In this document: one piece after another, positions 1-64,000 of the stretch
How the letters are laid out: every line of letters begins with the position of its first letter
Numbering within the stretch: the first letter of the stretch is position 1
Source: Rhodospirillaceae bacterium
GTDB lineage: Bacteria; Pseudomonadota; Alphaproteobacteria; Thalassobaculales; Thalassobaculaceae
Reading direction: 5' to 3'
Assembly: GCA_002722775.1 (NCBI GenBank)
Contig: PBMU01000004.1
Location: 48,224 to 112,223, forward strand
DNA: 64,000 nt
Notes under the pieces: generated by a model
The model's database searches: none
The model's input: the letters and a program-made list of their open reading frames with translations, nothing else
Told to the model about the DNA's origin: nothing
Position numbers and translations under genes: made by a program

Positions 1-548
1 TCGGAGTAGCTATTCCAGAGTATTATACCAATAATGCAGGTGACGGGCATACGGGCTACTTCAAACCTTTCCGCTATGACGGTGGCTGGTATGGATTCGG
101 GCTATACGGTGGAACTGATAATAGTAGAAAGGCTTTTTATACTTCTTATAATAATGGCCTGACTTACCAGCCACATCCGCAAGTATTACAAAACGGGCAA
201 CACCTACTAGCACATCTAGAAGGCTTTGACCCAGAGAACTGGATGATTAAGCATAACTCAGGCGCCACTGTTGTCTATAATAACCAGCTATGGTTGATTG
301 CACCAGCAGGGGCTGGAGCGTCCGGTGGTGCAGAAATTCCTATGGGTAAAATATGTGCCTTCCGTGTTGGTAGCGATGGAGTAACACTAGGCAAGGCTGT
401 GGATATAACCCCGCCACTACAGGCATGGGAAGACCAGACACTTGGAGTAGACCAATTGGGCAGTGCTGTTATGTGGCAAGGCAGAATGTATGTAGTGTAT
501 CGTCAAGGCGGTGGTGACGGTGGGTTTGGACTGATGGAGGTTTTATAA
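1..548 (+). CDS. Partial CDS: C-terminal 182 codons of the 500-aa tailspike-like protein (full copy at 44691..46193)
   Basis: In frame with stop at 546..548. Sequence is identical to 45646..46193. Confidence 0.9.
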   Translation, partial: GVAIPEYYTNNAGDGHTGYFKPFRYDGGWYGFGLYGGTDNSRKAFYTSYNNGLTYQPHPQVLQNGQHLLAHLEGFDPENWMIKHNSGATVVYNNQLWLIAPAGAGASGGAEIPMGKICAFRVGSDGVTLGKAVDITPPLQAWEDQTLGVDQLGSAVMWQGRMYVVYRQGGGDGGFGLMEVL

Positions 549-1249
549 TGTTACGTTTTGATATGTCTGGGAAATTAATTGAACCCAGCAGACTGAAAAA
601 GACTATTGGTGGTAATATTGACCGTGATGGACTTCCTGCAAAAATTGACATACCTACTACTGATGACTGGACAGGTGTTACCATTGCAGATAATGTCGAC
701 GGAGCATTAGGAAAAGTTCTATCGCGCACTACATTAGGTAAGATTGCTGTACGTAATTCTCAAGCAAATTTAATTACTAGTAATGTGGAAGCGCTACATC
801 TAAAGGCACGAGTAATAGGTGGAGGCTCTAATGCTACATCTGGACAAACAACCAGAAGGTTTCGTTTTGGCTTTATTCATCCTACTGTTGGCAATGAAGG
901 CGCATATGTAGAATACCTTCCGCCAGCCTATGGGGAACTGGAAGGGTCTTCTATGGTAGGAATAGCTGGGAATGTAAAAACAAGAAAACCGATTAATTAC
1001 ACTGTTAATAACCCTGGTGAGCACTACGCTTTGGATTTATGGGTTAGTTACAATCGTGCTGATAGTAGATGGTATATAACACTAATGGAAGGCGAGCAAG
1101 TTCGCACTCAGTACCCATTCTCATCTACAGAGCTGTCATTGTACAACAGGTACTTAATTCCATTTATAGAATGGGAGTGGGAAGATGCCAGTGGAGCAAT
1201 AGATGTTACGGTGTGCCAGTTTGAGCATACAGTATATTGGCGGTTTTAA
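548..1249 (+). CDS. Hypothetical virion/tail-associated protein, 233 aa
   Basis: ATG overlaps the upstream stop (TAATG), suggesting translational coupling to the tailspike gene. Lies between the two tailspike paralogues. No recognisable motif. Confidence 0.7.
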   Translation: MLRFDMSGKLIEPSRLKKTIGGNIDRDGLPAKIDIPTTDDWTGVTIADNVDGALGKVLSRTTLGKIAVRNSQANLITSNVEALHLKARVIGGGSNATSGQTTRRFRFGFIHPTVGNEGAYVEYLPPAYGELEGSSMVGIAGNVKTRKPINYTVNNPGEHYALDLWVSYNRADSRWYITLMEGEQVRTQYPFSSTELSLYNRYLIPFIEWEWEDASGAIDVTVCQFEHTVYWRF

Positions 1250-1297
1250 GTGTACTACTTATAGTGCATCATTATTAATATCTAGGAGATTACTATT

Positions 1298-3154
1298 ATG
1301 GCTTTCGTAGTCACTGCAAAATCACAAACGTCTGTTGCTTCTGGGGAATATCACACACTGGAAATGGCAGTAATCGAACATGACTATCCACTAGCTTCCG
1401 TGCTATGGGAGCATGTCAGGGGGCCTCGTGCTAACATTGGCAATGCTACAAACTACAGCAGTAAGCAGCGTGCTCCACGGGTAGGCTCGGACTCAGTAGT
1501 GCAATTCCGTGTGACAGTAACAGATTCACAAGGCAATGAAGCTACTGCTACTACCAGCATCTCAGTACTAGCAGAAGGATTTAATCCTAAGCGCCTGGAG
1601 CTGATTGGCAAGGATGTTAATGGTGGTGTGTCCATTTGGTCTTATACTACTGTTAACTCCTTTGCCCAAATTACTGAAGCTTCGTACTGGAAAGACGCCG
1701 TAGGACTGGAAGATAACGATATCATTCGAGTAGTATGTGCAGACGGGACAAGAGAGCTGACAGTGTCAGGTAATGCTGTTAGTGCTGTTCCTTTGCAGAA
1801 GTACGCTGGTAATGACCTTAACCTTAACATTGCAAAATTGCTAGCAACAGACCTGCAACCAATATGGGACAGGTCGCAGTTTGACACTGCTATTGCGTCA
1901 GGTAGCTGCACTGTTACTTTTGTCGGGACCTCTATAGCTGTAGGTACAGCAGAGAACGAAAATAGTAATACATGGGTAAACAGATTCAAGCAGTACATGG
2001 AATACAAATACCCTGCGGTAGATTTTACGTGGCATAACTTAGGACTAGGTGGTCGTAATCTTGTTAATTACAACAATGCATCCTTCTTAGGCATGGCTAG
2101 TGAGCCTTCTGACACTGCAAGTGGTTACTATGTCGCTGCTAATCCTGATACATGGCCTAGTGGCTCAACCGTAGGTCAGTCGTGGAAGGATGCAGCAGAA
2201 GCTACTGCTCCTGATTTGTTCGTACTAGCGCATGGCATGAATGACCGTGACCATCCGTATATCTACCAGAACTATCTAAACAATGCCATTAATGATGCGC
2301 TGGGATGGGCTACTACACCAAGCATTTTATTGGTTACTGAAATGTTACCAAAATCCGACTTTGATGGATTCTCTCAAATTAGCCGACTCAGTGACTATAT
2401 ACGATGGTATGCGATGTATAATGGCTACGGCCTACTAGATGTAGGAAGAGCGTGGAGAGCAGTACGGTACAATGTAGACCCAATTAAAACTGTTGCGCAG
2501 CGTCAGGCATCTATAGCACTGTGGACACAGTCAGGAGACCCAAGTGTACTGACAGACGATTCTATGACTGTAGCTACAGGCACTAATGGTGTAATTACTA
2601 AAGAAGGAGCTTATGCCGGAGCTAGATTCGCATTTACATTCACACCAATCACAAATCAGGCAGACTGGCTAATACAAACGGCGGTGTATACAGGCGACCC
2701 AGACAATGGCTGCATACATATAGAGCGCATTGGAAGCACCATAAGCATCAAAAAGCGGCCTATAGCTGCTGCTGAAATAACGTTTGCAACGACAGCGCCC
2801 GTAGCATCTACCCCGGAGGTGTGGGATGTTCGTATTAACAGAGTATGGATTGCAATCTATCGTGACGGTGCGCTAGTGGGTAAATTTGTACACAAGCAAA
2901 CTGACACGGTTGGTAATGTATCCTTTGGTCTTAATACTGCGGCTGCTACTAACATTGTCTGCGACTTGGAAGAGCAAGCAACTCCATTTGCAGCGCAATT
3001 AGCAGATGATAGCTTCTTGCTGGGAGGGCCAGAGCAGGGCGACTGGCAGAAGGGAAACCACTCAGTCGGGGGCAATTCACTGAACCATCCGTCAAGATTG
3101 GCAGTAGCAAACGTGTTTGACCCAGTAATACGTGATTGGGTTGCTAAACTCTGA
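1298..3154 (+). CDS. Tailspike-like protein 2, 618 aa: shared N-terminal anchor module plus SGNH/GDSL-type esterase-like domain
   Basis: RBS ctAGGAGa 7 nt upstream. The N-terminal ~160 aa are about half identical to the 44691 protein. SGNH-like blocks: FVGTSIAVG (block I Ser), GLGGRN (block II), HGMNDR (block III GxND). Block V not seen. Confidence 0.6.
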   Translation: MAFVVTAKSQTSVASGEYHTLEMAVIEHDYPLASVLWEHVRGPRANIGNATNYSSKQRAPRVGSDSVVQFRVTVTDSQGNEATATTSISVLAEGFNPKRLELIGKDVNGGVSIWSYTTVNSFAQITEASYWKDAVGLEDNDIIRVVCADGTRELTVSGNAVSAVPLQKYAGNDLNLNIAKLLATDLQPIWDRSQFDTAIASGSCTVTFVGTSIAVGTAENENSNTWVNRFKQYMEYKYPAVDFTWHNLGLGGRNLVNYNNASFLGMASEPSDTASGYYVAANPDTWPSGSTVGQSWKDAAEATAPDLFVLAHGMNDRDHPYIYQNYLNNAINDALGWATTPSILLVTEMLPKSDFDGFSQISRLSDYIRWYAMYNGYGLLDVGRAWRAVRYNVDPIKTVAQRQASIALWTQSGDPSVLTDDSMTVATGTNGVITKEGAYAGARFAFTFTPITNQADWLIQTAVYTGDPDNGCIHIERIGSTISIKKRPIAAAEITFATTAPVASTPEVWDVRINRVWIAIYRDGALVGKFVHKQTDTVGNVSFGLNTAAATNIVCDLEEQATPFAAQLADDSFLLGGPEQGDWQKGNHSVGGNSLNHPSRLAVANVFDPVIRDWVAKL

Positions 3155-3229
3155 TAACACCGAAGCCCTCTACTATGGGGGCTACGCTCAACCCATTGCA
3201 TACCACTACCAATAAGAATAGGAGATACC

Positions 3230-3694
3230 ATGTCTAACGCACAAGAACACACGCCACATAGCCAGTCAGGCGACCGGACTACTAGCATTGTTATTAAGGA
3301 GGGAATAATGCAGGTGTTTGTGATAGCAGTAGGGGCTATCATAGCTACGGGCATTAGTACTGTCTGGGCTACTAAGTTAGCAGACTATAAGATTGAAGAG
3401 TTGCGGTCAGATTTTGAAGCAAGATTCAAAGCACAACTACACTTCAACACTGAGACTACTGCAGCGGTACATGTACTACAACTTCAGGGAGCGCGCCAAG
3501 ATTTACTGAATGAGACTGAGGCAAGACTACTGGAACGGATTCGTTCTCAGACTGACGACCGTTATACTGCGGGACAGGCAGACAAAGACCTCAAAGCTGT
3601 CGGTGACCGTATAGCAACACTGGAAGCTAGTGTTCAAGCTATGCGGGAATACATAGTAGCAGCAAGGAGAAAAGAAAGTGCTAAAGACAATTAA
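3230..3694 (+). CDS. Membrane-anchored coiled-coil protein, 154 aa (128 aa from alternative start 3308)
   Basis: Two in-frame ATGs each have a strong SD (tAGGAGatacc-ATG at 3230; AAGGAGGgaata-ATG at 3308). One TM helix (FVIAVGAIIATGISTVWA) is followed by a heptad-rich soluble part. Confidence 0.65.
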   Translation: MSNAQEHTPHSQSGDRTTSIVIKEGIMQVFVIAVGAIIATGISTVWATKLADYKIEELRSDFEARFKAQLHFNTETTAAVHVLQLQGARQDLLNETEARLLERIRSQTDDRYTAGQADKDLKAVGDRIATLEASVQAMREYIVAARRKESAKDN

Positions 3695-5414
3695 ACTTGG
3701 CGTAAAGCCTACTACTGTACTGGAGCGTACGCAGGTTGATGATGGTGACATCCAATCTGTGTACAACCAGTTGCAGGATACTGATATGCCCCGAGTACTG
3801 TATCACCAGAATACACTCAGTACTTTTCGGGGTATTCGCAGTTCTAGTATCTTTGATTCTGAAGTGCAAGTGCCTATCCTGGATGATAATGACCTTACAG
3901 TACTACTGGAATTCGGTCCTAGTACAGAGCTGACTAGTGTCATAGATGTGCAGGGTAACGTGTGGTATATGCTGTTGGATAAGAAGGATGACCTTGGTAG
4001 TACAGATGTCTATCTGCGTAATACTGCCTCTGGTAATCAGTTCAAACTGGCATTCACAATATACACACCTAACCTCTACGAGTTCAGTTTTGCCACAGTA
4101 TTCCAGAACCGTACGATGTTTGTAGCACTACCTGGAGCTGTATTCTATGGAACTACTAGTAGAGTGCAACATCCTAATGCTGGCTCAGGGGATGTGCCAC
4201 CGGGACAATTCTTCGATTACGATATGGTAACAGGTGAGATTACTCGCTACGACCTCTACGGAATCGGTACCAGTGTACTGGCTGCTACTCAGGTTGTATC
4301 CAGCTACCAGAACTACATGTTACTCTTTACCCGCAATCGACTTTATTGGAGTAGTCCGATTGACCCGTATGATTTTACGCCTGCTGATAATGCTGGTGGG
4401 TCCACTGCTATTGCTGAATTGCGTGGTGATATCCTTGCGGTACTTCCTAGTGCCAGTGGTTTCCTGATATACTGTCGGGATAACATTGTCTTAGGTCGGT
4501 ACACTGGAAGCACTGCGTCGCCGTTTACATTCACCGAAGTTAAGAATAGTACTGGACTGGTAATGCAAGGTAACGAGCCTCTGATTGTGCGCTCGGAGAC
4601 TAGTGCAGTTCACTATGCCGTGTTAGTAGGCGGACTATCCGCTGTGACAGAGTCCGAAGTAACACCACTGCCTTCCAATATTAGTACATTCATAGAGAAT
4701 AACTATGAAGAGTGGCGAGTGGAGGATACGTGCCGTATTATGCAGATTAATACTAATGCCAATCCGGAGACTAATAGACTCAAGATTCGCAGACTGTATG
4801 CGTATGGTACTAAACTATTCATCCTCACTAATCCTAGTGATGGACGTGACGGTAGGCTGTATATCTACGACTTCGCGGATAATGGTATTGGACTGGTGGT
4901 TGGGGACATTATTGGCCTGACACCTCGTATTACTGATAAGAATGCTACTGCAGACCTATTCCTACAGACTAAGGCTAGTGCAGTACCTGCATCCTTCCTA
5001 ATACTGCGTCAGATTGTCAATGATGCTAGCTTCGATGTATTGAGTTTTGCTACTAAAGCGGATACAGAAATACTGACAGGTACTCGTGAGTATGATATGT
5101 CAGAGTTTGTAGTAGGAGATATATCCTTGCATGCTGGTAGAGCTACCATACTGGATAGCATCAAGCTGATTGGTAAGACCGACCGGTATGATAAAGATGA
5201 TGCCAATTATGACGCAAACTCTACCACCAGAGCACGTGTCTTTGGCTACTGCGCTAACTACAGTGAAGATGCACTACTGGAATTCCTGTATAATCCATTA
5301 GATGACCGCTACTATGGACGCCTGGAAGGTGATGATATTCGCATTCTGGTACAGGGTAATTACTTTGATATCACTGCTATCGAAGCTCGTGTTGATAGTG
5401 GTATTCTCGTTTAG
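3678..5414 (+). CDS. Tail structural protein, 578 aa (possible nozzle / tail-tubular-B analogue)
   Basis: GTG start with AAGGAGA 7 nt upstream. Long ORF in the tail module. Function is inferred only from T7-like gene order and size. Confidence 0.5.
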   Translation: MLKTIKLGVKPTTVLERTQVDDGDIQSVYNQLQDTDMPRVLYHQNTLSTFRGIRSSSIFDSEVQVPILDDNDLTVLLEFGPSTELTSVIDVQGNVWYMLLDKKDDLGSTDVYLRNTASGNQFKLAFTIYTPNLYEFSFATVFQNRTMFVALPGAVFYGTTSRVQHPNAGSGDVPPGQFFDYDMVTGEITRYDLYGIGTSVLAATQVVSSYQNYMLLFTRNRLYWSSPIDPYDFTPADNAGGSTAIAELRGDILAVLPSASGFLIYCRDNIVLGRYTGSTASPFTFTEVKNSTGLVMQGNEPLIVRSETSAVHYAVLVGGLSAVTESEVTPLPSNISTFIENNYEEWRVEDTCRIMQINTNANPETNRLKIRRLYAYGTKLFILTNPSDGRDGRLYIYDFADNGIGLVVGDIIGLTPRITDKNATADLFLQTKASAVPASFLILRQIVNDASFDVLSFATKADTEILTGTREYDMSEFVVGDISLHAGRATILDSIKLIGKTDRYDKDDANYDANSTTRARVFGYCANYSEDALLEFLYNPLDDRYYGRLEGDDIRILVQGNYFDITAIEARVDSGILV

Positions 5415-5422
5415 GAACTATT

Positions 5423-8400
5423 ATGGCTTATGACCTGACATTGATTCCTCTTAATGCTGCGTTGCCGTTTGATTATAATAATGCACGGCCTCAGCTACAA
5501 GAGTTATGGACTAAGACTGCTCTGCTGAGGGAGACTACTGCCAAGGCATTGGAGGAACTGGATGCGCAGATTCAGCAAGATATTGGTACTGCCATTGCAG
5601 GTCTGCGGCAGGACCTAGACACACTAGAGGGAGAGTATGATGCTTATGTTATTGCGAATGACCAAGCACTAGCAGCCCTTTCTACGAGTGTAGATTCACG
5701 ATTCCAGACTAGCAATGGACGCCTTGATGCCGCCGAGACTAGATTGGATAGTGCAGAAGGACGTCTAGATGTTGTGGAGCCACTGCTTGGTACTGTGAAC
5801 ACACGCAGTAATACCAATCTGCAGAGCATCAATACCATCAATCAGACACTGACAACTCACACAGGTCTACTGTCTGGGCTTCGCAGTGATGTGGATACTA
5901 ATACTGGTGATATCAGTACGCTGAATGGTCAGGTAGCCAACATAATCAATACCAGTATCCCAGGCATCAATGGTCAGCTCGCAGGACTGCGTACTGATAC
6001 GGATGCTAATACCAGTGACCTAGGCAACCTCAACACCGTAGTACTACCAGGCCTACAGCAGGACTTAGTAGATTTGAATAACGACCTAATAGTCTTGGAT
6101 GGTGACCTTGATACGCTCAACACTGTCACGTTGCCCGGACTTCAGCAGGATTTGCAGACTCTTGATACTACTTTGCAGGGAGTAGATGATGATTTAGACG
6201 CTGCAGAGCTTATACTGGCAGGGTTGAATGATGACCTTACTAACCTGAACACTGTAATATTACCACAAGTCCAACAAGACTTACAGGACGCTGAGGATGA
6301 TATAGCATACCTCAACGGTACTACATTGCCACAGGTGCAGCAAGACTTGTCAGATGCACAGGCAGATATTAGTACTCTTAATACTGTCACACTGCCACAA
6401 GTACAGCAGGACCTGCAAGACGCAGAAGATGACATAGCGACCCTTAATAATACTACATTACCTGCTGTCAATAGTAGACTTGATACTGTTGAATCGGACC
6501 TGAATACATTAAATACTGTCACATTGCCTGACCTAGCAGATGACTTGCAACTTGTAGATGATGCAGTAGTAGATATCAATACCAACACTATTCCAGCAGT
6601 ACAGTTGGCTGTTGATACTGTGGAGCAGGAGCTGGATGCAGTACAAGGTTTGTTCCCTGTAGAGGCTGTTAATATTGCCCCTAAAGCGATTACTACTGCT
6701 AAAATTGCTGATGGAGCAGTTAATGCGCTACAGGTGGCCACAGGTGCAATAGAGGCCAACGGTCTAGCAGAAGGCGCAGTAACATCGGTTAAGATAGCCC
6801 TAAACGCGGTTACTAATGATGCTATTGCAGACGGAGCAGTGGGTACAGGGCAACTGGCATCCGGAGCAGTAACAGCAGGACAGTTGGCTTCTAGTGCAGT
6901 GACTGCTGCCAAGCTTGCGACTAATTCTGTAATTACCAGTAAGATTGCAGAGAATGCTATCACTAGCGCACTTATTGCTACTAATGCTGTGACTAATGAT
7001 GCTATTGCAGACGGTGCAGTAGGAGCTTCACAGATAATAGCAAATGCTGTAGGAACAGCGGCTCTGGCCAATGGAGCTGTGAATGCTTCAATATTAGCCA
7101 ATGATGCCGTAACTGCTGCTAAAATTGCAGACGCTGCTATAGAGGCAGACAAGATAGCGTTAGGCGCAGTCACGGAAACTAAGATTTCTAACGGTGCTAT
7201 TACTACTCCTAAGATTGTAGCAGGTGCTATCACAACAGGTCTTATTTCTGCAGGTGCAGTTACCACTAGTCTTATCGCATCAGAAGCTATTACGTCAGGA
7301 CTAATCGCCAGTAATGCTGTGATATCAGACCATATTCTGTCAGGAGCAATAACTGCTGGTAAAATTGGAGCAGACGCCGTAACAGCAGTAAACATTGCTG
7401 CAAATGCAGTAGAGGCGGGTGCTATTAAAGCTGGTGCGGTCACAGCGAATGCTATAGCTACCAATGCAGTAACATCGAATAAGATAACTGCCAACGCAGT
7501 GACTTCTGCGAAGATTATAGCTAATGCTATTACTGCTGGCAAGATTGCTACTAACGCAGTAACTGCAGGTAAGATTGATGCGGGTGCTGTAAGTACTGCC
7601 AATCTTCAAGCCTTGGCTATTACGTCGGAAAAAATAGCGGCAGGTGCTGTGAGCGCTGGTAAAATTGCTGCACGTTCTATTGCTGCGGACCGTATAGCCA
7701 CGAACGCCCTGACTGCCAACGAGATTGCGTCTAATGCTATTACTGCTAATGAACTGGCTGCTAATTCTGTCAGCGCAGATAAGATTACCTCCAATGCTAT
7801 TACAAGTGCCAAGATAGCGGCAGAGGCAATAACTGCGGGTAAGATAGCAGCGAATGCAGTAGGTGCCAATGAGATAGCAGCGAATACCATATCAGCAGGT
7901 CATATAACAAGTGACGCTGTTACTGCAGATAAGCTTGCTGCCAACTCTGTAAGTGCAGACAACATAGTAGCTAACTCTATCACAGGGTCTAAGCTAGTAG
8001 CGGAGACTATTACTGGAGCTCATATCGCAGCTAATGCTGTTAGCACTGGACATTTAACAGCTAATTCTGTAGGAGCCGACCAGCTTGCGGCCAACTCTAT
8101 AACGGCAGGGAAGATAGTAGCAGGGACAATTACTGGTAATGAATTAGCGTTCCGTTCCATCGGAGCAGATAGAATAGTAGCCAACTCTATCGGAGCTGAT
8201 GAAATTGCAGCTAATTCTATTGGGGCAGGCCAAATAGTGGCGAACTCTATAGGGGCAGGACAGATTGCAGCTAATAGTATTGGTGCGGGACAGATAGTAG
8301 CAAACTCCATTGGCACAGGCCAGCTAGCAGCTAATAGTGTAGGAACTGACCAACTAGTGGCTAACTCTATCACTGCAGGTTTCTTGGCTATCAGAGACTT

Positions 8401-9589
8401 TGAGAACTTTGCCGCTGGCAGTGACTTTGCAGACCCTAATGACCAACCATGGACAGGACTATCAGCAGCTAATGCATCTATTGGATATGATGCTAATGTA
8501 GCCCAGAATGTACTGATTTGTTATCCTGTAAGTCCTTATAATAAGCGCCGTATATATCTCAACAATGATATGGCAGTGCAGACAGGAGATAAAATACGTA
8601 TCGAGTTCGATTACTGGGCCTCTAGTGACTACAATGGTACTGCTGGTAGCGGTAAATTCAGAATAGGGGACGCCTTAGATAATGAGGCCTTTGTAACTGC
8701 CTTTGCCTTTACTGCTGGCGGAGGCTGGAAGAATGAGAGTCATATCATCACAGCAGCACTCACTACTAGATTCGTATTTCAACTATGGGTAGACCACTCT
8801 GTAGGAACACTGGTAATTACTAATATCCGTATCCGTAAGATGAAGGATGCTAATCTGATTGTAGATGGGGCTATTAGTGCTAGCAAACTTACTGCTGATG
8901 CTGTGGATGGTAAGCTAATACAGGGTGCTACACTACGCGGTGGTAAGGTAGAGATAATAGGAAGTATTATGATTGTGCAGAATAGTACTCCTTTTGGGCC
9001 TGACTCACTAATAGAGTGGAAAGGTCCTGCTATTCTTACTGGAGGGGCCCCCAACTATGGCGCTCTTACTAAGGCTAATGCTACTATATCATGGTTGGAC
9101 AACGCGGGAAATTCTTACTTCGGAGGGAATCTCTCGGCAGGAATCTTACGAAATGCGGCACGCTCTACTAGCAAAGCTCTTAACGTATCTGTGGAGGCTG
9201 GCCCTTTCTCTACCAATGGTGGCAGTAAAACTGTTGTATGGGGATGTGTATGGGCAGGCTACTACAGTGATTCCACGTCAGGGTCAGATAGTACAAGTAC
9301 AGTAGCTGGAGGTACAGTAACCTTGTATCGCAGACTGAATGGTGGTTCTAGAGTTCAGCTAGATACAAAGAATATTAATACTACTCTAACTACTACAGTA
9401 ATCCAAGACCCTGAAGTAGGAACTACAAAGACTTTGTATGAGGATGGAGGTGCTACATTTACATTCACAGATACTAATACTAGTACGCAGGACTTCACGT
9501 ACGAAGTAGAAGTTACTAACCAGTTTAGACATCTAGCATTACAGTTTATTACTGGTCAAACTACCACAGTTATATCAACCGAGGAATAA
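5423..9589 (+). CDS. Tail fibre, 1388 aa: N-terminal 22-aa repeats, 57 decapeptide repeats, C-terminal globular (jelly-roll/CBM-like) domain
   Basis: Long ORF. Repeat architecture read directly from the translation. The C-terminal ~400 aa are non-repetitive and rich in aromatic/Gly residues. Confidence 0.8.
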   Translation: MAYDLTLIPLNAALPFDYNNARPQLQELWTKTALLRETTAKALEELDAQIQQDIGTAIAGLRQDLDTLEGEYDAYVIANDQALAALSTSVDSRFQTSNGRLDAAETRLDSAEGRLDVVEPLLGTVNTRSNTNLQSINTINQTLTTHTGLLSGLRSDVDTNTGDISTLNGQVANIINTSIPGINGQLAGLRTDTDANTSDLGNLNTVVLPGLQQDLVDLNNDLIVLDGDLDTLNTVTLPGLQQDLQTLDTTLQGVDDDLDAAELILAGLNDDLTNLNTVILPQVQQDLQDAEDDIAYLNGTTLPQVQQDLSDAQADISTLNTVTLPQVQQDLQDAEDDIATLNNTTLPAVNSRLDTVESDLNTLNTVTLPDLADDLQLVDDAVVDINTNTIPAVQLAVDTVEQELDAVQGLFPVEAVNIAPKAITTAKIADGAVNALQVATGAIEANGLAEGAVTSVKIALNAVTNDAIADGAVGTGQLASGAVTAGQLASSAVTAAKLATNSVITSKIAENAITSALIATNAVTNDAIADGAVGASQIIANAVGTAALANGAVNASILANDAVTAAKIADAAIEADKIALGAVTETKISNGAITTPKIVAGAITTGLISAGAVTTSLIASEAITSGLIASNAVISDHILSGAITAGKIGADAVTAVNIAANAVEAGAIKAGAVTANAIATNAVTSNKITANAVTSAKIIANAITAGKIATNAVTAGKIDAGAVSTANLQALAITSEKIAAGAVSAGKIAARSIAADRIATNALTANEIASNAITANELAANSVSADKITSNAITSAKIAAEAITAGKIAANAVGANEIAANTISAGHITSDAVTADKLAANSVSADNIVANSITGSKLVAETITGAHIAANAVSTGHLTANSVGADQLAANSITAGKIVAGTITGNELAFRSIGADRIVANSIGADEIAANSIGAGQIVANSIGAGQIAANSIGAGQIVANSIGTGQLAANSVGTDQLVANSITAGFLAIRDFENFAAGSDFADPNDQPWTGLSAANASIGYDANVAQNVLICYPVSPYNKRRIYLNNDMAVQTGDKIRIEFDYWASSDYNGTAGSGKFRIGDALDNEAFVTAFAFTAGGGWKNESHIITAALTTRFVFQLWVDHSVGTLVITNIRIRKMKDANLIVDGAISASKLTADAVDGKLIQGATLRGGKVEIIGSIMIVQNSTPFGPDSLIEWKGPAILTGGAPNYGALTKANATISWLDNAGNSYFGGNLSAGILRNAARSTSKALNVSVEAGPFSTNGGSKTVVWGCVWAGYYSDSTSGSDSTSTVAGGTVTLYRRLNGGSRVQLDTKNINTTLTTTVIQDPEVGTTKTLYEDGGATFTFTDTNTSTQDFTYEVEVTNQFRHLALQFITGQTTTVISTEE
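6029..6646 (+). repeat. Coding repeat: LNTVTLPxxQQDL-type units; six consecutive 22-aa (66-nt) units over 6245..6640
   Basis: Example units: LNTVILPQVQQDLQDAEDDIAY / LNGTTLPQVQQDLSDAQADIST / LNTVTLPQVQQDLQDAEDDIAT / LNNTTLPAVNSRLDTVESDLNT, and so on. Confidence 0.85.
6665..8374 (+). repeat. Coding repeat: 57 uninterrupted decapeptide (30-nt) units, pattern x-x-x-[ILV]-x-x-x-[AS]-[IV]-x
   Basis: Splitting fibre residues 415..984 into 10-mers keeps the register with no indel, from AVNIAPKAIT to TDQLVANSIT. Confidence 0.9.
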
Positions 9590-9593
9590 TATT

Positions 9594-10004
9594 ATGCCAA
9601 ATATTGAACCTGCTCCAGAAACAGCAATTGCTACTAAGATACAGGCTACGGAAAATGCCTCTGTCAAAGCACTGCAAGCGCTAGTCTCAGCTTTACCACA
9701 ATCAGAATTACCGGTGGACCATTTCTTCAGTGATGGTCTTTACCTTCGCAAACTAACACTTCCGCCCAAGGCATTGGCAGTGGGACGGGAGCACAAACAC
9801 AATCACCTTGCAATAGTACTGAAGGGCCAAGTCGCCGTACACAGTAAGCAAGGAACTGCATACTACTCAGCCCCCTACATACTCAATGTAATGGCTGGTG
9901 ATAAGCGTGCAGTGTTTACTGTCACAGAGGTAGAATGGGTTACTATCCATGCTACTGACCTGACTGACCCTGATGAAATTGTACGTACTCTAGCAGGAGA
10001 ATAA
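9594..10004 (+). CDS. Cupin-like small protein, 136 aa
   Basis: GREHKHNHLAIVLKG resembles cupin motif 1 (G-x-H-x-H...G). Tightly packed between the fibre gene and the internal-protein genes. Confidence 0.45.
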   Translation: MPNIEPAPETAIATKIQATENASVKALQALVSALPQSELPVDHFFSDGLYLRKLTLPPKALAVGREHKHNHLAIVLKGQVAVHSKQGTAYYSAPYILNVMAGDKRAVFTVTEVEWVTIHATDLTDPDEIVRTLAGE

Positions 10005-10006
10005 TC

Positions 10007-11392
10007 ATGGCTTTTTATGCGACAGCAGCAGTAGGTGGAGCATTAGTAAATGGCGTATTTAGTAATGCAGCCAACAAGCGTACCAATGCAGCCAACAAAG
10101 ATATAGCAGAGACTCCAACTCGTATCACTGGTATTGATGAATTACTCAGTGAGTTGGAGCGTTCTGCTGAACAGACTCAGTCTGCATCACTAAGTGAGTT
10201 TGTAAATCAGCAACAGAATGCTAGCAGCATTGGCTCAAGTACTACACAGAATGATAGTGCTACTCAGAGTCAGGAACAGTCTCAGGTATCCTCACAGCAG
10301 GACCAGCAACAGACTACGGCCACCAGTGAGACAGGTACTACTGATTCCAGCACCACAGGCTCACAGGCCACGGACCAGCAAACTAGCACTACAGGTACTA
10401 CAACTGGTACTGTGCAGGGTAATGTGCAGCGTGGCTCTGACGTGGCTAATGCGTCACTGGATGGTATTATTACTGAGCTTACACAGTCTAATCCCAATGT
10501 GCAGGCAGCAGTACAGAGCCTTATGCAGAGAGTACTGCGGGAAGGCCAAGGTGTTATCAATGATAATCAGGCCAATACTGGTACCTTTGATAATACCACG
10601 TCAGTGCTTCTCCAGAACGACCTGAATACGAAGGCCGCCGAAGCTGGAGCATCACTACAATTGCAGGAAGAGGCAGCGCAGCAGGAACGGTTACTGGCAG
10701 CGATTGGTGCTAGTCAGCAAGGTACAGAGACTACTACGCAATCTTCGCAAGAGGAGCAGGCGATTCAGGAAGCTCTGGCAGCGCTCACTACGCAGCAGCA
10801 ACAGACGCAGCAACAGACTGCCAATCAGGCGACTGAGACAGGTAATACTAGCACCACTGGTTCTCAAACTGAGCAGGTGGCAAGTCAGTCTAATACTCAG
10901 GAGCAGACTAACCAGTCTACCAGTACCACTGACCAAGTGTCTACGGCTACCAACACGGAGTCTACTGAGGATACAACTGCTTCTAGCTCAGAAAAGTCCA
11001 GCCAGTCTGAGACATCACTGAGTGACCAGTACCAGAATCCTAATGATTCTACACGTCCTGTGAGAGGTAGTGCATTGGGCGACTTAGTTAATACTGGACA
11101 GGTTACCATTGATAGTCTACTGGCAGCACAACCCAGCGCCGCAGGGACTACTCCAGTAGTAGGTACAGGTCCTAGTATTGGCGTCCCAGCTGGGGGAGGT
11201 ATTGCAGGCATACTAGCGCAAATGGCACAGGGTACTCCGGGTGTTGCTATCGGCGGAGGCGCTGGTGGCGGCGTATCTGGAGGTGGTGGTTCTGCAGACT
11301 TTAGCGCATTGGCAACTGCACTGGCACAGAGTACTACCCCTAACAATCCAGCATTGGATATGCCACTGGACCCTACTAAGTCACCAATCTAA
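10007..11392 (+). CDS. Low-complexity Q/S/T-rich virion protein with Gly-rich C-terminus, 461 aa (internal/ejection protein candidate)
   Basis: Hydrophobic N-terminus (AFYATAAVGGALVNGVF), long Q/T/S tracts, and a GGGAGGGVSGGGG tail. Position matches the T7 gp14-type slot. Confidence 0.55.
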   Translation: MAFYATAAVGGALVNGVFSNAANKRTNAANKDIAETPTRITGIDELLSELERSAEQTQSASLSEFVNQQQNASSIGSSTTQNDSATQSQEQSQVSSQQDQQQTTATSETGTTDSSTTGSQATDQQTSTTGTTTGTVQGNVQRGSDVANASLDGIITELTQSNPNVQAAVQSLMQRVLREGQGVINDNQANTGTFDNTTSVLLQNDLNTKAAEAGASLQLQEEAAQQERLLAAIGASQQGTETTTQSSQEEQAIQEALAALTTQQQQTQQQTANQATETGNTSTTGSQTEQVASQSNTQEQTNQSTSTTDQVSTATNTESTEDTTASSSEKSSQSETSLSDQYQNPNDSTRPVRGSALGDLVNTGQVTIDSLLAAQPSAAGTTPVVGTGPSIGVPAGGGIAGILAQMAQGTPGVAIGGGAGGGVSGGGGSADFSALATALAQSTTPNNPALDMPLDPTKSPI

Positions 11393-11402
11393 GGAGTAAT
11401 GT

Positions 11403-13295
11403 ATGATAACTTTAGACCAACAACGCGCATTACTGGAAGAAGAGTTACTGGCTAATATCGCCAATCCGGTGACTCCTGTTACTAAGCCTGCAGACTTGAA
11501 TACTGTTATTGAGCAGACACAGACTGTAGTGACTAGTGCGCAGGCTAAAAATGCGGAAGTGACTTCTAGCGTAGAGACTACTCTGGACCAGCGGGAGCAG
11601 CTACTGGAAGAGTTAGCAGCATCACAAGCGGAAGTAACGCAGGCTAATATTGAGCAAGCAAACGTCGATGCTGGTATCCAGACTCGTGCCGCCGCTAGAA
11701 ATCCCGGCGCTATCCAACAGTATCAGGATAAGGTTAGTGGCACTCGTGCTACTGAGCAGCGTAATAAGATACATGAGGCCTATATTGAGGCTGAGAATGC
11801 ATATCTAGCAGAAGTGGAAAAGGCTAAGAACAGTAACTTCTTTATGCGCGCAGTGCGGGAGGAGCTGTTTGTTAAGCCTGCGTTTCAAGAAATGCAAAGA
11901 GCAGACGCACTACGCCAGAACCGCCAGCAGCTTACAGCAGCAGCAACACAACAACTCTTCGCTAGTATCACAGCTAATACTAAGATTGAAGAGTCACTAT
12001 CCGCAGAACAGAAAGCGGAAGTGGACCGTAAGGTGGCTGTTGCTACTGATATGTATAATGATGTAGCAGGGAAGATTAAGATTACTGATGCTAAGCTGGA
12101 AGGATACAGAAAACAGCTTGGTCTTAGTGATGACCAGGTTAAGCTTGCCATTAATAATATGGAGTTGGAGCTTAAGAAGGGAGCACTGACACAGCAGGAT
12201 ACTCAGCGTATTTTAGGTCAGATTTATGCTGTTAATGAAGTTGATAAGATGCGTAAGGCTCGCGAGGATTATGCCAGTGAGACAGAATACCTTGCAGTAC
12301 AGGAAGATAAGTTCGCTGACTACTTGCGTATGGCCGGTCGTGAAGAGGAGATAGGTAAGACTACCTTTAAGGCTGCTATCTACAAGCAAGGCTTCAATCT
12401 CAAGAATGCTGAGGTTGCGTCCTATATGGCATGGTCAGCAGCCACTATCAATACTAAGGACAAGCTAATCACTGCTATGGCCAAGCGCAATAGTCCAAGC
12501 AATATGCCTACTAATACGCAGGATGATTCAGTATTGGCAGGCGCTCAGAAAGCTGTGGCTACCTACAATGGTAGTATTGATGAAGAGATTGCTAAACTAA
12601 CACAACGTAAGTTTGATAATCCTAAGGATAAGGATGTTATTGATGAGGAGATTAAGCAACGGCAGGCCGCGAAGCTATCACTAGATGATATGAATGATGC
12701 TCCGCGTATTGCACGCTTAATGACAGAGATTAATCGTACTGCGAAGCAGGATGCTACTACTGCTATCTCTGCTGGTGTACTGGAAATGTCTGACCTTAAG
12801 GAATACATCAAGCAGAATCCAGACCATGACCTAGTACAGCTTATTCCCTCCGACGTGATGGAGCGTATTACTGATGGTACCTATGCTGATATAGACCTGA
12901 CCATTAAGCCTAATGATGCAGCAGGCTCAGTAGATGCTACTATGGACTCTGCAGTATCCTCTATTATCAAGCGGGCAAGTGAACAAGGTGACGGTACTAT
13001 GGCGTCTCAATTGGCACTGGCTAAGCAGACTGCTGCTGACATGGCTATCTACTACAAGACACGTGCTGGTATTGCTACGCGCCAGAATGGTATGACGTCA
13101 CTGGACAACATTATCATTCGTGATGTGGATAGTATGGATAGTAGTACATGGTTCAGTGGTACTAAGACTGGCCGCAAGCTGGATATTACTAATCAAGGTG
13201 ATATACTGGAACTGCTGACTAATGGTTTGCGTCGCCGTGAAGCAAGACAGCGTAACCCAATCTCAGCTTCTGGTGCGCAATGGAGGAGCTTCTAA
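11403..13295 (+). CDS. Coiled-coil-rich internal virion protein candidate, 630 aa
   Basis: RBS AAGGAG upstream. Charged, helical composition. Position precedes the giant protein. Confidence 0.55.
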   Translation: MITLDQQRALLEEELLANIANPVTPVTKPADLNTVIEQTQTVVTSAQAKNAEVTSSVETTLDQREQLLEELAASQAEVTQANIEQANVDAGIQTRAAARNPGAIQQYQDKVSGTRATEQRNKIHEAYIEAENAYLAEVEKAKNSNFFMRAVREELFVKPAFQEMQRADALRQNRQQLTAAATQQLFASITANTKIEESLSAEQKAEVDRKVAVATDMYNDVAGKIKITDAKLEGYRKQLGLSDDQVKLAINNMELELKKGALTQQDTQRILGQIYAVNEVDKMRKAREDYASETEYLAVQEDKFADYLRMAGREEEIGKTTFKAAIYKQGFNLKNAEVASYMAWSAATINTKDKLITAMAKRNSPSNMPTNTQDDSVLAGAQKAVATYNGSIDEEIAKLTQRKFDNPKDKDVIDEEIKQRQAAKLSLDDMNDAPRIARLMTEINRTAKQDATTAISAGVLEMSDLKEYIKQNPDHDLVQLIPSDVMERITDGTYADIDLTIKPNDAAGSVDATMDSAVSSIIKRASEQGDGTMASQLALAKQTAADMAIYYKTRAGIATRQNGMTSLDNIIIRDVDSMDSSTWFSGTKTGRKLDITNQGDILELLTNGLRRREARQRNPISASGAQWRSF

Positions 13296-16200
13296 TGAGC
13301 TTACGTTATGAAAGTAATAGCTCGTACGTACGGGCACTGGAACACGATGATGACCCTAGCTTTGGTGAAGAGATAGTAGACTTTGCCAAGTACGGTATTG
13401 GCTCCTCATTGCTGAGTGGTGGTATTGGACTTATCAATACTGCTACTTCTCTTATCAATGTGTTTGGTGCTGATATCGACCAGCTTGATACTGGTGAGCA
13501 GTTGGAGTCGTGGGGATTCAATAATGCACATGCATACTACGAGGAGAATCAGACACTGGTAGACGGTGTAGGCTTCGTAGTATCCTCACTCATACCTGCT
13601 ACTCTAGGGCTGAAAGGAGCGCGTGCAGCCCAGCAAGCATTACGTGCATCTGAGAGTACTGCACCGTTGATGATAGGACTGCGTCAGGCACTGGTACCTG
13701 CTAGTCAGGCAAACAAACTGCGTAAGGCTATTCAGGCGGATGCATTGGATATTCGTAGTCGTGGCCAGCAAATACTAGCAGCATCCAAGGAAGGCTTCCA
13801 CCAGGCCGCTGTAGAAGGCGTCTTTATGGAGACTGCTATCCTTGCTACTAATGTGCAGAACCCATCACTAACGAAGGATGACCTAACCTACTTCGAAGCT
13901 ATTGGCGAGAACCTTGGTACTTATGGTGCAGGTCTAATATTCGGTACTGGTATTGGTGGTGTTATCAACACTGCTATCAAGTTCCAGACACTCAAGACTA
14001 TCATGAAGGACAGTGATGAACAGGTAGCAGAACTGTTTAAGTTTGGTGCTATTGATAGTGAGCGTAATCCGCTAGGCATCTTGGCAGGTGACCGGATAGC
14101 AGAGCAGCTACGTATCTATGATGCTAATCTCAAATCGCTAGGGGAAGTTAATACTGGCGTCTATGGTCCTAATGCACAAGGTCTGTCTGTGCAAGGGGAA
14201 AGGATTAATGCTACTGTTAAGGATGAATTGTATAAGACTGTTGCAGAACTGACAGGAGAGCGTAGTGCACGCAATGGGAACATTGATAACAACCTGACCA
14301 ATGAAGTGTTGGATATACTACTGGACCCTAACAAGCTTACTCCAGAAGGTCGGCATAACTTACTATCAGGACTGGAACGCATTACCCATCCAGAAGAGAT
14401 TGATACTCTGTTTGACCCCGCTGCAATACCAACATCATTCCTCAAAGAGGATGGATGGATTGATAGTGTTGGTAAGCGTACCTATGGCAAGGAATGGACT
14501 GGTAGTGCAGAGCAGAAAGCATACCTGCGTGATAATGTGATGGACTACAACAGTGCTATGGTGCATACGGAGAAGGATGGTACTAAGGTTACTGGTATCG
14601 AACTGCGTGACCGTGTGTTCCAGAATGGTACTCCTGAGGAAGTAACAGAATTGCTGCGTCACGAACTGGCCTATGCTCCTGCTGCTGCGCTCAAGGATGT
14701 ATTCAGTAATGCAGCCAATGCCAATCTGGTAGAGGAGCTGGTATCTCTGTCTAAGCTGGTTAATAAGGGTGCGTGGAATCTGGTAGCACGGTCTGAGACA
14801 GTACGCAAAGCTAACGCCGCTGCGGCTGGTCGTAGTAGACAGGCGATAGAAGAAGTTGCAGAAATGGATGCGTACCTTGAAGCAGTAGAGAAAGGACTAC
14901 GTGACCCAGAGCAGTTGATTGCAGATGCTTATAATGCTCTTACTAATCCTCGTACTGCTAAGGAAGCTGCAGAAGTTGGTAAGACTGCGTATCAGATATT
15001 CGCGGGTAACAGTGCACTCAAGACTCGTCTGGGCTACAGTGAAGCACTGCTGGATACCAAGACTGGTAACATGTTCAACCTCAGTGACCGTACTCCTACG
15101 ATACGGGATACTGGTAAAGTCTCAATGGGAAGAGGAGGTGTACATCACTCACAAGGTATTACTAAGATTAACGATGCGTTCAATGTATTGGAGGTTGACC
15201 CTACTACTGCATCGGCGCATTACTATGCAGCATCCCAACAGAAGCTGAGACCAACGGAAAAGTTAGTAGTCGATTGGACGAACTTCTATGCTATTAACAA
15301 GGTAATTAAGGCAGCACAAGATGGTAAATTTAAAGGCGCTATTACAATCAAAAGCCCTAAGGGGATTTCTAATACAATTACTTTCGGTGGTACTGGAGAT
15401 AGCATCGACCGCCTTAAAGGCATCTACCAGCAGTACAAAAAGAAAGCTATTGCTGATATTAGTAATAATCCTGACAGCAAGTATAGCGTATCTGACATTG
15501 CCCGTATAGTGGATGTCAGTGAAGACTATGCTACGTTTCAAGGCCGTGGTACTGGGACTGCATTTTGGTCTCAGAACTACGACCCTGCTCGTCCTACTGT
15601 TATGAAGATGCATTACAAGAATCGCACCGAAGTAACAGACCCAGATAAAGTACGTGGATTACTGGATAGTCGTGCCGCTATTGCTCAAGCCCAAAGCCAT
15701 GCAGTGGCTAATACTAATGACTTCCTGTTCTCCTTGGACCCTAAACTAATTGGGCTAATGCCGGAGTCACAAATTGAAAGTGGTATTAACTACGCTTCTA
15801 CTATTGGGGCTAGCACTGATGCTGCCGGACTGTTACGGTCTGCCAATAGTGACTATGGAAGCGGCGCGTCGTGGGCGCAACTAGTAGGGGAAGCCCATAA
15901 CAAACTACGCGCAGCTGGTAATAATGCCATTGCACTAACCATGGAACCAGTAGAGTTAGCACTCAAAGCCAAGCCACAAGCATTAGCAGAAGCAGCAGTA
16001 CTGGACCCTAAACTGAGACAGAAATTCTACACATTCACTCCTGACTTCCAGCCAGACTCTGTAATAGCAGACCTTATGGCACGTCGTGCAGGAGTAGCTG
16101 AGGAGGTAGCACAACGTAATATCAATGCACTGATGCAAATGCCTGCTATGAATATAGTAATGAATGCAGCATCAAAGAACAATACTATCTGGTCTGTAGA

Positions 16201-18754
16201 GATAATGGATGCAATTGATACCATTGTTAATGCAGGTCGTATATCCAAGCCTATGCGTGACCGACTGGATGCGCTAGTGAGTGAGGATATTATTACTATT
16301 CAGAATAAGGAAGTCGTCGATTACTGGCGTGCATCCGTGAAAGTGAATAGTGATATCAATGCTAAAGGTAAGCAGATGATTGCTGGGCTCAAAGGATTGG
16401 ATAGTAATATTAACCCTGACGTACTATATCCTGGTGCTCTGGACCCTATCCGCTATCGTCACGCTGCCTTTGTTATTCCCACTAAAGGTGGGCAACTAGA
16501 CGGGTTCAAACGTGGTATTGTGGGTGGTCCAGACGATGCTACTCTGTCCCGTCGGATTAATAGTCTGAGAGATAAATATGGGAACGATATCACAATTGTA
16601 CGTACTAATGAGGCAGAGAACTTCTTTAAGCAACAGGGGCTGTTTGATAGTGACTTTGCTCTTAATGAGTGGCGCGCTAATAGTGATTTACGTCGCGCTG
16701 GCCTTCTTGCTGACTTTATGCCTGAACCTACCCCTCAGCTGGTGGACAGCTATCGTAGAGACATGCAGCGTCAGTGGGGTGGAGTAGCTGATAATATTAT
16801 GGAGATGCGTTACGCTGAGGAAGTAGCCACACTGGAGCAGGCTAGTAAGACTATCCAGATGAATAATAGTGCGCTAGGGCCACAACGTAATAAGAAGCTA
16901 CCAGACAATTTCCGTGCTCAGCTAGCAGTGATGTTTAATAAGGAAGATACTACTCGGTTCGGTGCATGGAGAGATGTGCAGGAGAATCTGGATAAGGGTA
17001 TTACCACGATAGTGAATACTATCCGTAGTATGTTCAAGTCTAATCGCAGTGGTGTAGACTATGATACTATGAATAAGTACATGGACCACTACAATGTACC
17101 ACGTGTGTATGACGACCGGATTGGTGAATTACTGGTGGAGACGGAAGGTCTACCGGAGCAGGTAGTCAATGCTATTATACCGGAACTTAATGGTGCTGCT
17201 GCTACCCTCATGCTGCGACTGGATTATATACAGCCATTCGTGAATGCTATCAGTACACCTATCACTGCATTCCCAGAGATTAAACATCTACTGGATTCCA
17301 TACCACAGTTGCAGCAACAACAGATTAATAAGACGTTGTCTGCTCGTGTACCTGCATCGGTAATGGAACAGACTGCAGAAGGTGTACCCCAGTACTCAAT
17401 GTTCAGTAATATGAAGCTGGCACAACAGGCGATTAAGGACTTCTTCCAGAACCCTGACCTAGTGGAGGATTACTACAAGCGTGGGTACTCTTCCAGCATC
17501 GTGAAGGAAATGCGTGATGTTACTGATGCCATTGCTTTGGACCCACGGGTACTGAAGGAGAAAGGTATTGCGAAGTACCAAGGCATTGGGCATAAGATAG
17601 TGGATACACTAGCCACGCCAGCAGACTTCTCTGAGGAATTTGTGAAGTTCACTGCTGCACGTATGGCAGATATACTACTAACTAGCGCCGGCATTACGAA
17701 TGGTACTACTAAGCACATGGCTATCAATACCTTTGTGAAGCGGGTGCATGGTAACTATAACTATGCGCAGCGTCCAGCACTATTCAAGGGTATCACTGGT
17801 CAGGCTATTGGATTATTCCAGACCTATCAGTTCAACTTGTTCCAGCAGTTGCTACGCCATATCGGAGACAAGCAGGCTGCAGCTACTAGTGCTATGATGG
17901 GGTTACAGGCTGGTATCTTCGGAGCACAATCAGTACCAGGATTCCGTGCTATGAATGAGTTCATTGCTGAGAAGTCTCAGTATCAGGACGACTTCTATAC
18001 ACTGAGTCAGGACGCTGTTGGTAACGAGGCTAGTGAATGGATACTGTATGGACTAGCGTCTAACTTCACTAAGCCAGTAATAGGGCATGGACTGGAGTTA
18101 TACACTCGTGGTGACTTGAATCCTCGCACACCGTTCATCATACCTACCAGCATCGAAGAGGTACCGGTATACAGTATGGCTACCAAGTTCGCAGGTAGTA
18201 TCATGCAGCTAGCGGATAGTGTTGCTAATGGTGCTCCAATGGGACAGGCTATGGCAGAAGCTATGGCTACCAACGGGGTGAACAGACCATTGGCAGGCTT
18301 AGGGCAGATGATGTCTGGAGCAAGGATTACTACCAAGGGCAGTGCATTGGCAGTGTTGCAGGATATGGATTGGACTCAGCGAGTAGTACGTGCATTGGGT
18401 ACTAAGACACTGGATGAGTCTATAGCGGTGCAGACATACTACCGTACTCAGGCATACCAGACTAATATGCAGGAACGTACTAATCAGTTAGGACGGAACA
18501 TGCGTACTATTATGCGTGCTGGTAGTTACGATGGTAATGTGGCAGAGAAATTCCTACGGGACTACACTGCTAACGGTGGGACTATTGATGGGTATGACCA
18601 GTGGTTACATCGTCAGGCTATCAGTGCTACACAGTCTCAGATATATGACTTGTATAATACTAATGATAGTGTTGGAGGGCAGTATATGCAGGCAGTATTA
18701 GGAGGGAATGTTCCGCAGTCTATCAGTACTGCTTATACGAATTCACCACAGTAG
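13295..18754 (+). CDS. Giant internal virion / ejection protein candidate, 1819 aa
   Basis: Preferred start is ATG 13295, which overlaps the upstream stop (TAATG) and has GGAGGAG 6 nt upstream. The ORF-track start 13280 lies inside that SD. Gly-zipper-like N-terminus. No catalytic motif recognised. Confidence 0.65.
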   Translation: MSLRYESNSSYVRALEHDDDPSFGEEIVDFAKYGIGSSLLSGGIGLINTATSLINVFGADIDQLDTGEQLESWGFNNAHAYYEENQTLVDGVGFVVSSLIPATLGLKGARAAQQALRASESTAPLMIGLRQALVPASQANKLRKAIQADALDIRSRGQQILAASKEGFHQAAVEGVFMETAILATNVQNPSLTKDDLTYFEAIGENLGTYGAGLIFGTGIGGVINTAIKFQTLKTIMKDSDEQVAELFKFGAIDSERNPLGILAGDRIAEQLRIYDANLKSLGEVNTGVYGPNAQGLSVQGERINATVKDELYKTVAELTGERSARNGNIDNNLTNEVLDILLDPNKLTPEGRHNLLSGLERITHPEEIDTLFDPAAIPTSFLKEDGWIDSVGKRTYGKEWTGSAEQKAYLRDNVMDYNSAMVHTEKDGTKVTGIELRDRVFQNGTPEEVTELLRHELAYAPAAALKDVFSNAANANLVEELVSLSKLVNKGAWNLVARSETVRKANAAAAGRSRQAIEEVAEMDAYLEAVEKGLRDPEQLIADAYNALTNPRTAKEAAEVGKTAYQIFAGNSALKTRLGYSEALLDTKTGNMFNLSDRTPTIRDTGKVSMGRGGVHHSQGITKINDAFNVLEVDPTTASAHYYAASQQKLRPTEKLVVDWTNFYAINKVIKAAQDGKFKGAITIKSPKGISNTITFGGTGDSIDRLKGIYQQYKKKAIADISNNPDSKYSVSDIARIVDVSEDYATFQGRGTGTAFWSQNYDPARPTVMKMHYKNRTEVTDPDKVRGLLDSRAAIAQAQSHAVANTNDFLFSLDPKLIGLMPESQIESGINYASTIGASTDAAGLLRSANSDYGSGASWAQLVGEAHNKLRAAGNNAIALTMEPVELALKAKPQALAEAAVLDPKLRQKFYTFTPDFQPDSVIADLMARRAGVAEEVAQRNINALMQMPAMNIVMNAASKNNTIWSVEIMDAIDTIVNAGRISKPMRDRLDALVSEDIITIQNKEVVDYWRASVKVNSDINAKGKQMIAGLKGLDSNINPDVLYPGALDPIRYRHAAFVIPTKGGQLDGFKRGIVGGPDDATLSRRINSLRDKYGNDITIVRTNEAENFFKQQGLFDSDFALNEWRANSDLRRAGLLADFMPEPTPQLVDSYRRDMQRQWGGVADNIMEMRYAEEVATLEQASKTIQMNNSALGPQRNKKLPDNFRAQLAVMFNKEDTTRFGAWRDVQENLDKGITTIVNTIRSMFKSNRSGVDYDTMNKYMDHYNVPRVYDDRIGELLVETEGLPEQVVNAIIPELNGAAATLMLRLDYIQPFVNAISTPITAFPEIKHLLDSIPQLQQQQINKTLSARVPASVMEQTAEGVPQYSMFSNMKLAQQAIKDFFQNPDLVEDYYKRGYSSSIVKEMRDVTDAIALDPRVLKEKGIAKYQGIGHKIVDTLATPADFSEEFVKFTAARMADILLTSAGITNGTTKHMAINTFVKRVHGNYNYAQRPALFKGITGQAIGLFQTYQFNLFQQLLRHIGDKQAAATSAMMGLQAGIFGAQSVPGFRAMNEFIAEKSQYQDDFYTLSQDAVGNEASEWILYGLASNFTKPVIGHGLELYTRGDLNPRTPFIIPTSIEEVPVYSMATKFAGSIMQLADSVANGAPMGQAMAEAMATNGVNRPLAGLGQMMSGARITTKGSALAVLQDMDWTQRVVRALGTKTLDESIAVQTYYRTQAYQTNMQERTNQLGRNMRTIMRAGSYDGNVAEKFLRDYTANGGTIDGYDQWLHRQAISATQSQIYDLYNTNDSVGGQYMQAVLGGNVPQSISTAYTNSPQ

Positions 18755-18768
18755 GTGGATATTTGGCA

Positions 18769-18797
18769 TAGGGGGCACAAGGAAGTGCGAACCCCTA
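18769..18797. other. Bulged hairpin in the convergence gap between the two arms (possible bidirectional transcription stop)
   Basis: TAGGGG-GCAC-aaggaa-GTGC-gaa-CCCCTA. No U-tract on either strand, so it is not a canonical intrinsic terminator. Confidence 0.3.
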
Positions 18798-18812
18798 CAC
18801 CAAGGAATGGTA

Positions 18813-18995
18813 CTACTTCTTAATCAGAGGAGCCTTAGTAGGAGCCTCGTCCTGCCCTACAAGCTCAATAGCTCTATCCGCTGCCTTAACAATTTGGTCA
18901 CCACTAAGGCGATTGTAACGAGCGCGAATATTAATACCATTCTGTTTGATGATATCAAGTTGTTGTAGTAGGTCATTCTTCTGTTCAAGCTTCAT
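18813..18995 (-). CDS. Hypothetical protein, 60 aa
   Basis: Last ORF of the minus arm, abutting the next gene. No motif. Confidence 0.5.
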   Translation of the reverse strand: MKLEQKNDLLQQLDIIKQNGINIRARYNRLSGDQIVKAADRAIELVGQDEAPTKAPLIKK

Positions 18996-18996
18996 A

Positions 18997-19269
18997 TTAC
19001 TTCTCCTTTCCAGTGTTAGGTTTGGCCGCCGTCTGGTACCCAGTCCATACTACTCCAGTAAAGTCCTGAGTATACTCCAGTATCACAGACTCACCAGTAT
19101 CCATATTCTTAGCAAGTACTGGTATCTTGCCCGTATCCTTATTACCGTCTGCATCTACTGCATCTTCTGGCGGCTTGCCTAGCTCATAGCCTACAGCATG
19201 ATGCAGAGTCTGCGCACGCAGTAATAGGCGATTGAGTACGCCCTTGTTAGTGATAGTGTAATTGCGCAT
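18997..19269 (-). CDS. Hypothetical protein, 90 aa
   Basis: Tightly packed ORF with AGGAGAAATAGTA-ATG upstream. Confidence 0.6.
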   Translation of the reverse strand: MRNYTITNKGVLNRLLLRAQTLHHAVGYELGKPPEDAVDADGNKDTGKIPVLAKNMDTGESVILEYTQDFTGVVWTGYQTAAKPNTGKEK

Positions 19270-19271
19270 TA

Positions 19272-20576
19272 CTATTTCTCCTTGGTGTCTTGGTATTCAA
19301 GTAGTGATTCTACATATACATGTGGTAGTTTCACATGACTAGTAGCTTGTATCGGTATCCACTTACCACTGATACACTTCATCTTTCCACTACGTGATAG
19401 CTTCTGCAAGCATTCCGTAAAGTCCTTAGAGAAAGAAACAAAGTGATTAGAAGTAGCTTCAAATATTTCCTTTGCTGTTACTCCAGTGTTGCTCTTATAG
19501 TACGCCTCGGTAATGAATTGGGATACTATGTTCACTGCATCACTGTTCTTTGCCATACCGAATTCACCAAGTGCTCGCGGCATTAGTGACTCAGCGTGGA
19601 ATAATATACTATTAGCTTTAATTAAATGGGCTGAGGTAATAGTAGTACTTAGGTCCATTGCCGCTATAATCATACACAGTTTCAATAGATGTATGTGGCG
19701 TCTGTTTATATAGTTGTCGAATCGTGCGTCTGCTATTGTATACGAAGTTTGATATATGTCGTCTAGTAGTTTCATTGCTGCAGGCTCTAGTGTCATAGCA
19801 CCAGAGATAGTATCACGAATACCTGCAAGTATTTCTATTATATCGGAAAGTTTCTCCTTGTCTAGTGGGGGTGGGAACGTAATCTTAGTGCGATTACCAC
19901 CGCCGAATATTAGTAGCATACGAGACAGCATACCCTGGCCTATTACTTCCGGAGGGAATACACTGTTGAATGTAGTAGGAGTACAGCCACCCATAAGATT
20001 GATAGTAGGCTCATTGATATAAATGTCCTGACTAGTCATCTTACCATGACTGTAGCGGTCTAGGTTATCCCATAGGTTAGTTAGTAGTGATATGAAAGTA
20101 ACATCACCCTGTCCCATGAAATCCTCTAGCTCCCCTGCATTAATGTAAACCTCTGACGGGCCAGCAGTAGTCTCTATGAAGTCGCCGCCTTGGAGTAGGA
20201 TAGTATCAGCATCAATACCTTCGTGAGGTATACCACCATTGATAGTATCGAACCCTGCTCCCAAGTCTTTGAGGAACTTCTCTTTCGATGTACGTTCTCT
20301 AGCGAAGTAGTTGTAATCAACTGCCTCTAGTAACTTACGGGCTGCTTTGATAGCACTGGACTTACGGCTACCAGCAGTACCCAGTATGCAAGTATACATG
20401 TTAGGGTATATCTTATCGAAGCCGAAGTCTAACCAGCACTTACGTCCTAGCAATGCCCCTACTGCTGATATAAGACACCAACGGTGGTATATCAAAGGAC
20501 ATTCGCTGCTAGGAATCATAAGCTCAAAGTAGGCATCCATTAAGTCTGTGTCAGTATTCACTGGACTTACTCCCAC
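19272..20576 (-). CDS. DUF3987-type P-loop NTPase (replicative helicase / primase-associated candidate), 434 aa
   Basis: Walker A-like ILGTAGSRKSSAIK preceded by a hydrophobic segment typical of DUF3987/VirE-like proteins. GTG start. Confidence 0.55.
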   Translation of the reverse strand: MGVSPVNTDTDLMDAYFELMIPSSECPLIYHRWCLISAVGALLGRKCWLDFGFDKIYPNMYTCILGTAGSRKSSAIKAARKLLEAVDYNYFARERTSKEKFLKDLGAGFDTINGGIPHEGIDADTILLQGGDFIETTAGPSEVYINAGELEDFMGQGDVTFISLLTNLWDNLDRYSHGKMTSQDIYINEPTINLMGGCTPTTFNSVFPPEVIGQGMLSRMLLIFGGGNRTKITFPPPLDKEKLSDIIEILAGIRDTISGAMTLEPAAMKLLDDIYQTSYTIADARFDNYINRRHIHLLKLCMIIAAMDLSTTITSAHLIKANSILFHAESLMPRALGEFGMAKNSDAVNIVSQFITEAYYKSNTGVTAKEIFEATSNHFVSFSKDFTECLQKLSRSGKMKCISGKWIPIQATSHVKLPHVYVESLLEYQDTKEK

Positions 20577-20582
20577 TGGTGC

Positions 20583-20858
20583 TTACTTCTTCATCTTAGC
20601 AGTGTGCTTACTGCAAAACTCATTAACATCTTCCAGCTTGTTAATAGCACTCTGTATCAGACGCTCTGCTTTGGCTAAGTCTTCCATAGCACTAGCATTC
20701 ATACCCAATGCAGCACGCTGATATTGAGCTGCATCACCCTGTAACAGTTTGCCGTACTCGACTCGTGAAACTGCAGCAGCATTGACAGCTGACCCTAGAC
20801 GGAACAGCATCCAATTGATTCGCTTACTAGCACGACTTGCTACACTCATTCTACTCAT
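20583..20858 (-). CDS. Hypothetical protein, 91 aa
   Basis: AGAGGAatgtgct-ATG RBS. No motif. Confidence 0.6.
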   Translation of the reverse strand: MSRMSVASRASKRINWMLFRLGSAVNAAAVSRVEYGKLLQGDAAQYQRAALGMNASAMEDLAKAERLIQSAINKLEDVNEFCSKHTAKMKK

Positions 20859-20874
20859 AGCACATTCCTCTTTT

Positions 20875-20903
20875 ATTATGTTATCCCTTATGAAAACAGT
20901 CTA
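20875..20903 (-). promoter_or_regulatory. Candidate sigma70-type promoter (TAGACT-17-CATAAT)
   Basis: Read on the minus strand in the 65-nt gap upstream of 20858. Moderate match only. Confidence 0.25.
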
Positions 20904-20923
20904 CGTCCCTGTAGTCCTGTACC

Positions 20924-21034
20924 TCAGCAACCTTTACGACGCATTACGCCAATAGCATTTCTAGCTTTACGTTGGGCACGGATAATACCAATGCCAATTA
21001 TTACTACTGCAATTATGTGAAATGTTAACATCAT
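20924..21034 (-). CDS. Small single-pass membrane protein, 36 aa (not in ORF track)
   Basis: Hand translation: GAGGAGaca-ATGATG..., MMLTFHIIAVVIIGIGIIRAQRKARNAIGVMRRKGC. One TM helix plus a basic tail. Confidence 0.5.
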   Translation of the reverse strand: MMLTFHIIAVVIIGIGIIRAQRKARNAIGVMRRKGC

Positions 21035-21078
21035 TGTCTCCTCACGTTATTGATTGCGTAGTACTACTCTGCTCTACA

Positions 21079-21750
21079 TTACTTCTCGTACTTCTCCATA
21101 CGCTCAAGCTCTTGCTCTGCATATGCAATAATCTTACGCAGGTCACGTGCCTTACTACTATGACCAGCAGTGCCAAGACGGTAGCACGCACGGAATATCT
21201 CACCAATCTGAGCGTTCATGTTCTTGTGCCAGATAAGATGCTTCAACTCAGTAGCACCTGCGGGGAGGTCGTAGTGGCTAGTACCAGCATTACTACCATC
21301 ATTAACCTCGCCGACACTTTCATTCAGATTCTGGGGAAGCTGCGCAACTTCATCCAGATTGATACGACGCTCCATGTCATACTTAGGGAATGTAACCTTA
21401 CCTTCTGGTGTAATGGTACCTCCTGATAGTACAGCTGCGTGGAGTCTGGAAGCGCATACTGGGGGAGGATTATACAAGGCTAGTACTCCGGGAGCTAGGT
21501 AAGGACTTACATCTGACAGTACTAGTTCAGTGTCTGCTAGCATTTCCGTCACATGAGTCTTGGTTTCAATCTCCCTCACATGACTATCATCTAGTAGTTC
21601 CTGTGATAGAGGGAAGGTACGTCTATTCTCTATATCTTCCATAGTAGCATGACCGTCTTTGTAGCCTGTTGCTATTGCGTACACTACTTCATCTGTATCT
21701 TTATGACTAAAGCGATAGATACGATTAACCAGTAAGTCTGTTACTTTCAT
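21079..21750 (-). CDS. Protein with C-terminal DUF3310-like domain, 223 aa
   Basis: SHYDLPAGATELKHLIWHKNMNAQIGEIFRACYRLG...ARDLRKIIAYAEQEL matches the DUF3310 pattern (HY...E.i..i....f..gN..KY..R...K...DL.KA..Y). Confidence 0.55.
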   Translation of the reverse strand: MKVTDLLVNRIYRFSHKDTDEVVYAIATGYKDGHATMEDIENRRTFPLSQELLDDSHVREIETKTHVTEMLADTELVLSDVSPYLAPGVLALYNPPPVCASRLHAAVLSGGTITPEGKVTFPKYDMERRINLDEVAQLPQNLNESVGEVNDGSNAGTSHYDLPAGATELKHLIWHKNMNAQIGEIFRACYRLGTAGHSSKARDLRKIIAYAEQELERMEKYEK

Positions 21751-22178
21751 GATTCTTTTCCTTCTCGCATTTGGTTAGGGGTAAGAGGGCCAGTAGCGCT
21801 AGTGATATGCAGCAGTGCTTTACCGCCGGAATCTTCTAGTGCTGTCTTTAATGTCCAACATGCCAGCTCTGATTGCTTAGTGTGACCACCAGCAGTGAGG
21901 CCATAACACAATGCTATGCATCCATCACTTTCCGCTGCCGTAGTCATAGGATGAATCTCAATACCAGTACGGTCATGTACATGCTCCAGCTTAACAAACT
22001 GCCAACGTCCATGGTCATCACTAGCAATAGTATACCATCCTTCTGGTACGCAGGATTCGTTGACTAGATTATCTAGCCATGGCGGTTCTAATGCAGCCAG
22101 CTCTTCCACTGAATCCCAGATGAATCGACTGGTAGTTCTATCTTCATGGTATGTACGTACCATAGTGTAAATCTTCAT
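21747..22178 (-). CDS. DUF5675-like (YkuD-fold-like) protein, 143 aa
   Basis: ALEPPWLDNLVNESCVPEGWY...RTGIEIHPMTTAAESDGCIAL fits the DUF5675 signature (LE.p...N....s.IP.G.Y...gI.iH.gn....s.GCI). Confidence 0.55.
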   Translation of the reverse strand: MKIYTMVRTYHEDRTTSRFIWDSVEELAALEPPWLDNLVNESCVPEGWYTIASDDHGRWQFVKLEHVHDRTGIEIHPMTTAAESDGCIALCYGLTAGGHTKQSELACWTLKTALEDSGGKALLHITSATGPLTPNQMREGKES

Positions 22179-22198
22179 AGTGTTATCCTTATGGTGGG

Positions 22199-22534
22199 TT
22201 AGAATCGGAAGTTAAAATTGATACCAGCAGCAGCGAAGTCTGGCTTGGCAAGGTCCTTCTGCTTTTGCAATATATCATACTGACGGTGGCTAACGAATAC
22301 TACTTTATCCTGTGTGGAGAATAGTACTTCATCATTAGGCACACTCTCAGTAGTAATGGTAATCTTGGTACGCTTCCATGGAGTGAAGGATAGTAAGCGC
22401 TCCAGTTTAGTACGTTGTACTTCTTCCCTCTTCAGTACTGTCTTGAAGTCCGGTATGGATTTGGTAGGAATGATACGAGTACCAGCTACTAGCATAGTAC
22501 CATCAACAGGATGTCTGGTGTTCTTAGGTTCCAT
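22199..22534 (-). CDS. Hypothetical protein, 111 aa
   Basis: Start moved to ATG 22534 (GAGGACagagct-ATG), which removes the overlap with the upstream gene seen for track start 22579. Confidence 0.55.
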   Translation of the reverse strand: MEPKNTRHPVDGTMLVAGTRIIPTKSIPDFKTVLKREEVQRTKLERLLSFTPWKRTKITITTESVPNDEVLFSTQDKVVFVSHRQYDILQKQKDLAKPDFAAAGINFNFRF

Positions 22535-22545
22535 AGCTCTGTCCT

Positions 22546-22866
22546 CTAGTGTATGATTATGCCTTCTGGTAATTTCCAATCCTTTCGGGCATCTATTACT
22601 TGCCAGTATTTCAGAGTACTATACATCGGAGTACCATACTTGTTATACTTAAGCTGTCTAACTACTATAACATCAGGCAGTCCCAAGATAAAACCTTTCC
22701 GATATATAGTAATCTTCTGCTTTCTCTGATTTTTATCCAGCCCACTTACACTAATATATACAATACGATTATAGCCTTTCCTCACTATCCATTCTCTTCT
22801 AACTGACAGTAAGGCCAGTGGATTAATAATACGCCTCTTAATAAGTTTAACATTCACATTAATCAT
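22546..22866 (-). CDS. Basic AT-rich-island protein, 106 aa; weak PD-(D/E)xK-like motif (possible nuclease)
   Basis: GLPDVIVV...WQVIDARK. Visibly more AT-rich than its neighbours. Lies immediately downstream of the DNA polymerase gene. Confidence 0.35.
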   Translation of the reverse strand: MINVNVKLIKRRIINPLALLSVRREWIVRKGYNRIVYISVSGLDKNQRKQKITIYRKGFILGLPDVIVVRQLKYNKYGTPMYSTLKYWQVIDARKDWKLPEGIIIH

Positions 22867-22870
22867 AGTG

Positions 22871-25234
22871 TTAGTCCTTCAAGTTGCCCCAGCATTCATC
22901 ACACGCACCTCCGTCATTGGGTATTACCAGTTCTCTGCCATTGACAGTGATAGGTCTACTCATTAGTGTGCTTAGTGCTGGCTTGGTTTCAGGGTAGTGC
23001 TCAGGCTTAACCATGTATACTACTTCATCATGTACCTGCGCCTTTAGTCTTACGATGTTGCGAATAATCTGATACTCTAGCCAGAAGTCAAACATGGCTT
23101 CGTCTACTAGCATAACACTTAGTGATTGAGGCATGTGAGCTACATACTTATTCAGTGCTAGTTTGTTTGCTGGAAGTCGTGAAGGCTTACCAAAGCAATA
23201 GCGTGTCCATCCGATAGCAGTAGTCAGCATCTTCGTAGTACGAATCTTCTCTATTACTTCATCATAGTACCGACCTTTGAGGTCTGGATAGGTTAGTACA
23301 AATCGTTCCAGCAGATACTCACATACCTTCTTCAATCCCATACCTAGTGGTAGATTCAGTAGACGCTTGGCCTCTATCACATTCTTAACACCCATAGTCT
23401 CCAGTAGTTTAGCTGCTGCCATGTTGTAGTTACTGCCATGGTTGATACGCTTACTAAGAGTACGTAAGGATTTATCCTTTAGGATATTACCATTAGCATC
23501 CCGCTTAGGCTGTTGTACTTCGACACCATCTACTATTACAGTCTCATAGATAACCTTGATAATTTCATCTTCTGGTATACCGAAGAATAGTGAGGCATTA
23601 CGTGTATGGAAATCCTTAGCGTTCTCAACACTGTCAATGAGGGTAGCATCCTGACTGATATATGCAGTAGTACGAGACTCAGCCTGACTACCATCACAGT
23701 TAGCAATGACATAACCTTCGTCAGCAATGTACATACTACGAAGTTCATTATCCTGATTCTGTATCTGCGTACCTACCCACAAGTTACTAGCTTTACTACT
23801 AGCTCTGCCAGTATCTGTACCACCAGCATTAATCTCATAGAGTAATCTACCATCCATCAGAGTGGTATCAATGTAGGTACTCAACTTCTTACGTGCTGCT
23901 CGTACCTGACGGATTAAGTCTACTATTACTAGTTCCAACTCGCCACGGTCAGCAAACTTAGTCAGTGCCTTATCATCAGTAGACTTGAATTTGACAGTGG
24001 ATAGTGCATTGATTACTGCCTTAACCTGAGGAGCACTATTAGGATTAAAGCCTGGATATATGATAGTGCCTAGTCGTGCCAGTGCATTATCATACTGCTT
24101 AGTATAAAGCTCACGCAGACGCTGCTGCTCCACTTCATCTACCTTGAATCCTTCTAGTCCACAAGTAACATTAGGGAATACTTTACGGAACTCAATACGG
24201 TAGTTCTTCTTAACCCAATCTGGTGCTAGCTTCACCATTACTACCCAAGCCCATAGGGTATAGTAGGTATCCTTAGCATTGTACAAGTCCATGTTAACAC
24301 CAGCTTCTTCCTTCCAGTACTGGTAATCTTTCACAAACATACTAGCAATGAAGTTCAGTGTACGTGGTAGTTCTGCATACCAGCTGTGCATCATGTGGAA
24401 TGTGTCACCGAGCCAGTTATGTAGTGGTGCGTTGTAGCGGATAAGATGTGTAGCTTCATAGCCCCCATTCTGTGTAATCTTCATAGGCTCTAGTGCATTG
24501 AAGCGACGCATTAGTTCTATATCTGCCATGCAGTCAATGCGTAGTACTATGGAGTATGACTCCCAGCTACCATCATCCTTAAGCCACAGACCACAGTAAC
24601 CAATCATAGTAATCTTAGGAATACACCAACCCATCTTAGTGCTGTTCTTACCACTAGCAGTTTGCAGTTTCATCATAGCTGCCAATCCTGCTACAGGCTG
24701 TCCATCATCCAATGCTTTCTGGTACTTATGGAAGTCAATAGGTTCACGGTAGGTCTCAATATCCACTGCTATTGCTTCTGCTTCTGCAAAGCGGGATAGC
24801 CATGCCTCAGCCTTAGCAGTGTCAGTGCTGGATACATTATCCCATAGTAATTCTGGAATGGGTGGGAAGTCTCTGGAGAATTGCTTACGTACCCACCACC
24901 GCAGTAGATGTTCCGCAGTGTCAGTAGATACTAGTTGTTGGAAAGGACGTACTACTATTATCTTAATACCCTCTTCATGGAATACAGCACCAGCCCAATC
25001 CATCAAACTGTCAGACTCTTTGTCCGCTCCGTGATGCTTGCGGATTAACTTGGCTAGTATTTTAGGGTGGCTTAAGATAATAGCATCAGCCTTGTGCTTC
25101 TTAGCTGCGCGTAAGTGAGGAGATAGTAAATCGTAGATAGCCTTCGGTGCTAGTACACTGTGCCCACGTAGTGCCATCTTAGCGAAGGAGTAGTAGGAAG
25201 AGTTATATCTATCAGCGATTAGGTAGAAGTTCAT
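22871..25234 (-). CDS. Family A DNA polymerase with 3'-5' exonuclease domain, 787 aa
   Basis: AVDIETY (Exo I), DGSQAESR (motif A), RTLSKRINHGSNYNM (motif B), QVHDEVV (motif C). Start set at MNFYLIAD (25234) because the track start 25282 lies inside an upstream hairpin. Confidence 0.9.
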   Translation of the reverse strand: MNFYLIADRYNSSYYSFAKMALRGHSVLAPKAIYDLLSPHLRAAKKHKADAIILSHPKILAKLIRKHHGADKESDSLMDWAGAVFHEEGIKIIVVRPFQQLVSTDTAEHLLRWWVRKQFSRDFPPIPELLWDNVSSTDTAKAEAWLSRFAEAEAIAVDIETYREPIDFHKYQKALDDGQPVAGLAAMMKLQTASGKNSTKMGWCIPKITMIGYCGLWLKDDGSWESYSIVLRIDCMADIELMRRFNALEPMKITQNGGYEATHLIRYNAPLHNWLGDTFHMMHSWYAELPRTLNFIASMFVKDYQYWKEEAGVNMDLYNAKDTYYTLWAWVVMVKLAPDWVKKNYRIEFRKVFPNVTCGLEGFKVDEVEQQRLRELYTKQYDNALARLGTIIYPGFNPNSAPQVKAVINALSTVKFKSTDDKALTKFADRGELELVIVDLIRQVRAARKKLSTYIDTTLMDGRLLYEINAGGTDTGRASSKASNLWVGTQIQNQDNELRSMYIADEGYVIANCDGSQAESRTTAYISQDATLIDSVENAKDFHTRNASLFFGIPEDEIIKVIYETVIVDGVEVQQPKRDANGNILKDKSLRTLSKRINHGSNYNMAAAKLLETMGVKNVIEAKRLLNLPLGMGLKKVCEYLLERFVLTYPDLKGRYYDEVIEKIRTTKMLTTAIGWTRYCFGKPSRLPANKLALNKYVAHMPQSLSVMLVDEAMFDFWLEYQIIRNIVRLKAQVHDEVVYMVKPEHYPETKPALSTLMSRPITVNGRELVIPNDGGACDECWGNLKD

Positions 25235-25266
25235 TATACATCCGTAGTAATAGTGAATTAGTAGAA

Positions 25267-25292
25267 GGAATAAAGGCACCAATGAAGGTGCC
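25267..25292 (-). terminator. Candidate intrinsic terminator after the 25338 gene
   Basis: On the minus strand: GGCACC-ttcatt-GGTGCC followed by TTTATT. Short 6-bp stem. Confidence 0.4.
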
Positions 25293-25337
25293 CTTAGTAT
25301 TACTAGTAGCTAGGCTACATCAACACAGGCTATGAGA

Positions 25338-25835
25338 TTAATCCCACAGTACCGATTTAGCATCAATGCGGTTGCCTTCACGAATTTCACCAGTGTCTTT
25401 GTTCTTCCACTTAGTGTGTTTGATAATACCAGTCCCGGTAAAGCCAACAATGTTTTCCATTGCTTCTGCTAGTGTGGTCCAGCCCTGTGCTGCTGCTAAC
25501 TCACGCGTCATAGTAGCGAATGCTTTCAGACCCATTTTCTTTTCACCCACAATCATGGATTCTTTGTAGTCTTTCGGCATGTCACCAACAGCTTTACGGT
25601 TTTCTTCCGTATCAGTGTCCAGTTCTACCAGCTCAGTCAGAGTCAGTTCCATTACTACCGCATCAATATCTTCGGAACCAACAGTTTCCAGACCGCATGA
25701 CTTAACAGCAAAGGTAAACATAGCAGTTGGTAGTGGCGCAAAGGACGCGAGGTCATCGACTTCATCGTACCCTAGTGATAGTGCTTCGTCAGTAGTTAAC
25801 AGTTCGAGTTCTTCTTGAGTTTTAAATTCGCTCAT
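25338..25835 (-). CDS. Acidic 165-aa protein next to the Sak4-like ATPase (DUF669-like / ssDNA-binding candidate)
   Basis: AAGGAatttacta-ATG RBS. Codon usage differs from the neighbours (few CTA/AGT/ATA codons). Followed by a hairpin. Function inferred from synteny only. Confidence 0.35.
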   Translation of the reverse strand: MSEFKTQEELELLTTDEALSLGYDEVDDLASFAPLPTAMFTFAVKSCGLETVGSEDIDAVVMELTLTELVELDTDTEENRKAVGDMPKDYKESMIVGEKKMGLKAFATMTRELAAAQGWTTLAEAMENIVGFTGTGIIKHTKWKNKDTGEIREGNRIDAKSVLWD

Positions 25836-25923
25836 TAGTAAATTCCTTACATGAGATTGATATTACAATTGATTAATGGTGTAGTACATCTTTATTCTAG
25901 TAGTACCATCTAGGACTAGCAGT

Positions 25924-26790
25924 CTATTTCCCGTACAGTTTACACATATCACGGGCCATAGTATCCAGAGTAGTAACGTCGATGGTGTGGTTGCCTCTAG
26001 TACCTGCTAGTACTTTGGCGTCACCGGTGGTCGTCGATACTACCATGTGTTTCTTATTACGGATATGGGAGTAGAGCGCGTTGTTAAAGTAGCGGGGTAT
26101 CTTTCTACTAAAGTCATACGTACCGCCACTAGGAACAATCTTACTAGAAGCATCTTCCATTTTACCCATTTGCTCGTGGGAGATAACTACAGTATTATAT
26201 TGTGCGCCCTGCATATAGTCAAGAAACTTCTCAAGGTATCGCCCCTGACTACGCCAGTGTTTGAACTCTTCGAATTCATCCTTACCCATATCCAGTTTAC
26301 GAGTAGCAAGAGCATTAGCACTACTAGCAAGCTGAGTAAAGCTATCCCATACTACTACCCATTCATTAGGGTCCAGACTATTCAGTGTCCACTCGTTGAT
26401 AATACCATTAGTGAACTCACCAGCTTTGATAGCAGGCACTTCCTTATTCAATTCTCTGCACTCTGCGCACGCAGGAGTAATAGCAGGCTTATTCATAAGG
26501 ATACCATGCGCGTCACACATCTGAGCTTTAGTACCATTGGCAAGGAACATAGCACTATTAACAAAGTTATAGTTGTCCTTATTATCATACACCGGCTGCA
26601 CATAGATATTGCGTAACCATGCTGGTGGTAGGTTGGCTAATAGTGACCGGCCATTCTCACCGTCGATGTACAGTACCTTGAACTTAGATGCCAGTGACAG
26701 TGCTAGTGTTGTCTTACCTGTCAGTGAGGCACCATATATAATGGTAGACTGCGCACTAGATTGCTTTGCTACGACTGTGGCCTGTGGCAT
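25924..26790 (-). CDS. Sak4 / AAA_24-like RecA-fold ATPase (recombination), 288 aa
   Basis: Walker A IIYGASLTGKTTLAL followed by LYIDGENG. Walker B-like VVVWDSF. Confidence 0.65.
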   Translation of the reverse strand: MPQATVVAKQSSAQSTIIYGASLTGKTTLALSLASKFKVLYIDGENGRSLLANLPPAWLRNIYVQPVYDNKDNYNFVNSAMFLANGTKAQMCDAHGILMNKPAITPACAECRELNKEVPAIKAGEFTNGIINEWTLNSLDPNEWVVVWDSFTQLASSANALATRKLDMGKDEFEEFKHWRSQGRYLEKFLDYMQGAQYNTVVISHEQMGKMEDASSKIVPSGGTYDFSRKIPRYFNNALYSHIRNKKHMVVSTTTGDAKVLAGTRGNHTIDVTTLDTMARDMCKLYGK

Positions 26791-27038
26791 TATTCAGACT
26801 CCTCTTCGTTACTACCAGTGGGCTCTGCCACGTAGCCTAACTCTGTTAGTACTGCTGCGCACAACAGGATAGCTTTGGCATTTGCTACTATCCATTGAGG
26901 CTTCACATTCCAGCCAGTCTGACGCAACTCACTACTGACGGATAAGTCCAGTAATGCTTGGTAGTCTTCCGCCTCTACAAGAGTAGGGAATTCTTTGCCG
27001 TCACTGGCAGTGTAGTTTATTTTAATCTCAGTAGTCAC
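26790..27038 (-). CDS. Hypothetical acidic protein, 82 aa
   Basis: Start/stop overlaps on both sides (coupled). Confidence 0.55.
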   Translation of the reverse strand: MTTEIKINYTASDGKEFPTLVEAEDYQALLDLSVSSELRQTGWNVKPQWIVANAKAILLCAAVLTELGYVAEPTGSNEEESE

Positions 27039-28087
27039 TATTCGTCTCCTAACATTGTTGTCATAAATAAATCAGCATCACCTACTTCTGACTCTTCACC
27101 AGATTCTATCTGTTCTATCAGTTCATCCTGACGGTCCAGTAGTTGGTCCAGTGTAAAGTGGAAGTCAGGGTTAGTGAGCTTAGTGTAACTCTCTTCGTCA
27201 GTAGTACCATCCACCGGCTTAAAGATACGGGACAGTGCTGCATCGGAATACTGGCAAGCACTATCAATGTACTCACACGGACGGAAGTAAGAGTAGCAGT
27301 GCTGCCCTTGCCGTGGATAACCATAGTGCTCATACAACTTGGCCTTCTCTACCTCTACTACTAAGTCCCGTAACCAGTCAGCACGATGCTTGGTAGTTTT
27401 AACAAATGGCATCGGTACTATGTTCATACTACGGGACTGGAATACCAGATAGAGTACATCGAAACTAGCAGCCTGTCCTTTATTAGCAGCCATCAAGTCA
27501 ATGACAGCGCCGTATCCTAGAGCCTGACTACTATTCTTATAGGTGGCTTCATGGACAGACGACATACCAGTAGTCTTGAGTTCTATTACCATGTAACGTT
27601 GCTTCTCAGGATGGTACAGTACTAGGTCGATGTGACCTTCGAATGTATACCCATCTATCAAATCTATTACAAAGGTAAGCTCGATTGCTGGTACTTCTTT
27701 ACCATCTTGCATTACTCGTGCTACTTCCCATCCATCTAGGTAGCTGTACACGCCAGCTTGGTAGCGCTTGATGAATAAGTCTGTTGCTACTAGCGCAGTC
27801 CAGATAGATTTCTTACTGGCTTGTTCCCCGTCAGTACCAATGTCTTCGATGTCGTGGGTATAAGCCAGCATACACTGTACCATGCACTGCTCGTAAGAGT
27901 AGCCAGCAATAGCAGACTGAATACCCATTGCTACTGCGTGTCCATAGCTGAATGTTACTGACTCACGATTAGCCTTAATAGCGAACTTAGAATCCAGCTC
28001 GAATTTACGAGGGCAATTCTGTAGTGTTAGCTGGCGACTGTAAGACAGACCAGTATGAGTGATGTTGTAGTAGTCGAGTTTAGCCAT
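27038..28087 (-). CDS. PD-(D/E)XK exonuclease with Cas4-like Cys cluster, 349 aa
   Basis: N-terminal LQNCPRKFEL. Core HIDLVLY...MVIELKTT (D...ExK). C-terminal HCYSYFRPCEYIDSAC cysteines. Confidence 0.7.
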   Translation of the reverse strand: MAKLDYYNITHTGLSYSRQLTLQNCPRKFELDSKFAIKANRESVTFSYGHAVAMGIQSAIAGYSYEQCMVQCMLAYTHDIEDIGTDGEQASKKSIWTALVATDLFIKRYQAGVYSYLDGWEVARVMQDGKEVPAIELTFVIDLIDGYTFEGHIDLVLYHPEKQRYMVIELKTTGMSSVHEATYKNSSQALGYGAVIDLMAANKGQAASFDVLYLVFQSRSMNIVPMPFVKTTKHRADWLRDLVVEVEKAKLYEHYGYPRQGQHCYSYFRPCEYIDSACQYSDAALSRIFKPVDGTTDEESYTKLTNPDFHFTLDQLLDRQDELIEQIESGEESEVGDADLFMTTMLGDE

Positions 28088-28089
28088 TA

Positions 28090-28362
28090 CTAGCCCCTTG
28101 CTCGTTTTAGTAAGCGGAGTGGTACTACTTCTTCTCGCGTGTGGTAGAAGTTAGCAGGCTTACCATCAAATTCAGTACCGTGTAATTCAGAACTCTTAGG
28201 ATAGTGCACATGGAATCCTGAAGGAGTAGTAGTAGTAGTAACAGTAGCCTTGTGACACTGGCCACGTTTGAAGATGTCAGATACCACAGGGTCAGGCACT
28301 ACTATACGTACCAGTACTACATCACCTTCTCGCAACATGTAAGCATCGTTAGGTAAATTCAT
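28090..28362 (-). CDS. Hypothetical protein, 90 aa
   Basis: Start moved to ATG 28362 (GGAGAAtacta-ATG, TAATG overlap with the upstream stop). Confidence 0.55.
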   Translation of the reverse strand: MNLPNDAYMLREGDVVLVRIVVPDPVVSDIFKRGQCHKATVTTTTTPSGFHVHYPKSSELHGTEFDGKPANFYHTREEVVPLRLLKRARG

Positions 28363-28610
28363 TAGTATTCTCCAATGGATTGAATGTGACAATGAGGAGT
28401 AGCGCCAAGACTAGCAGTGCATACCTCTTCGTAACGTTCAGCGTGGAAAGTAGTATTATCTTCCACTAAGTCTGGCGCTTCCTTATCTAACTGCTCCAGT
28501 AGTAACTGGTGTGCTATCTCTTTACTGCGTGCTACTGCTACTGCATAGGCACCAATTGGATAGCACCCAGTAAAGCAGATTGCATATACCTTGGGATTAA
28601 TCATTGGCAT
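28362..28610 (-). CDS. Hypothetical protein, 82 aa
   Basis: GAGGAGaatgagta-ATG RBS. Confidence 0.6.
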   Translation of the reverse strand: MPMINPKVYAICFTGCYPIGAYAVAVARSKEIAHQLLLEQLDKEAPDLVEDNTTFHAERYEEVCTASLGATPHCHIQSIGEY

Positions 28611-28636
28611 TACTCATTCTCCTCTCATTAGTAGTC

Positions 28637-29134
28637 TTATCCGAAATCACTCAAGTCCATACTAGCATCAAGAGCCTTACTAGTTGTAGCCTTGGACTTA
28701 GTCTTGGGAGCAGTCTCAACATTAGCAAGCTTGAGCATACCACTCACCAGTATATTGAGCTGGGCATCTGTTAGTATATGCGTCAGCTCAGGGAACTGTT
28801 GAAGATTGCGACGGATAGCAGTACTAAGGCTACGAATCTGTGGAGTATCTTCCACTAGTGCTGCGTCCAACTCCTTCATACTAGCAATGAATGACTCTGC
28901 GTCCAAACCAGTAACATCATGCAATTCGTCAGCGAACTTGTAAGTACCACGCTCCTCTTGCTGCTCTTGGTGTAGCTCCAGCTTGGACTTCTGCTCTGCA
29001 ATACGCAGTGTCATATTATCCAACTGTTTCGGTTTACCAGTGGTATCTACACCATCTTCTTTATCAGTCTTGATATTAGTAGCAGCCTTTGATTTAGCTG
29101 CTCGTAACTTAGCTTGCAGGTCGGCTAGTGCCAT
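28637..29134 (-). CDS. Hypothetical protein, 165 aa, with acidic C-terminal tail ...MDLSDFG
   Basis: Good ORF. C-terminus resembles the tails of the 36299 and 37438 proteins. Confidence 0.6.
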   Translation of the reverse strand: MALADLQAKLRAAKSKAATNIKTDKEDGVDTTGKPKQLDNMTLRIAEQKSKLELHQEQQEERGTYKFADELHDVTGLDAESFIASMKELDAALVEDTPQIRSLSTAIRRNLQQFPELTHILTDAQLNILVSGMLKLANVETAPKTKSKATTSKALDASMDLSDFG

Positions 29135-29412
29135 TAGAAGTCCTCCGCATTAATATCTGAAGAGCCTAAGTCTAGTACGAATGTTAGCTTGTTGCCTTCA
29201 ATAGTACTGGTAAGTTTAGCAAAAGGGTAGCGCACCTTGAATGCATCATCCTCATACTTCTCCTTCTGAACACCCTTTCTAGCAGTACGCATGAAGCGTC
29301 TTACTACTTCTGGGTTCTCACTGTTGGATGGTATGAGACTAGCACGTTTTAATTCCTTTAGTGTCTGCCATACTTCTGCCCATCTACGTCTCTTCTTTAG
29401 AGTTGTTGTCAT
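29134..29412 (-). CDS. Hypothetical basic protein, 92 aa, C-terminus ...DINAEDF
   Basis: GAGGAAacaatcc-ATG RBS. Confidence 0.6.
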   Translation of the reverse strand: MTTTLKKRRRWAEVWQTLKELKRASLIPSNSENPEVVRRFMRTARKGVQKEKYEDDAFKVRYPFAKLTSTIEGNKLTFVLDLGSSDINAEDF

Positions 29413-29692
29413 GGATTGTTTCCTCTAGTAGTGTAAAATCGCCTAATGGTTCACGGGGTTTGCTGAGGCTTACACTGAAAGTACTAGTATCCTCGTCATA
29501 CTTAATTGATAGTACAGTTCTCTCTAACTCTATCCCGAGTACAGATAGCTCTGCCTTCAAATTGTTCAACGCGCGTCGTAGTCCTACTCGCACATTGTTA
29601 TACGCGGTACTAGTTTTAAACTTAATCGTTATATCACTCTCTTCGGTAGTGGTCTTATCCACTAGTAACTGAATTATCTGTGCATATTGCAT
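29384..29692 (-). CDS. Hypothetical protein, 102 aa
   Basis: ORF overlaps the next gene by 29 nt. Confidence 0.55.
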   Translation of the reverse strand: MQYAQIIQLLVDKTTTEESDITIKFKTSTAYNNVRVGLRRALNNLKAELSVLGIELERTVLSIKYDEDTSTFSVSLSKPREPLGDFTLLEETIHDNNSKEET

Positions 29693-30156
29693 AACGACTC
29701 CTTACCTTCTCTATTATCTAAGATACCGTCCCTATAGTCAAGTAAACGTTGAAATATCTTTCGTTGTACTGTGCAAGGTAGCACTCCGAATACTATAGTC
29801 ATGGGGTTCCAGTACTCTCTCATATCAGTAATAGTAGCTGTCACTACCGGACTCAAAGAACCACAACAGCTGGCACAAGTACTTCCATAGGGCATTATAC
29901 TGGCACAACAGTGATGTACATCATGGCACCGTAGACACTGCTGTTGGTAGAATGTGACATACTGGTGGTCACGATGCACACTAGGGGCATAATCGAGTAG
30001 TAGCTTGGCCAATTCATGCTGGCTTCTGTAGTCATGGTCCTTACTACTGACTGGATTACGCTCGAAGTAATAGAGCCACCCTACGAACAGGGCAGCAATA
30101 TTATCTTCCTTCTCAGCACTAAGCTCGTTGGAGTACATGGCTGTTATACCAGTCAC
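29674..30156 (-). CDS. Cys/His-rich protein, 160 aa (possible metal-binding)
   Basis: CLRCHDVHHCCASIMPYGSTCASCCGS. No clear SD. Alternative start at 30138. Confidence 0.45.
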   Translation of the reverse strand: MTGITAMYSNELSAEKEDNIAALFVGWLYYFERNPVSSKDHDYRSQHELAKLLLDYAPSVHRDHQYVTFYQQQCLRCHDVHHCCASIMPYGSTCASCCGSLSPVVTATITDMREYWNPMTIVFGVLPCTVQRKIFQRLLDYRDGILDNREGKESLCNMHR

Positions 30157-30778
30157 TGTGGTGTGCTATTAGTTTCTGCATTAGTAAGCAGTCATAGGTA
30201 GCGGAATGTGCCAGTCCATCCTCTACTACTATTCCTACATTACGACAGGCTTCTATCAGCTTGATACGAGGCTTATCCTTTTCCCATAGTGCTGCGAATA
30301 GTGGCATGATGTCGAGCCAGTAATCACCAATGGGTTGTGATGGTACTTGTATACCAGTCTGCTCTACTGTCTGGTGCCACATCTTTTTGTCGAAGGTACT
30401 CCATTGTACCAGTATGCGGCCTTTGCATAGTAGAGATACTGCCTGCACGTCGTCGGCACTCATGGCCTTGGCTCCATGCATACGTAGTGCTGTACGGTCC
30501 AATCCATGTACTGCTAATGCGTGCGGATTAATTTGTACTGTTGGTAGGAAGTACTGCTGGGTTACAGTAACACCGTCAGCCAGTCGTAGTATTGCCAGCT
30601 CAATGATTTGGTCAGACTTGCCCACACCAGTAGTCTCAGTATCCACCAGTAATACATTCAGTACTTGCTCCAGTATATAGCAGACTGCGCCTACCTTTGC
30701 CAGTCGTGTCTCAATATCAGTACCTTTCATCTGCTTAATATTGTAGTCCAACCCATCTTGGGTAATATCAGTAATCAT
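30119..30778 (-). CDS. DEDDh (DnaQ-like) 3'-5' exonuclease, 219 aa
   Basis: LLVDTETTGV (Exo I), IELAIL, HSATYDCLLM (Exo III, H-x4-D). Confidence 0.75.
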   Translation of the reverse strand: MITDITQDGLDYNIKQMKGTDIETRLAKVGAVCYILEQVLNVLLVDTETTGVGKSDQIIELAILRLADGVTVTQQYFLPTVQINPHALAVHGLDRTALRMHGAKAMSADDVQAVSLLCKGRILVQWSTFDKKMWHQTVEQTGIQVPSQPIGDYWLDIMPLFAALWEKDKPRIKLIEACRNVGIVVEDGLAHSATYDCLLMQKLIAHHSDWYNSHVLQRA

Positions 30779-31230
30779 TACTTGTTTCCTTTTTTGTTGG
30801 TTGTTACCTTAGCGCTACCTGCTACCTTAGCGGTTTTGCTTGCGTCGTACTGTGCTAGTGTTACCTGTACTATCCCATGCACAGTCTTAATGGTAATAAG
30901 CTGGCTCAAGTGCAAGCCATAGTTAGCACCATTCTGCACTGGAAGTCGTCGCTCTGCTGATAGGTGGGAACAGAACTTATCCAAGTTTAGGGGTGTTACT
31001 GCTAGTGGCTCCTTCTGCTGGCCAATGGCCTGTTCCATCTTAGGGATAGCAAACAAGTACCGCAGTACTAGCTCTTCCAGTTGTGCCTTAGTGAGCTTGC
31101 CTGCCTGTACTAATCCGGATAGTACTTCCAAGTCACCAAATAGTACTTCTCGTTGTTCTTCCAGTGTCAGGTCTGTTAGTACTTCTGCAGGGTCCTTGCG
31201 TTGTACTTCATTGTCATTACTAGTAGTCAT
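30778..31230 (-). CDS. Hypothetical protein, 150 aa
   Basis: Start set at ATG 31230 (GGAGGctata-ATG). The track start 31242 is a TTG inside the SD. Confidence 0.55.
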   Translation of the reverse strand: MTTSNDNEVQRKDPAEVLTDLTLEEQREVLFGDLEVLSGLVQAGKLTKAQLEELVLRYLFAIPKMEQAIGQQKEPLAVTPLNLDKFCSHLSAERRLPVQNGANYGLHLSQLITIKTVHGIVQVTLAQYDASKTAKVAGSAKVTTNKKGNK

Positions 31231-33490
31231 TATAGCCTCCAAGTTCTTTCTGTAGTTTCTTTGCGTCTAAGTAGCCGCTGTCTCGTAGTGATACAAAGCG
31301 GCGATGAATATTACTATCGGGGTCTTTCGCAGCCTTAATATAGGCTAGTGCTTTCTTGCGGAAGTGATTAAGTTTCTCTGCTAGTGTGTCTCCTTTTATC
31401 TTCTGATTAACAAGGCATTTGTGTAGCATACTATACTTGTTATCAATGTATTTACCAGTATAGTTACCACTGTACATAACCTCTAAGTGGTGACGCGCAC
31501 GAGTAACACCAGTATAGAATGTCTCTCGTTGTGCTGCCACGCTGTGACTATGATGCAGGATTAGCAGTACACTAGGGAATTCAGAACCCTGTGACTTGTG
31601 TACTGTTAGTGCATACATAGGTAGTAGTGTTCCGATAGCATTGGTGGATAACTTCACTTCCATTCCATCACCAACGGGAGTTAGTACTACAGTATGACTA
31701 GCTTGGTTACTAGTCTCTTCATCTTCCGTCGCCGCATACTCCTGTGCCATTAGTTCTTCCAGCTCCATATCATCTACTTCTGCTTCATGCTGTTCATCAC
31801 TAATACCAAACACCTCTTCACGATGGCCCTTCTTAGCTTGGCCCCATCTAGTAAGATACGGGGATGCTTCTAGTGGCTTAGGTCCACGGTACTTATCATT
31901 CTTGTAGATGTCAGTAATATGGTATGGTAGTTTGTTATGTAGTACTCTATCGCCTATAGACCAGTATGTCTTACCAAAGCGGGTTATTACTTCGAATACT
32001 GGTAGGTTATCCCTGTCACTAATACCCTGCATAATGTACTTATTCAGTTCGATGGTGCCAAAGGCTTTATTGAATGGTATTAGTACCTGTGTTTCCTCTG
32101 GGTCAAATCGGTAATCCATTATACGCTTCTGGAGCAGTAGGCCAGTATTCTTAAGTGCTACTTCTGGCGTCCAGTTCTTAACATAGCGTGTGAACTTGAT
32201 ACTATCCTCGCCCTCAGTTCTACTGAGTTTCTGTGCTTCATCATCCTTAATGGGCTTGCCTGTTAGTATCCGATGAGCCAATTGAGTAATGATACCAACG
32301 TTACGATATACTTCTGTTAGTTCTATTACTGGTAACTCTAGCTGTTTGAATCCTAGTATACCATCATTGAATGGTGGCGGTAACTGGTTCAAGTCGCCGA
32401 GGAATATCCACTGTGTATTACTATCCATTGGTAGTGCAGATTCTAGACACTCATACAAGTCCAGTAGTACACTACCCGCTTCCTCTACCACTATCAGGTC
32501 GAATGCAGGTAGTATCTGTCCACCAGCTTCTCGCCATGCAGTACCATAAGTAGGCGCGAATATCTGACTAGTCCGCACACCAGTAACCTGAGTATCATCT
32601 TCTATCTCTGCTTCTACTGGCACGAATTCTAGTAGATTATGTAGAGTAGTAGCATTACATTTCAGCTCTTCCTGTAGTGCCTCAGTAATGTTACGAATAG
32701 CTTGATTGGTGAATGATACTATTGCTACTCGTAGTTTACCTTCCTTCACAAACTTCTTGGTATATTCACCACTCTCGAACTTACCTAGTCTACCACTATC
32801 GAGGAGTGCTTTTAGTATGCACTTCACAGTAGTAGTCTTACCAGAACCTGCAGCACCTATTAGTACGAATGACTCACCTGCTACTGCTAGTTGTACTGCT
32901 GCTTTCTGCTCAGTATTCAAGTGTTCGAATGTTACTTGGTCTTTATTGAGCTGTGGTGCTACCTTAGCGGTTGTGTCTACTGGTGCTGGTGGCGGCGCTG
33001 GTGCTACCTTAGCGGTAGTAGTTGTGCTAGGTCCAGACTTATCACTGCCATTACGAGTAGGACTAGTAAACACTGGGCGACGAACACTAGTACTCGGCCT
33101 ATCTTGCGTAGTCTGCGTTTGCGCTGGTACTGTTTTCGCTGGCGTAGTGCTGCCAATCTTAGAGAAGCGTGCTCTGAGACGTTGTGCCGCGTCACTAGCA
33201 GTAGACTTATTAAGCTTAGTAGCAGTCTCATTGGTAGACTCCTTTGTTATGCCATTATTAAGCAGGTTAGTAGAAACGCTAGTGTTGCTGCTAGGCTTAT
33301 TGTCACTATCAGCAGTGTTGGTGATAGCTTCCACATCTCTGCTATTGTTAGCCATAGGTTGTGCATTAGTAGTCTCCTTAGACTCAGTTGCTGGTGGTGT
33401 TGGTGCCAGTAGTGATGCACCAGCTTTAGCCTCTTGTAGTGCTAGTGCTTTCTTTCTCTTTAGTTCTGCTATACGTTTCGCAAGACTCAT
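31220..33490 (-). CDS. SF1 RecD/Dda-like DNA helicase with ~190-aa low-complexity basic N-terminus, 756 aa
   Basis: Walker A LIGAAGSGKTTTV, Walker B DLIVVEEAGS, and C-terminal ALTVHKSQGSEFPSVLLIL typical of RecD-like helicases. Confidence 0.85.
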   Translation of the reverse strand: MSLAKRIAELKRKKALALQEAKAGASLLAPTPPATESKETTNAQPMANNSRDVEAITNTADSDNKPSSNTSVSTNLLNNGITKESTNETATKLNKSTASDAAQRLRARFSKIGSTTPAKTVPAQTQTTQDRPSTSVRRPVFTSPTRNGSDKSGPSTTTTAKVAPAPPPAPVDTTAKVAPQLNKDQVTFEHLNTEQKAAVQLAVAGESFVLIGAAGSGKTTTVKCILKALLDSGRLGKFESGEYTKKFVKEGKLRVAIVSFTNQAIRNITEALQEELKCNATTLHNLLEFVPVEAEIEDDTQVTGVRTSQIFAPTYGTAWREAGGQILPAFDLIVVEEAGSVLLDLYECLESALPMDSNTQWIFLGDLNQLPPPFNDGILGFKQLELPVIELTEVYRNVGIITQLAHRILTGKPIKDDEAQKLSRTEGEDSIKFTRYVKNWTPEVALKNTGLLLQKRIMDYRFDPEETQVLIPFNKAFGTIELNKYIMQGISDRDNLPVFEVITRFGKTYWSIGDRVLHNKLPYHITDIYKNDKYRGPKPLEASPYLTRWGQAKKGHREEVFGISDEQHEAEVDDMELEELMAQEYAATEDEETSNQASHTVVLTPVGDGMEVKLSTNAIGTLLPMYALTVHKSQGSEFPSVLLILHHSHSVAAQRETFYTGVTRARHHLEVMYSGNYTGKYIDNKYSMLHKCLVNQKIKGDTLAEKLNHFRKKALAYIKAAKDPDSNIHRRFVSLRDSGYLDAKKLQKELGGYNDY

Positions 33491-33501
33491 AACAGTACCC
33501 C

Positions 33502-34626
33502 TTATAGTTCGAATTTATATTTACGCATATAAAGCCTAGTCATACTAGAATCAGGATGCGCTTTACAGAATGCTAGTGCTTTAGCTTTAGCCTCTTCCTG
33601 CTGCTCAGGTGTCTTGGCTTGTAGAGTAGTAGTGACTTTGGTTTTAGTCTCATACTCGAATACAGCAGCCTTATTAGCACTAATTTCATCATCTAGGTCT
33701 ATGAATCCAAAGTCTGCTTCATAATCCAGTAGTCGTTCTAGTTTAGATTCTAGACTACGCACCACTACTAGACTATTCTCACGCTCATAATCTTCATAAG
33801 TCAGTCCATCTTTTACTAGTGCTATTACTTCCCGCAAGTCCTTCTCGCGTAAGTCAGTGGCAGCAGTATCCATGCAATGACGTATCTTTGCTAGTTGTCT
33901 GCTAGAGTAGCCTGAGCGAGCTGTTAGTACTTTCATAGCCCATCCATTCAGTAGCTTCTTATTAGCCATATCTCTAGTAGTACGCAGACGGTACTCTTTG
34001 AAGCGTGCTACTAGTGAGCGCTCGTCGTCGGCCTTGTCGTATGTTGCATCAATATCCGCATCATCAAAGGCATCTAGCAGTTTGCTGGTAATAGTAGAGT
34101 ACCGGCCTGACTCTAGCATCTTGATGTAGCCGTGTAGAGTATCCTTTAATCTTTTATCTGTTAATGGATTCTCTGCGTTATTAACAATAGTAGGTAGGTT
34201 AATGCGCTCTAACTGGTCTGCGCCAGTACTAATGATTAGTCCAATGAATTCACGTATAGCATCCTTAACGTCAGTAATACCACGGTCAGTAATGTCAGTA
34301 ATAGGACAGTGGCACTCCAGCAAGTCGTAGTCATTCAGTATGGCCAGTAGTACAAGATACAATTCATTATTGAATTTTACGTCATAGTAGATGTCTAGTA
34401 TTTGACGTCGTGGCATAGAGAATATGGGATGGATGTCTGGTACTAGTACATGCCCTTTCTCAGTTCGAAGGAACATGCTAGATATTGCCAGCTTGACGCC
34501 ACTAACACGACAATACGTCACTACTGCCGTTGTTTGATGCAAGTTAGCATCGCGTGTTATGTTGGCTCCTATGACTGGCTGGTATTTTGTGCTAGTGGTG
34601 CGAGCATTGCGAGACTTGGTATTCAT
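33502..34626 (-). CDS. Hypothetical early protein, 374 aa
   Basis: Long ORF with no recognisable motif. Confidence 0.6.
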   Translation of the reverse strand: MNTKSRNARTTSTKYQPVIGANITRDANLHQTTAVVTYCRVSGVKLAISSMFLRTEKGHVLVPDIHPIFSMPRRQILDIYYDVKFNNELYLVLLAILNDYDLLECHCPITDITDRGITDVKDAIREFIGLIISTGADQLERINLPTIVNNAENPLTDKRLKDTLHGYIKMLESGRYSTITSKLLDAFDDADIDATYDKADDERSLVARFKEYRLRTTRDMANKKLLNGWAMKVLTARSGYSSRQLAKIRHCMDTAATDLREKDLREVIALVKDGLTYEDYERENSLVVVRSLESKLERLLDYEADFGFIDLDDEISANKAAVFEYETKTKVTTTLQAKTPEQQEEAKAKALAFCKAHPDSSMTRLYMRKYKFEL

Positions 34627-34639
34627 TGGTTATATATCC

Positions 34640-34846
34640 TTATTCACAATCTTGGTTATTGGTAGAGTTATTGGTAGAGTTAATGGCAGTATTGCTAGTA
34701 ATAGTGGAGCCAGTATAGATAGTGTTAGAGCTGGTGGCGATAGAGGCGATAGAGGCCCGACGACGCCTACGGCAGTTATCAAAATACTGCTGCCTTCTGC
34801 GCTGGTTACTATTACTCATACGCTTTGGTCTATTGGAAGTATTCAT
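34640..34846 (-). CDS. Arg-rich low-complexity small protein, 68 aa
   Basis: NQRRRQQYFDNCRRRRR. Contains in-frame tandem DNA repeats (12-nt x2, 9-nt x2). Coding status uncertain. Confidence 0.4.
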   Translation of the reverse strand: MNTSNRPKRMSNSNQRRRQQYFDNCRRRRRASIASIATSSNTIYTGSTITSNTAINSTNNSTNNQDCE

Positions 34847-34860
34847 GTTTGTCGTGGCTC

Positions 34861-35256
34861 CTATAGTGACTCTATCATTTTATTAGTATGATTACGTATT
34901 ACTTCTGTTAGTGCTTCATTAAGTCCGATTACTATTCTCTTATCAGTAACAGTATTTACTAGATGAAACCTACGAGTACCATTATTAAAGCGCGGTACTA
35001 TATCTACTAGTTGCCATTCAGTGTCAGCAGTGAACATGCATAGTGTTCCGTCATGTGGAATACCTTGCATAGATGTTAGTTCTAGTGTGCCTTTAATGTC
35101 ATAGTGAGCATAGTACTTATTAATATAAGTAGTAACAGATTCAAAGTGTAGTGGAAATGTAACCTTAGAAGTAGCAGTATTCATAGCAGTAATAATCCTA
35201 GTAGTAATAGTCGTAATAGTGACAATAGTAGCTGGTAGCCAGTAAGCAAGAATCAT
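34861..35256 (-). CDS. First gene of the minus arm, 131 aa (start uncertain: 35256 or 35184)
   Basis: The track start 35379 lies upstream of a near-consensus promoter (35296..35324) and has no SD. First in-frame ATG after the promoter is 35256. It is preceded by a 3-codon mini-ORF (ATG 35264, AAGGA SD) that ends in an ATGA overlap. Confidence 0.45.
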   Translation of the reverse strand: MILAYWLPATIVTITTITTRIITAMNTATSKVTFPLHFESVTTYINKYYAHYDIKGTLELTSMQGIPHDGTLCMFTADTEWQLVDIVPRFNNGTRRFHLVNTVTDKRIVIGLNEALTEVIRNHTNKMIESL

Positions 35257-35295
35257 GCCAACATGCGTAATCCTTTGGACTTCCGACCAACTAGC

Positions 35296-35324
35296 ATTAT
35301 CCCATATATAGCTAGACAGGTCAA
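35296..35324 (-). promoter_or_regulatory. Near-consensus sigma70 promoter for the minus (replication) arm
   Basis: Minus strand reads TTGACC - 17 nt (ending TGG, an extended -10 TGn) - GATAAT, with the AT-rich tract cttatattattata immediately upstream. Confidence 0.7.
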
Positions 35325-35341
35325 TATAATAATATAAGCGT

Positions 35342-35369
35342 AGGGATGCTACCTGAGGCACACTAGCAA
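35342..35369. repeat. Left arm of a 28-bp perfect inverted repeat
   Basis: agggatgctacctgaggcacactagcaa is the exact reverse complement of 35873..35900. Confidence 0.95.
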
Positions 35370-35590
35370 TACCAGTCATGCGAGGATACGCAAGGTACTA
35401 TGAGGCACTAGAGGAATCGGGGTACTCCCATACCATACATCATAGCACCCTACATCATAGCACTGGCTAGTACCATACTACCACCAGCTAGTACTATCGG
35501 AATGCATACCTACCACCAGCAAACCCTAGCAGTAGCACAAGATAGCGCAATAGCAGTAAAACTATGTATCTTCTATGTTGTATATTATAG

Positions 35591-35636
35591 ACCCCCCTAT
35601 TCAAATTTTATTTCTTTTTTCCTATACCCCCCTATT
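35591..35636 (+). repeat. ACCCCCCTATT direct repeat pair bracketing a 24-bp AT-rich core
   Basis: Copies at 35591..35601 and 35626..35636, flanking caaattttatttcttttttcctat. Confidence 0.85.
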
Positions 35637-35665
35637 ACTATACCAGTACGGTACTATACCAGTAC
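35637..35665 (+). repeat. 13-nt direct repeat ACTATACCAGTAC x2
   Basis: Copies at 35637..35649 and 35653..35665. Confidence 0.85.
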
Positions 35666-35872
35666 ACAGTAGGTAGCTAGTGACTACCGGAATGCATGGC
35701 TATTGGATGAATGGGCGAGTAGTAGGCATAGTGGCATAGTGGCATGATGTGGTAATAGTGGGCATAGGTAGTAGCATAGTAGTAGTATATGGATATATGT
35801 GGGATGGTATGTAGGTAGGCAGGGGGGTGCCCAATTTCCTTGCGTGCATCGCGTGATTGACGTTACTTCTAG

Positions 35873-35900
35873 TTGCTAGTGTGCCTCAGGTAGCATCCCT
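35873..35900. repeat. Right arm of the 28-bp perfect inverted repeat
   Basis: ttgctagtgtgcctcaggtagcatccct. The arms are separated by 503 bp (35370..35872). Confidence 0.95.
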
Positions 35901-36082
35901 GCCAGCATACCAGTACACACCACCAGCATCTCACCAGCAAGCACGCCACCAGCACGCCACCAGCACTCCCTGTAGAACGTCTGAGCATCATTATGACTAT
36001 AGATAGTGGTAGTATGGTATAGGGTAGTAGTAGATAGAGCCACCAGCACCCGCATAGAGCGTCCTAGTAGCATCATTGGCAG

Positions 36083-36138
36083 TAGCCACCAGCATATAGC
36101 ATAGTGGTAGTAGCCACCAGCATATAGCATAGTGGTAG
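36083..36138 (+). repeat. Perfect 28-bp tandem duplication
   Basis: tagccaccagcatatagcatagtggtag x2. Each unit carries one Chi complement and one ATAGTGG motif. Confidence 0.95.
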
Positions 36139-36150
36139 TAGGTCAGGACT

Positions 36151-36226
36151 AGTGGTAGTGGTAGTGGTAGTGGTAGTGGTAGTGGTAGTGGTAGTGGTAG
36201 TGGTAGTGTGAGGTAGTGGTAGTGGC
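36151..36226 (+). repeat. Hexanucleotide microsatellite (AGTGGT)n
   Basis: Nine perfect units over 36151..36204, then degenerate units (agtgtg aggt AGTGGT AGTGGC). Confidence 0.95.
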
Positions 36227-36250
36227 AGAGTAGCCACCAGCAGGCAGGCA

Positions 36251-36278
36251 CAAAAAAGCCCCACACTAGGCAGGGCTT
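36251..36278 (-). terminator. Intrinsic terminator of the 36299..36985 gene
   Basis: Minus strand: AAGCCC-tgcctagtgtg-GGGCTT followed by TTTTG, about 20 nt after the stop codon. Confidence 0.55.
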
Positions 36279-36298
36279 GTAGTAGGACTGGCGACCTG

Positions 36299-36985
36299 TT
36301 ACATGAAGTCCGACTCATCCAGTTCATCAGCGCTGGCTTCTGGATTCAGTGTTTTCTGGATGTTGTCTGCCCATAGCTCTAGCACTGGCAAGTGCTGCTC
36401 AATCGCTGCATCGTCTAGAGTAGTGGCGAACTCATTCAAGATGTCGCCCATACGCTCAACAACTTGAGTTTTAACAGTAGCCAGTGACGCGACAGTGAAC
36501 TTAGCAGTAGCCTTAGCAATGGTAAAGGCTTTGGCTTTCTCTGCCATGCTAGTGCTAGCAAGGTAGCTTTCCAGAACTGCGATAGTAGCAGCCAACATCT
36601 CTTTGGTGACTTTGATAGAGCCGCCGCGCTTGGCCAGACCTGCTTCCAGTACTGCCAGACCATCAGTGTAGTCAGTGATACCTACTGCGACATTTTCTTT
36701 GTTTGCTGCTTCGATGTGAGCATTAACCAAATCCTGTACAGTAGCGACTTGTTTTTCTGACAATCCAGAGTCAGCCAGCAGTGCCACCATATCAACTGTA
36801 ATCAGTGTGGCATTGAACGGCTTGCGCTTGCTGCCCTTCTCTGCATCCACTTCTACGTCATTGGTAGTAATGGTGCCAGACGCTAGTGCCTTCTGTAGTT
36901 TCTCGAAAGCATCGCTGCCTGCTTTGGCAAAGTTAAAGTTATAGACAGTGGTGAAAGGTTTTGTTGCAACAGTTTGATTAGACAT
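36299..36985 (-). CDS. Stand-alone Ala-rich acidic protein, 228 aa, C-terminus ...ADELDESDFM
   Basis: Start set at MSNQ (AAGGAtgactact-ATG). The track N-terminal extension has no SD. Has its own promoter candidate and terminator. Function unknown. Confidence 0.7.
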   Translation of the reverse strand: MSNQTVATKPFTTVYNFNFAKAGSDAFEKLQKALASGTITTNDVEVDAEKGSKRKPFNATLITVDMVALLADSGLSEKQVATVQDLVNAHIEAANKENVAVGITDYTDGLAVLEAGLAKRGGSIKVTKEMLAATIAVLESYLASTSMAEKAKAFTIAKATAKFTVASLATVKTQVVERMGDILNEFATTLDDAAIEQHLPVLELWADNIQKTLNPEASADELDESDFM

Positions 36986-37074
36986 AGTAGTCATCCTTAT
37001 AAGTAAATTGTACCTAGCATTATTGCTAGTGCCTTGAGCGGCAGGTGTGGCGCTGTGTTGTGCCACTGGTAAAC

Positions 37075-37103
37075 ATTCTAGTCGAACCCCACACATAGTG
37101 CAA
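37075..37103 (-). promoter_or_regulatory. Candidate promoter for the 36299..36985 gene (TTGCAC-17-TAGAAT)
   Basis: Read on the minus strand. The -35 element overlaps the palindrome GTGCAA-gtact-TTGCAC (37098..37114). Confidence 0.35.
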
Positions 37104-37114
37104 GTACTTTGCAC
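37098..37114. promoter_or_regulatory. Operator-like palindrome GTGCAA-N5-TTGCAC
   Basis: 6-bp perfect arms with a 5-bp spacer, overlapping the candidate -35. Confidence 0.3.
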
Positions 37115-37359
37115 AAAAATAATTACTACTAATAGCAGTCTGACACACTGGTAGTGCCACTCCCTCATTACTGTTAGCAGTCACTTACATTCCAGGCCAG
37201 TATGGGTAGGGGTGTGGGAATTTTTTATGCTAGTCCGGCGAATGTCCTAAATAGGGGTTTCTAAAATTCCGCCAAAATTTTGAGCTAACATATACATACT
37301 ACCACTAGCCTCCACACCGTCCCCGCCACTTCCCTAGTACTGCTAATTACTAATATGCC

Positions 37360-37388
37360 TTGACCCGCCACCGCCGCCGCCCTATAAT
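37360..37388 (+). promoter_or_regulatory. Near-consensus sigma70 promoter for the plus (virion) arm
   Basis: TTGACC - 17 nt (cgccaccgccgccgccc) - TATAAT, about 50 nt upstream of the GAGGAG RBS and GTG start at 37438. Confidence 0.7.
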
Positions 37389-37437
37389 AATGCATATACA
37401 TGAGTTATTCCTGACCCCCTAGCCCTGAGGAGCCGCC

Positions 37438-37977
37438 GTGGACCGTAATACTAAGATAGTAGTAGAGCTGCTTTCCAAGTCCAGCCTGCGCCCAGTAGAT
37501 ATAGCAGATATGTTTGATGTTAGTGAGTCTGCCATTGCTAATATTGCATCACAGTACTCTACTGAGATTGCTAATGCTAAGGCTACTAAATCTGTCACTG
37601 ATATGGCTATGGATGCACGACTGGAGAATCTGGAAGCTACACTACTGAATCAGATTGAGGCCAAGGCACCCTTTGAGACGGATTTGCGAGTACTAGCAGG
37701 ACTGTACAAAGTAATCAATGGTGCTACTCGTCGTGTAGAGAAACAACAAGGACCTGCTACTGCTACTGCCAGCATAGTACTGAATCAACGCTTTGTGCAG
37801 AATAATATTACATTCTCCAAAGATAGTGCTGGCAGGGTAGTGCAGGTCGCCGATAATAAGCTACAGACTGCTAGTGCTGACCATGTACGTGAAATGGCAT
37901 CACAGCTATTACTGGAAGCGGATACAACAACTACTGTTACCCCTGATGAGGAGATTGACGAAAGTGATTTCAACTAA
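37438..37977 (+). CDS. Small terminase subunit candidate, 179 aa, C-terminus ...DEEIDESDFN
   Basis: GTG start with GAGGAG 6 nt upstream. N-terminal HTH-like segment (RPVDIADMFDVSESAIANIASQY). First gene of the arm, two genes upstream of TerL. Confidence 0.45.
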   Translation: MDRNTKIVVELLSKSSLRPVDIADMFDVSESAIANIASQYSTEIANAKATKSVTDMAMDARLENLEATLLNQIEAKAPFETDLRVLAGLYKVINGATRRVEKQQGPATATASIVLNQRFVQNNITFSKDSAGRVVQVADNKLQTASADHVREMASQLLLEADTTTTVTPDEEIDESDFN

Positions 37978-38014
37978 TACCATTAACCAACCCAACCAAC
38001 TAAGGAGCATTCCA

Positions 38015-38158
38015 ATGAACGCTACTGTAAAGATTGACCGTAAAGTATTGCATACTGAGGGCCGTGTCCGTGACGCACGTCGTGGCATCTCACTGCTGCG
38101 TAATGCATTAACCTCTACTCGTAAAGCTGCACAGCCAGTAGTACGGAGTGTCGCATAA
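38015..38158 (+). CDS. Small basic protein, 47 aa
   Basis: AAGGAGcattcca-ATG. Its stop TAA directly abuts the TerL ATG (TAAATG). This is the downstream part of track ORF 37874..38158. Confidence 0.5.
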   Translation: MNATVKIDRKVLHTEGRVRDARRGISLLRNALTSTRKAAQPVVRSVA

Positions 38159-39724
38159 ATGCAAAACCTAGTAGAACAGTATTCTAATGCTGAAAGAGTG
38201 GTAACAGTACATTCTCAAGAGATAATCGAGCAGATGAAAATCGACTTGAATACTTTTGCTAATGTACTGTTGCCCGAAGAATTTACTGCTGACTTCTCAA
38301 ATGAACACGTACTAATGTGGACATTAATGATAGAGTCAGTAGAGAAGGATTACATAGATGAATCTATCTTTGATAAGTTTGCACTAGGCTTACCACGGGG
38401 CCATGCTAAGACTACACTACTCAAACTACTAGTAGTATACATCATACTATTCACCAAACGCCGATTCGTCCTAGTAATGTGCAGCACTGCTCGCAAGGCG
38501 CAGGCATTTGTAGAAGACGTTATACTGCTACTGGATAGTCCCAACGTAATAGCACTATTTGGACAGTGGGATGCAGACGCCCTTAAGAGTAATGCTGAGA
38601 TTCGCAAGTTCCAGTTCTGTGGCCGCCGCATCATACTCAAGCCTAGTGGTACTGGCGGTTCTGTTCGTGGTATCAGTGAGGACTTCCAGCGCCCAGACGT
38701 CATGATACTAGATGACATACAGGAGAAGGAAGACGCCGAATCTGAAGAACTAGCAGAGAAGTTACTAGACTGGTTCCTGTCTACACTACTGAAGGCCCGT
38801 AATCTGCGGCGCTGCTCAGTGATATATCTAGGTAATATGTATCGTGACTTAGAGATTGGACGTACTGGTAGTGGTATCTATGCCTGTATACTGCGTAACT
38901 TGGAGAAGAATCCAGAATGGACTAGTATGATAGTAGGTGCCATACTAGCCAATGGTAAGGCACTGTGGGAAGCAGTAGTTAGTAAGAAGTCACTACTATC
39001 AGACTTGAATCAGGATACTAAGCTAGGCAAAGAGGACATATTCTTCGCAGAGTCTATGAATGACCCTAGTGTTAAGACTAGTATGTACTGGAATCCTAGT
39101 AAGATACCAGATGTAGCCTATACTCCCTATGATATAGTAATAGGTAAGTATCTAGTAATAGACCCGTCACTAGGTAAGAAGAAGAGTGATGACCAGACAG
39201 TGTGTGAGTACCACGTCTATGACGAGACTGGTCCAGTAATGGTAGAGGCCCGAGTAATACAGAAGTCTGCTCCTCAACTAGTAAAGGAAGTACTACTATG
39301 GGCCATGACTAAGCGTATACCAGTAATAGCAGTAGAGTCTGTGGCATACCAAGGGACACTAGTACAATGGATAGAGCACTTCACCTATGAGCTTGGTATT
39401 AAAGGTGTGGATGTAATACCAGTAACTCCCAAGGGATTTAGTAAGACATCACGGATACTAGCCTACATGAAGTCACTAATGACAGGATTCAGTAAGGCAT
39501 TACCAGCACCATTAGCATTAGTATCCCATCAGGCCTCCTTCTACAAGCCTACTAGAACTGACAATGTGGACGATTTACTAGATAATGGTGCGTACGGAGA
39601 GCAAGTATTCCTAGATCACGCCAATGAGTATCTACTACCATTAGAGTCAGACTTTGAAGAAGTGGAAGACCCTAATAGGCCTAAGCATCCAGCAATACTA
39701 CCAGACGTTCGCGTTCCAGATTAG
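38159..39724 (+). CDS. Terminase large subunit, 521 aa
   Basis: Walker A-like LPRGHAKTTLL. Walker B DVMILDDIQE. C-terminal nuclease-type acidic residues (LVIDPSLGKKKSDD, IAVESVAYQ). Confidence 0.8.
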   Translation: MQNLVEQYSNAERVVTVHSQEIIEQMKIDLNTFANVLLPEEFTADFSNEHVLMWTLMIESVEKDYIDESIFDKFALGLPRGHAKTTLLKLLVVYIILFTKRRFVLVMCSTARKAQAFVEDVILLLDSPNVIALFGQWDADALKSNAEIRKFQFCGRRIILKPSGTGGSVRGISEDFQRPDVMILDDIQEKEDAESEELAEKLLDWFLSTLLKARNLRRCSVIYLGNMYRDLEIGRTGSGIYACILRNLEKNPEWTSMIVGAILANGKALWEAVVSKKSLLSDLNQDTKLGKEDIFFAESMNDPSVKTSMYWNPSKIPDVAYTPYDIVIGKYLVIDPSLGKKKSDDQTVCEYHVYDETGPVMVEARVIQKSAPQLVKEVLLWAMTKRIPVIAVESVAYQGTLVQWIEHFTYELGIKGVDVIPVTPKGFSKTSRILAYMKSLMTGFSKALPAPLALVSHQASFYKPTRTDNVDDLLDNGAYGEQVFLDHANEYLLPLESDFEEVEDPNRPKHPAILPDVRVPD

Positions 39725-39744
39725 CACTAACAAGAGAGAAGACA

Positions 39745-41610
39745 ATGGCTACTACAGCTGCTACCAAATTATCCAAGGTTTCCCAGAGACTACTAGTGTC
39801 CTATATCAATAACCGCTTCCTAGAGTTCCCAATGGAGAATACTAGAACGCGGCTTGAAGCTATTGATAAGGCTATTCAGCTAGAGTCTGACAAGCGTAAG
39901 AAGGTCCGTAAGGAAATGAAGAAGGACTTCTACCAGGACACAGAGATTGCTACTGTTCGTTCGCCTGTTAGTAAGCTGGCTAACTTCCTTATTGATATGT
40001 TCGCTGGTCCTAAGATGTTCGAGAGTGTTAGTAATACTCGTGGCAATGAAGAACAGGTGAAGCAGCAGAACGCTGTTATTGATGAGAATAGTGCTGCCTC
40101 TAACTGGACACGGGAAATGATACTGTACTTCCGTGATATTGCTAAGTACCCATATGCTGCTATTAGCTGTAACTGGGAACGTGAAGCCACTATGTCAGTA
40201 CTGTCTGATAATACAGACCCTGATGCTACTGCTGCTGGTGCCGCCGTTAAGACAGTAGAGCGTGAAGGTAATGTGCTACGACGGAAGGACCCATACAATT
40301 CTTTCTACGATACGTCAGTACCACTAAACGAAGTTCACTCTAAGGGTGAATTCAGTGGTGAGATTATGCGTATGTCACAAGTAGCACTATACAAGCTAAT
40401 ACAGAACTTGCAGCTTGGTGATGATACTGTGATGAACGAAGAGCATGTATGGGGCAAAGCCAGTACTAGTGGTAAGCACTATCGCCGGCCGGATGTACTA
40501 CCAGAACATGATAAGGAAGAGCAGAATCTTGGCTGGGGTAATGGATTTTTCCGCGAACTGGGCATTAATGATAGTATGCAAATGAAGAAGCTAGAAAAGC
40601 TGAATCAAGGAGCACGCTATGAAGTAGTACGCTTCAATGCACGTATCATACCATCAATGTTCAACATGAAAGTACCAGCAGAGAACGATGTTCAAATCTG
40701 GCAGATATACATGGTGAACTGGGATACTATCATCTATGCCAAGCGACTAGCGAATGCTCACTCCTATCTACCAGACATCTACACTCAAGTACTGGAAGAT
40801 GGTCTTGGCGAGCAGACTAAGTCCTATGCAGAACTAGTGATACCAATGCAGAATGTTAGTACTGCTATCATGGACTGTCACTTAGCCTCTATGAAGCGCT
40901 CACTGGATGACAGGGCACTATTCGACTCTGCTCGTATTAAGCGTACGGACATTGATGGTACTAATCCATCTGCTAAAATAGCAGTACGCACCAACATGGC
41001 AAAGCCCGGTCTTAGCGATGCCTATCTACCAATACCATTCCGTGACGACAACGGCGCTACCAGGCTCAACACAATGGCAGTACTGGCAAACTTAGCCAAC
41101 GAAGCAGTAGGATTCAATCGTCCTCAGCAGGGCCAGTTCCAGAAGGGTAATAAGACTCTGGGCGAGTTCAATGAAGTAATGAATAATGCTGACGACGACC
41201 TGCGTACTATCGCTAAGCTAGTGCACGGTGTGGCAATGGTACCACTGAAGCATATGATTAAGACTAATATCATTCAGTACCAGCCAGTAACCACTGTCGT
41301 CGACCGTAACGGTGAGCGTATTGATGTTAACCCTGCTACTATCCGTAGAGCTGCAATGCAATTCAAACTAGCAGACGGCCTCACTGATAAGGACCAGATT
41401 CTGGACCTGCCTACTGCTAATACTATGCTGAACCTAGTAATGCAGATTCCAGCGCTACAGCAGCGGTATGACGTAGTAGGACTAATCAACTACATATTCA
41501 GTAGTGTTGGTTTCGATACCTCACAATTTGATAATGGCGGCCAAGGTGGTAATACTCCGGGAGCTGCTGGACAACCACCAACTGGAGGCGCAAATGCACC
41601 ACAACAGTAA
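39745..41610 (+). CDS. Portal protein, 621 aa
   Basis: Size and position immediately after TerL. Gly/Pro-rich C-terminal tail. No motif-level proof. Confidence 0.65.
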   Translation: MATTAATKLSKVSQRLLVSYINNRFLEFPMENTRTRLEAIDKAIQLESDKRKKVRKEMKKDFYQDTEIATVRSPVSKLANFLIDMFAGPKMFESVSNTRGNEEQVKQQNAVIDENSAASNWTREMILYFRDIAKYPYAAISCNWEREATMSVLSDNTDPDATAAGAAVKTVEREGNVLRRKDPYNSFYDTSVPLNEVHSKGEFSGEIMRMSQVALYKLIQNLQLGDDTVMNEEHVWGKASTSGKHYRRPDVLPEHDKEEQNLGWGNGFFRELGINDSMQMKKLEKLNQGARYEVVRFNARIIPSMFNMKVPAENDVQIWQIYMVNWDTIIYAKRLANAHSYLPDIYTQVLEDGLGEQTKSYAELVIPMQNVSTAIMDCHLASMKRSLDDRALFDSARIKRTDIDGTNPSAKIAVRTNMAKPGLSDAYLPIPFRDDNGATRLNTMAVLANLANEAVGFNRPQQGQFQKGNKTLGEFNEVMNNADDDLRTIAKLVHGVAMVPLKHMIKTNIIQYQPVTTVVDRNGERIDVNPATIRRAAMQFKLADGLTDKDQILDLPTANTMLNLVMQIPALQQRYDVVGLINYIFSSVGFDTSQFDNGGQGGNTPGAAGQPPTGGANAPQQ

Positions 41611-41884
41611 GCTCACACAACAATTAGTAGAAGCCTTTGAAGGTAATATTGACGAGTCTGCATTCGTCATTACCGACGAAGCTGCGGCCTTCCTAGGAGC
41701 ACTAGTAGCAACTAAGCGCGGAGAACAGATATCACTACTCCGTAATTATGCTACTACCGAAGGTAAGGAAATAGCAATCACAGAGATTCGCCGGATAGAG
41801 GCAGTAATAGATACCTTGGAGTATCTAGTAGACCTATCCAGCATTAATGTTAGTAACCACAACCCCAATGCCAATCAGGAGTAA
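41594..41884 (+). CDS. Hypothetical head-module protein, 96 aa
   Basis: Start set at ATG 41594 (GGAGGcgcaa-ATG). The track start 41504 would overlap the portal gene by 107 nt. Confidence 0.55.
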   Translation: MHHNSKLTQQLVEAFEGNIDESAFVITDEAAAFLGALVATKRGEQISLLRNYATTEGKEIAITEIRRIEAVIDTLEYLVDLSSINVSNHNPNANQE

Positions 41885-41889
41885 TACCC

Positions 41890-42714
41890 ATGAGTCAATT
41901 TAGTTCACAAGGCCAGCAAGGTGGCCACCCAACAGCAGTACCTTCAAGCAATGCATCATTCAGTGCTGGTGCAGACCCGTTCAGCGGTGGTAATGAAGGT
42001 AACATCTTTGACCAAGCGGCAATGCGTCAACAGCAGCAAGCAAACCAGCCTACTGGTGGTAACCCTAGTGGCCTGCCGAATAATCCTACGCCGCCGCAGA
42101 CAACTAATGGTATGGAGACTGGCCCCTTCTCTATAGGGCCTCAGGCAGGACCGTCCTCACTTGATAAATATATGAAGAAACCTGATAATAGCGGTAAAGG
42201 TGAACAGCAACAACCAACGCCACTAGACCCGTTCTCCTTCACTAACGCTGAGTACTCTAAGCTACTGCAACAGCAGAACTTTGTACCAGAAATTAGTCAG
42301 GATACACTAGCAGCGTTTGCACAGGGTGACTTCTCTGGACTAACAGATATTATTAATCAGGCAGTACAAGCAGGCGCATCAATGTCAGCGCACTTCGCTA
42401 CTCAGATTAGTAATAAAGGTGTACAACATCATCTTAACCAGTTCCGTGATACTACTCTGCCGGGCATCTTCGATGAGCACTCATTGAATAATGAGTTCAA
42501 TAACATCGAGTCAGATGTACTGAAACACCCAACGTTCCAGCCATTAGTGAAGTCTAAGATGCAGGAATTTAAGGCCCAGTATCCAGACGCTACTAATGCG
42601 CAAATTGTTGATGCTACTCGTCGCTTCTTTGAAGATGCAATGGGACAATTCAACACTCCGTCGCCAGAACAGCGACCAGCTAAAAGCTCTATTGGAGAGT
42701 TCTTTAAATCGTAA
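41890..42714 (+). CDS. Scaffolding protein candidate, 274 aa
   Basis: Q/P/G-rich N-terminus and helical C-terminus. Lies between the portal and major capsid genes. Confidence 0.5.
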   Translation: MSQFSSQGQQGGHPTAVPSSNASFSAGADPFSGGNEGNIFDQAAMRQQQQANQPTGGNPSGLPNNPTPPQTTNGMETGPFSIGPQAGPSSLDKYMKKPDNSGKGEQQQPTPLDPFSFTNAEYSKLLQQQNFVPEISQDTLAAFAQGDFSGLTDIINQAVQAGASMSAHFATQISNKGVQHHLNQFRDTTLPGIFDEHSLNNEFNNIESDVLKHPTFQPLVKSKMQEFKAQYPDATNAQIVDATRRFFEDAMGQFNTPSPEQRPAKSSIGEFFKS

Positions 42715-42735
42715 TAACAGAGAGAGGATAATAGA

Positions 42736-43944
42736 ATGCAATTCTATAATACCAATGACTTACCAAATGACTTAGCGGAGCTCTCCTATGCTGCTAACAT
42801 TGCGCGCCTTTTCCCTAATGGTGAGGCGCCTCTGTTTGCTATGAGTGGCTTAGCGCGTAAAGTCAAAGCACTGCAAACACTTCACAGCTACTGGTCTAAG
42901 ACCATGCAGTTCGGTGCTATCACTATGGGTGCCGCCGCTACTGTTGGAGCTACTACGCTGACAGTGCAGGACAGTTCTACTGTAACAGTGAATGATATCC
43001 TGCGTCACTCGAAAGCGTTTGTAGGTGGAGTGTTCACACCGCCTGAACTGTTGCTGGTAACCGGCATTACCGATGCTACTACCATTACTGTTGTGCGTGG
43101 TTTCCAAGGTACTACTGCGGCAGCTATTCCGGATACTACCAAGCTTGCTGTTATCGGTAATGCGTACGCAGAAGGTTCAGCGACGCCACCTGCAACCTCC
43201 ATCCTGCCAGTGAACCATGTGAACTATACTCACATCTTCCGTAATGGCTGGGCACAGTCCAAAACACTAGCAGCTGTTCAGCAAATTGTTGGTGATGGTA
43301 CTGTTGCAGAAAACAAACGTGATGCCAGTAACTTCCATGCTCGTGACATTGAGCTTGCTACGTTCTTCTCACGTCGTGGCCAGTCTATCCGTAACGGTCA
43401 ACCGTTACATACTATGGCAGGTCTGGAGCAACTGGTAGAAGAAAACTCGCCTACTAACATTAAGGAAGCTGGCGCTACTACCACGTTCAAGCAATTGCGT
43501 GACATGATTGACCCACTGTTCGACACCCGTATGGACGGCTCTAGCGATAATAGTCGAGTAGCCTACTGCGGTAAAACTGCACTGAATGTTGTTAATGACA
43601 TCGGTCGTCTATCAGGCGAGTACCAGATTGTTGATGGTCAGACTAACTTCGGATTGAAGTTTAAGACTCTGGTACTACCACGCGGTACTATCCGCCTGAT
43701 TGAACACCCAATCTTTAACACATTCCCAGACTGGCAGAAGCTGATGGTAGTAGGGGAGCTATCCAGCTTTGACTTCGCTTATCTGGAAGGTCGTGATACT
43801 GAAGTAACCTATATCAACGAAGATAAGAAGGCTACTGACGGTACTGACGCCACTGGCGGTGTTCTTACTACTGAGCTCACTATTCAGTTGAAGAACCCTC
43901 ATGCCTGGGGCTTCATTCACAACCTGCGGGATGCAGCAGCGTAA
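42736..43944 (+). CDS. Major capsid protein, 402 aa
   Basis: Position after the scaffold gene. Codon usage differs from the neighbours (CTG/CGT/GGT/ACC-rich; only 2 CTAG in 1.2 kb). Followed by the strongest terminator in the window. Confidence 0.75.
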   Translation: MQFYNTNDLPNDLAELSYAANIARLFPNGEAPLFAMSGLARKVKALQTLHSYWSKTMQFGAITMGAAATVGATTLTVQDSSTVTVNDILRHSKAFVGGVFTPPELLLVTGITDATTITVVRGFQGTTAAAIPDTTKLAVIGNAYAEGSATPPATSILPVNHVNYTHIFRNGWAQSKTLAAVQQIVGDGTVAENKRDASNFHARDIELATFFSRRGQSIRNGQPLHTMAGLEQLVEENSPTNIKEAGATTTFKQLRDMIDPLFDTRMDGSSDNSRVAYCGKTALNVVNDIGRLSGEYQIVDGQTNFGLKFKTLVLPRGTIRLIEHPIFNTFPDWQKLMVVGELSSFDFAYLEGRDTEVTYINEDKKATDGTDATGGVLTTELTIQLKNPHAWGFIHNLRDAAA

Positions 43945-44001
43945 TTAGCTGTAGCAGTAGCATGTAATCCTAACACCGTGTGAGCGACAGGTGGGACCAT
44001 T

Positions 44002-44036
44002 GGCTTACTAGGTTTTCGCTTAGTAAGCCTTTTTTA
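44002..44036 (+). terminator. Rho-independent terminator after the capsid gene
   Basis: GGCTTACTA-ggttttcgct-TAGTAAGCC followed by TTTTTTAT. Confidence 0.85.
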
Positions 44037-44059
44037 TATCTATTACATCGAGGCGTTTT

Positions 44060-44665
44060 ATGACTCTTCAAGAAATGTTGGACGCACTAGTAGTGGAAAC
44101 GCGCATGGAAGTTTACCGCGCACAACTACTACGTCGCTTACAGGAAGCTATCAGAGGATTGCATAGCGCTGCACTATTTTCTCGGGATAAACGAAGTGCT
44201 ATTACTGATACATCCGGATTAACTAGTCAGAAGTTTTCTCTACCGTTTCCAGAGAACTGCACTAAGCTAGCAGTAATACGTCCAGTAGCAAGTGAAGGAG
44301 GGCCACTAACTCTGACCACTCACAATGATTGCTATACACCAATAGAGGACGAATCATTGCTGAATGGCATAGACGGTAGTCCACTGATTGATTACTACCA
44401 TGCCAAGGATACAGCAGTATATATCTACAGCAGTATTATACCCCCGAAGATTTTTATGAGCTGGTACCAGCTTCCTGACACTACCGATATGTCACTACAG
44501 ACATGGCTAATGGAGCGTCACCCACAGGCAATCATGGACTGGGCCTTAGCGCGCTTCTGGCGTGTTAATGGTAAAGAGAATATTGCCAGTCAGATAGAGC
44601 GCACACTGTACTCTGTCGATATACCGAATATTATTAATACGTATGCTACAGAAGAAGAACTGTAG
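44060..44665 (+). CDS. Head-tail adaptor / tail-tubular-A-type protein candidate, 201 aa
   Basis: GAGGcgtttt-ATG. Size and position resemble T7 gp11. No motif evidence. Confidence 0.4.
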   Translation: MTLQEMLDALVVETRMEVYRAQLLRRLQEAIRGLHSAALFSRDKRSAITDTSGLTSQKFSLPFPENCTKLAVIRPVASEGGPLTLTTHNDCYTPIEDESLLNGIDGSPLIDYYHAKDTAVYIYSSIIPPKIFMSWYQLPDTTDMSLQTWLMERHPQAIMDWALARFWRVNGKENIASQIERTLYSVDIPNIINTYATEEEL

Positions 44666-44690
44666 GGTACATTACTAGGAGAACACTATC

Positions 44691-46193
44691 ATGGCCTTTG
44701 TAGTGACTGCGACATCAGAAGGTACTGTTAAGTCAGGAACGTACCATAGTATGCGAGTAGATGTTATTGACTTTGACGCTCCTATTGCTAGTGTGGCATG
44801 GGTACAGACTAGTGGTATAGCCACTAAGATTGGAGAGCCTACGAAATCAGTAACACGTCAACGTACTCCACGCGTAGGTGAAGATTCAGTAGTGGGCTAT
44901 CAGGTTACTGTTACTGATGCTCAGGGCGCCACCGCCACAGCCACTACATCTATCACTATCGAAGGTGAAGCATTCGACTCAGACAAACTGAACTTAATCA
45001 GTAAGGATTTGAATGGCGGAGTATCACTGTGGTCGTACACCTGTATCAATACTCTGGCACAGCTTACTGCTGCAGGCTTCTGGGACTCAGCCATAGGATT
45101 GGAACCGTTTGATATTATTAAGGTGCATTGCGCTGATGGTCCTCATGAGCTACAACTGGTTGGAGGAGCAGCTCAACACATCAATAGTATACAGAATAAA
45201 GTAGCAGTAGCTACCCAAGGGCAAGGAAGAAACAGAGAATATCCCACATTACGTAAATTGGATACAAACCCCCTACTACTCCCTGCGGACCAGAGCGCAA
45301 GCTCACTAATGTGGCCCTATCTTGTAGATTTATCTGTTAGTGGCGAGGAAGGTTATGCGCTATTCTGGGCTACGGACCACTCCAACCATGTAGGCTCGGG
45401 AACATGGATGGCTACTGCTCCTACACCCTTAGGGCCATGGAAGCATCATGGTATGGTCTTTCGAGATGATGTTACTGGAGGAGAGCAGCATGAGACTCCC
45501 AGCGTGGTATGGGATGAAGTTAACTCACGCTGGCTGCAGTACTATCAACTTAAATTTGTTCCCGGATATATCAACCAGCTTACACTAGTAGCTACTGCTG
45601 ACCGCGTTACAAATGCCGATGGCACTCCCACTACATGGACAGTTATCGGAGTAGCTATTCCAGAGTATTATACCAATAATGCAGGTGACGGGCATACGGG
45701 CTACTTCAAACCTTTCCGCTATGACGGTGGCTGGTATGGATTCGGGCTATACGGTGGAACTGATAATAGTAGAAAGGCTTTTTATACTTCTTATAATAAT
45801 GGCCTGACTTACCAGCCACATCCGCAAGTATTACAAAACGGGCAACACCTACTAGCACATCTAGAAGGCTTTGACCCAGAGAACTGGATGATTAAGCATA
45901 ACTCAGGCGCCACTGTTGTCTATAATAACCAGCTATGGTTGATTGCACCAGCAGGGGCTGGAGCGTCCGGTGGTGCAGAAATTCCTATGGGTAAAATATG
46001 TGCCTTCCGTGTTGGTAGCGATGGAGTAACACTAGGCAAGGCTGTGGATATAACCCCGCCACTACAGGCATGGGAAGACCAGACACTTGGAGTAGACCAA
46101 TTGGGCAGTGCTGTTATGTGGCAAGGCAGAATGTATGTAGTGTATCGTCAAGGCGGTGGTGACGGTGGGTTTGGACTGATGGAGGTTTTATAA
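44691..46193 (+). CDS. Tailspike-like protein 1, 500 aa: shared N-terminal anchor module plus putative glycosidase/beta-propeller-like domain
   Basis: ctAGGAGa RBS. The N-terminal ~160 aa are paralogous to the 46943/1298 protein. The C-terminal part has WATDHSNH, LGPWKHHG and ETPSVVWD motifs reminiscent of GH32/43-type propellers (weak evidence). Confidence 0.5.
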   Translation: MAFVVTATSEGTVKSGTYHSMRVDVIDFDAPIASVAWVQTSGIATKIGEPTKSVTRQRTPRVGEDSVVGYQVTVTDAQGATATATTSITIEGEAFDSDKLNLISKDLNGGVSLWSYTCINTLAQLTAAGFWDSAIGLEPFDIIKVHCADGPHELQLVGGAAQHINSIQNKVAVATQGQGRNREYPTLRKLDTNPLLLPADQSASSLMWPYLVDLSVSGEEGYALFWATDHSNHVGSGTWMATAPTPLGPWKHHGMVFRDDVTGGEQHETPSVVWDEVNSRWLQYYQLKFVPGYINQLTLVATADRVTNADGTPTTWTVIGVAIPEYYTNNAGDGHTGYFKPFRYDGGWYGFGLYGGTDNSRKAFYTSYNNGLTYQPHPQVLQNGQHLLAHLEGFDPENWMIKHNSGATVVYNNQLWLIAPAGAGASGGAEIPMGKICAFRVGSDGVTLGKAVDITPPLQAWEDQTLGVDQLGSAVMWQGRMYVVYRQGGGDGGFGLMEVL

Positions 46194-46894
46194 TGTTACG
46201 TTTTGATATGTCTGGGAAATTAATTGAACCCAGCAGACTGAAAAAGACTATTGGTGGTAATATTGACCGTGATGGACTTCCTGCAAAAATTGACATACCT
46301 ACTACTGATGACTGGACAGGTGTTACCATTGCAGATAATGTCGACGGAGCATTAGGAAAAGTTCTATCGCGCACTACATTAGGTAAGATTGCTGTACGTA
46401 ATTCTCAAGCAAATTTAATTACTAGTAATGTGGAAGCGCTACATCTAAAGGCACGAGTAATAGGTGGAGGCTCTAATGCTACATCTGGACAAACAACCAG
46501 AAGGTTTCGTTTTGGCTTTATTCATCCTACTGTTGGCAATGAAGGCGCATATGTAGAATACCTTCCGCCAGCCTATGGGGAACTGGAAGGGTCTTCTATG
46601 GTAGGAATAGCTGGGAATGTAAAAACAAGAAAACCGATTAATTACACTGTTAATAACCCTGGTGAGCACTACGCTTTGGATTTATGGGTTAGTTACAATC
46701 GTGCTGATAGTAGATGGTATATAACACTAATGGAAGGCGAGCAAGTTCGCACTCAGTACCCATTCTCATCTACAGAGCTGTCATTGTACAACAGGTACTT
46801 AATTCCATTTATAGAATGGGAGTGGGAAGATGCCAGTGGAGCAATAGATGTTACGGTGTGCCAGTTTGAGCATACAGTATATTGGCGGTTTTAA
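46193..46894 (+). CDS. Second copy of the 233-aa virion protein (548..1249)
   Basis: Identical translation. Confidence 0.7.
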   Translation: MLRFDMSGKLIEPSRLKKTIGGNIDRDGLPAKIDIPTTDDWTGVTIADNVDGALGKVLSRTTLGKIAVRNSQANLITSNVEALHLKARVIGGGSNATSGQTTRRFRFGFIHPTVGNEGAYVEYLPPAYGELEGSSMVGIAGNVKTRKPINYTVNNPGEHYALDLWVSYNRADSRWYITLMEGEQVRTQYPFSSTELSLYNRYLIPFIEWEWEDASGAIDVTVCQFEHTVYWRF

Positions 46895-46942
46895 GTGTAC
46901 TACTTATAGTGCATCATTATTAATATCTAGGAGATTACTATT

Positions 46943-48799
46943 ATGGCTTTCGTAGTCACTGCAAAATCACAAACGTCTGTTGCTTCTGGGGAATATCACA
47001 CACTGGAAATGGCAGTAATCGAACATGACTATCCACTAGCTTCCGTGCTATGGGAGCATGTCAGGGGGCCTCGTGCTAACATTGGCAATGCTACAAACTA
47101 CAGCAGTAAGCAGCGTGCTCCACGGGTAGGCTCGGACTCAGTAGTGCAATTCCGTGTGACAGTAACAGATTCACAAGGCAATGAAGCTACTGCTACTACC
47201 AGCATCTCAGTACTAGCAGAAGGATTTAATCCTAAGCGCCTGGAGCTGATTGGCAAGGATGTTAATGGTGGTGTGTCCATTTGGTCTTATACTACTGTTA
47301 ACTCCTTTGCCCAAATTACTGAAGCTTCGTACTGGAAAGACGCCGTAGGACTGGAAGATAACGATATCATTCGAGTAGTATGTGCAGACGGGACAAGAGA
47401 GCTGACAGTGTCAGGTAATGCTGTTAGTGCTGTTCCTTTGCAGAAGTACGCTGGTAATGACCTTAACCTTAACATTGCAAAATTGCTAGCAACAGACCTG
47501 CAACCAATATGGGACAGGTCGCAGTTTGACACTGCTATTGCGTCAGGTAGCTGCACTGTTACTTTTGTCGGGACCTCTATAGCTGTAGGTACAGCAGAGA
47601 ACGAAAATAGTAATACATGGGTAAACAGATTCAAGCAGTACATGGAATACAAATACCCTGCGGTAGATTTTACGTGGCATAACTTAGGACTAGGTGGTCG
47701 TAATCTTGTTAATTACAACAATGCATCCTTCTTAGGCATGGCTAGTGAGCCTTCTGACACTGCAAGTGGTTACTATGTCGCTGCTAATCCTGATACATGG
47801 CCTAGTGGCTCAACCGTAGGTCAGTCGTGGAAGGATGCAGCAGAAGCTACTGCTCCTGATTTGTTCGTACTAGCGCATGGCATGAATGACCGTGACCATC
47901 CGTATATCTACCAGAACTATCTAAACAATGCCATTAATGATGCGCTGGGATGGGCTACTACACCAAGCATTTTATTGGTTACTGAAATGTTACCAAAATC
48001 CGACTTTGATGGATTCTCTCAAATTAGCCGACTCAGTGACTATATACGATGGTATGCGATGTATAATGGCTACGGCCTACTAGATGTAGGAAGAGCGTGG
48101 AGAGCAGTACGGTACAATGTAGACCCAATTAAAACTGTTGCGCAGCGTCAGGCATCTATAGCACTGTGGACACAGTCAGGAGACCCAAGTGTACTGACAG
48201 ACGATTCTATGACTGTAGCTACAGGCACTAATGGTGTAATTACTAAAGAAGGAGCTTATGCCGGAGCTAGATTCGCATTTACATTCACACCAATCACAAA
48301 TCAGGCAGACTGGCTAATACAAACGGCGGTGTATACAGGCGACCCAGACAATGGCTGCATACATATAGAGCGCATTGGAAGCACCATAAGCATCAAAAAG
48401 CGGCCTATAGCTGCTGCTGAAATAACGTTTGCAACGACAGCGCCCGTAGCATCTACCCCGGAGGTGTGGGATGTTCGTATTAACAGAGTATGGATTGCAA
48501 TCTATCGTGACGGTGCGCTAGTGGGTAAATTTGTACACAAGCAAACTGACACGGTTGGTAATGTATCCTTTGGTCTTAATACTGCGGCTGCTACTAACAT
48601 TGTCTGCGACTTGGAAGAGCAAGCAACTCCATTTGCAGCGCAATTAGCAGATGATAGCTTCTTGCTGGGAGGGCCAGAGCAGGGCGACTGGCAGAAGGGA
48701 AACCACTCAGTCGGGGGCAATTCACTGAACCATCCGTCAAGATTGGCAGTAGCAAACGTGTTTGACCCAGTAATACGTGATTGGGTTGCTAAACTCTGA
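46943..48799 (+). CDS. Second copy of tailspike-like protein 2 with SGNH-like domain (1298..3154)
   Basis: Identical translation. Confidence 0.6.
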   Translation: MAFVVTAKSQTSVASGEYHTLEMAVIEHDYPLASVLWEHVRGPRANIGNATNYSSKQRAPRVGSDSVVQFRVTVTDSQGNEATATTSISVLAEGFNPKRLELIGKDVNGGVSIWSYTTVNSFAQITEASYWKDAVGLEDNDIIRVVCADGTRELTVSGNAVSAVPLQKYAGNDLNLNIAKLLATDLQPIWDRSQFDTAIASGSCTVTFVGTSIAVGTAENENSNTWVNRFKQYMEYKYPAVDFTWHNLGLGGRNLVNYNNASFLGMASEPSDTASGYYVAANPDTWPSGSTVGQSWKDAAEATAPDLFVLAHGMNDRDHPYIYQNYLNNAINDALGWATTPSILLVTEMLPKSDFDGFSQISRLSDYIRWYAMYNGYGLLDVGRAWRAVRYNVDPIKTVAQRQASIALWTQSGDPSVLTDDSMTVATGTNGVITKEGAYAGARFAFTFTPITNQADWLIQTAVYTGDPDNGCIHIERIGSTISIKKRPIAAAEITFATTAPVASTPEVWDVRINRVWIAIYRDGALVGKFVHKQTDTVGNVSFGLNTAAATNIVCDLEEQATPFAAQLADDSFLLGGPEQGDWQKGNHSVGGNSLNHPSRLAVANVFDPVIRDWVAKL

Positions 48800-48874
48800 T
48801 AACACCGAAGCCCTCTACTATGGGGGCTACGCTCAACCCATTGCATACCACTACCAATAAGAATAGGAGATACC

Positions 48875-49339
48875 ATGTCTAACGCACAAGAACACACGCC
48901 ACATAGCCAGTCAGGCGACCGGACTACTAGCATTGTTATTAAGGAGGGAATAATGCAGGTGTTTGTGATAGCAGTAGGGGCTATCATAGCTACGGGCATT
49001 AGTACTGTCTGGGCTACTAAGTTAGCAGACTATAAGATTGAAGAGTTGCGGTCAGATTTTGAAGCAAGATTCAAAGCACAACTACACTTCAACACTGAGA
49101 CTACTGCAGCGGTACATGTACTACAACTTCAGGGAGCGCGCCAAGATTTACTGAATGAGACTGAGGCAAGACTACTGGAACGGATTCGTTCTCAGACTGA
49201 CGACCGTTATACTGCGGGACAGGCAGACAAAGACCTCAAAGCTGTCGGTGACCGTATAGCAACACTGGAAGCTAGTGTTCAAGCTATGCGGGAATACATA
49301 GTAGCAGCAAGGAGAAAAGAAAGTGCTAAAGACAATTAA
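48875..49339 (+). CDS. Second copy of the membrane-anchored coiled-coil protein (3230..3694)
   Basis: Identical translation. Alternative start at 48953. Confidence 0.65.
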   Translation: MSNAQEHTPHSQSGDRTTSIVIKEGIMQVFVIAVGAIIATGISTVWATKLADYKIEELRSDFEARFKAQLHFNTETTAAVHVLQLQGARQDLLNETEARLLERIRSQTDDRYTAGQADKDLKAVGDRIATLEASVQAMREYIVAARRKESAKDN

Positions 49340-51059
49340 ACTTGGCGTAAAGCCTACTACTGTACTGGAGCGTACGCAGGTTGATGATGGTGACATCCAA
49401 TCTGTGTACAACCAGTTGCAGGATACTGATATGCCCCGAGTACTGTATCACCAGAATACACTCAGTACTTTTCGGGGTATTCGCAGTTCTAGTATCTTTG
49501 ATTCTGAAGTGCAAGTGCCTATCCTGGATGATAATGACCTTACAGTACTACTGGAATTCGGTCCTAGTACAGAGCTGACTAGTGTCATAGATGTGCAGGG
49601 TAACGTGTGGTATATGCTGTTGGATAAGAAGGATGACCTTGGTAGTACAGATGTCTATCTGCGTAATACTGCCTCTGGTAATCAGTTCAAACTGGCATTC
49701 ACAATATACACACCTAACCTCTACGAGTTCAGTTTTGCCACAGTATTCCAGAACCGTACGATGTTTGTAGCACTACCTGGAGCTGTATTCTATGGAACTA
49801 CTAGTAGAGTGCAACATCCTAATGCTGGCTCAGGGGATGTGCCACCGGGACAATTCTTCGATTACGATATGGTAACAGGTGAGATTACTCGCTACGACCT
49901 CTACGGAATCGGTACCAGTGTACTGGCTGCTACTCAGGTTGTATCCAGCTACCAGAACTACATGTTACTCTTTACCCGCAATCGACTTTATTGGAGTAGT
50001 CCGATTGACCCGTATGATTTTACGCCTGCTGATAATGCTGGTGGGTCCACTGCTATTGCTGAATTGCGTGGTGATATCCTTGCGGTACTTCCTAGTGCCA
50101 GTGGTTTCCTGATATACTGTCGGGATAACATTGTCTTAGGTCGGTACACTGGAAGCACTGCGTCGCCGTTTACATTCACCGAAGTTAAGAATAGTACTGG
50201 ACTGGTAATGCAAGGTAACGAGCCTCTGATTGTGCGCTCGGAGACTAGTGCAGTTCACTATGCCGTGTTAGTAGGCGGACTATCCGCTGTGACAGAGTCC
50301 GAAGTAACACCACTGCCTTCCAATATTAGTACATTCATAGAGAATAACTATGAAGAGTGGCGAGTGGAGGATACGTGCCGTATTATGCAGATTAATACTA
50401 ATGCCAATCCGGAGACTAATAGACTCAAGATTCGCAGACTGTATGCGTATGGTACTAAACTATTCATCCTCACTAATCCTAGTGATGGACGTGACGGTAG
50501 GCTGTATATCTACGACTTCGCGGATAATGGTATTGGACTGGTGGTTGGGGACATTATTGGCCTGACACCTCGTATTACTGATAAGAATGCTACTGCAGAC
50601 CTATTCCTACAGACTAAGGCTAGTGCAGTACCTGCATCCTTCCTAATACTGCGTCAGATTGTCAATGATGCTAGCTTCGATGTATTGAGTTTTGCTACTA
50701 AAGCGGATACAGAAATACTGACAGGTACTCGTGAGTATGATATGTCAGAGTTTGTAGTAGGAGATATATCCTTGCATGCTGGTAGAGCTACCATACTGGA
50801 TAGCATCAAGCTGATTGGTAAGACCGACCGGTATGATAAAGATGATGCCAATTATGACGCAAACTCTACCACCAGAGCACGTGTCTTTGGCTACTGCGCT
50901 AACTACAGTGAAGATGCACTACTGGAATTCCTGTATAATCCATTAGATGACCGCTACTATGGACGCCTGGAAGGTGATGATATTCGCATTCTGGTACAGG
51001 GTAATTACTTTGATATCACTGCTATCGAAGCTCGTGTTGATAGTGGTATTCTCGTTTAG
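49323..51059 (+). CDS. Second copy of the 578-aa tail protein (3678..5414)
   Basis: Identical translation. Confidence 0.5.
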   Translation: MLKTIKLGVKPTTVLERTQVDDGDIQSVYNQLQDTDMPRVLYHQNTLSTFRGIRSSSIFDSEVQVPILDDNDLTVLLEFGPSTELTSVIDVQGNVWYMLLDKKDDLGSTDVYLRNTASGNQFKLAFTIYTPNLYEFSFATVFQNRTMFVALPGAVFYGTTSRVQHPNAGSGDVPPGQFFDYDMVTGEITRYDLYGIGTSVLAATQVVSSYQNYMLLFTRNRLYWSSPIDPYDFTPADNAGGSTAIAELRGDILAVLPSASGFLIYCRDNIVLGRYTGSTASPFTFTEVKNSTGLVMQGNEPLIVRSETSAVHYAVLVGGLSAVTESEVTPLPSNISTFIENNYEEWRVEDTCRIMQINTNANPETNRLKIRRLYAYGTKLFILTNPSDGRDGRLYIYDFADNGIGLVVGDIIGLTPRITDKNATADLFLQTKASAVPASFLILRQIVNDASFDVLSFATKADTEILTGTREYDMSEFVVGDISLHAGRATILDSIKLIGKTDRYDKDDANYDANSTTRARVFGYCANYSEDALLEFLYNPLDDRYYGRLEGDDIRILVQGNYFDITAIEARVDSGILV

Positions 51060-51067
51060 GAACTATT

Positions 51068-54000
51068 ATGGCTTATGACCTGACATTGATTCCTCTTAAT
51101 GCTGCGTTGCCGTTTGATTATAATAATGCACGGCCTCAGCTACAAGAGTTATGGACTAAGACTGCTCTGCTGAGGGAGACTACTGCCAAGGCATTGGAGG
51201 AACTGGATGCGCAGATTCAGCAAGATATTGGTACTGCCATTGCAGGTCTGCGGCAGGACCTAGACACACTAGAGGGAGAGTATGATGCTTATGTTATTGC
51301 GAATGACCAAGCACTAGCAGCCCTTTCTACGAGTGTAGATTCACGATTCCAGACTAGCAATGGACGCCTTGATGCCGCCGAGACTAGATTGGATAGTGCA
51401 GAAGGACGTCTAGATGTTGTGGAGCCACTGCTTGGTACTGTGAACACACGCAGTAATACCAATCTGCAGAGCATCAATACCATCAATCAGACACTGACAA
51501 CTCACACAGGTCTACTGTCTGGGCTTCGCAGTGATGTGGATACTAATACTGGTGATATCAGTACGCTGAATGGTCAGGTAGCCAACATAATCAATACCAG
51601 TATCCCAGGCATCAATGGTCAGCTCGCAGGACTGCGTACTGATACGGATGCTAATACCAGTGACCTAGGCAACCTCAACACCGTAGTACTACCAGGCCTA
51701 CAGCAGGACTTAGTAGATTTGAATAACGACCTAATAGTCTTGGATGGTGACCTTGATACGCTCAACACTGTCACGTTGCCCGGACTTCAGCAGGATTTGC
51801 AGACTCTTGATACTACTTTGCAGGGAGTAGATGATGATTTAGACGCTGCAGAGCTTATACTGGCAGGGTTGAATGATGACCTTACTAACCTGAACACTGT
51901 AATATTACCACAAGTCCAACAAGACTTACAGGACGCTGAGGATGATATAGCATACCTCAACGGTACTACATTGCCACAGGTGCAGCAAGACTTGTCAGAT
52001 GCACAGGCAGATATTAGTACTCTTAATACTGTCACACTGCCACAAGTACAGCAGGACCTGCAAGACGCAGAAGATGACATAGCGACCCTTAATAATACTA
52101 CATTACCTGCTGTCAATAGTAGACTTGATACTGTTGAATCGGACCTGAATACATTAAATACTGTCACATTGCCTGACCTAGCAGATGACTTGCAACTTGT
52201 AGATGATGCAGTAGTAGATATCAATACCAACACTATTCCAGCAGTACAGTTGGCTGTTGATACTGTGGAGCAGGAGCTGGATGCAGTACAAGGTTTGTTC
52301 CCTGTAGAGGCTGTTAATATTGCCCCTAAAGCGATTACTACTGCTAAAATTGCTGATGGAGCAGTTAATGCGCTACAGGTGGCCACAGGTGCAATAGAGG
52401 CCAACGGTCTAGCAGAAGGCGCAGTAACATCGGTTAAGATAGCCCTAAACGCGGTTACTAATGATGCTATTGCAGACGGAGCAGTGGGTACAGGGCAACT
52501 GGCATCCGGAGCAGTAACAGCAGGACAGTTGGCTTCTAGTGCAGTGACTGCTGCCAAGCTTGCGACTAATTCTGTAATTACCAGTAAGATTGCAGAGAAT
52601 GCTATCACTAGCGCACTTATTGCTACTAATGCTGTGACTAATGATGCTATTGCAGACGGTGCAGTAGGAGCTTCACAGATAATAGCAAATGCTGTAGGAA
52701 CAGCGGCTCTGGCCAATGGAGCTGTGAATGCTTCAATATTAGCCAATGATGCCGTAACTGCTGCTAAAATTGCAGACGCTGCTATAGAGGCAGACAAGAT
52801 AGCGTTAGGCGCAGTCACGGAAACTAAGATTTCTAACGGTGCTATTACTACTCCTAAGATTGTAGCAGGTGCTATCACAACAGGTCTTATTTCTGCAGGT
52901 GCAGTTACCACTAGTCTTATCGCATCAGAAGCTATTACGTCAGGACTAATCGCCAGTAATGCTGTGATATCAGACCATATTCTGTCAGGAGCAATAACTG
53001 CTGGTAAAATTGGAGCAGACGCCGTAACAGCAGTAAACATTGCTGCAAATGCAGTAGAGGCGGGTGCTATTAAAGCTGGTGCGGTCACAGCGAATGCTAT
53101 AGCTACCAATGCAGTAACATCGAATAAGATAACTGCCAACGCAGTGACTTCTGCGAAGATTATAGCTAATGCTATTACTGCTGGCAAGATTGCTACTAAC
53201 GCAGTAACTGCAGGTAAGATTGATGCGGGTGCTGTAAGTACTGCCAATCTTCAAGCCTTGGCTATTACGTCGGAAAAAATAGCGGCAGGTGCTGTGAGCG
53301 CTGGTAAAATTGCTGCACGTTCTATTGCTGCGGACCGTATAGCCACGAACGCCCTGACTGCCAACGAGATTGCGTCTAATGCTATTACTGCTAATGAACT
53401 GGCTGCTAATTCTGTCAGCGCAGATAAGATTACCTCCAATGCTATTACAAGTGCCAAGATAGCGGCAGAGGCAATAACTGCGGGTAAGATAGCAGCGAAT
53501 GCAGTAGGTGCCAATGAGATAGCAGCGAATACCATATCAGCAGGTCATATAACAAGTGACGCTGTTACTGCAGATAAGCTTGCTGCCAACTCTGTAAGTG
53601 CAGACAACATAGTAGCTAACTCTATCACAGGGTCTAAGCTAGTAGCGGAGACTATTACTGGAGCTCATATCGCAGCTAATGCTGTTAGCACTGGACATTT
53701 AACAGCTAATTCTGTAGGAGCCGACCAGCTTGCGGCCAACTCTATAACGGCAGGGAAGATAGTAGCAGGGACAATTACTGGTAATGAATTAGCGTTCCGT
53801 TCCATCGGAGCAGATAGAATAGTAGCCAACTCTATCGGAGCTGATGAAATTGCAGCTAATTCTATTGGGGCAGGCCAAATAGTGGCGAACTCTATAGGGG
53901 CAGGACAGATTGCAGCTAATAGTATTGGTGCGGGACAGATAGTAGCAAACTCCATTGGCACAGGCCAGCTAGCAGCTAATAGTGTAGGAACTGACCAACT

Positions 54001-55234
54001 AGTGGCTAACTCTATCACTGCAGGTTTCTTGGCTATCAGAGACTTTGAGAACTTTGCCGCTGGCAGTGACTTTGCAGACCCTAATGACCAACCATGGACA
54101 GGACTATCAGCAGCTAATGCATCTATTGGATATGATGCTAATGTAGCCCAGAATGTACTGATTTGTTATCCTGTAAGTCCTTATAATAAGCGCCGTATAT
54201 ATCTCAACAATGATATGGCAGTGCAGACAGGAGATAAAATACGTATCGAGTTCGATTACTGGGCCTCTAGTGACTACAATGGTACTGCTGGTAGCGGTAA
54301 ATTCAGAATAGGGGACGCCTTAGATAATGAGGCCTTTGTAACTGCCTTTGCCTTTACTGCTGGCGGAGGCTGGAAGAATGAGAGTCATATCATCACAGCA
54401 GCACTCACTACTAGATTCGTATTTCAACTATGGGTAGACCACTCTGTAGGAACACTGGTAATTACTAATATCCGTATCCGTAAGATGAAGGATGCTAATC
54501 TGATTGTAGATGGGGCTATTAGTGCTAGCAAACTTACTGCTGATGCTGTGGATGGTAAGCTAATACAGGGTGCTACACTACGCGGTGGTAAGGTAGAGAT
54601 AATAGGAAGTATTATGATTGTGCAGAATAGTACTCCTTTTGGGCCTGACTCACTAATAGAGTGGAAAGGTCCTGCTATTCTTACTGGAGGGGCCCCCAAC
54701 TATGGCGCTCTTACTAAGGCTAATGCTACTATATCATGGTTGGACAACGCGGGAAATTCTTACTTCGGAGGGAATCTCTCGGCAGGAATCTTACGAAATG
54801 CGGCACGCTCTACTAGCAAAGCTCTTAACGTATCTGTGGAGGCTGGCCCTTTCTCTACCAATGGTGGCAGTAAAACTGTTGTATGGGGATGTGTATGGGC
54901 AGGCTACTACAGTGATTCCACGTCAGGGTCAGATAGTACAAGTACAGTAGCTGGAGGTACAGTAACCTTGTATCGCAGACTGAATGGTGGTTCTAGAGTT
55001 CAGCTAGATACAAAGAATATTAATACTACTCTAACTACTACAGTAATCCAAGACCCTGAAGTAGGAACTACAAAGACTTTGTATGAGGATGGAGGTGCTA
55101 CATTTACATTCACAGATACTAATACTAGTACGCAGGACTTCACGTACGAAGTAGAAGTTACTAACCAGTTTAGACATCTAGCATTACAGTTTATTACTGG
55201 TCAAACTACCACAGTTATATCAACCGAGGAATAA
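51068..55234 (+). CDS. Second copy of the 1388-aa tail fibre (5423..9589)
   Basis: Identical translation. The decapeptide array lies at 52310..54019. Confidence 0.8.
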   Translation: MAYDLTLIPLNAALPFDYNNARPQLQELWTKTALLRETTAKALEELDAQIQQDIGTAIAGLRQDLDTLEGEYDAYVIANDQALAALSTSVDSRFQTSNGRLDAAETRLDSAEGRLDVVEPLLGTVNTRSNTNLQSINTINQTLTTHTGLLSGLRSDVDTNTGDISTLNGQVANIINTSIPGINGQLAGLRTDTDANTSDLGNLNTVVLPGLQQDLVDLNNDLIVLDGDLDTLNTVTLPGLQQDLQTLDTTLQGVDDDLDAAELILAGLNDDLTNLNTVILPQVQQDLQDAEDDIAYLNGTTLPQVQQDLSDAQADISTLNTVTLPQVQQDLQDAEDDIATLNNTTLPAVNSRLDTVESDLNTLNTVTLPDLADDLQLVDDAVVDINTNTIPAVQLAVDTVEQELDAVQGLFPVEAVNIAPKAITTAKIADGAVNALQVATGAIEANGLAEGAVTSVKIALNAVTNDAIADGAVGTGQLASGAVTAGQLASSAVTAAKLATNSVITSKIAENAITSALIATNAVTNDAIADGAVGASQIIANAVGTAALANGAVNASILANDAVTAAKIADAAIEADKIALGAVTETKISNGAITTPKIVAGAITTGLISAGAVTTSLIASEAITSGLIASNAVISDHILSGAITAGKIGADAVTAVNIAANAVEAGAIKAGAVTANAIATNAVTSNKITANAVTSAKIIANAITAGKIATNAVTAGKIDAGAVSTANLQALAITSEKIAAGAVSAGKIAARSIAADRIATNALTANEIASNAITANELAANSVSADKITSNAITSAKIAAEAITAGKIAANAVGANEIAANTISAGHITSDAVTADKLAANSVSADNIVANSITGSKLVAETITGAHIAANAVSTGHLTANSVGADQLAANSITAGKIVAGTITGNELAFRSIGADRIVANSIGADEIAANSIGAGQIVANSIGAGQIAANSIGAGQIVANSIGTGQLAANSVGTDQLVANSITAGFLAIRDFENFAAGSDFADPNDQPWTGLSAANASIGYDANVAQNVLICYPVSPYNKRRIYLNNDMAVQTGDKIRIEFDYWASSDYNGTAGSGKFRIGDALDNEAFVTAFAFTAGGGWKNESHIITAALTTRFVFQLWVDHSVGTLVITNIRIRKMKDANLIVDGAISASKLTADAVDGKLIQGATLRGGKVEIIGSIMIVQNSTPFGPDSLIEWKGPAILTGGAPNYGALTKANATISWLDNAGNSYFGGNLSAGILRNAARSTSKALNVSVEAGPFSTNGGSKTVVWGCVWAGYYSDSTSGSDSTSTVAGGTVTLYRRLNGGSRVQLDTKNINTTLTTTVIQDPEVGTTKTLYEDGGATFTFTDTNTSTQDFTYEVEVTNQFRHLALQFITGQTTTVISTEE

Positions 55235-55238
55235 TATT

Positions 55239-55649
55239 ATGCCAAATATTGAACCTGCTCCAGAAACAGCAATTGCTACTAAGATACAGGCTACGGAAAA
55301 TGCCTCTGTCAAAGCACTGCAAGCGCTAGTCTCAGCTTTACCACAATCAGAATTACCGGTGGACCATTTCTTCAGTGATGGTCTTTACCTTCGCAAACTA
55401 ACACTTCCGCCCAAGGCATTGGCAGTGGGACGGGAGCACAAACACAATCACCTTGCAATAGTACTGAAGGGCCAAGTCGCCGTACACAGTAAGCAAGGAA
55501 CTGCATACTACTCAGCCCCCTACATACTCAATGTAATGGCTGGTGATAAGCGTGCAGTGTTTACTGTCACAGAGGTAGAATGGGTTACTATCCATGCTAC
55601 TGACCTGACTGACCCTGATGAAATTGTACGTACTCTAGCAGGAGAATAA
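55239..55649 (+). CDS. Second copy of the cupin-like protein (9594..10004)
   Basis: Identical translation. Confidence 0.45.
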   Translation: MPNIEPAPETAIATKIQATENASVKALQALVSALPQSELPVDHFFSDGLYLRKLTLPPKALAVGREHKHNHLAIVLKGQVAVHSKQGTAYYSAPYILNVMAGDKRAVFTVTEVEWVTIHATDLTDPDEIVRTLAGE

Positions 55650-55651
55650 TC

Positions 55652-57037
55652 ATGGCTTTTTATGCGACAGCAGCAGTAGGTGGAGCATTAGTAAATGGCG
55701 TATTTAGTAATGCAGCCAACAAGCGTACCAATGCAGCCAACAAAGATATAGCAGAGACTCCAACTCGTATCACTGGTATTGATGAATTACTCAGTGAGTT
55801 GGAGCGTTCTGCTGAACAGACTCAGTCTGCATCACTAAGTGAGTTTGTAAATCAGCAACAGAATGCTAGCAGCATTGGCTCAAGTACTACACAGAATGAT
55901 AGTGCTACTCAGAGTCAGGAACAGTCTCAGGTATCCTCACAGCAGGACCAGCAACAGACTACGGCCACCAGTGAGACAGGTACTACTGATTCCAGCACCA
56001 CAGGCTCACAGGCCACGGACCAGCAAACTAGCACTACAGGTACTACAACTGGTACTGTGCAGGGTAATGTGCAGCGTGGCTCTGACGTGGCTAATGCGTC
56101 ACTGGATGGTATTATTACTGAGCTTACACAGTCTAATCCCAATGTGCAGGCAGCAGTACAGAGCCTTATGCAGAGAGTACTGCGGGAAGGCCAAGGTGTT
56201 ATCAATGATAATCAGGCCAATACTGGTACCTTTGATAATACCACGTCAGTGCTTCTCCAGAACGACCTGAATACGAAGGCCGCCGAAGCTGGAGCATCAC
56301 TACAATTGCAGGAAGAGGCAGCGCAGCAGGAACGGTTACTGGCAGCGATTGGTGCTAGTCAGCAAGGTACAGAGACTACTACGCAATCTTCGCAAGAGGA
56401 GCAGGCGATTCAGGAAGCTCTGGCAGCACTCACTACGCAGCAGCAACAGACGCAGCAACAGACTGCCAATCAGGCGACTGAGACAGGTAATACTAGCACC
56501 ACTGGTTCTCAAACTGAGCAGGTGGCAAGTCAGTCTAATACTCAGGAGCAGACTAACCAGTCTACCAGTACCACTGACCAAGTGTCTACGGCTACCAACA
56601 CGGAGTCTACTGAGGATACAACTGCTTCTAGCTCAGAAAAGTCCAGCCAGTCTGAGACATCACTGAGTGACCAGTACCAGAATCCTAATGATTCTACACG
56701 TCCTGTGAGAGGTAGTGCATTGGGCGACTTAGTTAATACTGGACAGGTTACCATTGATAGTCTACTGGCAGCACAACCCAGCGCCGCAGGGACTACTCCA
56801 GTAGTAGGTACAGGTCCTAGTATTGGCGTCCCAGCTGGGGGAGGTATTGCAGGCATACTAGCGCAAATGGCACAGGGTACTCCGGGTGTTGCTATCGGCG
56901 GAGGCGCTGGTGGCGGCGTATCTGGAGGTGGTGGTTCTGCAGACTTTAGCGCATTGGCAACTGCACTGGCACAGAGTACTACCCCTAACAATCCAGCATT
57001 GGATATGCCACTGGACCCTACTAAGTCACCAATCTAA
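55652..57037 (+). CDS. Second copy of the Q/S/T-rich virion protein (10007..11392)
   Basis: Identical protein. Carries the single synonymous difference (GCA at 56426..56428 vs GCG at 10781..10783). Confidence 0.55.
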   Translation: MAFYATAAVGGALVNGVFSNAANKRTNAANKDIAETPTRITGIDELLSELERSAEQTQSASLSEFVNQQQNASSIGSSTTQNDSATQSQEQSQVSSQQDQQQTTATSETGTTDSSTTGSQATDQQTSTTGTTTGTVQGNVQRGSDVANASLDGIITELTQSNPNVQAAVQSLMQRVLREGQGVINDNQANTGTFDNTTSVLLQNDLNTKAAEAGASLQLQEEAAQQERLLAAIGASQQGTETTTQSSQEEQAIQEALAALTTQQQQTQQQTANQATETGNTSTTGSQTEQVASQSNTQEQTNQSTSTTDQVSTATNTESTEDTTASSSEKSSQSETSLSDQYQNPNDSTRPVRGSALGDLVNTGQVTIDSLLAAQPSAAGTTPVVGTGPSIGVPAGGGIAGILAQMAQGTPGVAIGGGAGGGVSGGGGSADFSALATALAQSTTPNNPALDMPLDPTKSPI

Positions 57038-57047
57038 GGAGTAATGT

Positions 57048-58940
57048 ATGATAACTTTAGACCAACAACGCGCATTACTGGAAGAAGAGTTACTGGCTAA
57101 TATCGCCAATCCGGTGACTCCTGTTACTAAGCCTGCAGACTTGAATACTGTTATTGAGCAGACACAGACTGTAGTGACTAGTGCGCAGGCTAAAAATGCG
57201 GAAGTGACTTCTAGCGTAGAGACTACTCTGGACCAGCGGGAGCAGCTACTGGAAGAGTTAGCAGCATCACAAGCGGAAGTAACGCAGGCTAATATTGAGC
57301 AAGCAAACGTCGATGCTGGTATCCAGACTCGTGCCGCCGCTAGAAATCCCGGCGCTATCCAACAGTATCAGGATAAGGTTAGTGGCACTCGTGCTACTGA
57401 GCAGCGTAATAAGATACATGAGGCCTATATTGAGGCTGAGAATGCATATCTAGCAGAAGTGGAAAAGGCTAAGAACAGTAACTTCTTTATGCGCGCAGTG
57501 CGGGAGGAGCTGTTTGTTAAGCCTGCGTTTCAAGAAATGCAAAGAGCAGACGCACTACGCCAGAACCGCCAGCAGCTTACAGCAGCAGCAACACAACAAC
57601 TCTTCGCTAGTATCACAGCTAATACTAAGATTGAAGAGTCACTATCCGCAGAACAGAAAGCGGAAGTGGACCGTAAGGTGGCTGTTGCTACTGATATGTA
57701 TAATGATGTAGCAGGGAAGATTAAGATTACTGATGCTAAGCTGGAAGGATACAGAAAACAGCTTGGTCTTAGTGATGACCAGGTTAAGCTTGCCATTAAT
57801 AATATGGAGTTGGAGCTTAAGAAGGGAGCACTGACACAGCAGGATACTCAGCGTATTTTAGGTCAGATTTATGCTGTTAATGAAGTTGATAAGATGCGTA
57901 AGGCTCGCGAGGATTATGCCAGTGAGACAGAATACCTTGCAGTACAGGAAGATAAGTTCGCTGACTACTTGCGTATGGCCGGTCGTGAAGAGGAGATAGG
58001 TAAGACTACCTTTAAGGCTGCTATCTACAAGCAAGGCTTCAATCTCAAGAATGCTGAGGTTGCGTCCTATATGGCATGGTCAGCAGCCACTATCAATACT
58101 AAGGACAAGCTAATCACTGCTATGGCCAAGCGCAATAGTCCAAGCAATATGCCTACTAATACGCAGGATGATTCAGTATTGGCAGGCGCTCAGAAAGCTG
58201 TGGCTACCTACAATGGTAGTATTGATGAAGAGATTGCTAAACTAACACAACGTAAGTTTGATAATCCTAAGGATAAGGATGTTATTGATGAGGAGATTAA
58301 GCAACGGCAGGCCGCGAAGCTATCACTAGATGATATGAATGATGCTCCGCGTATTGCACGCTTAATGACAGAGATTAATCGTACTGCGAAGCAGGATGCT
58401 ACTACTGCTATCTCTGCTGGTGTACTGGAAATGTCTGACCTTAAGGAATACATCAAGCAGAATCCAGACCATGACCTAGTACAGCTTATTCCCTCCGACG
58501 TGATGGAGCGTATTACTGATGGTACCTATGCTGATATAGACCTGACCATTAAGCCTAATGATGCAGCAGGCTCAGTAGATGCTACTATGGACTCTGCAGT
58601 ATCCTCTATTATCAAGCGGGCAAGTGAACAAGGTGACGGTACTATGGCGTCTCAATTGGCACTGGCTAAGCAGACTGCTGCTGACATGGCTATCTACTAC
58701 AAGACACGTGCTGGTATTGCTACGCGCCAGAATGGTATGACGTCACTGGACAACATTATCATTCGTGATGTGGATAGTATGGATAGTAGTACATGGTTCA
58801 GTGGTACTAAGACTGGCCGCAAGCTGGATATTACTAATCAAGGTGATATACTGGAACTGCTGACTAATGGTTTGCGTCGCCGTGAAGCAAGACAGCGTAA
58901 CCCAATCTCAGCTTCTGGTGCGCAATGGAGGAGCTTCTAA
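57048..58940 (+). CDS. Second copy of the 630-aa coiled-coil protein (11403..13295)
   Basis: Identical translation. Confidence 0.55.
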   Translation: MITLDQQRALLEEELLANIANPVTPVTKPADLNTVIEQTQTVVTSAQAKNAEVTSSVETTLDQREQLLEELAASQAEVTQANIEQANVDAGIQTRAAARNPGAIQQYQDKVSGTRATEQRNKIHEAYIEAENAYLAEVEKAKNSNFFMRAVREELFVKPAFQEMQRADALRQNRQQLTAAATQQLFASITANTKIEESLSAEQKAEVDRKVAVATDMYNDVAGKIKITDAKLEGYRKQLGLSDDQVKLAINNMELELKKGALTQQDTQRILGQIYAVNEVDKMRKAREDYASETEYLAVQEDKFADYLRMAGREEEIGKTTFKAAIYKQGFNLKNAEVASYMAWSAATINTKDKLITAMAKRNSPSNMPTNTQDDSVLAGAQKAVATYNGSIDEEIAKLTQRKFDNPKDKDVIDEEIKQRQAAKLSLDDMNDAPRIARLMTEINRTAKQDATTAISAGVLEMSDLKEYIKQNPDHDLVQLIPSDVMERITDGTYADIDLTIKPNDAAGSVDATMDSAVSSIIKRASEQGDGTMASQLALAKQTAADMAIYYKTRAGIATRQNGMTSLDNIIIRDVDSMDSSTWFSGTKTGRKLDITNQGDILELLTNGLRRREARQRNPISASGAQWRSF

Positions 58941-61900
58941 TGAGCTTACGTTATGAAAGTAATAGCTCGTACGTACGGGCACTGGAACACGATGATGACC
59001 CTAGCTTTGGTGAAGAGATAGTAGACTTTGCCAAGTACGGTATTGGCTCCTCATTGCTGAGTGGTGGTATTGGACTTATCAATACTGCTACTTCTCTTAT
59101 CAATGTGTTTGGTGCTGATATCGACCAGCTTGATACTGGTGAGCAGTTGGAGTCGTGGGGATTCAATAATGCACATGCATACTACGAGGAGAATCAGACA
59201 CTGGTAGACGGTGTAGGCTTCGTAGTATCCTCACTCATACCTGCTACTCTAGGGCTGAAAGGAGCGCGTGCAGCCCAGCAAGCATTACGTGCATCTGAGA
59301 GTACTGCACCGTTGATGATAGGACTGCGTCAGGCACTGGTACCTGCTAGTCAGGCAAACAAACTGCGTAAGGCTATTCAGGCGGATGCATTGGATATTCG
59401 TAGTCGTGGCCAGCAAATACTAGCAGCATCCAAGGAAGGCTTCCACCAGGCCGCTGTAGAAGGCGTCTTTATGGAGACTGCTATCCTTGCTACTAATGTG
59501 CAGAACCCATCACTAACGAAGGATGACCTAACCTACTTCGAAGCTATTGGCGAGAACCTTGGTACTTATGGTGCAGGTCTAATATTCGGTACTGGTATTG
59601 GTGGTGTTATCAACACTGCTATCAAGTTCCAGACACTCAAGACTATCATGAAGGACAGTGATGAACAGGTAGCAGAACTGTTTAAGTTTGGTGCTATTGA
59701 TAGTGAGCGTAATCCGCTAGGCATCTTGGCAGGTGACCGGATAGCAGAGCAGCTACGTATCTATGATGCTAATCTCAAATCGCTAGGGGAAGTTAATACT
59801 GGCGTCTATGGTCCTAATGCACAAGGTCTGTCTGTGCAAGGGGAAAGGATTAATGCTACTGTTAAGGATGAATTGTATAAGACTGTTGCAGAACTGACAG
59901 GAGAGCGTAGTGCACGCAATGGGAACATTGATAACAACCTGACCAATGAAGTGTTGGATATACTACTGGACCCTAACAAGCTTACTCCAGAAGGTCGGCA
60001 TAACTTACTATCAGGACTGGAACGCATTACCCATCCAGAAGAGATTGATACTCTGTTTGACCCCGCTGCAATACCAACATCATTCCTCAAAGAGGATGGA
60101 TGGATTGATAGTGTTGGTAAGCGTACCTATGGCAAGGAATGGACTGGTAGTGCAGAGCAGAAAGCATACCTGCGTGATAATGTGATGGACTACAACAGTG
60201 CTATGGTGCATACGGAGAAGGATGGTACTAAGGTTACTGGTATCGAACTGCGTGACCGTGTGTTCCAGAATGGTACTCCTGAGGAAGTAACAGAATTGCT
60301 GCGTCACGAACTGGCCTATGCTCCTGCTGCTGCGCTCAAGGATGTATTCAGTAATGCAGCCAATGCCAATCTGGTAGAGGAGCTGGTATCTCTGTCTAAG
60401 CTGGTTAATAAGGGTGCGTGGAATCTGGTAGCACGGTCTGAGACAGTACGCAAAGCTAACGCCGCTGCGGCTGGTCGTAGTAGACAGGCGATAGAAGAAG
60501 TTGCAGAAATGGATGCGTACCTTGAAGCAGTAGAGAAAGGACTACGTGACCCAGAGCAGTTGATTGCAGATGCTTATAATGCTCTTACTAATCCTCGTAC
60601 TGCTAAGGAAGCTGCAGAAGTTGGTAAGACTGCGTATCAGATATTCGCGGGTAACAGTGCACTCAAGACTCGTCTGGGCTACAGTGAAGCACTGCTGGAT
60701 ACCAAGACTGGTAACATGTTCAACCTCAGTGACCGTACTCCTACGATACGGGATACTGGTAAAGTCTCAATGGGAAGAGGAGGTGTACATCACTCACAAG
60801 GTATTACTAAGATTAACGATGCGTTCAATGTATTGGAGGTTGACCCTACTACTGCATCGGCGCATTACTATGCAGCATCCCAACAGAAGCTGAGACCAAC
60901 GGAAAAGTTAGTAGTCGATTGGACGAACTTCTATGCTATTAACAAGGTAATTAAGGCAGCACAAGATGGTAAATTTAAAGGCGCTATTACAATCAAAAGC
61001 CCTAAGGGGATTTCTAATACAATTACTTTCGGTGGTACTGGAGATAGCATCGACCGCCTTAAAGGCATCTACCAGCAGTACAAAAAGAAAGCTATTGCTG
61101 ATATTAGTAATAATCCTGACAGCAAGTATAGCGTATCTGACATTGCCCGTATAGTGGATGTCAGTGAAGACTATGCTACGTTTCAAGGCCGTGGTACTGG
61201 GACTGCATTTTGGTCTCAGAACTACGACCCTGCTCGTCCTACTGTTATGAAGATGCATTACAAGAATCGCACCGAAGTAACAGACCCAGATAAAGTACGT
61301 GGATTACTGGATAGTCGTGCCGCTATTGCTCAAGCCCAAAGCCATGCAGTGGCTAATACTAATGACTTCCTGTTCTCCTTGGACCCTAAACTAATTGGGC
61401 TAATGCCGGAGTCACAAATTGAAAGTGGTATTAACTACGCTTCTACTATTGGGGCTAGCACTGATGCTGCCGGACTGTTACGGTCTGCCAATAGTGACTA
61501 TGGAAGCGGCGCGTCGTGGGCGCAACTAGTAGGGGAAGCCCATAACAAACTACGCGCAGCTGGTAATAATGCCATTGCACTAACCATGGAACCAGTAGAG
61601 TTAGCACTCAAAGCCAAGCCACAAGCATTAGCAGAAGCAGCAGTACTGGACCCTAAACTGAGACAGAAATTCTACACATTCACTCCTGACTTCCAGCCAG
61701 ACTCTGTAATAGCAGACCTTATGGCACGTCGTGCAGGAGTAGCTGAGGAGGTAGCACAACGTAATATCAATGCACTGATGCAAATGCCTGCTATGAATAT
61801 AGTAATGAATGCAGCATCAAAGAACAATACTATCTGGTCTGTAGAGATAATGGATGCAATTGATACCATTGTTAATGCAGGTCGTATATCCAAGCCTATG

Positions 61901-64000
61901 CGTGACCGACTGGATGCGCTAGTGAGTGAGGATATTATTACTATTCAGAATAAGGAAGTCGTCGATTACTGGCGTGCATCCGTGAAAGTGAATAGTGATA
62001 TCAATGCTAAAGGTAAGCAGATGATTGCTGGGCTCAAAGGATTGGATAGTAATATTAACCCTGACGTACTATATCCTGGTGCTCTGGACCCTATCCGCTA
62101 TCGTCACGCTGCCTTTGTTATTCCCACTAAAGGTGGGCAACTAGACGGGTTCAAACGTGGTATTGTGGGTGGTCCAGACGATGCTACTCTGTCCCGTCGG
62201 ATTAATAGTCTGAGAGATAAATATGGGAACGATATCACAATTGTACGTACTAATGAGGCAGAGAACTTCTTTAAGCAACAGGGGCTGTTTGATAGTGACT
62301 TTGCTCTTAATGAGTGGCGCGCTAATAGTGATTTACGTCGCGCTGGCCTTCTTGCTGACTTTATGCCTGAACCTACCCCTCAGCTGGTGGACAGCTATCG
62401 TAGAGACATGCAGCGTCAGTGGGGTGGAGTAGCTGATAATATTATGGAGATGCGTTACGCTGAGGAAGTAGCCACACTGGAGCAGGCTAGTAAGACTATC
62501 CAGATGAATAATAGTGCGCTAGGGCCACAACGTAATAAGAAGCTACCAGACAATTTCCGTGCTCAGCTAGCAGTGATGTTTAATAAGGAAGATACTACTC
62601 GGTTCGGTGCATGGAGAGATGTGCAGGAGAATCTGGATAAGGGTATTACCACGATAGTGAATACTATCCGTAGTATGTTCAAGTCTAATCGCAGTGGTGT
62701 AGACTATGATACTATGAATAAGTACATGGACCACTACAATGTACCACGTGTGTATGACGACCGGATTGGTGAATTACTGGTGGAGACGGAAGGTCTACCG
62801 GAGCAGGTAGTCAATGCTATTATACCGGAACTTAATGGTGCTGCTGCTACCCTCATGCTGCGACTGGATTATATACAGCCATTCGTGAATGCTATCAGTA
62901 CACCTATCACTGCATTCCCAGAGATTAAACATCTACTGGATTCCATACCACAGTTGCAGCAACAACAGATTAATAAGACGTTGTCTGCTCGTGTACCTGC
63001 ATCGGTAATGGAACAGACTGCAGAAGGTGTACCCCAGTACTCAATGTTCAGTAATATGAAGCTGGCACAACAGGCGATTAAGGACTTCTTCCAGAACCCT
63101 GACCTAGTGGAGGATTACTACAAGCGTGGGTACTCTTCCAGCATCGTGAAGGAAATGCGTGATGTTACTGATGCCATTGCTTTGGACCCACGGGTACTGA
63201 AGGAGAAAGGTATTGCGAAGTACCAAGGCATTGGGCATAAGATAGTGGATACACTAGCCACGCCAGCAGACTTCTCTGAGGAATTTGTGAAGTTCACTGC
63301 TGCACGTATGGCAGATATACTACTAACTAGCGCCGGCATTACGAATGGTACTACTAAGCACATGGCTATCAATACCTTTGTGAAGCGGGTGCATGGTAAC
63401 TATAACTATGCGCAGCGTCCAGCACTATTCAAGGGTATCACTGGTCAGGCTATTGGATTATTCCAGACCTATCAGTTCAACTTGTTCCAGCAGTTGCTAC
63501 GCCATATCGGAGACAAGCAGGCTGCAGCTACTAGTGCTATGATGGGGTTACAGGCTGGTATCTTCGGAGCACAATCAGTACCAGGATTCCGTGCTATGAA
63601 TGAGTTCATTGCTGAGAAGTCTCAGTATCAGGACGACTTCTATACACTGAGTCAGGACGCTGTTGGTAACGAGGCTAGTGAATGGATACTGTATGGACTA
63701 GCGTCTAACTTCACTAAGCCAGTAATAGGGCATGGACTGGAGTTATACACTCGTGGTGACTTGAATCCTCGCACACCGTTCATCATACCTACCAGCATCG
63801 AAGAGGTACCGGTATACAGTATGGCTACCAAGTTCGCAGGTAGTATCATGCAGCTAGCGGATAGTGTTGCTAATGGTGCTCCAATGGGACAGGCTATGGC
63901 AGAAGCTATGGCTACCAACGGGGTGAACAGACCATTGGCAGGCTTAGGGCAGATGATGTCTGGAGCAAGGATTACTACCAAGGGCAGTGCATTGGCAGTG
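58940..64000 (+). CDS. Second copy of the giant 1819-aa protein, truncated by the window end (partial)
   Basis: Same sequence as 13295..18355, with no stop before 64000. Confidence 0.65.
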   Translation, partial: MSLRYESNSSYVRALEHDDDPSFGEEIVDFAKYGIGSSLLSGGIGLINTATSLINVFGADIDQLDTGEQLESWGFNNAHAYYEENQTLVDGVGFVVSSLIPATLGLKGARAAQQALRASESTAPLMIGLRQALVPASQANKLRKAIQADALDIRSRGQQILAASKEGFHQAAVEGVFMETAILATNVQNPSLTKDDLTYFEAIGENLGTYGAGLIFGTGIGGVINTAIKFQTLKTIMKDSDEQVAELFKFGAIDSERNPLGILAGDRIAEQLRIYDANLKSLGEVNTGVYGPNAQGLSVQGERINATVKDELYKTVAELTGERSARNGNIDNNLTNEVLDILLDPNKLTPEGRHNLLSGLERITHPEEIDTLFDPAAIPTSFLKEDGWIDSVGKRTYGKEWTGSAEQKAYLRDNVMDYNSAMVHTEKDGTKVTGIELRDRVFQNGTPEEVTELLRHELAYAPAAALKDVFSNAANANLVEELVSLSKLVNKGAWNLVARSETVRKANAAAAGRSRQAIEEVAEMDAYLEAVEKGLRDPEQLIADAYNALTNPRTAKEAAEVGKTAYQIFAGNSALKTRLGYSEALLDTKTGNMFNLSDRTPTIRDTGKVSMGRGGVHHSQGITKINDAFNVLEVDPTTASAHYYAASQQKLRPTEKLVVDWTNFYAINKVIKAAQDGKFKGAITIKSPKGISNTITFGGTGDSIDRLKGIYQQYKKKAIADISNNPDSKYSVSDIARIVDVSEDYATFQGRGTGTAFWSQNYDPARPTVMKMHYKNRTEVTDPDKVRGLLDSRAAIAQAQSHAVANTNDFLFSLDPKLIGLMPESQIESGINYASTIGASTDAAGLLRSANSDYGSGASWAQLVGEAHNKLRAAGNNAIALTMEPVELALKAKPQALAEAAVLDPKLRQKFYTFTPDFQPDSVIADLMARRAGVAEEVAQRNINALMQMPAMNIVMNAASKNNTIWSVEIMDAIDTIVNAGRISKPMRDRLDALVSEDIITIQNKEVVDYWRASVKVNSDINAKGKQMIAGLKGLDSNINPDVLYPGALDPIRYRHAAFVIPTKGGQLDGFKRGIVGGPDDATLSRRINSLRDKYGNDITIVRTNEAENFFKQQGLFDSDFALNEWRANSDLRRAGLLADFMPEPTPQLVDSYRRDMQRQWGGVADNIMEMRYAEEVATLEQASKTIQMNNSALGPQRNKKLPDNFRAQLAVMFNKEDTTRFGAWRDVQENLDKGITTIVNTIRSMFKSNRSGVDYDTMNKYMDHYNVPRVYDDRIGELLVETEGLPEQVVNAIIPELNGAAATLMLRLDYIQPFVNAISTPITAFPEIKHLLDSIPQLQQQQINKTLSARVPASVMEQTAEGVPQYSMFSNMKLAQQAIKDFFQNPDLVEDYYKRGYSSSIVKEMRDVTDAIALDPRVLKEKGIAKYQGIGHKIVDTLATPADFSEEFVKFTAARMADILLTSAGITNGTTKHMAINTFVKRVHGNYNYAQRPALFKGITGQAIGLFQTYQFNLFQQLLRHIGDKQAAATSAMMGLQAGIFGAQSVPGFRAMNEFIAEKSQYQDDFYTLSQDAVGNEASEWILYGLASNFTKPVIGHGLELYTRGDLNPRTPFIIPTSIEEVPVYSMATKFAGSIMQLADSVANGAPMGQAMAEAMATNGVNRPLAGLGQMMSGARITTKGSALAV

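What the first reader, a model, noticed from the sequence alone, without database searches (positions are those of the whole stretch)
34730..35520. Chi orientation flips between 34737 and 35481, predicting a double-strand end or terminus there
A hand scan of the 45.6-kb unit found plus-strand GCTGGTGG at 4392, 11261, 16738, 26621, 32985, 33390 and 34730. It found CCACCAGC only at 21886, 23820 and 32520 outside the array. About 0.7 sites per orientation are expected at random, so Chi is enriched overall. The three sites nearest the control region on the low-coordinate side (34730, 33390, 32985) face an enzyme moving toward lower coordinates. The nine-site array faces an enzyme moving toward higher coordinates. 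A DNA end created between 34737 and 35481 would therefore meet active Chi within 1 kb in both directions. That is the pattern expected around a physical genome terminus or packaging cut, and the two gene arms also diverge in this region.
Basis: partly seen in the sequence, partly recalled or inferred. Interest (0 to 1): 0.6.

Follow-up and report, generated by a model that had tools for sequence, protein, structure and literature searches.

The report
Opposed Chi sites flank phage control region
An uncultured 45.6-kb tailed phage carries nine exact copies of the E. coli-type recombination signal Chi in 760 bp of non-coding DNA, with oppositely pointing copies just beside them; this fits a DNA end forming there, but the end could not be mapped.

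Summary
A scripted count reproduces every coordinate. Plus-strand GCTGGTGG is at 4392, 11261, 16738, 26621, 32985, 33390 and 34730. Minus-strand sites are at 21886, 23820 and 32520, plus nine in 35481-36241. The orientation flips between 34737 and 35481.

Codon-preserving shuffles expect 3.4 dispersed sites, not 0.7, against 10 seen (0/2000).

The array is non-coding, has nine exact copies and one near-miss, and sits in differing flanks. It is absent from 85 relatives' loci.

The phage is a distant relative of the PaMx41/119X podoviruses. It sits as a 2.6-copy concatemer contig, mis-binned into a 54% GC MAG.

Supporting it, the 119X and PaMx41 records are opened in the positionally equivalent non-coding stretch, and that genus is reported as terminally redundant. 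By that analogy the end would lie near 35.55-35.65 kb, inside the array, not in 34737-35481.

End-clustered, oriented Chi is already published for P1 and LLS-type lambdoid phages. This is a new, extreme variant in a different, likely lytic phage family (no integrase sought).

The parts
35920..36241 (-). Seven exact Chi octamers (CCACCAGC on the + strand) at 35920, 35946, 35957, 36040, 36086, 36114 and 36234. Active for RecBCD travelling toward higher coordinates. A (GGTAGT)n microsatellite at about 36140-36230 lies among them.
   Evidence: The flanks differ between copies except for one 28-bp tandem duplication (36077-36132). Eight of the nine array copies are followed by A. The only ORFs across the stretch translate to low-complexity nonsense.
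35481..35520 (-). Two further exact Chi octamers (35481, 35513) in the same orientation. They lie left of the AT-rich centre and inside the segment bracketed by the 28-bp inverted repeat.
34730..34737 (+). Nearest oppositely oriented Chi, active for RecBCD travelling toward lower coordinates. It lies in a small minus-strand ORF.
32985..33397 (+). Two + strand Chi sites (32985, 33390), antisense within the helicase gene, read as Pro-Pro-Ala codons.
   Evidence: Antisense + sites in the minus arm: 4 observed against 0.84 expected (0/2000).
26621..26628 (+). A + strand Chi, antisense within the Sak4-like gene.
4392..16745 (+). Three + strand Chi sites (4392, 11261, 16738) in structural genes of the plus arm. 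They repeat at 50037, 56906 and 62383 in the second copy of the unit.
21886..32527 (-). Three dispersed - strand Chi sites (21886, 23820, 32520), sense-strand Ala-Gly-Gly codons in minus-arm genes. Not significantly enriched.
   Evidence: 3 against 1.1 expected, p = 0.09.
35257..36298 (.). Non-coding control region that holds the array. It has an AT-rich centre with C6 tracts (about 35560-35640) flanked by short repeats in inverted orientation. The same architecture occurs in relatives, each with its own phage-specific repeats. This is the candidate site of the genome end, packaging site or origin.
35342..35369 (.). Left arm of a perfect 28-bp inverted repeat.
   Evidence: I1, 100% complementary, 503 nt between the arms.
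35873..35900 (.). Right arm of the perfect 28-bp inverted repeat.
35296..35324 (-). Sigma-70-like promoter (TTGACC-17-TGnGATAAT) pointing into the minus (early/replication) arm.
   Evidence: This is a consensus match only.
34861..35256 (-). First gene of the minus arm. The long ORF runs from 35379, but the promoter-like site lies inside it. The start is more likely at 35256 or 35184.
36256..36278 (-). Intrinsic terminator ending the minus-strand 228-aa gene, immediately right of the array.
36299..36985 (-). Conserved 228-aa protein of unknown function with an acidic C-terminal tail. Homologues occupy the same position in relatives L010, L018 and L021.
   Evidence: AlphaFold2 model has pLDDT 79. 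No fold match in the PDB or BFVD.
37360..37388 (+). Sigma-70-like promoter (11/12 match) pointing into the plus (packaging/structural) arm.
37438..37977 (+). Small-terminase candidate, assigned by position and size only.
   Evidence: BLASTP to the PaMx41 small terminase is not significant.
38159..39724 (+). Large terminase.
   Evidence: phrog_38, E = 3.7e-44; 34-38% identity to PaMx41 and Aeromonas phage P5.
25924..28087 (-). The phage's own recombination genes: a Sak4-like annealing protein (25924-26790) and a Cas4/PD-(D/E)XK-type exonuclease (27038-28087).
31220..33490 (-). Dda/RecD-like SF1 helicase.

Best explanation
The nine octamers are genuine Chi sites under selection in a phage whose unidentified host has an E. 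coli-type RecBCD. They form a non-coding Chi cassette on one side of the phage's control region. Ordinary in-gene Chi sites of the opposite orientation are concentrated on the other side.

A double-strand end arises in or at the edge of this region, between about 35.3 and 36.3 kb. That end is either the physical terminus of a terminally redundant genome or the first terminase cut. RecBCD loading on either resulting end reaches correctly oriented Chi within about 0.1-0.9 kb.

At roughly 30-40% recognition per site (established knowledge of E. coli RecBCD), only 1-8% of enzymes would pass seven to nine sites unrecognised. Chi recognition switches RecBCD to loading RecA on the 3' strand. The end is then fed into recombination with another copy or a terminal repeat, giving circles or concatemers, rather than being lost.

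Shown: the sites, their orientation, their non-randomness, the non-coding setting, the lineage specificity and the positional equivalence to where relatives' records are opened. Inferred: that the host reads this octamer, that an end forms here, and the recombination outcome.
For: - Counts and orientation are exact.
- The array has 9 exact copies and 1 one-mismatch copy, whereas the whole unit has 19 exact and 65 one-mismatch copies. The flanks differ, so the octamer itself is what is conserved.
- No credible ORF covers the array.
- Dispersed sites exceed a codon-preserving null: 10 against 3.4, 0/2000. The excess is in one orientation (7 against 2.3, p = 0.001) and includes 4 antisense sites against 0.84 expected.
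- Three of the seven + sites lie within 2.5 kb of the array (p = 0.005).
- The same + bias is seen in relatives L010 (5:1) and Aeromonas phage P5 (7:1 after flipping). Pooled with this phage it is 19:5, p = 0.007.
- The 119X and PaMx41 records open within 1 bp of each other in the AT-rich centre of the positionally equivalent non-coding stretch. The metagenomic contig L174 starts with a similar sequence.
- A Jamesmcgillvirus phage is reported with terminally redundant ends (PMC13348215).
- Published precedents exist. Chi is dense toward the ends of P1 and active from either end (bioRxiv 10.1101/2021.07.08.451572). LLS-type lambdoids have terminally clustered, oriented Chi (PMC12315714). In lambdoids Chi is concentrated between the replication genes and the terminase (PMC3784561).
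Against:
- The host is unknown. The MAG that holds the contig shows no Chi enrichment and has opposite GATC and CTAG biases.
- If the end lies at the AT-rich centre, as in the PaMx41 and 119X records, Chi sites 35481 and 35513 would sit on the wrong side in the inactive orientation, unless they lie inside a terminal repeat.
- A - site at 32520 interrupts the low-side pattern. The orientation of this phage's dispersed sites alone is not significant (7:3, p = 0.34).
- The phage encodes its own Sak4-like recombinase and an exonuclease. LLS-type Chi-rich phages lack such genes.
- Flanking genes are not detectably homologous to those of PaMx41 or 119X, so the synteny is positional only.
- Whether the 119X and PaMx41 record starts are measured ends could not be checked, because the paper is not held.
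- Subramaniam and Smith argue that Chi alone does not protect DNA in cells; RecA and a homologous partner are needed.
Confidence: 0.5

Rival explanations
1. The sites are real Chi, but there is no fixed end here. The genome is packaged by headful or from ends elsewhere. The array is a once-per-unit checkpoint that stops RecBCD running in the + direction along rolling-circle tails or broken concatemers, before it destroys the packaging and structural arm. The dispersed + sites handle the other direction. The flip next to the array is then incidental.
For: - The contig is a 2.62-unit head-to-tail concatemer whose ends (unit positions 43068 and 25608) are unrelated to the array.
- Complete contigs of the closest relative are opened at arbitrary positions.
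- In the family the + bias of dispersed sites is genome-wide rather than confined to one end.
- Correctly oriented Chi is known to stabilise rolling-circle multimers (Dabert et al. 1992, as discussed in bioRxiv 10.1101/2021.07.08.451572).
Against: - Three of the seven + sites crowd against the array (p = 0.005).
- The array sits exactly in the region where 119X and PaMx41 records are opened.
- Near-complete contigs of relatives end 1-4 kb upstream of the large terminase gene more often than chance (7 of 23, p = 0.003), although at non-homologous spots.
Confidence: 0.25
2. CCACCAGC(A) is the binding site of a phage protein, such as small-terminase recognition repeats, origin iterons or an operator array. 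It coincides with Chi by chance, and RecBCD plays no part.
For: - Relatives carry arrays of phage-specific 6-9-bp repeats in the same region (GGGAGC, GGTATCC, AAAACC, CAAGG), so repeated protein-binding sites are expected here.
- The array lies just upstream of the terminase genes.
- The host is unknown, and the MAG shows no Chi enrichment.
Against: - The relatives' arrays occur as inverted sets either side of the AT-rich centre. This phage has its own such inverted elements, while all nine Chi point one way.
- The chance that an arbitrary repeated octamer equals Chi or its complement is about 2 in 65,536.
- The 9:1 ratio of exact to near-miss copies is not iteron-like.
- The same octamer is independently enriched inside genes on both arms beyond codon usage.
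Confidence: 0.12
3. The array is a neutral by-product of slippage and duplication in a repeat-prone non-coding stretch and has no function.
For: - A (GGTAGT)n microsatellite and a 28-bp tandem duplication lie within the array.
- The array is absent from every relative sampled, so it is young.
Against: - At least seven of the nine copies have different flanks, so most are not simple duplicates.
- Nine exact copies survive with only one decayed copy.
- All copies share one orientation, and the genome is independently enriched for the same octamer.
Confidence: 0.08

Closest known systems
Terminally clustered, oriented Chi sites in lambdoid phages without a Rec module (phage LLS; Zheng, Casjens, Davidson, Amundsen and Smith 2025, PMC12315714)
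   Same: Both are strongly enriched in the E. coli Chi octamer. In both, most dispersed sites are in the orientation active for RecBCD entering the end on the side away from the terminase genes. In both, sites are concentrated next to the predicted packaging site, just before the terminase genes. TGCTGGTG is also frequent in both.
   Different: LLS has 20 active sites spread over kilobases, mostly in genes. Here, 9 sites lie in 760 bp of non-coding DNA and point the other way, toward the terminase side. LLS lacks recombination genes, whereas this phage has a Sak4-like protein and an exonuclease. LLS is a temperate siphovirus with cos ends; this is a PaMx41-like podovirus with no integrase sought, and its end type is unmapped.
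Chi distribution in phage P1 and relatives (Subramaniam and Smith, bioRxiv 10.1101/2021.07.08.451572)
   Same: [quoted passage not shown] The proposed role is recombination of terminal redundancy after injection.
   Different: P1 has 50 sites on both strands over tens of kilobases, with ends spread by headful packaging. It is not a tight one-orientation cassette. The dependence of P1 on RecA and RecBCD has been shown experimentally; nothing has been tested here.
Chi concentration between replication genes and terminase in lambdoid phages and prophages (Bobay, Touchon and Rocha 2013, PMC3784561)
   Same: The genomic position is the same: between the replication/recombination genes and the terminase. 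In that study, phages with a recombinase but no RecBCD inhibitor concentrate Chi toward cos.
   Different: That result is a statistical trend across many lambdoid genomes, not a discrete array. A different phage family is involved here.
Fredfastierviridae, genus Jamesmcgillvirus (Pseudomonas phages PaMx41, 119X, PaP2, Shea)
   Same: Genome size is similar (43-46 kb). Both have two arms. The large terminase, SU10-type portal and major capsid protein are 34% identical. The order is RecD-like helicase, non-coding control region, terminase. The control region has an AT-rich centre with G5/C5 tracts flanked by inverted short repeats.
   Different: These phages have no E. coli-type Chi at all, only 5 copies of the Pseudomonas motif GCTGGCGC without a pattern, and normal GATC content (183 sites). 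The genes flanking the control region are not detectably homologous.
Engineered tandem Chi on linear or rolling-circle DNA (Dabert et al. 1992; Kuzminov et al. 1994; Chi oligonucleotides used to stabilise linear DNA in E. coli extracts); cited from my own knowledge
   Same: Several closely spaced, correctly oriented Chi sites near an end raise the survival of linear DNA in recBCD+ cells or extracts.
   Different: Those are laboratory constructs. Here a comparable cassette is found in a natural phage genome.

Membership tests
E. coli-type Chi site (RecBCD recombination hotspot) | Exact octamer 5'-GCTGGTGG-3' | tested here: met
   There are 19 exact sites per 45.6-kb unit, 9 of them in the array.
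E. coli-type Chi site (RecBCD recombination hotspot) | Over-representation beyond base composition and codon usage | tested here: met
   Outside the array: 10 against 2.5-4.0 (Markov orders 2-5) and against 3.4 (codon shuffles, 0/2000). In the array: 9 exact copies against 1 near-miss.
E. coli-type Chi site (RecBCD recombination hotspot) | The host encodes a RecBCD that recognises this octamer | not testable with these tools
   The host is unknown. The other contigs of the MAG have Chi at 1.3-1.5 times expectation, close to control motifs, and opposite GATC and CTAG biases, so the MAG is probably not the host.
E. coli-type Chi site (RecBCD recombination hotspot) | Orientation-dependent hotspot or nuclease-attenuating activity | not testable with these tools
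   This needs genetic or biochemical assays.
Phage genomes with end-clustered, oriented Chi (LLS-type, P1-type) | Sites concentrated toward a mapped genome end | tested here: inconclusive
   Three of the seven + sites lie within 2.5 kb of the array (p = 0.005), but a Kolmogorov-Smirnov test against a uniform distribution gives p = 0.21. The end itself is not mapped.
Phage genomes with end-clustered, oriented Chi (LLS-type, P1-type) | Orientation such that RecBCD entering the free end meets active Chi | tested here: inconclusive
   This holds for any end between 34738 and 35480. It holds for only 7 of the 9 array sites if the end is at the AT-rich centre. Dispersed sites are 7:3 alone (p = 0.34) and 19:5 pooled with two relatives (p = 0.007).
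Phage genomes with end-clustered, oriented Chi (LLS-type, P1-type) | No phage-encoded recombination module (the LLS class) | tested here: not met
   A Sak4-like annealing protein and a Cas4-type exonuclease are present. No RecBCD inhibitor was recognised, but such proteins are small and diverse.
Fixed genome termini (direct terminal repeats) in the control region | Read-start pile-ups or doubled coverage at the termini | not testable with these tools
The records behind the relatives' loci are not held.
Fixed genome termini (direct terminal repeats) in the control region | Positional equivalence to termini of characterised relatives | tested here: inconclusive
   The 119X and PaMx41 records open within 1 bp of each other in the equivalent AT-rich centre. 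Shea is reported as terminally redundant (PMC13348215). The PaMx41 paper could not be read, other records of the genus are opened at gene boundaries, and no terminal repeat is included in the records.
Fredfastierviridae | Shared core genes and genome organisation | tested here: met
   Large terminase 34%, major capsid protein 34%, portal of the SU10 type, DNA polymerase I, primase and RecD-like helicase are shared, with the same two-arm layout. Identity is low, so this is a related lineage; family-level membership by ICTV criteria was not computed.

The most novel reading that the evidence does not exclude
The 760-bp stretch is a self-contained, recently acquired, cis-acting anti-RecBCD cassette. 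It is a natural equivalent of engineered tandem-Chi DNA. A likely lytic podovirus would use it at the end of its injected or packaged genome to disarm the few RecBCD molecules in the cell, start RecA-dependent concatemer formation, and incidentally shorten the RecBCD degradation track that feeds CRISPR spacer acquisition. It would work alongside, rather than instead of, the phage's own Sak4 recombinase. The octamer would also serve as a sequence-only predictor of the host clade for an uncultured phage.
Probability: 0.25. Interest if true: 0.6.

Novelty: new variant of a known kind. Interest (0 to 1): 0.45.

Why it matters
Chi-rich phage genomes with end-clustered, oriented sites have so far been described for temperate P1-like and lambdoid phages. 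They are read as a substitute for missing phage recombination genes. Three things would be new here.

- A PaMx41-like podovirus that has its own recombinase packs nine Chi sites into a non-coding cassette, opposed by in-gene sites across about 750 bp. This suggests that Chi can be recruited as a compact cis element at a genome end, not only accumulated gene by gene.
- The arrangement gives a sharp, cheap prediction, to within about 1 kb, of where virion DNA ends or is first cut. It also predicts that the unknown host is an enteric-type gammaproteobacterium.
- A 1-kb fragment could be tested directly in E. coli K-12 for orientation-dependent, RecBCD- and RecA-dependent effects.

If the ends map elsewhere, the array would instead be a natural once-per-unit RecBCD checkpoint on concatemers, which would also be worth knowing.

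Tried and rejected
- **Records behind relatives' loci.** Searching them for terminal repeats failed because they are not held.
- **Near-identical DNA.** None was found in phages. The 28-bp inverted-repeat arm has no exact match in viral or metagenome contigs. A distant blastn of the non-coding region hit only terminator-like hairpins.
- **Close relatives in IMG/VR** using the large terminase: none.
- **Relatives in named genomes for host hints.** Only remote hits in unrelated MAGs.
- **16S in the MAG.** None found.
- **Pseudomonas-type Chi (GCTGGCGC) at PaMx41 ends** as a parallel test: 5 sites with no pattern.
- **Terminal repeats inside the PaMx41 and 119X records.** None. The Neko and 20Aug470 records are opened at gene boundaries and are uninformative.
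- **The PaMx41 genome paper and the P1 genome paper.** Not held. The statement that PaMx41 is linear and terminally redundant rests on my memory of its abstract.
- **Contig-end statistics.** Seven of 23 near-complete relatives end 1-4 kb upstream of the large terminase gene (p = 0.003), but at non-homologous places, so this is weak evidence.
- **The 228-aa neighbouring protein.** No PHROG or Pfam hit. AlphaFold2 gave a fair model, but there was no fold match.
- **Large terminase against solved structures.** No sequence hit.
- **Rfam and tRNA scans.** Nothing found.
- **Rejected: the array as a coding Gly-rich repeat.** This is the case for 116 of 119 triple-Chi clusters in IMG/VR, but here no frame is open across the array and the translations are nonsense.
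- **Rejected: the MAG as host.** Its k-mer biases are opposite to the phage's.
- **First codon-shuffle runs.** They timed out or included spurious ORFs over the array. One search is the clean version.
Full report
**What the window is.** The window is positions 2579-66578 of a 119,476-bp contig. That contig consists of 2.62 head-to-tail copies of a 45,645-bp unit, with six mismatches between copies. The contig is binned in a 2.57-Mb, 70%-complete MAG of 54% GC, whereas the unit itself is 45% GC. Its word biases are opposite to those of the other contigs:
- GATC is at 0.01 of expectation in the phage and 1.85 in the MAG.
- CTAG is at 1.65 in the phage and 0.51 in the MAG.
- No short sequence is shared between the two.

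The contig is therefore most likely a mis-binned phage, and the host is unknown.

Gene content identifies a podovirus distantly related to Aeromonas phage P5, Pseudomonas phages PaMx41, 119X and PaP2 (Fredfastierviridae) and Polaromonas phage Tiera. Large terminase and major capsid protein are 34-45% identical, and the portal and capsid are of the SU10 type. A plus arm runs from 37438, wrapping to about 18750, and carries the terminase and structural genes. A minus arm runs from about 36985 down to about 19000. It carries a RecD/Dda-like helicase, a DnaQ-like exonuclease, a Cas4-type exonuclease, a Sak4-like annealing protein, DNA polymerase I and a primase.

**Check of the observation.** There are 22 sites in the window against 2.0 +/- 1.2 in dinucleotide shuffles. 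Three of them are second copies created by the wrap. Per unit there are seven + sites, three dispersed - sites, and nine - sites in 35481-36241. The orientation change between 34737 and 35481 is real.

The genome has a very uneven word usage, rich in TAG, GTA, ACT and CAG. Markov models of order 2-5 expect 2.5-4.0 sites outside the array. Shuffling synonymous codons within 45 genes expects 3.4. Ten are seen, and 0 of 2000 shuffles reach that.

The excess is in the + orientation: 7 against 2.3, p = 0.001. It includes four sites that lie antisense in minus-arm genes, against 0.84 expected. The three - sites are not significant (p = 0.09). The gene arms diverge at 36986-37437, not at the flip.

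**The array itself.**
- It lies in about 1 kb of DNA with no credible gene. The overlapping short ORFs translate to low-complexity nonsense.
- This DNA sits between a leftward sigma-70-like promoter (35324-35296) and the terminator (36278-36256) of a conserved minus-strand 228-aa gene.
- Nine copies are exact and only one differs by a single base. The unit as a whole has 19 exact and 65 one-mismatch copies.
- Apart from one 28-bp tandem duplication, the flanks differ between copies. The octamer is therefore what is kept. On the + strand it is followed by A in 8 of 9 copies.
- All nine point the same way, although two lie left and seven lie right of the AT-rich centre of the region.

**Comparison with relatives.** I collected about 85 loci (948 kb) around the large terminase of relatives with 32-63% identity. 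Those that span the equivalent stretch (L010, L018, L021, PaMx41, 119X) share its architecture. Each has an AT-rich centre with G or C tracts, flanked on both sides by arrays of a short phage-specific repeat in inverted orientation: AAAACC/GGTTTT, GGGAGC/GCTCCC, GATACC/GGTATC and CAAGG/CCTTG.

This phage has its own inverted elements, including a perfect 28-bp inverted repeat at 35342-35369 and 35873-35900. The Chi copies are additional to these and are not inverted.

None of the relatives has a Chi array. All 948 kb together hold only 43 Chi sites. The array is thus a lineage-specific addition to a conserved control region.

Two relatives are Chi-enriched. L010 has 5 + and 1 - site in 21.6 kb. 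Aeromonas phage P5 has 7 and 1 once turned to the same gene orientation. Both have the same + bias, and pooled with this phage the ratio is 19:5, p = 0.007.

A scan of IMG/VR for three Chi within short gaps returned at least 119 loci. In 116 of them the cluster lies in an open frame (Gly-rich repeats), and the other three are also in genes. A non-coding array is therefore unusual.

Only indirect evidence is available.

For an end in this region:
- The independently deposited records of 119X and PaMx41 are opened within 1 bp of each other (...CCCCCTTAT|ATAAGTG...) in the AT-rich centre of the positionally equivalent non-coding stretch. That stretch lies between the helicase-side genes and a terminator-ended minus-strand gene upstream of the terminase.
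- One metagenomic contig (L174, 43,489 bp) begins with a similar sequence.
- A phage of the same genus is reported by PhageTerm to have terminally redundant ends (PMC13348215). From memory of its abstract, PaMx41 was characterised as linear and terminally redundant; the paper is not held.
- Three of the seven + sites lie within 2.5 kb of the array (p = 0.005).
- Near-complete contigs of relatives end 1-4 kb upstream of the large terminase gene in 7 of 23 cases (p = 0.003). They do so at non-homologous spots, so repeats breaking the assemblies is an equally good reason.

Against, or limiting:
- The flanking genes are not detectably homologous to those of PaMx41 or 119X.
- The records contain no terminal repeat.
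- Other records of the genus are opened at gene boundaries.
- Complete contigs of the closest relative are opened at arbitrary places.
- The concatemer contig ends at unit positions 43068 and 25608.

If the analogy holds, the end lies near 35.55-35.65 kb. Chi sites 35481 and 35513 would then be on the far side in the inactive orientation, unless a terminal repeat covers them.

**Mechanism.** The orientation rule is that RecBCD must approach 5'-GCTGGTGG-3' from its 3' side (restated in PMC12315714). With 30-40% recognition per site (established knowledge), 92-99% of enzymes entering on the array side would respond within 0.8 kb.

Subramaniam and Smith (bioRxiv 10.1101/2021.07.08.451572) caution that Chi alone does not protect DNA in cells. 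RecA and a homologous partner are needed. The likely outcome is therefore Chi-stimulated strand invasion into another genome copy or a terminal repeat, giving circles or concatemers. This is what they propose for P1.

The dispersed + bias and its crowding just before the terminase side match the LLS pattern, in which the end left free by terminase is the entry point (PMC12315714). They also match the lambdoid trend found by Bobay et al. (PMC3784561).

Unlike LLS, this phage has its own Sak4-like recombinase and an exonuclease. Chi use here would add to phage recombination rather than replace it.

**Rivals.**
- The same Chi function without a fixed end here, acting as a once-per-unit checkpoint on rolling-circle tails (0.25).
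- A phage-protein binding site that merely coincides with Chi (0.12). This is disfavoured by the single orientation, the exactness of the copies and the independent in-gene enrichment.
- Neutral repeat expansion (0.08). This is disfavoured by the different flanks.

**Verdict.** The principle is known (P1, LLS). The compact non-coding, one-orientation cassette opposed by in-gene sites, in a recombinase-encoding, likely lytic podovirus, is a new variant. Interest is moderate, at 0.45.

Noticed in passing
window 1-45645 (one GATC at 39614): GATC is almost absent: 1 site against about 175 expected. The same holds in Aeromonas phage P5 (3 sites) and in many metagenomic relatives (L010, L018, L021, L022, L159, L181, L189 and others), but not in PaMx41 (183 sites) or Tiera (154). 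GATC avoidance is therefore patchy within the family and probably tracks the host.
   Followed up: partly
window 1-45645: Word usage is very uneven. The commonest octamers are TAGCAGTA, AGTAATAG and TAGTAGCA, on both strands. CTAG is 1.65 times expectation, and A and T runs are strongly depleted (AAAA 0.23). Simple base-frequency expectations are therefore unreliable in this genome.
   Followed up: partly
contig C4 (window = C4:2579-66578): The contig is a 2.62-copy head-to-tail concatemer of the 45,645-bp unit, in a MAG with opposite GC and k-mer biases. It is probably a long-read assembly of concatemeric or circularly read phage DNA that was mis-binned.
   Followed up: partly
window 43169-43197 (major capsid gene): Four of the six differences between concatemer copies are A-to-C changes within 29 bp, present in only one copy. 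This is either a local assembly or basecalling error or a polymorphic patch.
   Followed up: no
window 35342-35369 and 35873-35900: A perfect 28-bp inverted repeat brackets 503 bp that contain the AT-rich centre and two of the Chi sites. PaMx41 and 119X have a weaker 20-nt inverted pair around their record junction. Its function is unknown; it could be a symmetric protein-binding site, an origin element or a packaging element.
   Followed up: partly
window 35560-35640; L010 about 6760-6830; L018 about 7330-7380; L021 about 7380-7440; PaMx41 record 25-60: A conserved central element recurs across otherwise unalignable control regions of the family. It consists of a G or C tract, then T(C/T)AAATTT followed by a T run, then another G or C tract.
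   Followed up: no
window 36299-36985 (-): A conserved 228-aa protein with an acidic C-terminal tail lies next to the array. Homologues are in the same place in relatives. The AlphaFold2 model (pLDDT 79) has a small beta-sheet N-terminal part and a helical bundle. It has no match in the PDB or BFVD and no PHROG or Pfam hit.
   Followed up: yes
window 36140-36230: A (GGTAGT)n microsatellite of about 15 units lies inside the Chi array.
   Followed up: no
loci L027-L145 (IMG/VR): Tight clusters of three or more Chi octamers are common in viral contigs but almost always lie inside ORFs, as GCT-GGT-GG(N) Ala-Gly-Gly repeats. Raw Chi-cluster scans are therefore dominated by coding repeats.
   Followed up: yes
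window 37360-37388 (+) and 35324-35296 (-): Two near-consensus sigma-70-like promoters head the two arms, and no phage RNA polymerase was recognised. This suggests host-polymerase transcription throughout.
   Followed up: no

What the first reader, a model, noticed from the sequence alone, without database searches (positions are those of the whole stretch)
35342..35900. A 28-bp perfect inverted repeat brackets a 503-bp segment just upstream of the minus-arm promoter
35342..35369 (agggatgctacctgaggcacactagcaa) is the exact reverse complement of 35873..35900. A 28-bp perfect inverted repeat is essentially impossible by chance in 45 kb. The left arm sits 18 bp upstream of the -35 of the near-consensus promoter at 35296..35324. 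The enclosed segment carries the AT-rich core, two Chi sites and several direct repeats. Possible roles are: an invertible switch (28 bp is about the minimum for RecA-dependent exchange, and flipping would reverse the two enclosed Chi sites and change what lies upstream of the promoter); a long-range stem in single-stranded replication or packaging intermediates; or paired binding sites for a looping regulator. No invertase or serine/tyrosine recombinase was recognised.
Basis: seen in the sequence. Interest (0 to 1): 0.7.

Follow-up and report, generated by a model that had tools for sequence, protein, structure and literature searches.

The report
Conserved mirror-symmetric control module in phage
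The perfect 28-bp inverted repeat is real, but it is the outer edge of a fixed, mirror-symmetric non-coding module found across this family of marine and Pseudomonas podoviruses, most likely a replication origin or a packaging start site and not a flippable switch.

Summary
35342-35369 and 35873-35900 are a perfect 28-bp inverted repeat, the only one in this 45,645-bp phage genome, and it cannot be chance.

It is not an isolated oddity. In relatives whose TerL is only 34-62% identical, including Pseudomonas phages PaMx41, 119X and PaP2, the same place holds the same architecture. That place is 2-4 kb upstream of the terminase gene, between the replication arm and a terminator-capped leftward operon. 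The architecture is inverted outer arms, usually arrays of 8-9-bp repeats, around a central AT-rich core. The core carries a TCAAATTT motif that always points the same way. Arm sequences differ between relatives, so the two arms co-evolve.

The invertible-switch reading is not supported. No recombinase was found. All 47 assemblies that carry the diagnostic ORF have the same orientation. Core polarity is constant across the family. The "Chi" sites are explained by the genome's general k-mer bias.

The best reading is a cis-acting dyad element with paired binding sites around an unwinding or promoter core. I favour a replication origin (about 0.4). A P1-like pac site is the main rival (about 0.25). 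One Logan contig stops exactly at the arm edge and remains unexplained.

The parts
35342..35369 (.). Left arm of the perfect 28-bp inverted repeat (AGGGATGCTACCTGAGGCACACTAGCAA). It is the outer left boundary of the dyad module.
35873..35900 (.). Right arm, the exact reverse complement of the left arm. It is the outer right boundary of the module.
35370..35872 (.). Enclosed 503-bp non-coding segment. Its left half is weakly reverse-complementary to its right half (z 4.4 against shuffles). As single-stranded DNA the whole region folds into one long imperfect hairpin (z -4.3).
35557..35640 (+). Central AT-rich core (GC 0.25-0.29). It contains TATAGACCCCCC (35586-35597) and CCCCCCTATT at 35592-35601 and 35627-35636. 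It also contains TTCAAATTTT (35600-35609) and TATACCCCCC (35623-35632). The IR symmetry centre is 35621. The motif and its polarity are conserved in relatives.
35401..35411 (+). Partial third copy of the arm core (TGAGGCAC-TAG), 47 nt inside the left arm.
35082..35093 (-). Partial fourth copy of the arm core (AAGGCACACTAG on the minus strand). Together with the left arm it brackets the minus-arm promoter.
   Evidence: (I2)
35296..35324 (-). Sigma-70-like promoter for the replication (minus) arm: TTGACC-17-GATAAT with an extended TG. It lies 17 nt outside the left arm.
36256..36278 (-). Intrinsic terminator that ends the leftward 228-aa gene and shields the module from read-through. The equivalent terminator is present in L005, L009 and PaMx41.
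35432..35463 (+). 15-nt direct repeat, 2 copies (ACCATACATCATAGC), inside the left half.
   Evidence: (D10)
35493..35702 (+). Pair of 20-nt direct repeats (ACTAYCGGAATGCAT...) at 35493-35512 and 35683-35702, straddling the core.
   Evidence: D9
35481..36242 (+). Ten copies of (C)CACCAGC(A), all on the same strand: two inside the segment and eight to the right of it.
36068..36225 (+). Tandem repeats flanking the module: a 28-mer x2.6 and (TAGTGG)x16. Copy number varies between samples, and contigs from independent assemblies break here.

Best explanation
The two 28-bp arms are the outer pair of mirror-image protein-binding sites of a conserved, non-coding, dyad-symmetric cis-element of about 560 bp.

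The element sits between the replication/early arm and the packaging/structural arm. A promoter lies just outside it on the left. A terminator closes it off on the right.

I propose that it is the phage replication origin. Copies of a phage-encoded DNA-binding protein would occupy the two arms in opposite orientation. These arms are arrays of 8-9-bp repeats in relatives, and here one long site plus partial copies. The protein would bend or wrap the 100-250 bp on each side and open the central AT-rich core. That core carries a promoter-like TCAAA...TATAC element of fixed polarity, which may supply a primer transcript.

Shown:
- the repeat itself;
- the family-wide architecture;
- co-variation of the arms;
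- the central AT core;
- fixed polarity;
- no sign of inversion in the assemblies examined.

Inferred:
- protein binding;
- origin function;
- transcript priming.

The segment is a fixed element, not a switch.
For: Architecture across the family:
- The IR is unique and beyond chance.
- Of 27 non-redundant TerL-anchored loci, 14 have a long-range IR centred 1.8-4.2 kb upstream of TerL. The density is 0.247 per kb there and 0.027 per kb elsewhere.
- Relatives at 62% and 57% TerL identity show concentric inverted pairs. In L005 these are 6498-6569/6885-6956 and 6583-6601/6853-6871. In L009 they are 3061-3105/3544-3588 and 3130-3159/3490-3519.
- The outer arms of those relatives are arrays of 8-9-bp period: AAAACCTA, GGGAGCTTA and their complements.
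- PaMx41, PaP2, 119X and Neko have CAAGGT arrays facing ACCTTG arrays.
- Arm sequences are unrelated between relatives but complementary within each genome.

Core:
- The lowest-GC stretch lies at 0.40-0.57 of the inner segment in 15 of 15 modules.
- The core motif is S-run, TAT, TCAAATTT, AT-rich spacer, TATAC, S-run, where an S-run is a run of G or of C. It has the same polarity in every hit.
- The inner halves are reverse-complementary beyond shuffles (z at least 3) in 10 of 15 modules.
- The half to the right of the core has positive GC skew in 12 of 15 modules. That fits a G-rich outward transcript.

Setting:
- A terminator faces the module in four lineages.
- Neighbouring genes are replication genes: SF1 helicase, exonucleases, PolA and a DUF3987 protein.
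Against: - No experiment or read-level datum ties the module to replication.
- GC and AT skew follow gene orientation, not position relative to the module, so composition gives no support for an origin.
- There are no DnaA boxes in the module.
- No initiator protein was identified. The adjacent 374-aa and 228-aa proteins have no family match, and their structure models were unusable (pLDDT 43 and 52).
- The window phage has one 28-bp site per side and not an iteron array.
- The GenBank records of PaP2, 119X and PaMx41 all begin inside the homologous module. A Jamesmcgillvirus (Shea) is reported as terminally redundant. Both points would suit a packaging site as well.
Confidence: 0.4

Rival explanations
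1. Packaging initiation (pac) site of a headful phage, built like P1 pac. The small terminase would bind the repeated elements on both sides, the DNA would bend, and the first cut would fall in the central AT-rich region. Packaging would then proceed in one direction.
For: - P1 pac has hexamer clusters HEX4 and HEX3 flanking an IHF site and the cleavage site (PMC10028697).
- The PaP2, 119X and PaMx41 records all start at the same nucleotide inside the homologous module, 29 nt left of the core. Neko reads straight through that point.
- Shea, of the same genus, has 'terminally redundant ends' by PhageTerm.
- The module lies within 1.5-2.5 kb of terS-terL.
- The fixed polarity of the core fits unidirectional packaging.
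- The nearest TerL hits outside the family include the Mu-like phage BalMu-1, and Mu-type terminases package by headful (the packaging mode is from my own knowledge).
Against: - The shared record start may be a convention copied from PaP2. The local sequence at that point differs between PaP2/Neko and PaMx41/119X.
- pac sites usually lie in or next to terS. Here a leftward operon and a terminator intervene.
- The arms are 250-500 bp apart, much wider than P1 pac.
- In the window phage, contig ends cluster in tandem repeats, not in the module.
Confidence: 0.25
2. Operator pair for a phage regulator. Sites at the two arms, plus the partial copies at 35082 and 35401, would be bridged by a looping repressor or activator that controls the minus-arm early promoter.
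For: - The left arm is 17 nt upstream of the -35 of the promoter-like site at 35324-35296.
- A partial arm copy at 35082-35093 lies on the other side of that promoter.
- Inverted identical sites are typical of sites bound by dimeric regulators (my own knowledge).
Against: - No comparable sigma-70-like promoter was found next to the arrays in L005 or L009.
- This reading does not explain the conserved central AT core of fixed polarity or the weak dyad symmetry of the whole interior.
- No HTH-type regulator was identified beside the module.
Confidence: 0.15
3. Boundaries of a short direct terminal repeat. The same nicking specificity, acting on inverted sites, would nick opposite strands about 530 bp apart in concatemers. 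Strand-displacement synthesis would then duplicate the enclosed segment at both virion ends.
For: - A length of 503-559 bp is within the range of podovirus terminal repeats; for example, 606 bp is reported for phage Kuura.
- Inverted sites would naturally give nicks on opposite strands (inference).
- The PaMx41 TerL is annotated as T7-like by HHpred.
Against: - The T7 concatemer junction has only direct CCTAAAG repeats and no inverted arrays.
- The PaMx41-group records start in the middle of the module, not at an arm.
- No record of the family carries a terminal repeat at both ends.
Confidence: 0.07
4. Invertible segment. Recombination between the 28-bp arms, by host RecA or by the phage Sak4-like/exonuclease pair, would flip the 503-bp segment and change what lies upstream of the early promoter.
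For: - 28 identical base pairs in inverted orientation.
- The phage encodes an AAA_24 (Sak4-like) protein and a PD-(D/E)XK nuclease.
- One Logan contig (ERR4691795_66588, 44,835 bp) stops exactly at 35369, the inner edge of the left arm. With k = 31, that suggests a second continuation in the reads.
Against: - 47 contigs carry the orientation-diagnostic ORF in native form, and the flipped product is absent.
- All contigs read through the region are native, including another Logan contig.
- Core polarity is constant across the family.
- No site-specific recombinase was found.
- The arms of relatives are degenerate arrays.
- The single contig break could equally come from fold-back library chimeras or from a variant allele.
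Confidence: 0.05
5. Miniature inverted-repeat transposable element (MITE) or IS remnant inserted in the intergenic region.
For: Perfect terminal inverted repeats around a short non-coding segment.
Against: - There is no target-site duplication: the flanks are ...AAGCGT and GCCAGC....
- There is no other copy in the genome.
- The arm was not found in IMG/VR or GTDB genomes, nor with its left flank in JGI metagenomes.
- The same architecture, with unrelated sequence, occupies the same site in distant relatives.
Confidence: 0.01

Closest known systems
Dyad-symmetric replication origins: archaeal oriC with inverted ORB elements around a DUE, and HSV oriS/oriL with inverted UL9 boxes around an AT spacer (my own knowledge)
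   Same: Inverted recognition sites flank a central AT-rich unwinding region. The element is non-coding and lies next to replication genes.
   Different: No initiator has been identified and there is no functional proof. The arms are 250-500 bp apart, much further than in HSV. The core is asymmetric and has a conserved polarity.
Iteron-type phage and plasmid origins such as lambda ori, P1 oriR and F ori2 (my own knowledge)
   Same: Relatives carry arrays of 8-9-bp-period repeats beside an AT-rich region.
   Different: Classical iterons are direct repeats on one side of the AT region. Here two arrays face each other. The window phage has a single 28-bp site per side. There are no DnaA boxes.
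Bacteriophage P1 pac site (PMC10028697)
   Same: Clusters of short repeats on both sides of a central region in which the terminase cuts. A bent central region is involved.
   Different: P1 pac is compact and lies inside pacA. Its hexamers are palindromic and regulated by Dam methylation. Here the element is 300-560 bp long, intergenic and separated from terS by an operon.
T7 concatemer junction (short repeat arrays either side of the terminal repeat)
   Same: Short repeat arrays surround a segment of a few hundred bp close to the terminase genes.
   Different: Tested here: all CCTAAAG copies in T7 are in direct orientation, and none is inverted.
Invertible DNA switches: Hin/Gin/Cin, fimS and Bacteroides invertons (my own knowledge)
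   Same: Inverted repeats bracket a short segment next to a promoter.
   Different: There is no recombinase gene, only one orientation in 47 assemblies, and fixed polarity across relatives.
N15-type telomere resolution site telRL/tos (my own knowledge)
   Same: Nested concentric inverted repeats in a phage that may persist as an episome (Shea).
   Different: The centre is not a palindrome, and no protelomerase domain was detected.

Membership tests
Invertible DNA switch (inverton) | Inverted repeats flanking the segment | tested here: met
   28/28 perfect IR
Invertible DNA switch (inverton) | Serine or tyrosine recombinase encoded nearby or in the genome | tested here: not met
   Pfam scans of 27 ORFs, covering all ORFs of 143 aa or more, found no recombinase family. 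PHROGs and NCBIfam scans of smaller subsets also found none. ORFs smaller than that were not scanned.
Invertible DNA switch (inverton) | Both orientations present in populations | tested here: not met
   45 + 2 contigs carry the native orientation-diagnostic ORF, and the flipped product is absent. All spanning contigs are native. Only consensus assemblies could be checked, so rare flips are not excluded. One contig break at the arm edge is unexplained.
MITE / IS remnant | Target-site duplication flanking the terminal inverted repeats | tested here: not met
   The flanks AAGCGT and GCCAGC show no duplication.
MITE / IS remnant | Multiple copies in this or other genomes | tested here: not met
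   No other copy in the window. The arm has no exact match in IMG/VR or GTDB genomes, and the arm plus its left flank has none in JGI metagenomes.
Replication origin (dyad or iteron type) | AT-rich unwinding element | tested here: met
   GC is 0.25-0.29 at 35557-35640. The AT core is central in 15 of 15 modules.
Replication origin (dyad or iteron type) | Repeated initiator-binding sites | tested here: inconclusive
   Relatives have 8-9-bp-period arrays on both sides. The window has one 28-bp site per side plus two partial copies. No binding protein is known.
Replication origin (dyad or iteron type) | Supports initiation of replication (autonomous or phage-dependent replication, marker-frequency peak) | not testable with these tools
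   No read-level or experimental data are available. Compositional skew is uninformative because it follows transcription.
Replication origin (dyad or iteron type) | Host DnaA boxes, if the origin is DnaA-dependent | tested here: not met
   No TTATCCACA-like box (1 mismatch or fewer) between 34649 and 46042.
pac site (P1-like) | Repeat clusters on both sides of a central cleavage region | tested here: inconclusive
   The architecture is compatible, but the scale and location differ.
pac site (P1-like) | Virion DNA ends map to the site | not testable with these tools
   The only indirect evidence is that the PaP2, 119X and PaMx41 records start inside the module. The PaMx41 paper is not held.
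T7-type concatemer junction / short DTR | Terminal repeat present at both ends of virion DNA, with flanking direct repeat arrays | tested here: not met
   The T7 arrays are direct, whereas the arrays here are inverted. No family record shows a repeat at both ends. True ends could not be tested.
Hairpin-telomere resolution site (telRL) | Perfect central palindrome and a protelomerase gene | tested here: not met
   The centre at 35621 (TTTTTTCC|TATACCCC) is not palindromic. No protelomerase family hit was found.
Chi recombination hotspots | The octamer is over-represented beyond background and oriented with respect to DNA ends, in a host whose RecBCD reads it | tested here: not met
   10 observed against 7.6 expected (Markov-6) outside the module; rank about 355 among octamers. 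The host is unknown. The copies near the module belong to a longer (G)CCACCAGCA repeat.

The most novel reading that the evidence does not exclude
The arms may be active recombination junctions. In natural populations the 503-bp core segment would then occasionally flip or be exchanged as a cassette, through the 28-bp arms and the phage's own Sak4-like/exonuclease pair. That would reverse the polarity of the origin or packaging core. The Logan contig that ends exactly at the inner edge of the left arm would be the first trace of this.
Probability: 0.07. Interest if true: 0.65.

Novelty: new member of a known kind. Interest (0 to 1): 0.38.

Why it matters
The module gives a concrete, testable candidate for the unmapped origin or packaging site of an abundant, globally distributed group of podoviruses. 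The window phage is found in more than 50 Tara and other marine assemblies. Its relatives include the Pseudomonas phages PaMx41, 119X and PaP2, which are used in anti-phage defence research. The arms differ between relatives but stay complementary within each genome. The family is therefore a natural series for finding the cognate DNA-binding protein by co-variation. For the scan itself, the result shows that a striking perfect inverted repeat need not be a switch.

Tried and rejected
- **Similarity searches.** Megablast and blastn of the region against the phage collection gave no match or only low-complexity hits.
- **Arm searches.** Exact searches in IMG/VR and GTDB genomes (28-nt arm) and in JGI metagenomes (arm plus 11 nt of left flank) found nothing.
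- **TerL as a single query.** It found no IMG/VR relative. The alignment query worked.
- **RNA families.** An Rfam scan of 34800-37500 gave no hit.
- **Compositional skew as an origin test.** Skew follows gene orientation, so it is uninformative.
- **Skew flip at the module centre.** It is seen in the window but is not consistent across relatives.
- **T7 analogy.** Rejected, because the T7 arrays are direct.
- **Contig ends as physical ends.** Rejected. Ends cluster in the 28-mer and TAGTGG tandem repeats, whose copy number varies.
- **Chi reading.** Rejected on k-mer statistics.
- **P0124 as a diverged strain.** Rejected. Its contigs are 99.98-100% identical to the window, and the longer protein comes from a gene caller reading TAG as Gln.
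- **Function of the neighbouring 374-aa and 228-aa proteins.** No Pfam, PHROG, NCBIfam or PDB match was found. There were almost no homologues for an alignment. AlphaFold models had pLDDT 43 and 52, so no fold search was run.
- **Literature.** The PaMx41 genome-ends paper (PMC5086548) is not held.
- **Flipped ORF look-up.** It was answered through the listing of cluster members instead.

Full report
**Observation**

Positions 35342-35369 (AGGGATGCTACCTGAGGCACACTAGCAA) and 35873-35900 are exact reverse complements with 503 nt between them. With up to three mismatches allowed, the pattern occurs only at these two places, and never in 100 dinucleotide shuffles. It is the only perfect long inverted repeat in the genome.

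The window is a wrapped copy of a 45,645-bp genome: 1-18355 equals 45646-64000. The source is probably a 119-kb concatemeric MAG contig labelled 'Rhodospirillaceae bacterium'. The same sequence, in the same orientation, was recovered by MEGAHIT, SPAdes and Logan assemblies of many Tara Oceans samples. The repeat is therefore real.

**Setting**

The genome is a podovirus with SU10-like portal and capsid proteins.
- A minus-strand arm (about 19000-35300) encodes an SF1 Dda-like helicase, an RNase T-like exonuclease, a PD-(D/E)XK nuclease, an AAA_24 protein, PolA and a DUF3987 protein.
- A plus-strand arm starts at about 37438 with terS-terL-portal.

Between the arms lie, from left to right:
- a sigma-70-like promoter on the minus strand at 35324-35296;
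- the repeat-bracketed segment;
- a stretch of CACCAGCA motifs and tandem repeats;
- an intrinsic terminator (36278-36256, minus strand) that ends a leftward 228-aa gene.

No integrase or invertase domain was found.

**Relatives**

TerL has no close relatives other than near-identical copies. Distant relatives (34-63% identity) are plentiful, and the nearest cultured ones are Aeromonas phage P5 and the Pseudomonas Jamesmcgillvirus group PaMx41/119X/PaP2.

In syntenic contigs the equivalent intergenic region holds the same architecture with unrelated sequence.
- L005 (62% TerL identity) has concentric inverted pairs at 6498-6569/6885-6956 and 6583-6601/6853-6871.
- L009 (57%) has 3061-3105/3544-3588 and 3130-3159/3490-3519.
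- The outer arms of both are arrays of 8-9-bp units that face each other: AAAACCTA/AAAAACTGC against GGTTTTCGC, and GGGAGCTTA against GCTCCCGAG.
- PaMx41, PaP2, 119X and Neko have CAAGGT arrays facing ACCTTG arrays.

Across 27 non-redundant loci with enough upstream sequence, 14 have a long-range inverted repeat centred 1.8-4.2 kb upstream of TerL. That is a nine-fold excess over the rest of the loci.

In 15 of 15 modules the most AT-rich stretch is central. The core has a recognisable motif of constant polarity relative to TerL. It consists of a G or C run, TAT, TCAAATTT, about 20 AT-rich bases, TATAC and a second G or C run.

The inner halves are more reverse-complementary than shuffles in 10 of 15 modules. 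The window region folds as one long imperfect hairpin when single-stranded (z -4.3). A terminator faces the module from the right in the window, L005, L009 and PaMx41.

**What this excludes**

A MITE is excluded. There is no target duplication, no other copy anywhere, and the architecture is ancestral at this site.

An invertible switch is not supported.
- There is no recombinase.
- The core polarity is fixed across the family.
- The 172-aa ORF has its ATG 10 nt inside the segment, so it reports orientation. It is unchanged on 45 contigs. Two more contigs carry a longer call of the same native sequence. The product predicted for the flipped form is absent.

The T7 concatemer junction is not a good model, because all of its CCTAAAG repeats are direct.

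A hairpin-telomere site is excluded by the non-palindromic centre and the lack of a protelomerase.

The two enclosed 'Chi' octamers belong to a ten-copy, same-strand (C)CACCAGC(A) repeat. Outside the module the octamer is no more frequent than its sub-words predict, in a genome with a very strong k-mer bias. The host is an unknown marine bacterium.

**What it most likely is**

The shared features are paired sites in mirror orientation, a central AT-rich core of fixed polarity, insulation from transcription, and arms that change between relatives yet stay matched within a genome. Together they define a cis-acting protein-binding element. I hold that general statement with a confidence of about 0.8.

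For the specific function I favour a replication origin (0.4). An initiator bound in opposite orientations would wrap the flanks and open the core. The TCAAA...TATAC element may provide a primer transcript, and the downstream half is G-rich on the non-template strand in 12 of 15 modules.

Several points weaken this reading:
- compositional skew gives no support;
- there are no DnaA boxes;
- no initiator was identified.

The main rival is a P1-like pac site (0.25).
- P1 pac has repeat clusters either side of an IHF site and the cut site (PMC10028697).
- The PaP2, 119X and PaMx41 records all begin at the same nucleotide inside the homologous module.
- A genus member is reported as terminally redundant.
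- That shared start may be convention, and the paper that mapped the PaMx41 ends is not held.

An operator pair for the early promoter (0.15) and the boundaries of a direct terminal repeat (0.07) remain possible.

**Unexplained**

One Logan contig (ERR4691795_66588, 44,835 bp) ends exactly at 35369, the inner edge of the left arm. With k = 31, a 28-bp inverted repeat alone should not branch the graph. That run therefore probably contains reads with another continuation: a flipped segment, a variant allele, or fold-back chimeras. Another Logan contig reads straight through. This keeps a small probability (0.05-0.07) for recombination at the arms.

It is also unexplained why this phage has one perfect 28-bp site per side, where relatives have degenerate arrays.

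**Verdict**

The element is a new member of a known kind of phage cis-element (origin or pac-type dyad region). It has not been described in any literature I could search. It is of moderate interest, because it is conserved across an abundant phage family and is directly testable.

Noticed in passing
window 1-18355 = 45646-64000: The window wraps around a 45,645-bp genome. The source is probably a 119,476-bp NCBI MAG contig ('Rhodospirillaceae bacterium', tags CMM47_00590/00595). That would be about 2.6 tandem genome copies and is likely an assembly-merging artefact.
   Followed up: partly
window 36068-36225: A 28-mer tandem repeat (x2.6) and (TAGTGG)x16 lie just right of the module. Copy number differs between Tara assemblies, and seven independent contigs end inside these repeats.
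   Followed up: yes
window 35481-36242: Ten copies of (C)CACCAGC(A), all on the same strand, lie on both sides of the right arm. They may be a second class of binding site.
   Followed up: partly
whole window: There is extreme k-mer bias (TAGCAGTA x29, AGTAATAG x28, and others), with many out-of-frame TAGs. On short contigs 99.98-100% identical to the window, a gene caller read TAG as Gln and produced a 197-aa version of the 172-aa ORF.
   Followed up: partly
window 35369 / Logan contig L116 = L118: Contig ERR4691795_66588 (44,835 bp) stops exactly at the last base of the left arm. It is the only such contig on record.
   Followed up: partly
L093/L091 (PaMx41), L095/L094 (PaP2), L097/L096 (119X): Three GenBank records start at the same nucleotide inside the homologous module, 29 nt left of the AT core. 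In PaMx41 and 119X that point is the centre of CTTAT|ATAAG.
   Followed up: partly
L018 4625-4711 / 5480-5566: A distant relative (IMGVR_UViG_3300020036_007826) has an 87-nt near-perfect inverted repeat around 768 bp containing most of a 236-aa ORF (4983-5693), which runs on through the right arm. This differs in kind from the module described here.
   Followed up: no
window 34640-35379: ORF172 and ORF68 are called by metagenome gene callers. NCBI's consecutive locus tags (00590 for the 374-aa gene, 00595 for the 228-aa gene) imply no annotated gene between them. The promoter-like site lies inside ORF172. The true start may be the Met at about 35256, or the ORF may be spurious.
   Followed up: partly
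window 25924-28087: An AAA_24 (Sak4-like) ATPase lies next to a PD-(D/E)XK nuclease. This is a phage recombination pair that could act on short repeats.
   Followed up: no
L102 30766-31310 (Aeromonas phage P5): The nearest cultured relative has a weaker version of the module. A 14-nt IR (CCACCAGCACCTAG / CTAGGTGCTATTGG) lies around a CACAAATTTTTTAAAA core with GC-rich flanks.
   Followed up: partly

What the first reader, a model, noticed from the sequence alone, without database searches (positions are those of the whole stretch)
35481..36241. Nine same-strand Chi octamers packed into 760 bp of non-coding DNA
CCACCAGC is the reverse complement of the E. coli Chi site 5'-GCTGGTGG-3'. It starts at 35481, 35513, 35920, 35946, 35957, 36040, 36086, 36114 and 36234, always on the same strand, in DNA with no credible CDS. 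At equal base frequencies a given 8-mer is expected about 760/65536 = 0.01 times per strand here. Chi attenuates RecBCD nuclease activity and switches the enzyme to RecA loading, but only when it is met from the 3' side. This array would therefore be read by RecBCD travelling toward higher coordinates, into the 36299 gene and the virion arm. My interpretation is a built-in Chi shield that protects a genome end or a rolling-circle tail. No Gam- or gp5.9-type protein inhibitor was recognised, so the array may serve that role instead. It also points to a host with an enterobacterial-type RecBCD.
Basis: partly seen in the sequence, partly recalled or inferred. Interest (0 to 1): 0.85.

Follow-up and report, generated by a model that had tools for sequence, protein, structure and literature searches.

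The report
Non-coding Chi-octamer array in marine phage
A 45.6-kb marine podovirus carries nine to ten exact, same-strand copies of the E. coli-type Chi octamer in 0.76 kb of non-coding DNA beside a conserved palindromic control region; the array most likely switches the host RecBCD nuclease from degrading to recombining before it reaches phage genes, but the host and the physical DNA ends are unknown.

Summary
CCACCAGC occurs nine times on the + strand at the stated coordinates, so Chi lies on the minus strand. Local Markov models expect 0.07-0.8 copies. The DNA is non-coding.

All eight Chi positions are invariant in all nine copies, while the flanks are at background. The octamer itself is therefore the selected unit, as T-GCTGGTGG-Y. 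The array recurs in independent assemblies with 9 or 10 copies.

The window is about 1.4 copies of a 45,645-bp phage related to Aeromonas phage P5 and Pseudomonas 119X/PaP2. Seven relatives keep the same 0.6-1.1 kb gap. Several show inverted, lineage-specific repeats there, some around an AT-rich core. None has a Chi array, so the array is a lineage-specific addition.

In favour of a RecBCD-directed function:
- exact identity to Chi, with a single orientation;
- a T at position -1;
- near-total GATC avoidance, shared with Aeromonas phage P5, which hints at a Dam-type gammaproteobacterial host.

Against it:
- the host is unproven, and the contig was binned in a Rhodospirillaceae MAG;
- the 3' flanks are not optimal for E. 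coli RecBCD;
- the phage encodes a Sak4-like protein and a PD-(D/E)XK nuclease;
- the termini are unmapped.

Verdict: probably a Chi "bumper" (about 0.5), a new variant of the known enrichment of Chi in some phages.

The parts
35481..35520 (-). Two Chi octamers (35481-35488, 35513-35520; 5'-GCTGGTGG-3' on the minus strand), inside the left half of the palindromic module. Each is followed on the Chi strand by TAG and so overlaps an inverted copy of the GTGGTAG-type repeat.
   Evidence: (I2)
35920..35964 (-). Three exact Chi octamers (35920, 35946, 35957) and one degenerate copy (35931, GCTGGTGA), in 26-bp and 11-bp local repeats just outside the right arm of the inverted repeat.
36040..36047 (-). 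Single Chi octamer with unique flanks.
36068..36141 (-). 28-bp tandem repeat (2.6 units) carrying Chi at 36086 and 36114. One population variant (L147) has a third unit and therefore 10 Chi.
36130..36225 (+). (TAGTGG)n hexamer tract of about 16 units. Copy number is polymorphic between assemblies. It carries GTGG on the strand opposite to the Chi copies and contains no Chi.
36234..36241 (-). Last Chi octamer, 15 bp from the terminator hairpin of the 228-aa gene.
35342..35900 (.). Palindromic module. It has perfect 28-bp inverted arms (35342-35369 and 35873-35900) around a 503-bp segment. Left-half C/A-rich repeats mirror right-half G/T-rich repeats. As single-stranded DNA the module folds into one long hairpin (z = -4.3). 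Comparable inverted arms occur in relatives L005 and L021.
35591..35636 (+). Core of the module: direct repeat ACCCCCCTATT (35591-35601 and 35626-35636) flanking a 24-bp AT-rich spacer. Similar poly-C or poly-G boxes around an AT-rich centre occur in L010, L005 and 119X/PaP2. In 119X/PaP2 the GenBank record start lies about 50 bp from this centre.
36256..36278 (-). Intrinsic-terminator-like hairpin with a T-run, closing the 228-aa gene transcript before the array.
35296..35324 (-). Sigma-70-like promoter (TTGACC, 17 nt, TG-GATAAT; 10 of 12 matches) pointing leftward into the early/replication arm.
36299..36985 (-). Conserved 228-aa gene (syntenic with 119X/PaP2 gp01), the first gene reached by an enzyme moving rightward through the array. 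It ends in an acidic tail and its function is unknown.
32985..34737 (+). Three dispersed Chi octamers on the + strand (32985, 33390, 34730), all inside genes. They face an enzyme moving leftward, the opposite way to the array.
25924..28087 (-). Putative phage recombination module: Sak4-like AAA_24 protein (25924-26790), an 82-aa ORF, and a PD-(D/E)XK exonuclease (27038-28087).
31220..33490 (-). RecD/Dda-like helicase (AAA_30, UvrD_C_2).

Best explanation
The repeats are genuine Chi sites that the phage lineage has accumulated in the non-coding stretch beside its conserved palindromic control region. That region is probably an origin or a genome-end region.

Proposed mechanism. A host RecBCD-type enzyme enters a double-strand end lying to the left of the array; the end could be a virion end, a terminase cut or a rolling-circle tail. 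It travels rightward and reads the 3'-ended minus strand, meeting 7-9 Chi within 0.3-0.8 kb. A single Chi is acted on in only about 10-40% of passages. Seven to nine in series raise the chance of at least one recognition to about 0.8-0.99 for per-site values of 0.2-0.4 (about 0.5-0.6 at 0.1). The enzyme is therefore likely to be switched from degradation to RecA loading before it reaches the first gene at 36299 and the terminase/virion arm. The resulting 3' tail can invade a sibling genome, which saves the DNA and seeds recombination-dependent replication or concatemer formation.

What is shown and what is inferred:
- Shown: sequence, orientation, selection on the octamer, non-coding status, lineage specificity, population copy-number variation.
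- Inferred: that the host has a RecBCD that reads GCTGGTGG, that a DNA end arises to the left of the array, and the physiological benefit.
For: 1. There are nine exact copies on one strand, far above any composition model.
2. Information content is 2 bits at all eight Chi positions, 1.5 bits at -1 (T in 8 of 9 copies) and about 1.1 bits at +1 (C or T). It is at background further out, although the copies sit in at least four unrelated flank contexts. Selection therefore acts on the octamer, not on a longer unit.
3. There are 9 exact copies against 1 single-mismatch copy, and no other proteobacterial Chi variants are present.
4. Unlike the other repeats of the gap, which are mirror-symmetric about the core, the Chi copies keep one orientation on both sides of it. 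This fits a direction-dependent reader.
5. T at -1 is the base mildly preferred by purified RecBCD. TGCTGGTG is the second most frequent octamer in the Chi-selected phages LLS and P1 (PMC5041463; PMC12315714).
6. A precedent exists. Oriented, terminally clustered Chi sites occur in LLS-class lambdoid phages and in Pseudomonas MD8, and Chi is also abundant in P1. Synthetic DNA with six Chi sites protects linear DNA in extracts.
7. Host clues. GATC occurs once against about 136 expected, the same as in Aeromonas phage P5, the nearest cultured relative (DNA polymerase 43.5%, TerL 38% identity). A Vibrio parahaemolyticus podovirus clusters with the 119X/PaP2 group (PMC12747347). E. coli Chi was active with Vibrio RecBCD expressed in E. 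coli, several Vibrionaceae show Chi-dependent cleavage of DNA carrying E. coli Chi, and GCTGGTGG is a candidate Chi in 23 Vibrio species.
8. Outside the array, Chi octamers mostly face the other way: 7:3 here, 7:1 in P5 and 5:1 in L005, pooled 19 of 24 against 54% expected, P about 0.01. The two sets point outward from the interval 34.74-35.48 kb.
9. The 119X and PaP2 GenBank records are linearised inside the homologous module.
Against: - The host is not identified. The only taxonomic label is a Rhodospirillaceae (alphaproteobacterial) MAG bin. From general knowledge, alphaproteobacteria mostly use AddAB, for which this octamer is not a known Chi.
- No relative has the array, including GATC-avoiding ones that probably share the host clade.
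- Each relative has its own 3-5-copy repeats in this gap, so lineage-specific protein-binding repeats are the norm here.
- Nucleotides 4-7 of the 3' flanks are rich in pyrimidines, the context disfavoured by E. coli RecBCD.
- The phage has a Sak4-like protein and a PD-(D/E)XK nuclease. Known Chi-rich phages typically lack a recombination module.
- Chi enrichment in coding DNA (10 observed against 3.15 under synonymous shuffling) is only in the top 6% or so of octamers.
- Physical termini are unmapped.
- Part of the copy number comes from recent tandem duplication.
Confidence: 0.5

Rival explanations
1. The octamer is this lineage's version of the protein-binding repeats that fill the conserved gap. 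These could be sites for an origin-binding, terminase small-subunit or regulatory protein. On this reading, identity to Chi is coincidental and was noticed only because Chi is a famous sequence.
For: All seven relatives examined keep the gap. Five carry their own short repeats in 3-5 copies: ACCTAAAAA, CTACTCTTTAAAATTAG, TAGGGAGCT, TAGGTATCC and GGCCAAGGTAG. Tiera and P5 show no repeat above 2-3 copies. Several arrange the repeats as inverted sets, some around an AT-rich core. The two left-hand Chi copies are inverted GTGGTAG-type repeats with a 4-nt extension, which raises the chance of coincidence for those two. A GTGGTAGTAG repeat is shared with L005. The 3' context is not optimal for RecBCD.
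Against: The conserved unit is only 9-10 nt, with sharp edges exactly at the Chi octamer. Spacing is irregular, and all copies have one orientation on both sides of a module that is otherwise mirror-symmetric. Seven copies lie outside the palindromic module and do not share the GTGGTAG context. A priori, the chance that an arbitrary 8-mer equals Chi in either orientation is 3e-5. The motif is absent from relatives that keep the neighbouring proteins.
Confidence: 0.3
2. The array is a by-product of replication slippage in a repeat-prone spacer. A few seed copies were amplified together with the (TAGTGG)n and 28-bp units, without any function of their own.
For: Tandem periods of 6, 11, 26 and 28 bp cover much of 35916-36225. 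Copy number differs between assemblies (9 or 10 Chi, variable hexamer tract) and one contig breaks inside the tract.
Against: The nine copies occur in at least four unrelated flank contexts spread over 760 bp, with no mismatch inside any octamer, while the flanks are at background similarity. Slippage explains only 3-4 of the copies.
Confidence: 0.12
3. The region is expressed, either as a small repeat protein (GCTGGTGG encodes Ala-Gly-Gly) or as a structured non-coding RNA.
For: In IMG/VR, 111 of 120 loci with three Chi octamers within about 80 bp lie inside an ORF of at least 100 aa, and the other nine look like short coding repeats. Metagenome gene callers place a 59-aa ORF here. The minus-strand RNA fold has z = -2.7.
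Against: The copies fall in all three frames, and all ORFs are short, of low complexity and overlapping. There is no Rfam match. The region lies between a terminator and the next promoter. The fold signal is what CCAC/GTGG repeat complementarity would produce anyway.
Confidence: 0.03

Closest known systems
Chi-rich phages lacking a recombination module: E. coli lambdoid LLS and about 70 relatives, and Pseudomonas MD8 with GCTGGCGC; P1 is also Chi-rich (Zheng et al. 2025, PMC12315714; Bobay et al. 2013, PMC3784561)
   Same: The phage genome carries many more Chi octamers than composition predicts, with strong orientation bias and clustering. Those authors interpret this as recruiting rather than inhibiting host RecBCD. 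T precedes many of the Chi sites.
   Different: [quoted passage not shown] Here 9-10 copies sit in 0.76 kb of non-coding DNA. Chi is not the most frequent octamer. The phage is a podovirus of the 119X/PaP2/P5 group, not a lambdoid. It encodes a Sak4-like protein and a PD-(D/E)XK nuclease. The array faces the opposite way to the dispersed sites.
Synthetic 'Chi DNA' (six tandem Chi sites with spacers) used to protect linear templates in E. coli extracts (Marshall et al. 2017, as reviewed in PMC8329657)
   Same: Several closely spaced Chi octamers on one short piece of non-coding DNA, used against RecBCD.
   Different: The synthetic DNA acts in trans as a competitor or decoy. The natural array would act in cis on the molecule that carries it, although a decoy role for array-bearing fragments is not excluded.
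Repeat-filled, partly palindromic non-coding region of phages of the 119X/PaP2/P5/Tiera group (Fredfastierviridae and allies)
   Same: Same syntenic position, between the conserved 228-250-aa gene and the early/replication arm. Inverted repeat sets around an AT-rich core with poly-C or poly-G boxes.
   Different: Only the window lineage has the extra 0.35-kb right-hand extension built from Chi octamers and TAGTGG units. The relatives examined have at most one Chi in the gap (L005 and P5), in the opposite orientation.
Short repeat arrays next to the terminal repeats of T7 (SRL/SRR; from memory, not tested)
   Same: Arrays of short direct repeats in non-coding DNA near the concatemer junction of a podovirus.
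   Different: The T7 repeats are not Chi, and T7 uses the gp5.9 protein against RecBCD. Whether the window gap contains the concatemer junction is unknown.

Membership tests
Enterobacterial-type Chi site | Exact sequence 5'-GCTGGTGG-3' | tested here: met
   Nine exact copies on the minus strand and ten in variant L147.
Enterobacterial-type Chi site | Statistical over-representation beyond composition | tested here: met
   0.07-0.8 copies expected locally against 9 observed; 0 of 3000 simulations per Markov order reached 9. Whole window: 22 against 2.09. In coding DNA the excess is unremarkable, within the top 6% or so of octamers.
Enterobacterial-type Chi site | Coherent single orientation relative to a DNA end | tested here: inconclusive
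   All copies are on one strand, but the position of the DNA end is not known. 119X/PaP2 records start inside the homologous module.
Enterobacterial-type Chi site | Host encodes a RecBCD whose RecC reads this octamer | not testable with these tools
   Host unknown. Indirect support: GATC avoidance shared with Aeromonas phage P5, a Vibrio phage in the clade, and reported activity of E. coli Chi with Vibrio RecBCD. Against: the Rhodospirillaceae MAG label.
Enterobacterial-type Chi site | Orientation-dependent attenuation of RecBCD nuclease, or hotspot activity | not testable with these tools
   Needs biochemistry or genetics.
Enterobacterial-type Chi site | Favourable flanks for E. coli RecBCD (T at -1 to -3; A/G at nucleotides 4-7 on the 3' side) | tested here: inconclusive
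   T at -1 in 8 of 9 copies matches. Nucleotides 4-7 are TATG, GTAT, GTAC, GCTT, GCTG, TATC, CTGC, CTAC and CTCT, mostly the disfavoured T/C. This is not a defining feature, and the host enzyme may differ.
LLS/MD8 class of Chi-rich phages (P1 shares the Chi abundance) | No phage recombination module and no RecBCD inhibitor | tested here: not met
   A Sak4-like AAA_24 protein (45.3 bits, cutoff 27) and a PDDEXK_1 nuclease (40.5 bits, cutoff 22) are present. No inhibitor was recognised.
LLS/MD8 class of Chi-rich phages (P1 shares the Chi abundance) | [quoted passage not shown] | tested here: not met
   Outside the gap Chi ranks 146th (10 copies). The top octamers occur 26-28 times and reflect codon-pair usage.
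LLS/MD8 class of Chi-rich phages (P1 shares the Chi abundance) | Sites concentrated toward the end open to RecBCD, in the active orientation | not testable with these tools
   Ends unmapped. The dispersed sites (7:3) and the array face opposite directions.
Origin iterons or terminase pac repeats | Conserved unit of about 15-22 bp, regular or helically phased spacing, retained with its binding protein in relatives | tested here: not met
   The conserved unit is 9-10 nt and the spacings are 11-407 bp with no phase. The motif is absent from relatives that keep the flanking genes. The gap as a whole does look like an origin or terminus region, but it has no DnaA boxes.
Coding Ala-Gly-Gly / Pro-Pro-Ala repeats (the usual cause of clustered GCTGGTGG in viral contigs) | All copies in one reading frame of a long ORF | tested here: not met
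   Copies fall in all three frames and only short low-complexity ORFs are present. By contrast, 111 of 120 IMG/VR clusters lie inside ORFs of at least 100 aa.

The most novel reading that the evidence does not exclude
A marine podovirus outside the lambdoids has built a dedicated non-coding 'Chi bumper', to my knowledge the densest natural Chi array described (9-10 sites in 0.76 kb, 7-8 of them in 0.32 kb). On this reading the array makes recognition by host RecBCD likely right next to a DNA end, so a cis-acting DNA element does the job that Gam or gp5.9 proteins do in other phages. It would do so in a phage that also has its own annealing protein and nuclease. If true, this also shows that the E. 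coli-type Chi-RecBCD dialogue operates in an abundant marine host (probably Vibrionaceae or a neighbour). It would also mean that Chi copy number in the array is evolving by tandem duplication in present-day populations.
Probability: 0.45. Interest if true: 0.75.

Novelty: new variant of a known kind. Interest (0 to 1): 0.6.

Why it matters
Phage counter-measures against RecBCD are mostly thought of as proteins (Gam, gp5.9, Abc2, end-binding proteins). Chi enrichment has recently been recognised in lambdoid phages and P1 as a way of using RecBCD. A compact non-coding Chi array in an unrelated, environmentally widespread marine podovirus would matter for four reasons:
- It would show that the strategy is general and can be condensed into a small cis element.
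- It would give a natural counterpart to the synthetic "Chi6" DNA used in cell-free systems.
- It would offer a sequence-only clue to the host's recombination machinery for an uncultured phage.
- Because Chi limits RecBCD-dependent spacer acquisition (general knowledge), it would suggest a way to reduce CRISPR adaptation from phage ends.

The array is small and portable, so the claim is directly testable with purified RecBCD.

Tried and rejected
Searches that gave nothing useful:
- Nucleotide searches of the gap against 50,697 phage records found nothing in near or distant mode.
- IMG/VR scans with the 228-aa protein and with TerL found no relatives.
- The one genome-contig scan, with a TerL profile, gave only remote hits (Bifidobacteriaceae MAG, Campylobacteraceae, Ruegeria) and no host.
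- A tblastn of TerL against plasmids, aimed at episomal relatives with named hosts, gave one remote Selenomonas hit.
- A tail-fibre candidate gave no host clue.
- Vibrio phage SMILEY (PX056655) is not in the held collection.
- Rfam found nothing in 34500-37600, and there are no tRNAs.
- There is no DnaA-box cluster.
- PDB sequence searches for the 228-aa and 374-aa neighbours found nothing.
- The 228-aa protein has no homologues beyond the identical sequence in the word-indexed search, so I did not attempt structure prediction.

Ideas considered and rejected or down-weighted:
- Chi excess in coding DNA first looked significant: 10 observed against 3.15 under synonymous shuffling, P < 0.002. 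It is ordinary when ranked against all octamers, so I do not count it as evidence.
- Terminal repeats were not found in the PaP2, 119X, Tiera or P5 records, so those records do not settle where the ends are.
- Contig ends of the metagenomic assemblies fall at arbitrary places or in the hexamer tract. They say nothing about termini.
- The strongly over-represented CACTAGCA word turned out to be a CTA-GCA codon-pair effect, not a promoter.
- I considered an invertible-segment reading of the 28-bp inverted repeat. All six assemblies have the same orientation, so there is no support.
Full report
**1. The observation**

CCACCAGC, the complement of Chi (5'-GCTGGTGG-3'), starts on the + strand at 35481, 35513, 35920, 35946, 35957, 36040, 36086, 36114 and 36234, exactly as reported (sequence). 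The window holds 22 matches on both strands against 2.09 expected from dinucleotide-preserving shuffles. I also used a deliberately conservative local null: Markov chains of order 1-3 trained on the gap itself, which already contains the motif. These expect 0.07, 0.17 and 0.80 copies, and none of 3000 simulations per order reached nine.

Every CCAC tetramer on the + strand of the gap belongs to one of the nine copies. None of the 19 GTGG on the + strand is part of a Chi. Only one single-mismatch copy exists in the gap (35931), and no other proteobacterial Chi variants occur.

The DNA is non-coding. The ORFs are short, overlapping and of low complexity, and the copies occupy all three frames. 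This matters because clustered GCTGGTGG in viral contigs is normally a coding repeat. Of 120 IMG/VR loci with three copies within about 80 bp, 111 lie in an ORF of at least 100 aa, and the other nine also look like short coding repeats.

**2. What the window is**

The first 18,355 bases recur at an offset of 45,645 with a single mismatch. The window is therefore about 1.4 tandem copies of a 45,645-bp genome.

Identical proteins are found on 45.6-45.8-kb contigs. These are circular-type assemblies; for example 45,772 = 45,645 + k127. They come from Tara Oceans and other marine metagenomes. The same proteins also sit on a 119,476-bp NCBI contig that carries about 2.6 genome copies and is filed under "MAG: Rhodospirillaceae bacterium".

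The gene layout is as follows:
- A minus-strand early/replication arm runs from 37168 down to 19272. It includes a RecD/Dda-like helicase, a DnaQ-like exonuclease, a PD-(D/E)XK exonuclease, a Sak4-like AAA_24 protein, a family-A DNA polymerase and a primase.
- A plus-strand arm runs from 37438 through the wrap point to 18754. It includes TerL, an SU10-type portal and major capsid protein, and large tail or internal proteins.

The nearest cultured relatives are Aeromonas phage P5 (TerL 38%, polymerase 43.5% identity), Pseudomonas phages 119X/PaP2 (Fredfastierviridae), Polaromonas phage Tiera and EBPR podovirus 3. No TerL between 63% and 100% identity exists in the 5.8-billion-protein collection, so the lineage has no close sisters on record.

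**3. Anatomy of the gap**

The array lies in a 0.92-kb ORF-free stretch (35380-36298). If the 172-aa ORF starts at an internal ATG, the stretch is about 1.1 kb. It is bounded on the right by a terminator-like hairpin of the conserved 228-aa gene (36278-36256, minus strand). It is bounded on the left by a sigma-70-like promoter that fires leftward (35324-35296).

The left 560 bp form a palindromic module. Perfect 28-bp arms (35342-35369 and 35873-35900) enclose 503 bp. C/A-rich repeats on the left mirror G/T-rich repeats on the right. At the centre, two ACCCCCCTATT boxes flank an AT-rich spacer. As single-stranded DNA the module folds into one long hairpin (z = -4.3).

Two Chi copies (35481, 35513) lie in the left half of this module. 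On the Chi strand they read GCTGGTGG-TAG, so they overlap inverted copies of the GTGGTAG-type repeat.

The other seven copies lie in a 0.35-kb extension to the right of the module (35901-36255). There they are interleaved with a 28-bp tandem unit and about 16 TAGTGG hexamers.

**4. Selection acts on the octamer**

I aligned the nine copies on the Chi strand:
- Positions 1-8 each carry 2 bits of information.
- Position -1 carries 1.5 bits (T in 8 of 9 copies).
- Position +1 carries 1.1 bits (C or T).
- Everything further out carries 0.03-0.6 bits, apart from about 1.0 bit at position -3 (G/A).

The copies fall into at least four unrelated flank contexts. Recent duplication (28-, 26- and 11-bp periods) explains only some of them. 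An exact 8-mer kept in all copies while the flanks are random is the signature of selection on the octamer itself. The spacings (11-407 bp) have no helical or codon phase.

**5. Population data**

Six independent assemblies agree base for base across the gap, except in repeat number. One has one TAGTGG fewer. One (L147) has a third 28-bp unit, and thus ten Chi, together with fewer hexamers. One contig ends inside the hexamer tract. The array is real and is currently changing by tandem duplication.

**6. Relatives**

All seven relatives examined keep a 0.6-1.1-kb gap at the same syntenic place. They have TerL identities of 31-62% and are L005, L010, L021, L024, 119X/PaP2, Tiera and P5.

Five carry their own short repeats in 3-5 copies, while Tiera and P5 show none above 2-3 copies. 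Several arrange these repeats as inverted sets, and some have an AT-rich core with poly-C or poly-G boxes. L005 has 72-nt arms 315 bp apart, and L021 has 45-nt arms 438 bp apart.

None has a Chi array. L005 and P5 each have one Chi in the gap, in the opposite orientation. L005 shares the GTGGTAGTAG repeat with the window.

The gap is therefore a conserved control region of the family. Likely roles are a replication origin, a concatemer junction or genome end, or both. The GenBank records of 119X and PaP2 are linearised about 50 bp from the centre of their module. A PaP2-like phage is reported to have terminally redundant ends and to persist as an episome (PMC13348215). The Chi array is a lineage-specific addition to this region.

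**7. Does the host read this Chi?**

The host could not be identified. The clues point in two directions.

For a gammaproteobacterium of the Dam clade:
- GATC occurs once in 45,645 bp against about 136 expected, while the other fifteen 4-bp palindromes have ratios of 0.59-1.06.
- The same near-absence of GATC is seen in Aeromonas phage P5 and in relatives L005, L021 and L024. It is not seen in 119X, Tiera or L010.
- GATC loss is linked to Dam-directed mismatch repair for coliphage phiX174 (PMC5014478 abstract). From my own knowledge it is classical for enterobacterial phages such as T7.
- A Vibrio parahaemolyticus podovirus (SMILEY) clusters with 119X/PaP2/PaMx41 (PMC12747347).
[quoted passage not shown] Several Vibrionaceae show Chi-dependent cleavage of DNA carrying E. 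coli Chi. GCTGGTGG is a candidate, non-polarised Chi in 23 Vibrio species (PMC5041463; PMC8022716).
- The genome's G+C content (about 45%) is, from memory, in the Vibrio range.

Against:
- The concatemer contig was binned with a Rhodospirillaceae MAG. From general knowledge, alphaproteobacteria mostly use AddAB. Binning of a phage contig is weak evidence, but it is the only explicit label.

**8. Other tests of the Chi reading**

- T at -1 is the base slightly preferred by purified RecBCD. TGCTGGTG is the second most frequent octamer in the Chi-selected phages LLS and P1, although a codon effect (CTG-CTG-GTG) could explain that in those phages.
- The 3' flanks at nucleotides 4-7 are mostly T/C, which E. 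coli RecBCD disfavours.
- Outside the array the genome has ten Chi, all in genes. Synonymous-codon shuffling expects 3.15, but ranked against all octamers this excess is only in about the top 6%. I give it no weight.
- The orientation of these dispersed sites is more interesting. Seven of ten are on the + strand, as are 7 of 8 in P5 and 5 of 6 in L005. Pooled, that is 19 of 24 against 54% expected from arm sizes and strand-specific codon expectation, P about 0.01. These sites face an enzyme moving leftward, while the array faces one moving rightward. The two sets point outward from the interval 34.74-35.48 kb, as expected if both ends of a linear molecule arise in or near the gap. This is suggestive only.
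- No Gam-, gp5.9- or Abc2-like protein was recognised by PHROGs among the minus-arm ORFs scanned, or by Pfam in the subset scanned with it. Many ORFs remain unknown.
- The phage does have a Sak4-like protein (PF13479, above the Pfam threshold) and a PD-(D/E)XK nuclease (PF12705, above threshold). This differs from the Chi-rich phages of Zheng et al. and Bobay et al., which typically lack a recombination module.

**9. Mechanism proposed**

RecBCD recognises Chi only on the 3'-ended strand and only when it approaches from the 3' side of the octamer. For Chi on the minus strand, that means an enzyme that enters at a lower coordinate and moves toward higher coordinates.

Cutting at a single Chi occurs in only about 10-40% of passages (PMC5041463). 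With seven or nine sites in series, the chance of at least one recognition is 0.79 and 0.87 at 20% per site, and 0.92 and 0.96 at 30% per site. The array would then act as a short non-coding bumper. Whatever end arises to its left, RecBCD would usually be converted within a few hundred base pairs. The end could be a virion end, a terminase cut at the concatemer junction, or the tail of a rolling circle started in the palindromic module. Conversion would come before the enzyme reaches the 228-aa gene and the terminase/virion arm. The enzyme would then load RecA on a 3' tail that can invade a sibling genome.

- Shown: sequence, strand, selection on the octamer, placement, polymorphism.
- Inferred: a host enzyme of the right specificity, the position of the end, and the benefit.

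**10. Rivals**

- The main rival is that T-GCTGGTGG-Y is simply this lineage's protein-binding repeat in a region where every relative has its own, and that its identity to Chi is coincidental (0.3). It is favoured by the family pattern and by the iteron-like context of the two left copies. It is disfavoured by the sharp 8-mer boundaries, the irregular spacing, the single orientation across a mirror-symmetric module, and the a priori odds of 3e-5 for an arbitrary 8-mer.
- Neutral slippage (0.12) explains the copy-number changes but not the invariant octamers in unrelated flanks.
- Expression as a peptide or an RNA is unlikely (0.03).

**11. Comparison and novelty**

Closest in kind are the terminally clustered, oriented Chi sites of LLS-class lambdoid phages and MD8, with Chi also abundant in P1 (PMC12315714). 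Closest in form is the synthetic six-Chi DNA used to protect linear templates (PMC8329657).

The feature fails two criteria of the LLS class: absence of a recombination module, and Chi being the most frequent octamer. It also belongs to an unrelated virus group, so it is not a member of that class. If functional it would work like that class, compressed into a compact non-coding cis element. I rate it a new variant of a known kind, with interest 0.6 and confidence 0.5 in the Chi mechanism.

Noticed in passing
whole genome (window 1-45645); the single GATC is at 39614: GATC is almost completely avoided: 1 occurrence against about 136 expected, while the other 4-bp palindromes have ratios of 0.59-1.06. 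Consistent with this, AGATCT, GGATCC, TGATCA and CGATCG are absent. The same avoidance is seen in Aeromonas phage P5 and in metagenomic relatives L005, L021 and L024, but not in 119X, Tiera or L010. This points to Dam/MutH-type or GATC-restriction pressure in the host.
   Followed up: partly
window 1-18355 versus 45646-64000; mismatch at 10783/56428: The window is about 1.4 tandem copies of a 45,645-bp genome with one SNP between the copies. Identical proteins sit on a 119,476-bp NCBI contig (about 2.6 copies, locus tags CMM47_...) filed as 'MAG: Rhodospirillaceae bacterium'. This looks like a concatemer assembly of a circular phage contig that was binned into a bacterial MAG.
   Followed up: partly
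window 35342-35900; L005 6498-6956; L021 7061-7588; join of 119X record end and start: A large imperfect palindrome of about 0.45-0.56 kb, with lineage-specific repeats in inverted sets, is seen at the same syntenic position in several phages of this group; some also have poly-C or poly-G boxes flanking an AT-rich centre. In the window the arms are 28 bp and perfect. The orientation of the C-box core is inverted in 119X relative to the marine members. Function (origin, concatemer junction or regulatory switch) is unknown.
   Followed up: partly
window 36130-36225 and 36068-36141: The (TAGTGG)n tract and the 28-bp unit vary in copy number between metagenomic assemblies of otherwise identical sequence. 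One assembly breaks inside the hexamer tract.
   Followed up: yes
window 36299-36985 (minus strand): The conserved 228-aa protein next to the gap (syntenic with 119X/PaP2 gp01) has no family or PDB match. It ends in an acidic tail, ...EASADELDESDFM, reminiscent of the C-terminal tails of phage single-stranded DNA-binding proteins such as T7 gp2.5 (from memory, untested). The 289-aa ORF listed by the ORF finder probably starts at the internal ATG that gives 228 aa, as called in the metagenomes.
   Followed up: partly
whole genome, for example 35361 (+) and 35874 (-) inside the 28-bp inverted arms: Words such as CACTAGCA, ACTAGCAG, TACTGCTA and AGTAATAG occur 12-28 times each. Those tested against synonymous shuffles (for example ACTAGCAG, CACTAGCA and AGTAATAG) are about 5-6 times above expectation. 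CACTAGCA is mostly in one frame (xCA-CTA-GCA), so it reflects a strong codon and codon-pair bias (CTA, GTA, ACT, AGT, GCT/GCA preferred), not a promoter. TAG and CTAG are correspondingly frequent.
   Followed up: yes
Polaromonas phage Tiera (L020), whole record: All seven copies of the Pseudomonas-type Chi GCTGGCGC are on the + strand (the TerL strand) and none is on the other strand. Whether Polaromonas uses this motif is unknown.
   Followed up: no
window 26790-27038 (minus strand): An 82-aa GTG-start ORF lies between the PD-(D/E)XK exonuclease and the Sak4-like gene. It is called in the metagenome annotations, matches no family and has an acidic C-terminus. It is a candidate accessory protein of the recombination module.
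   Followed up: partly
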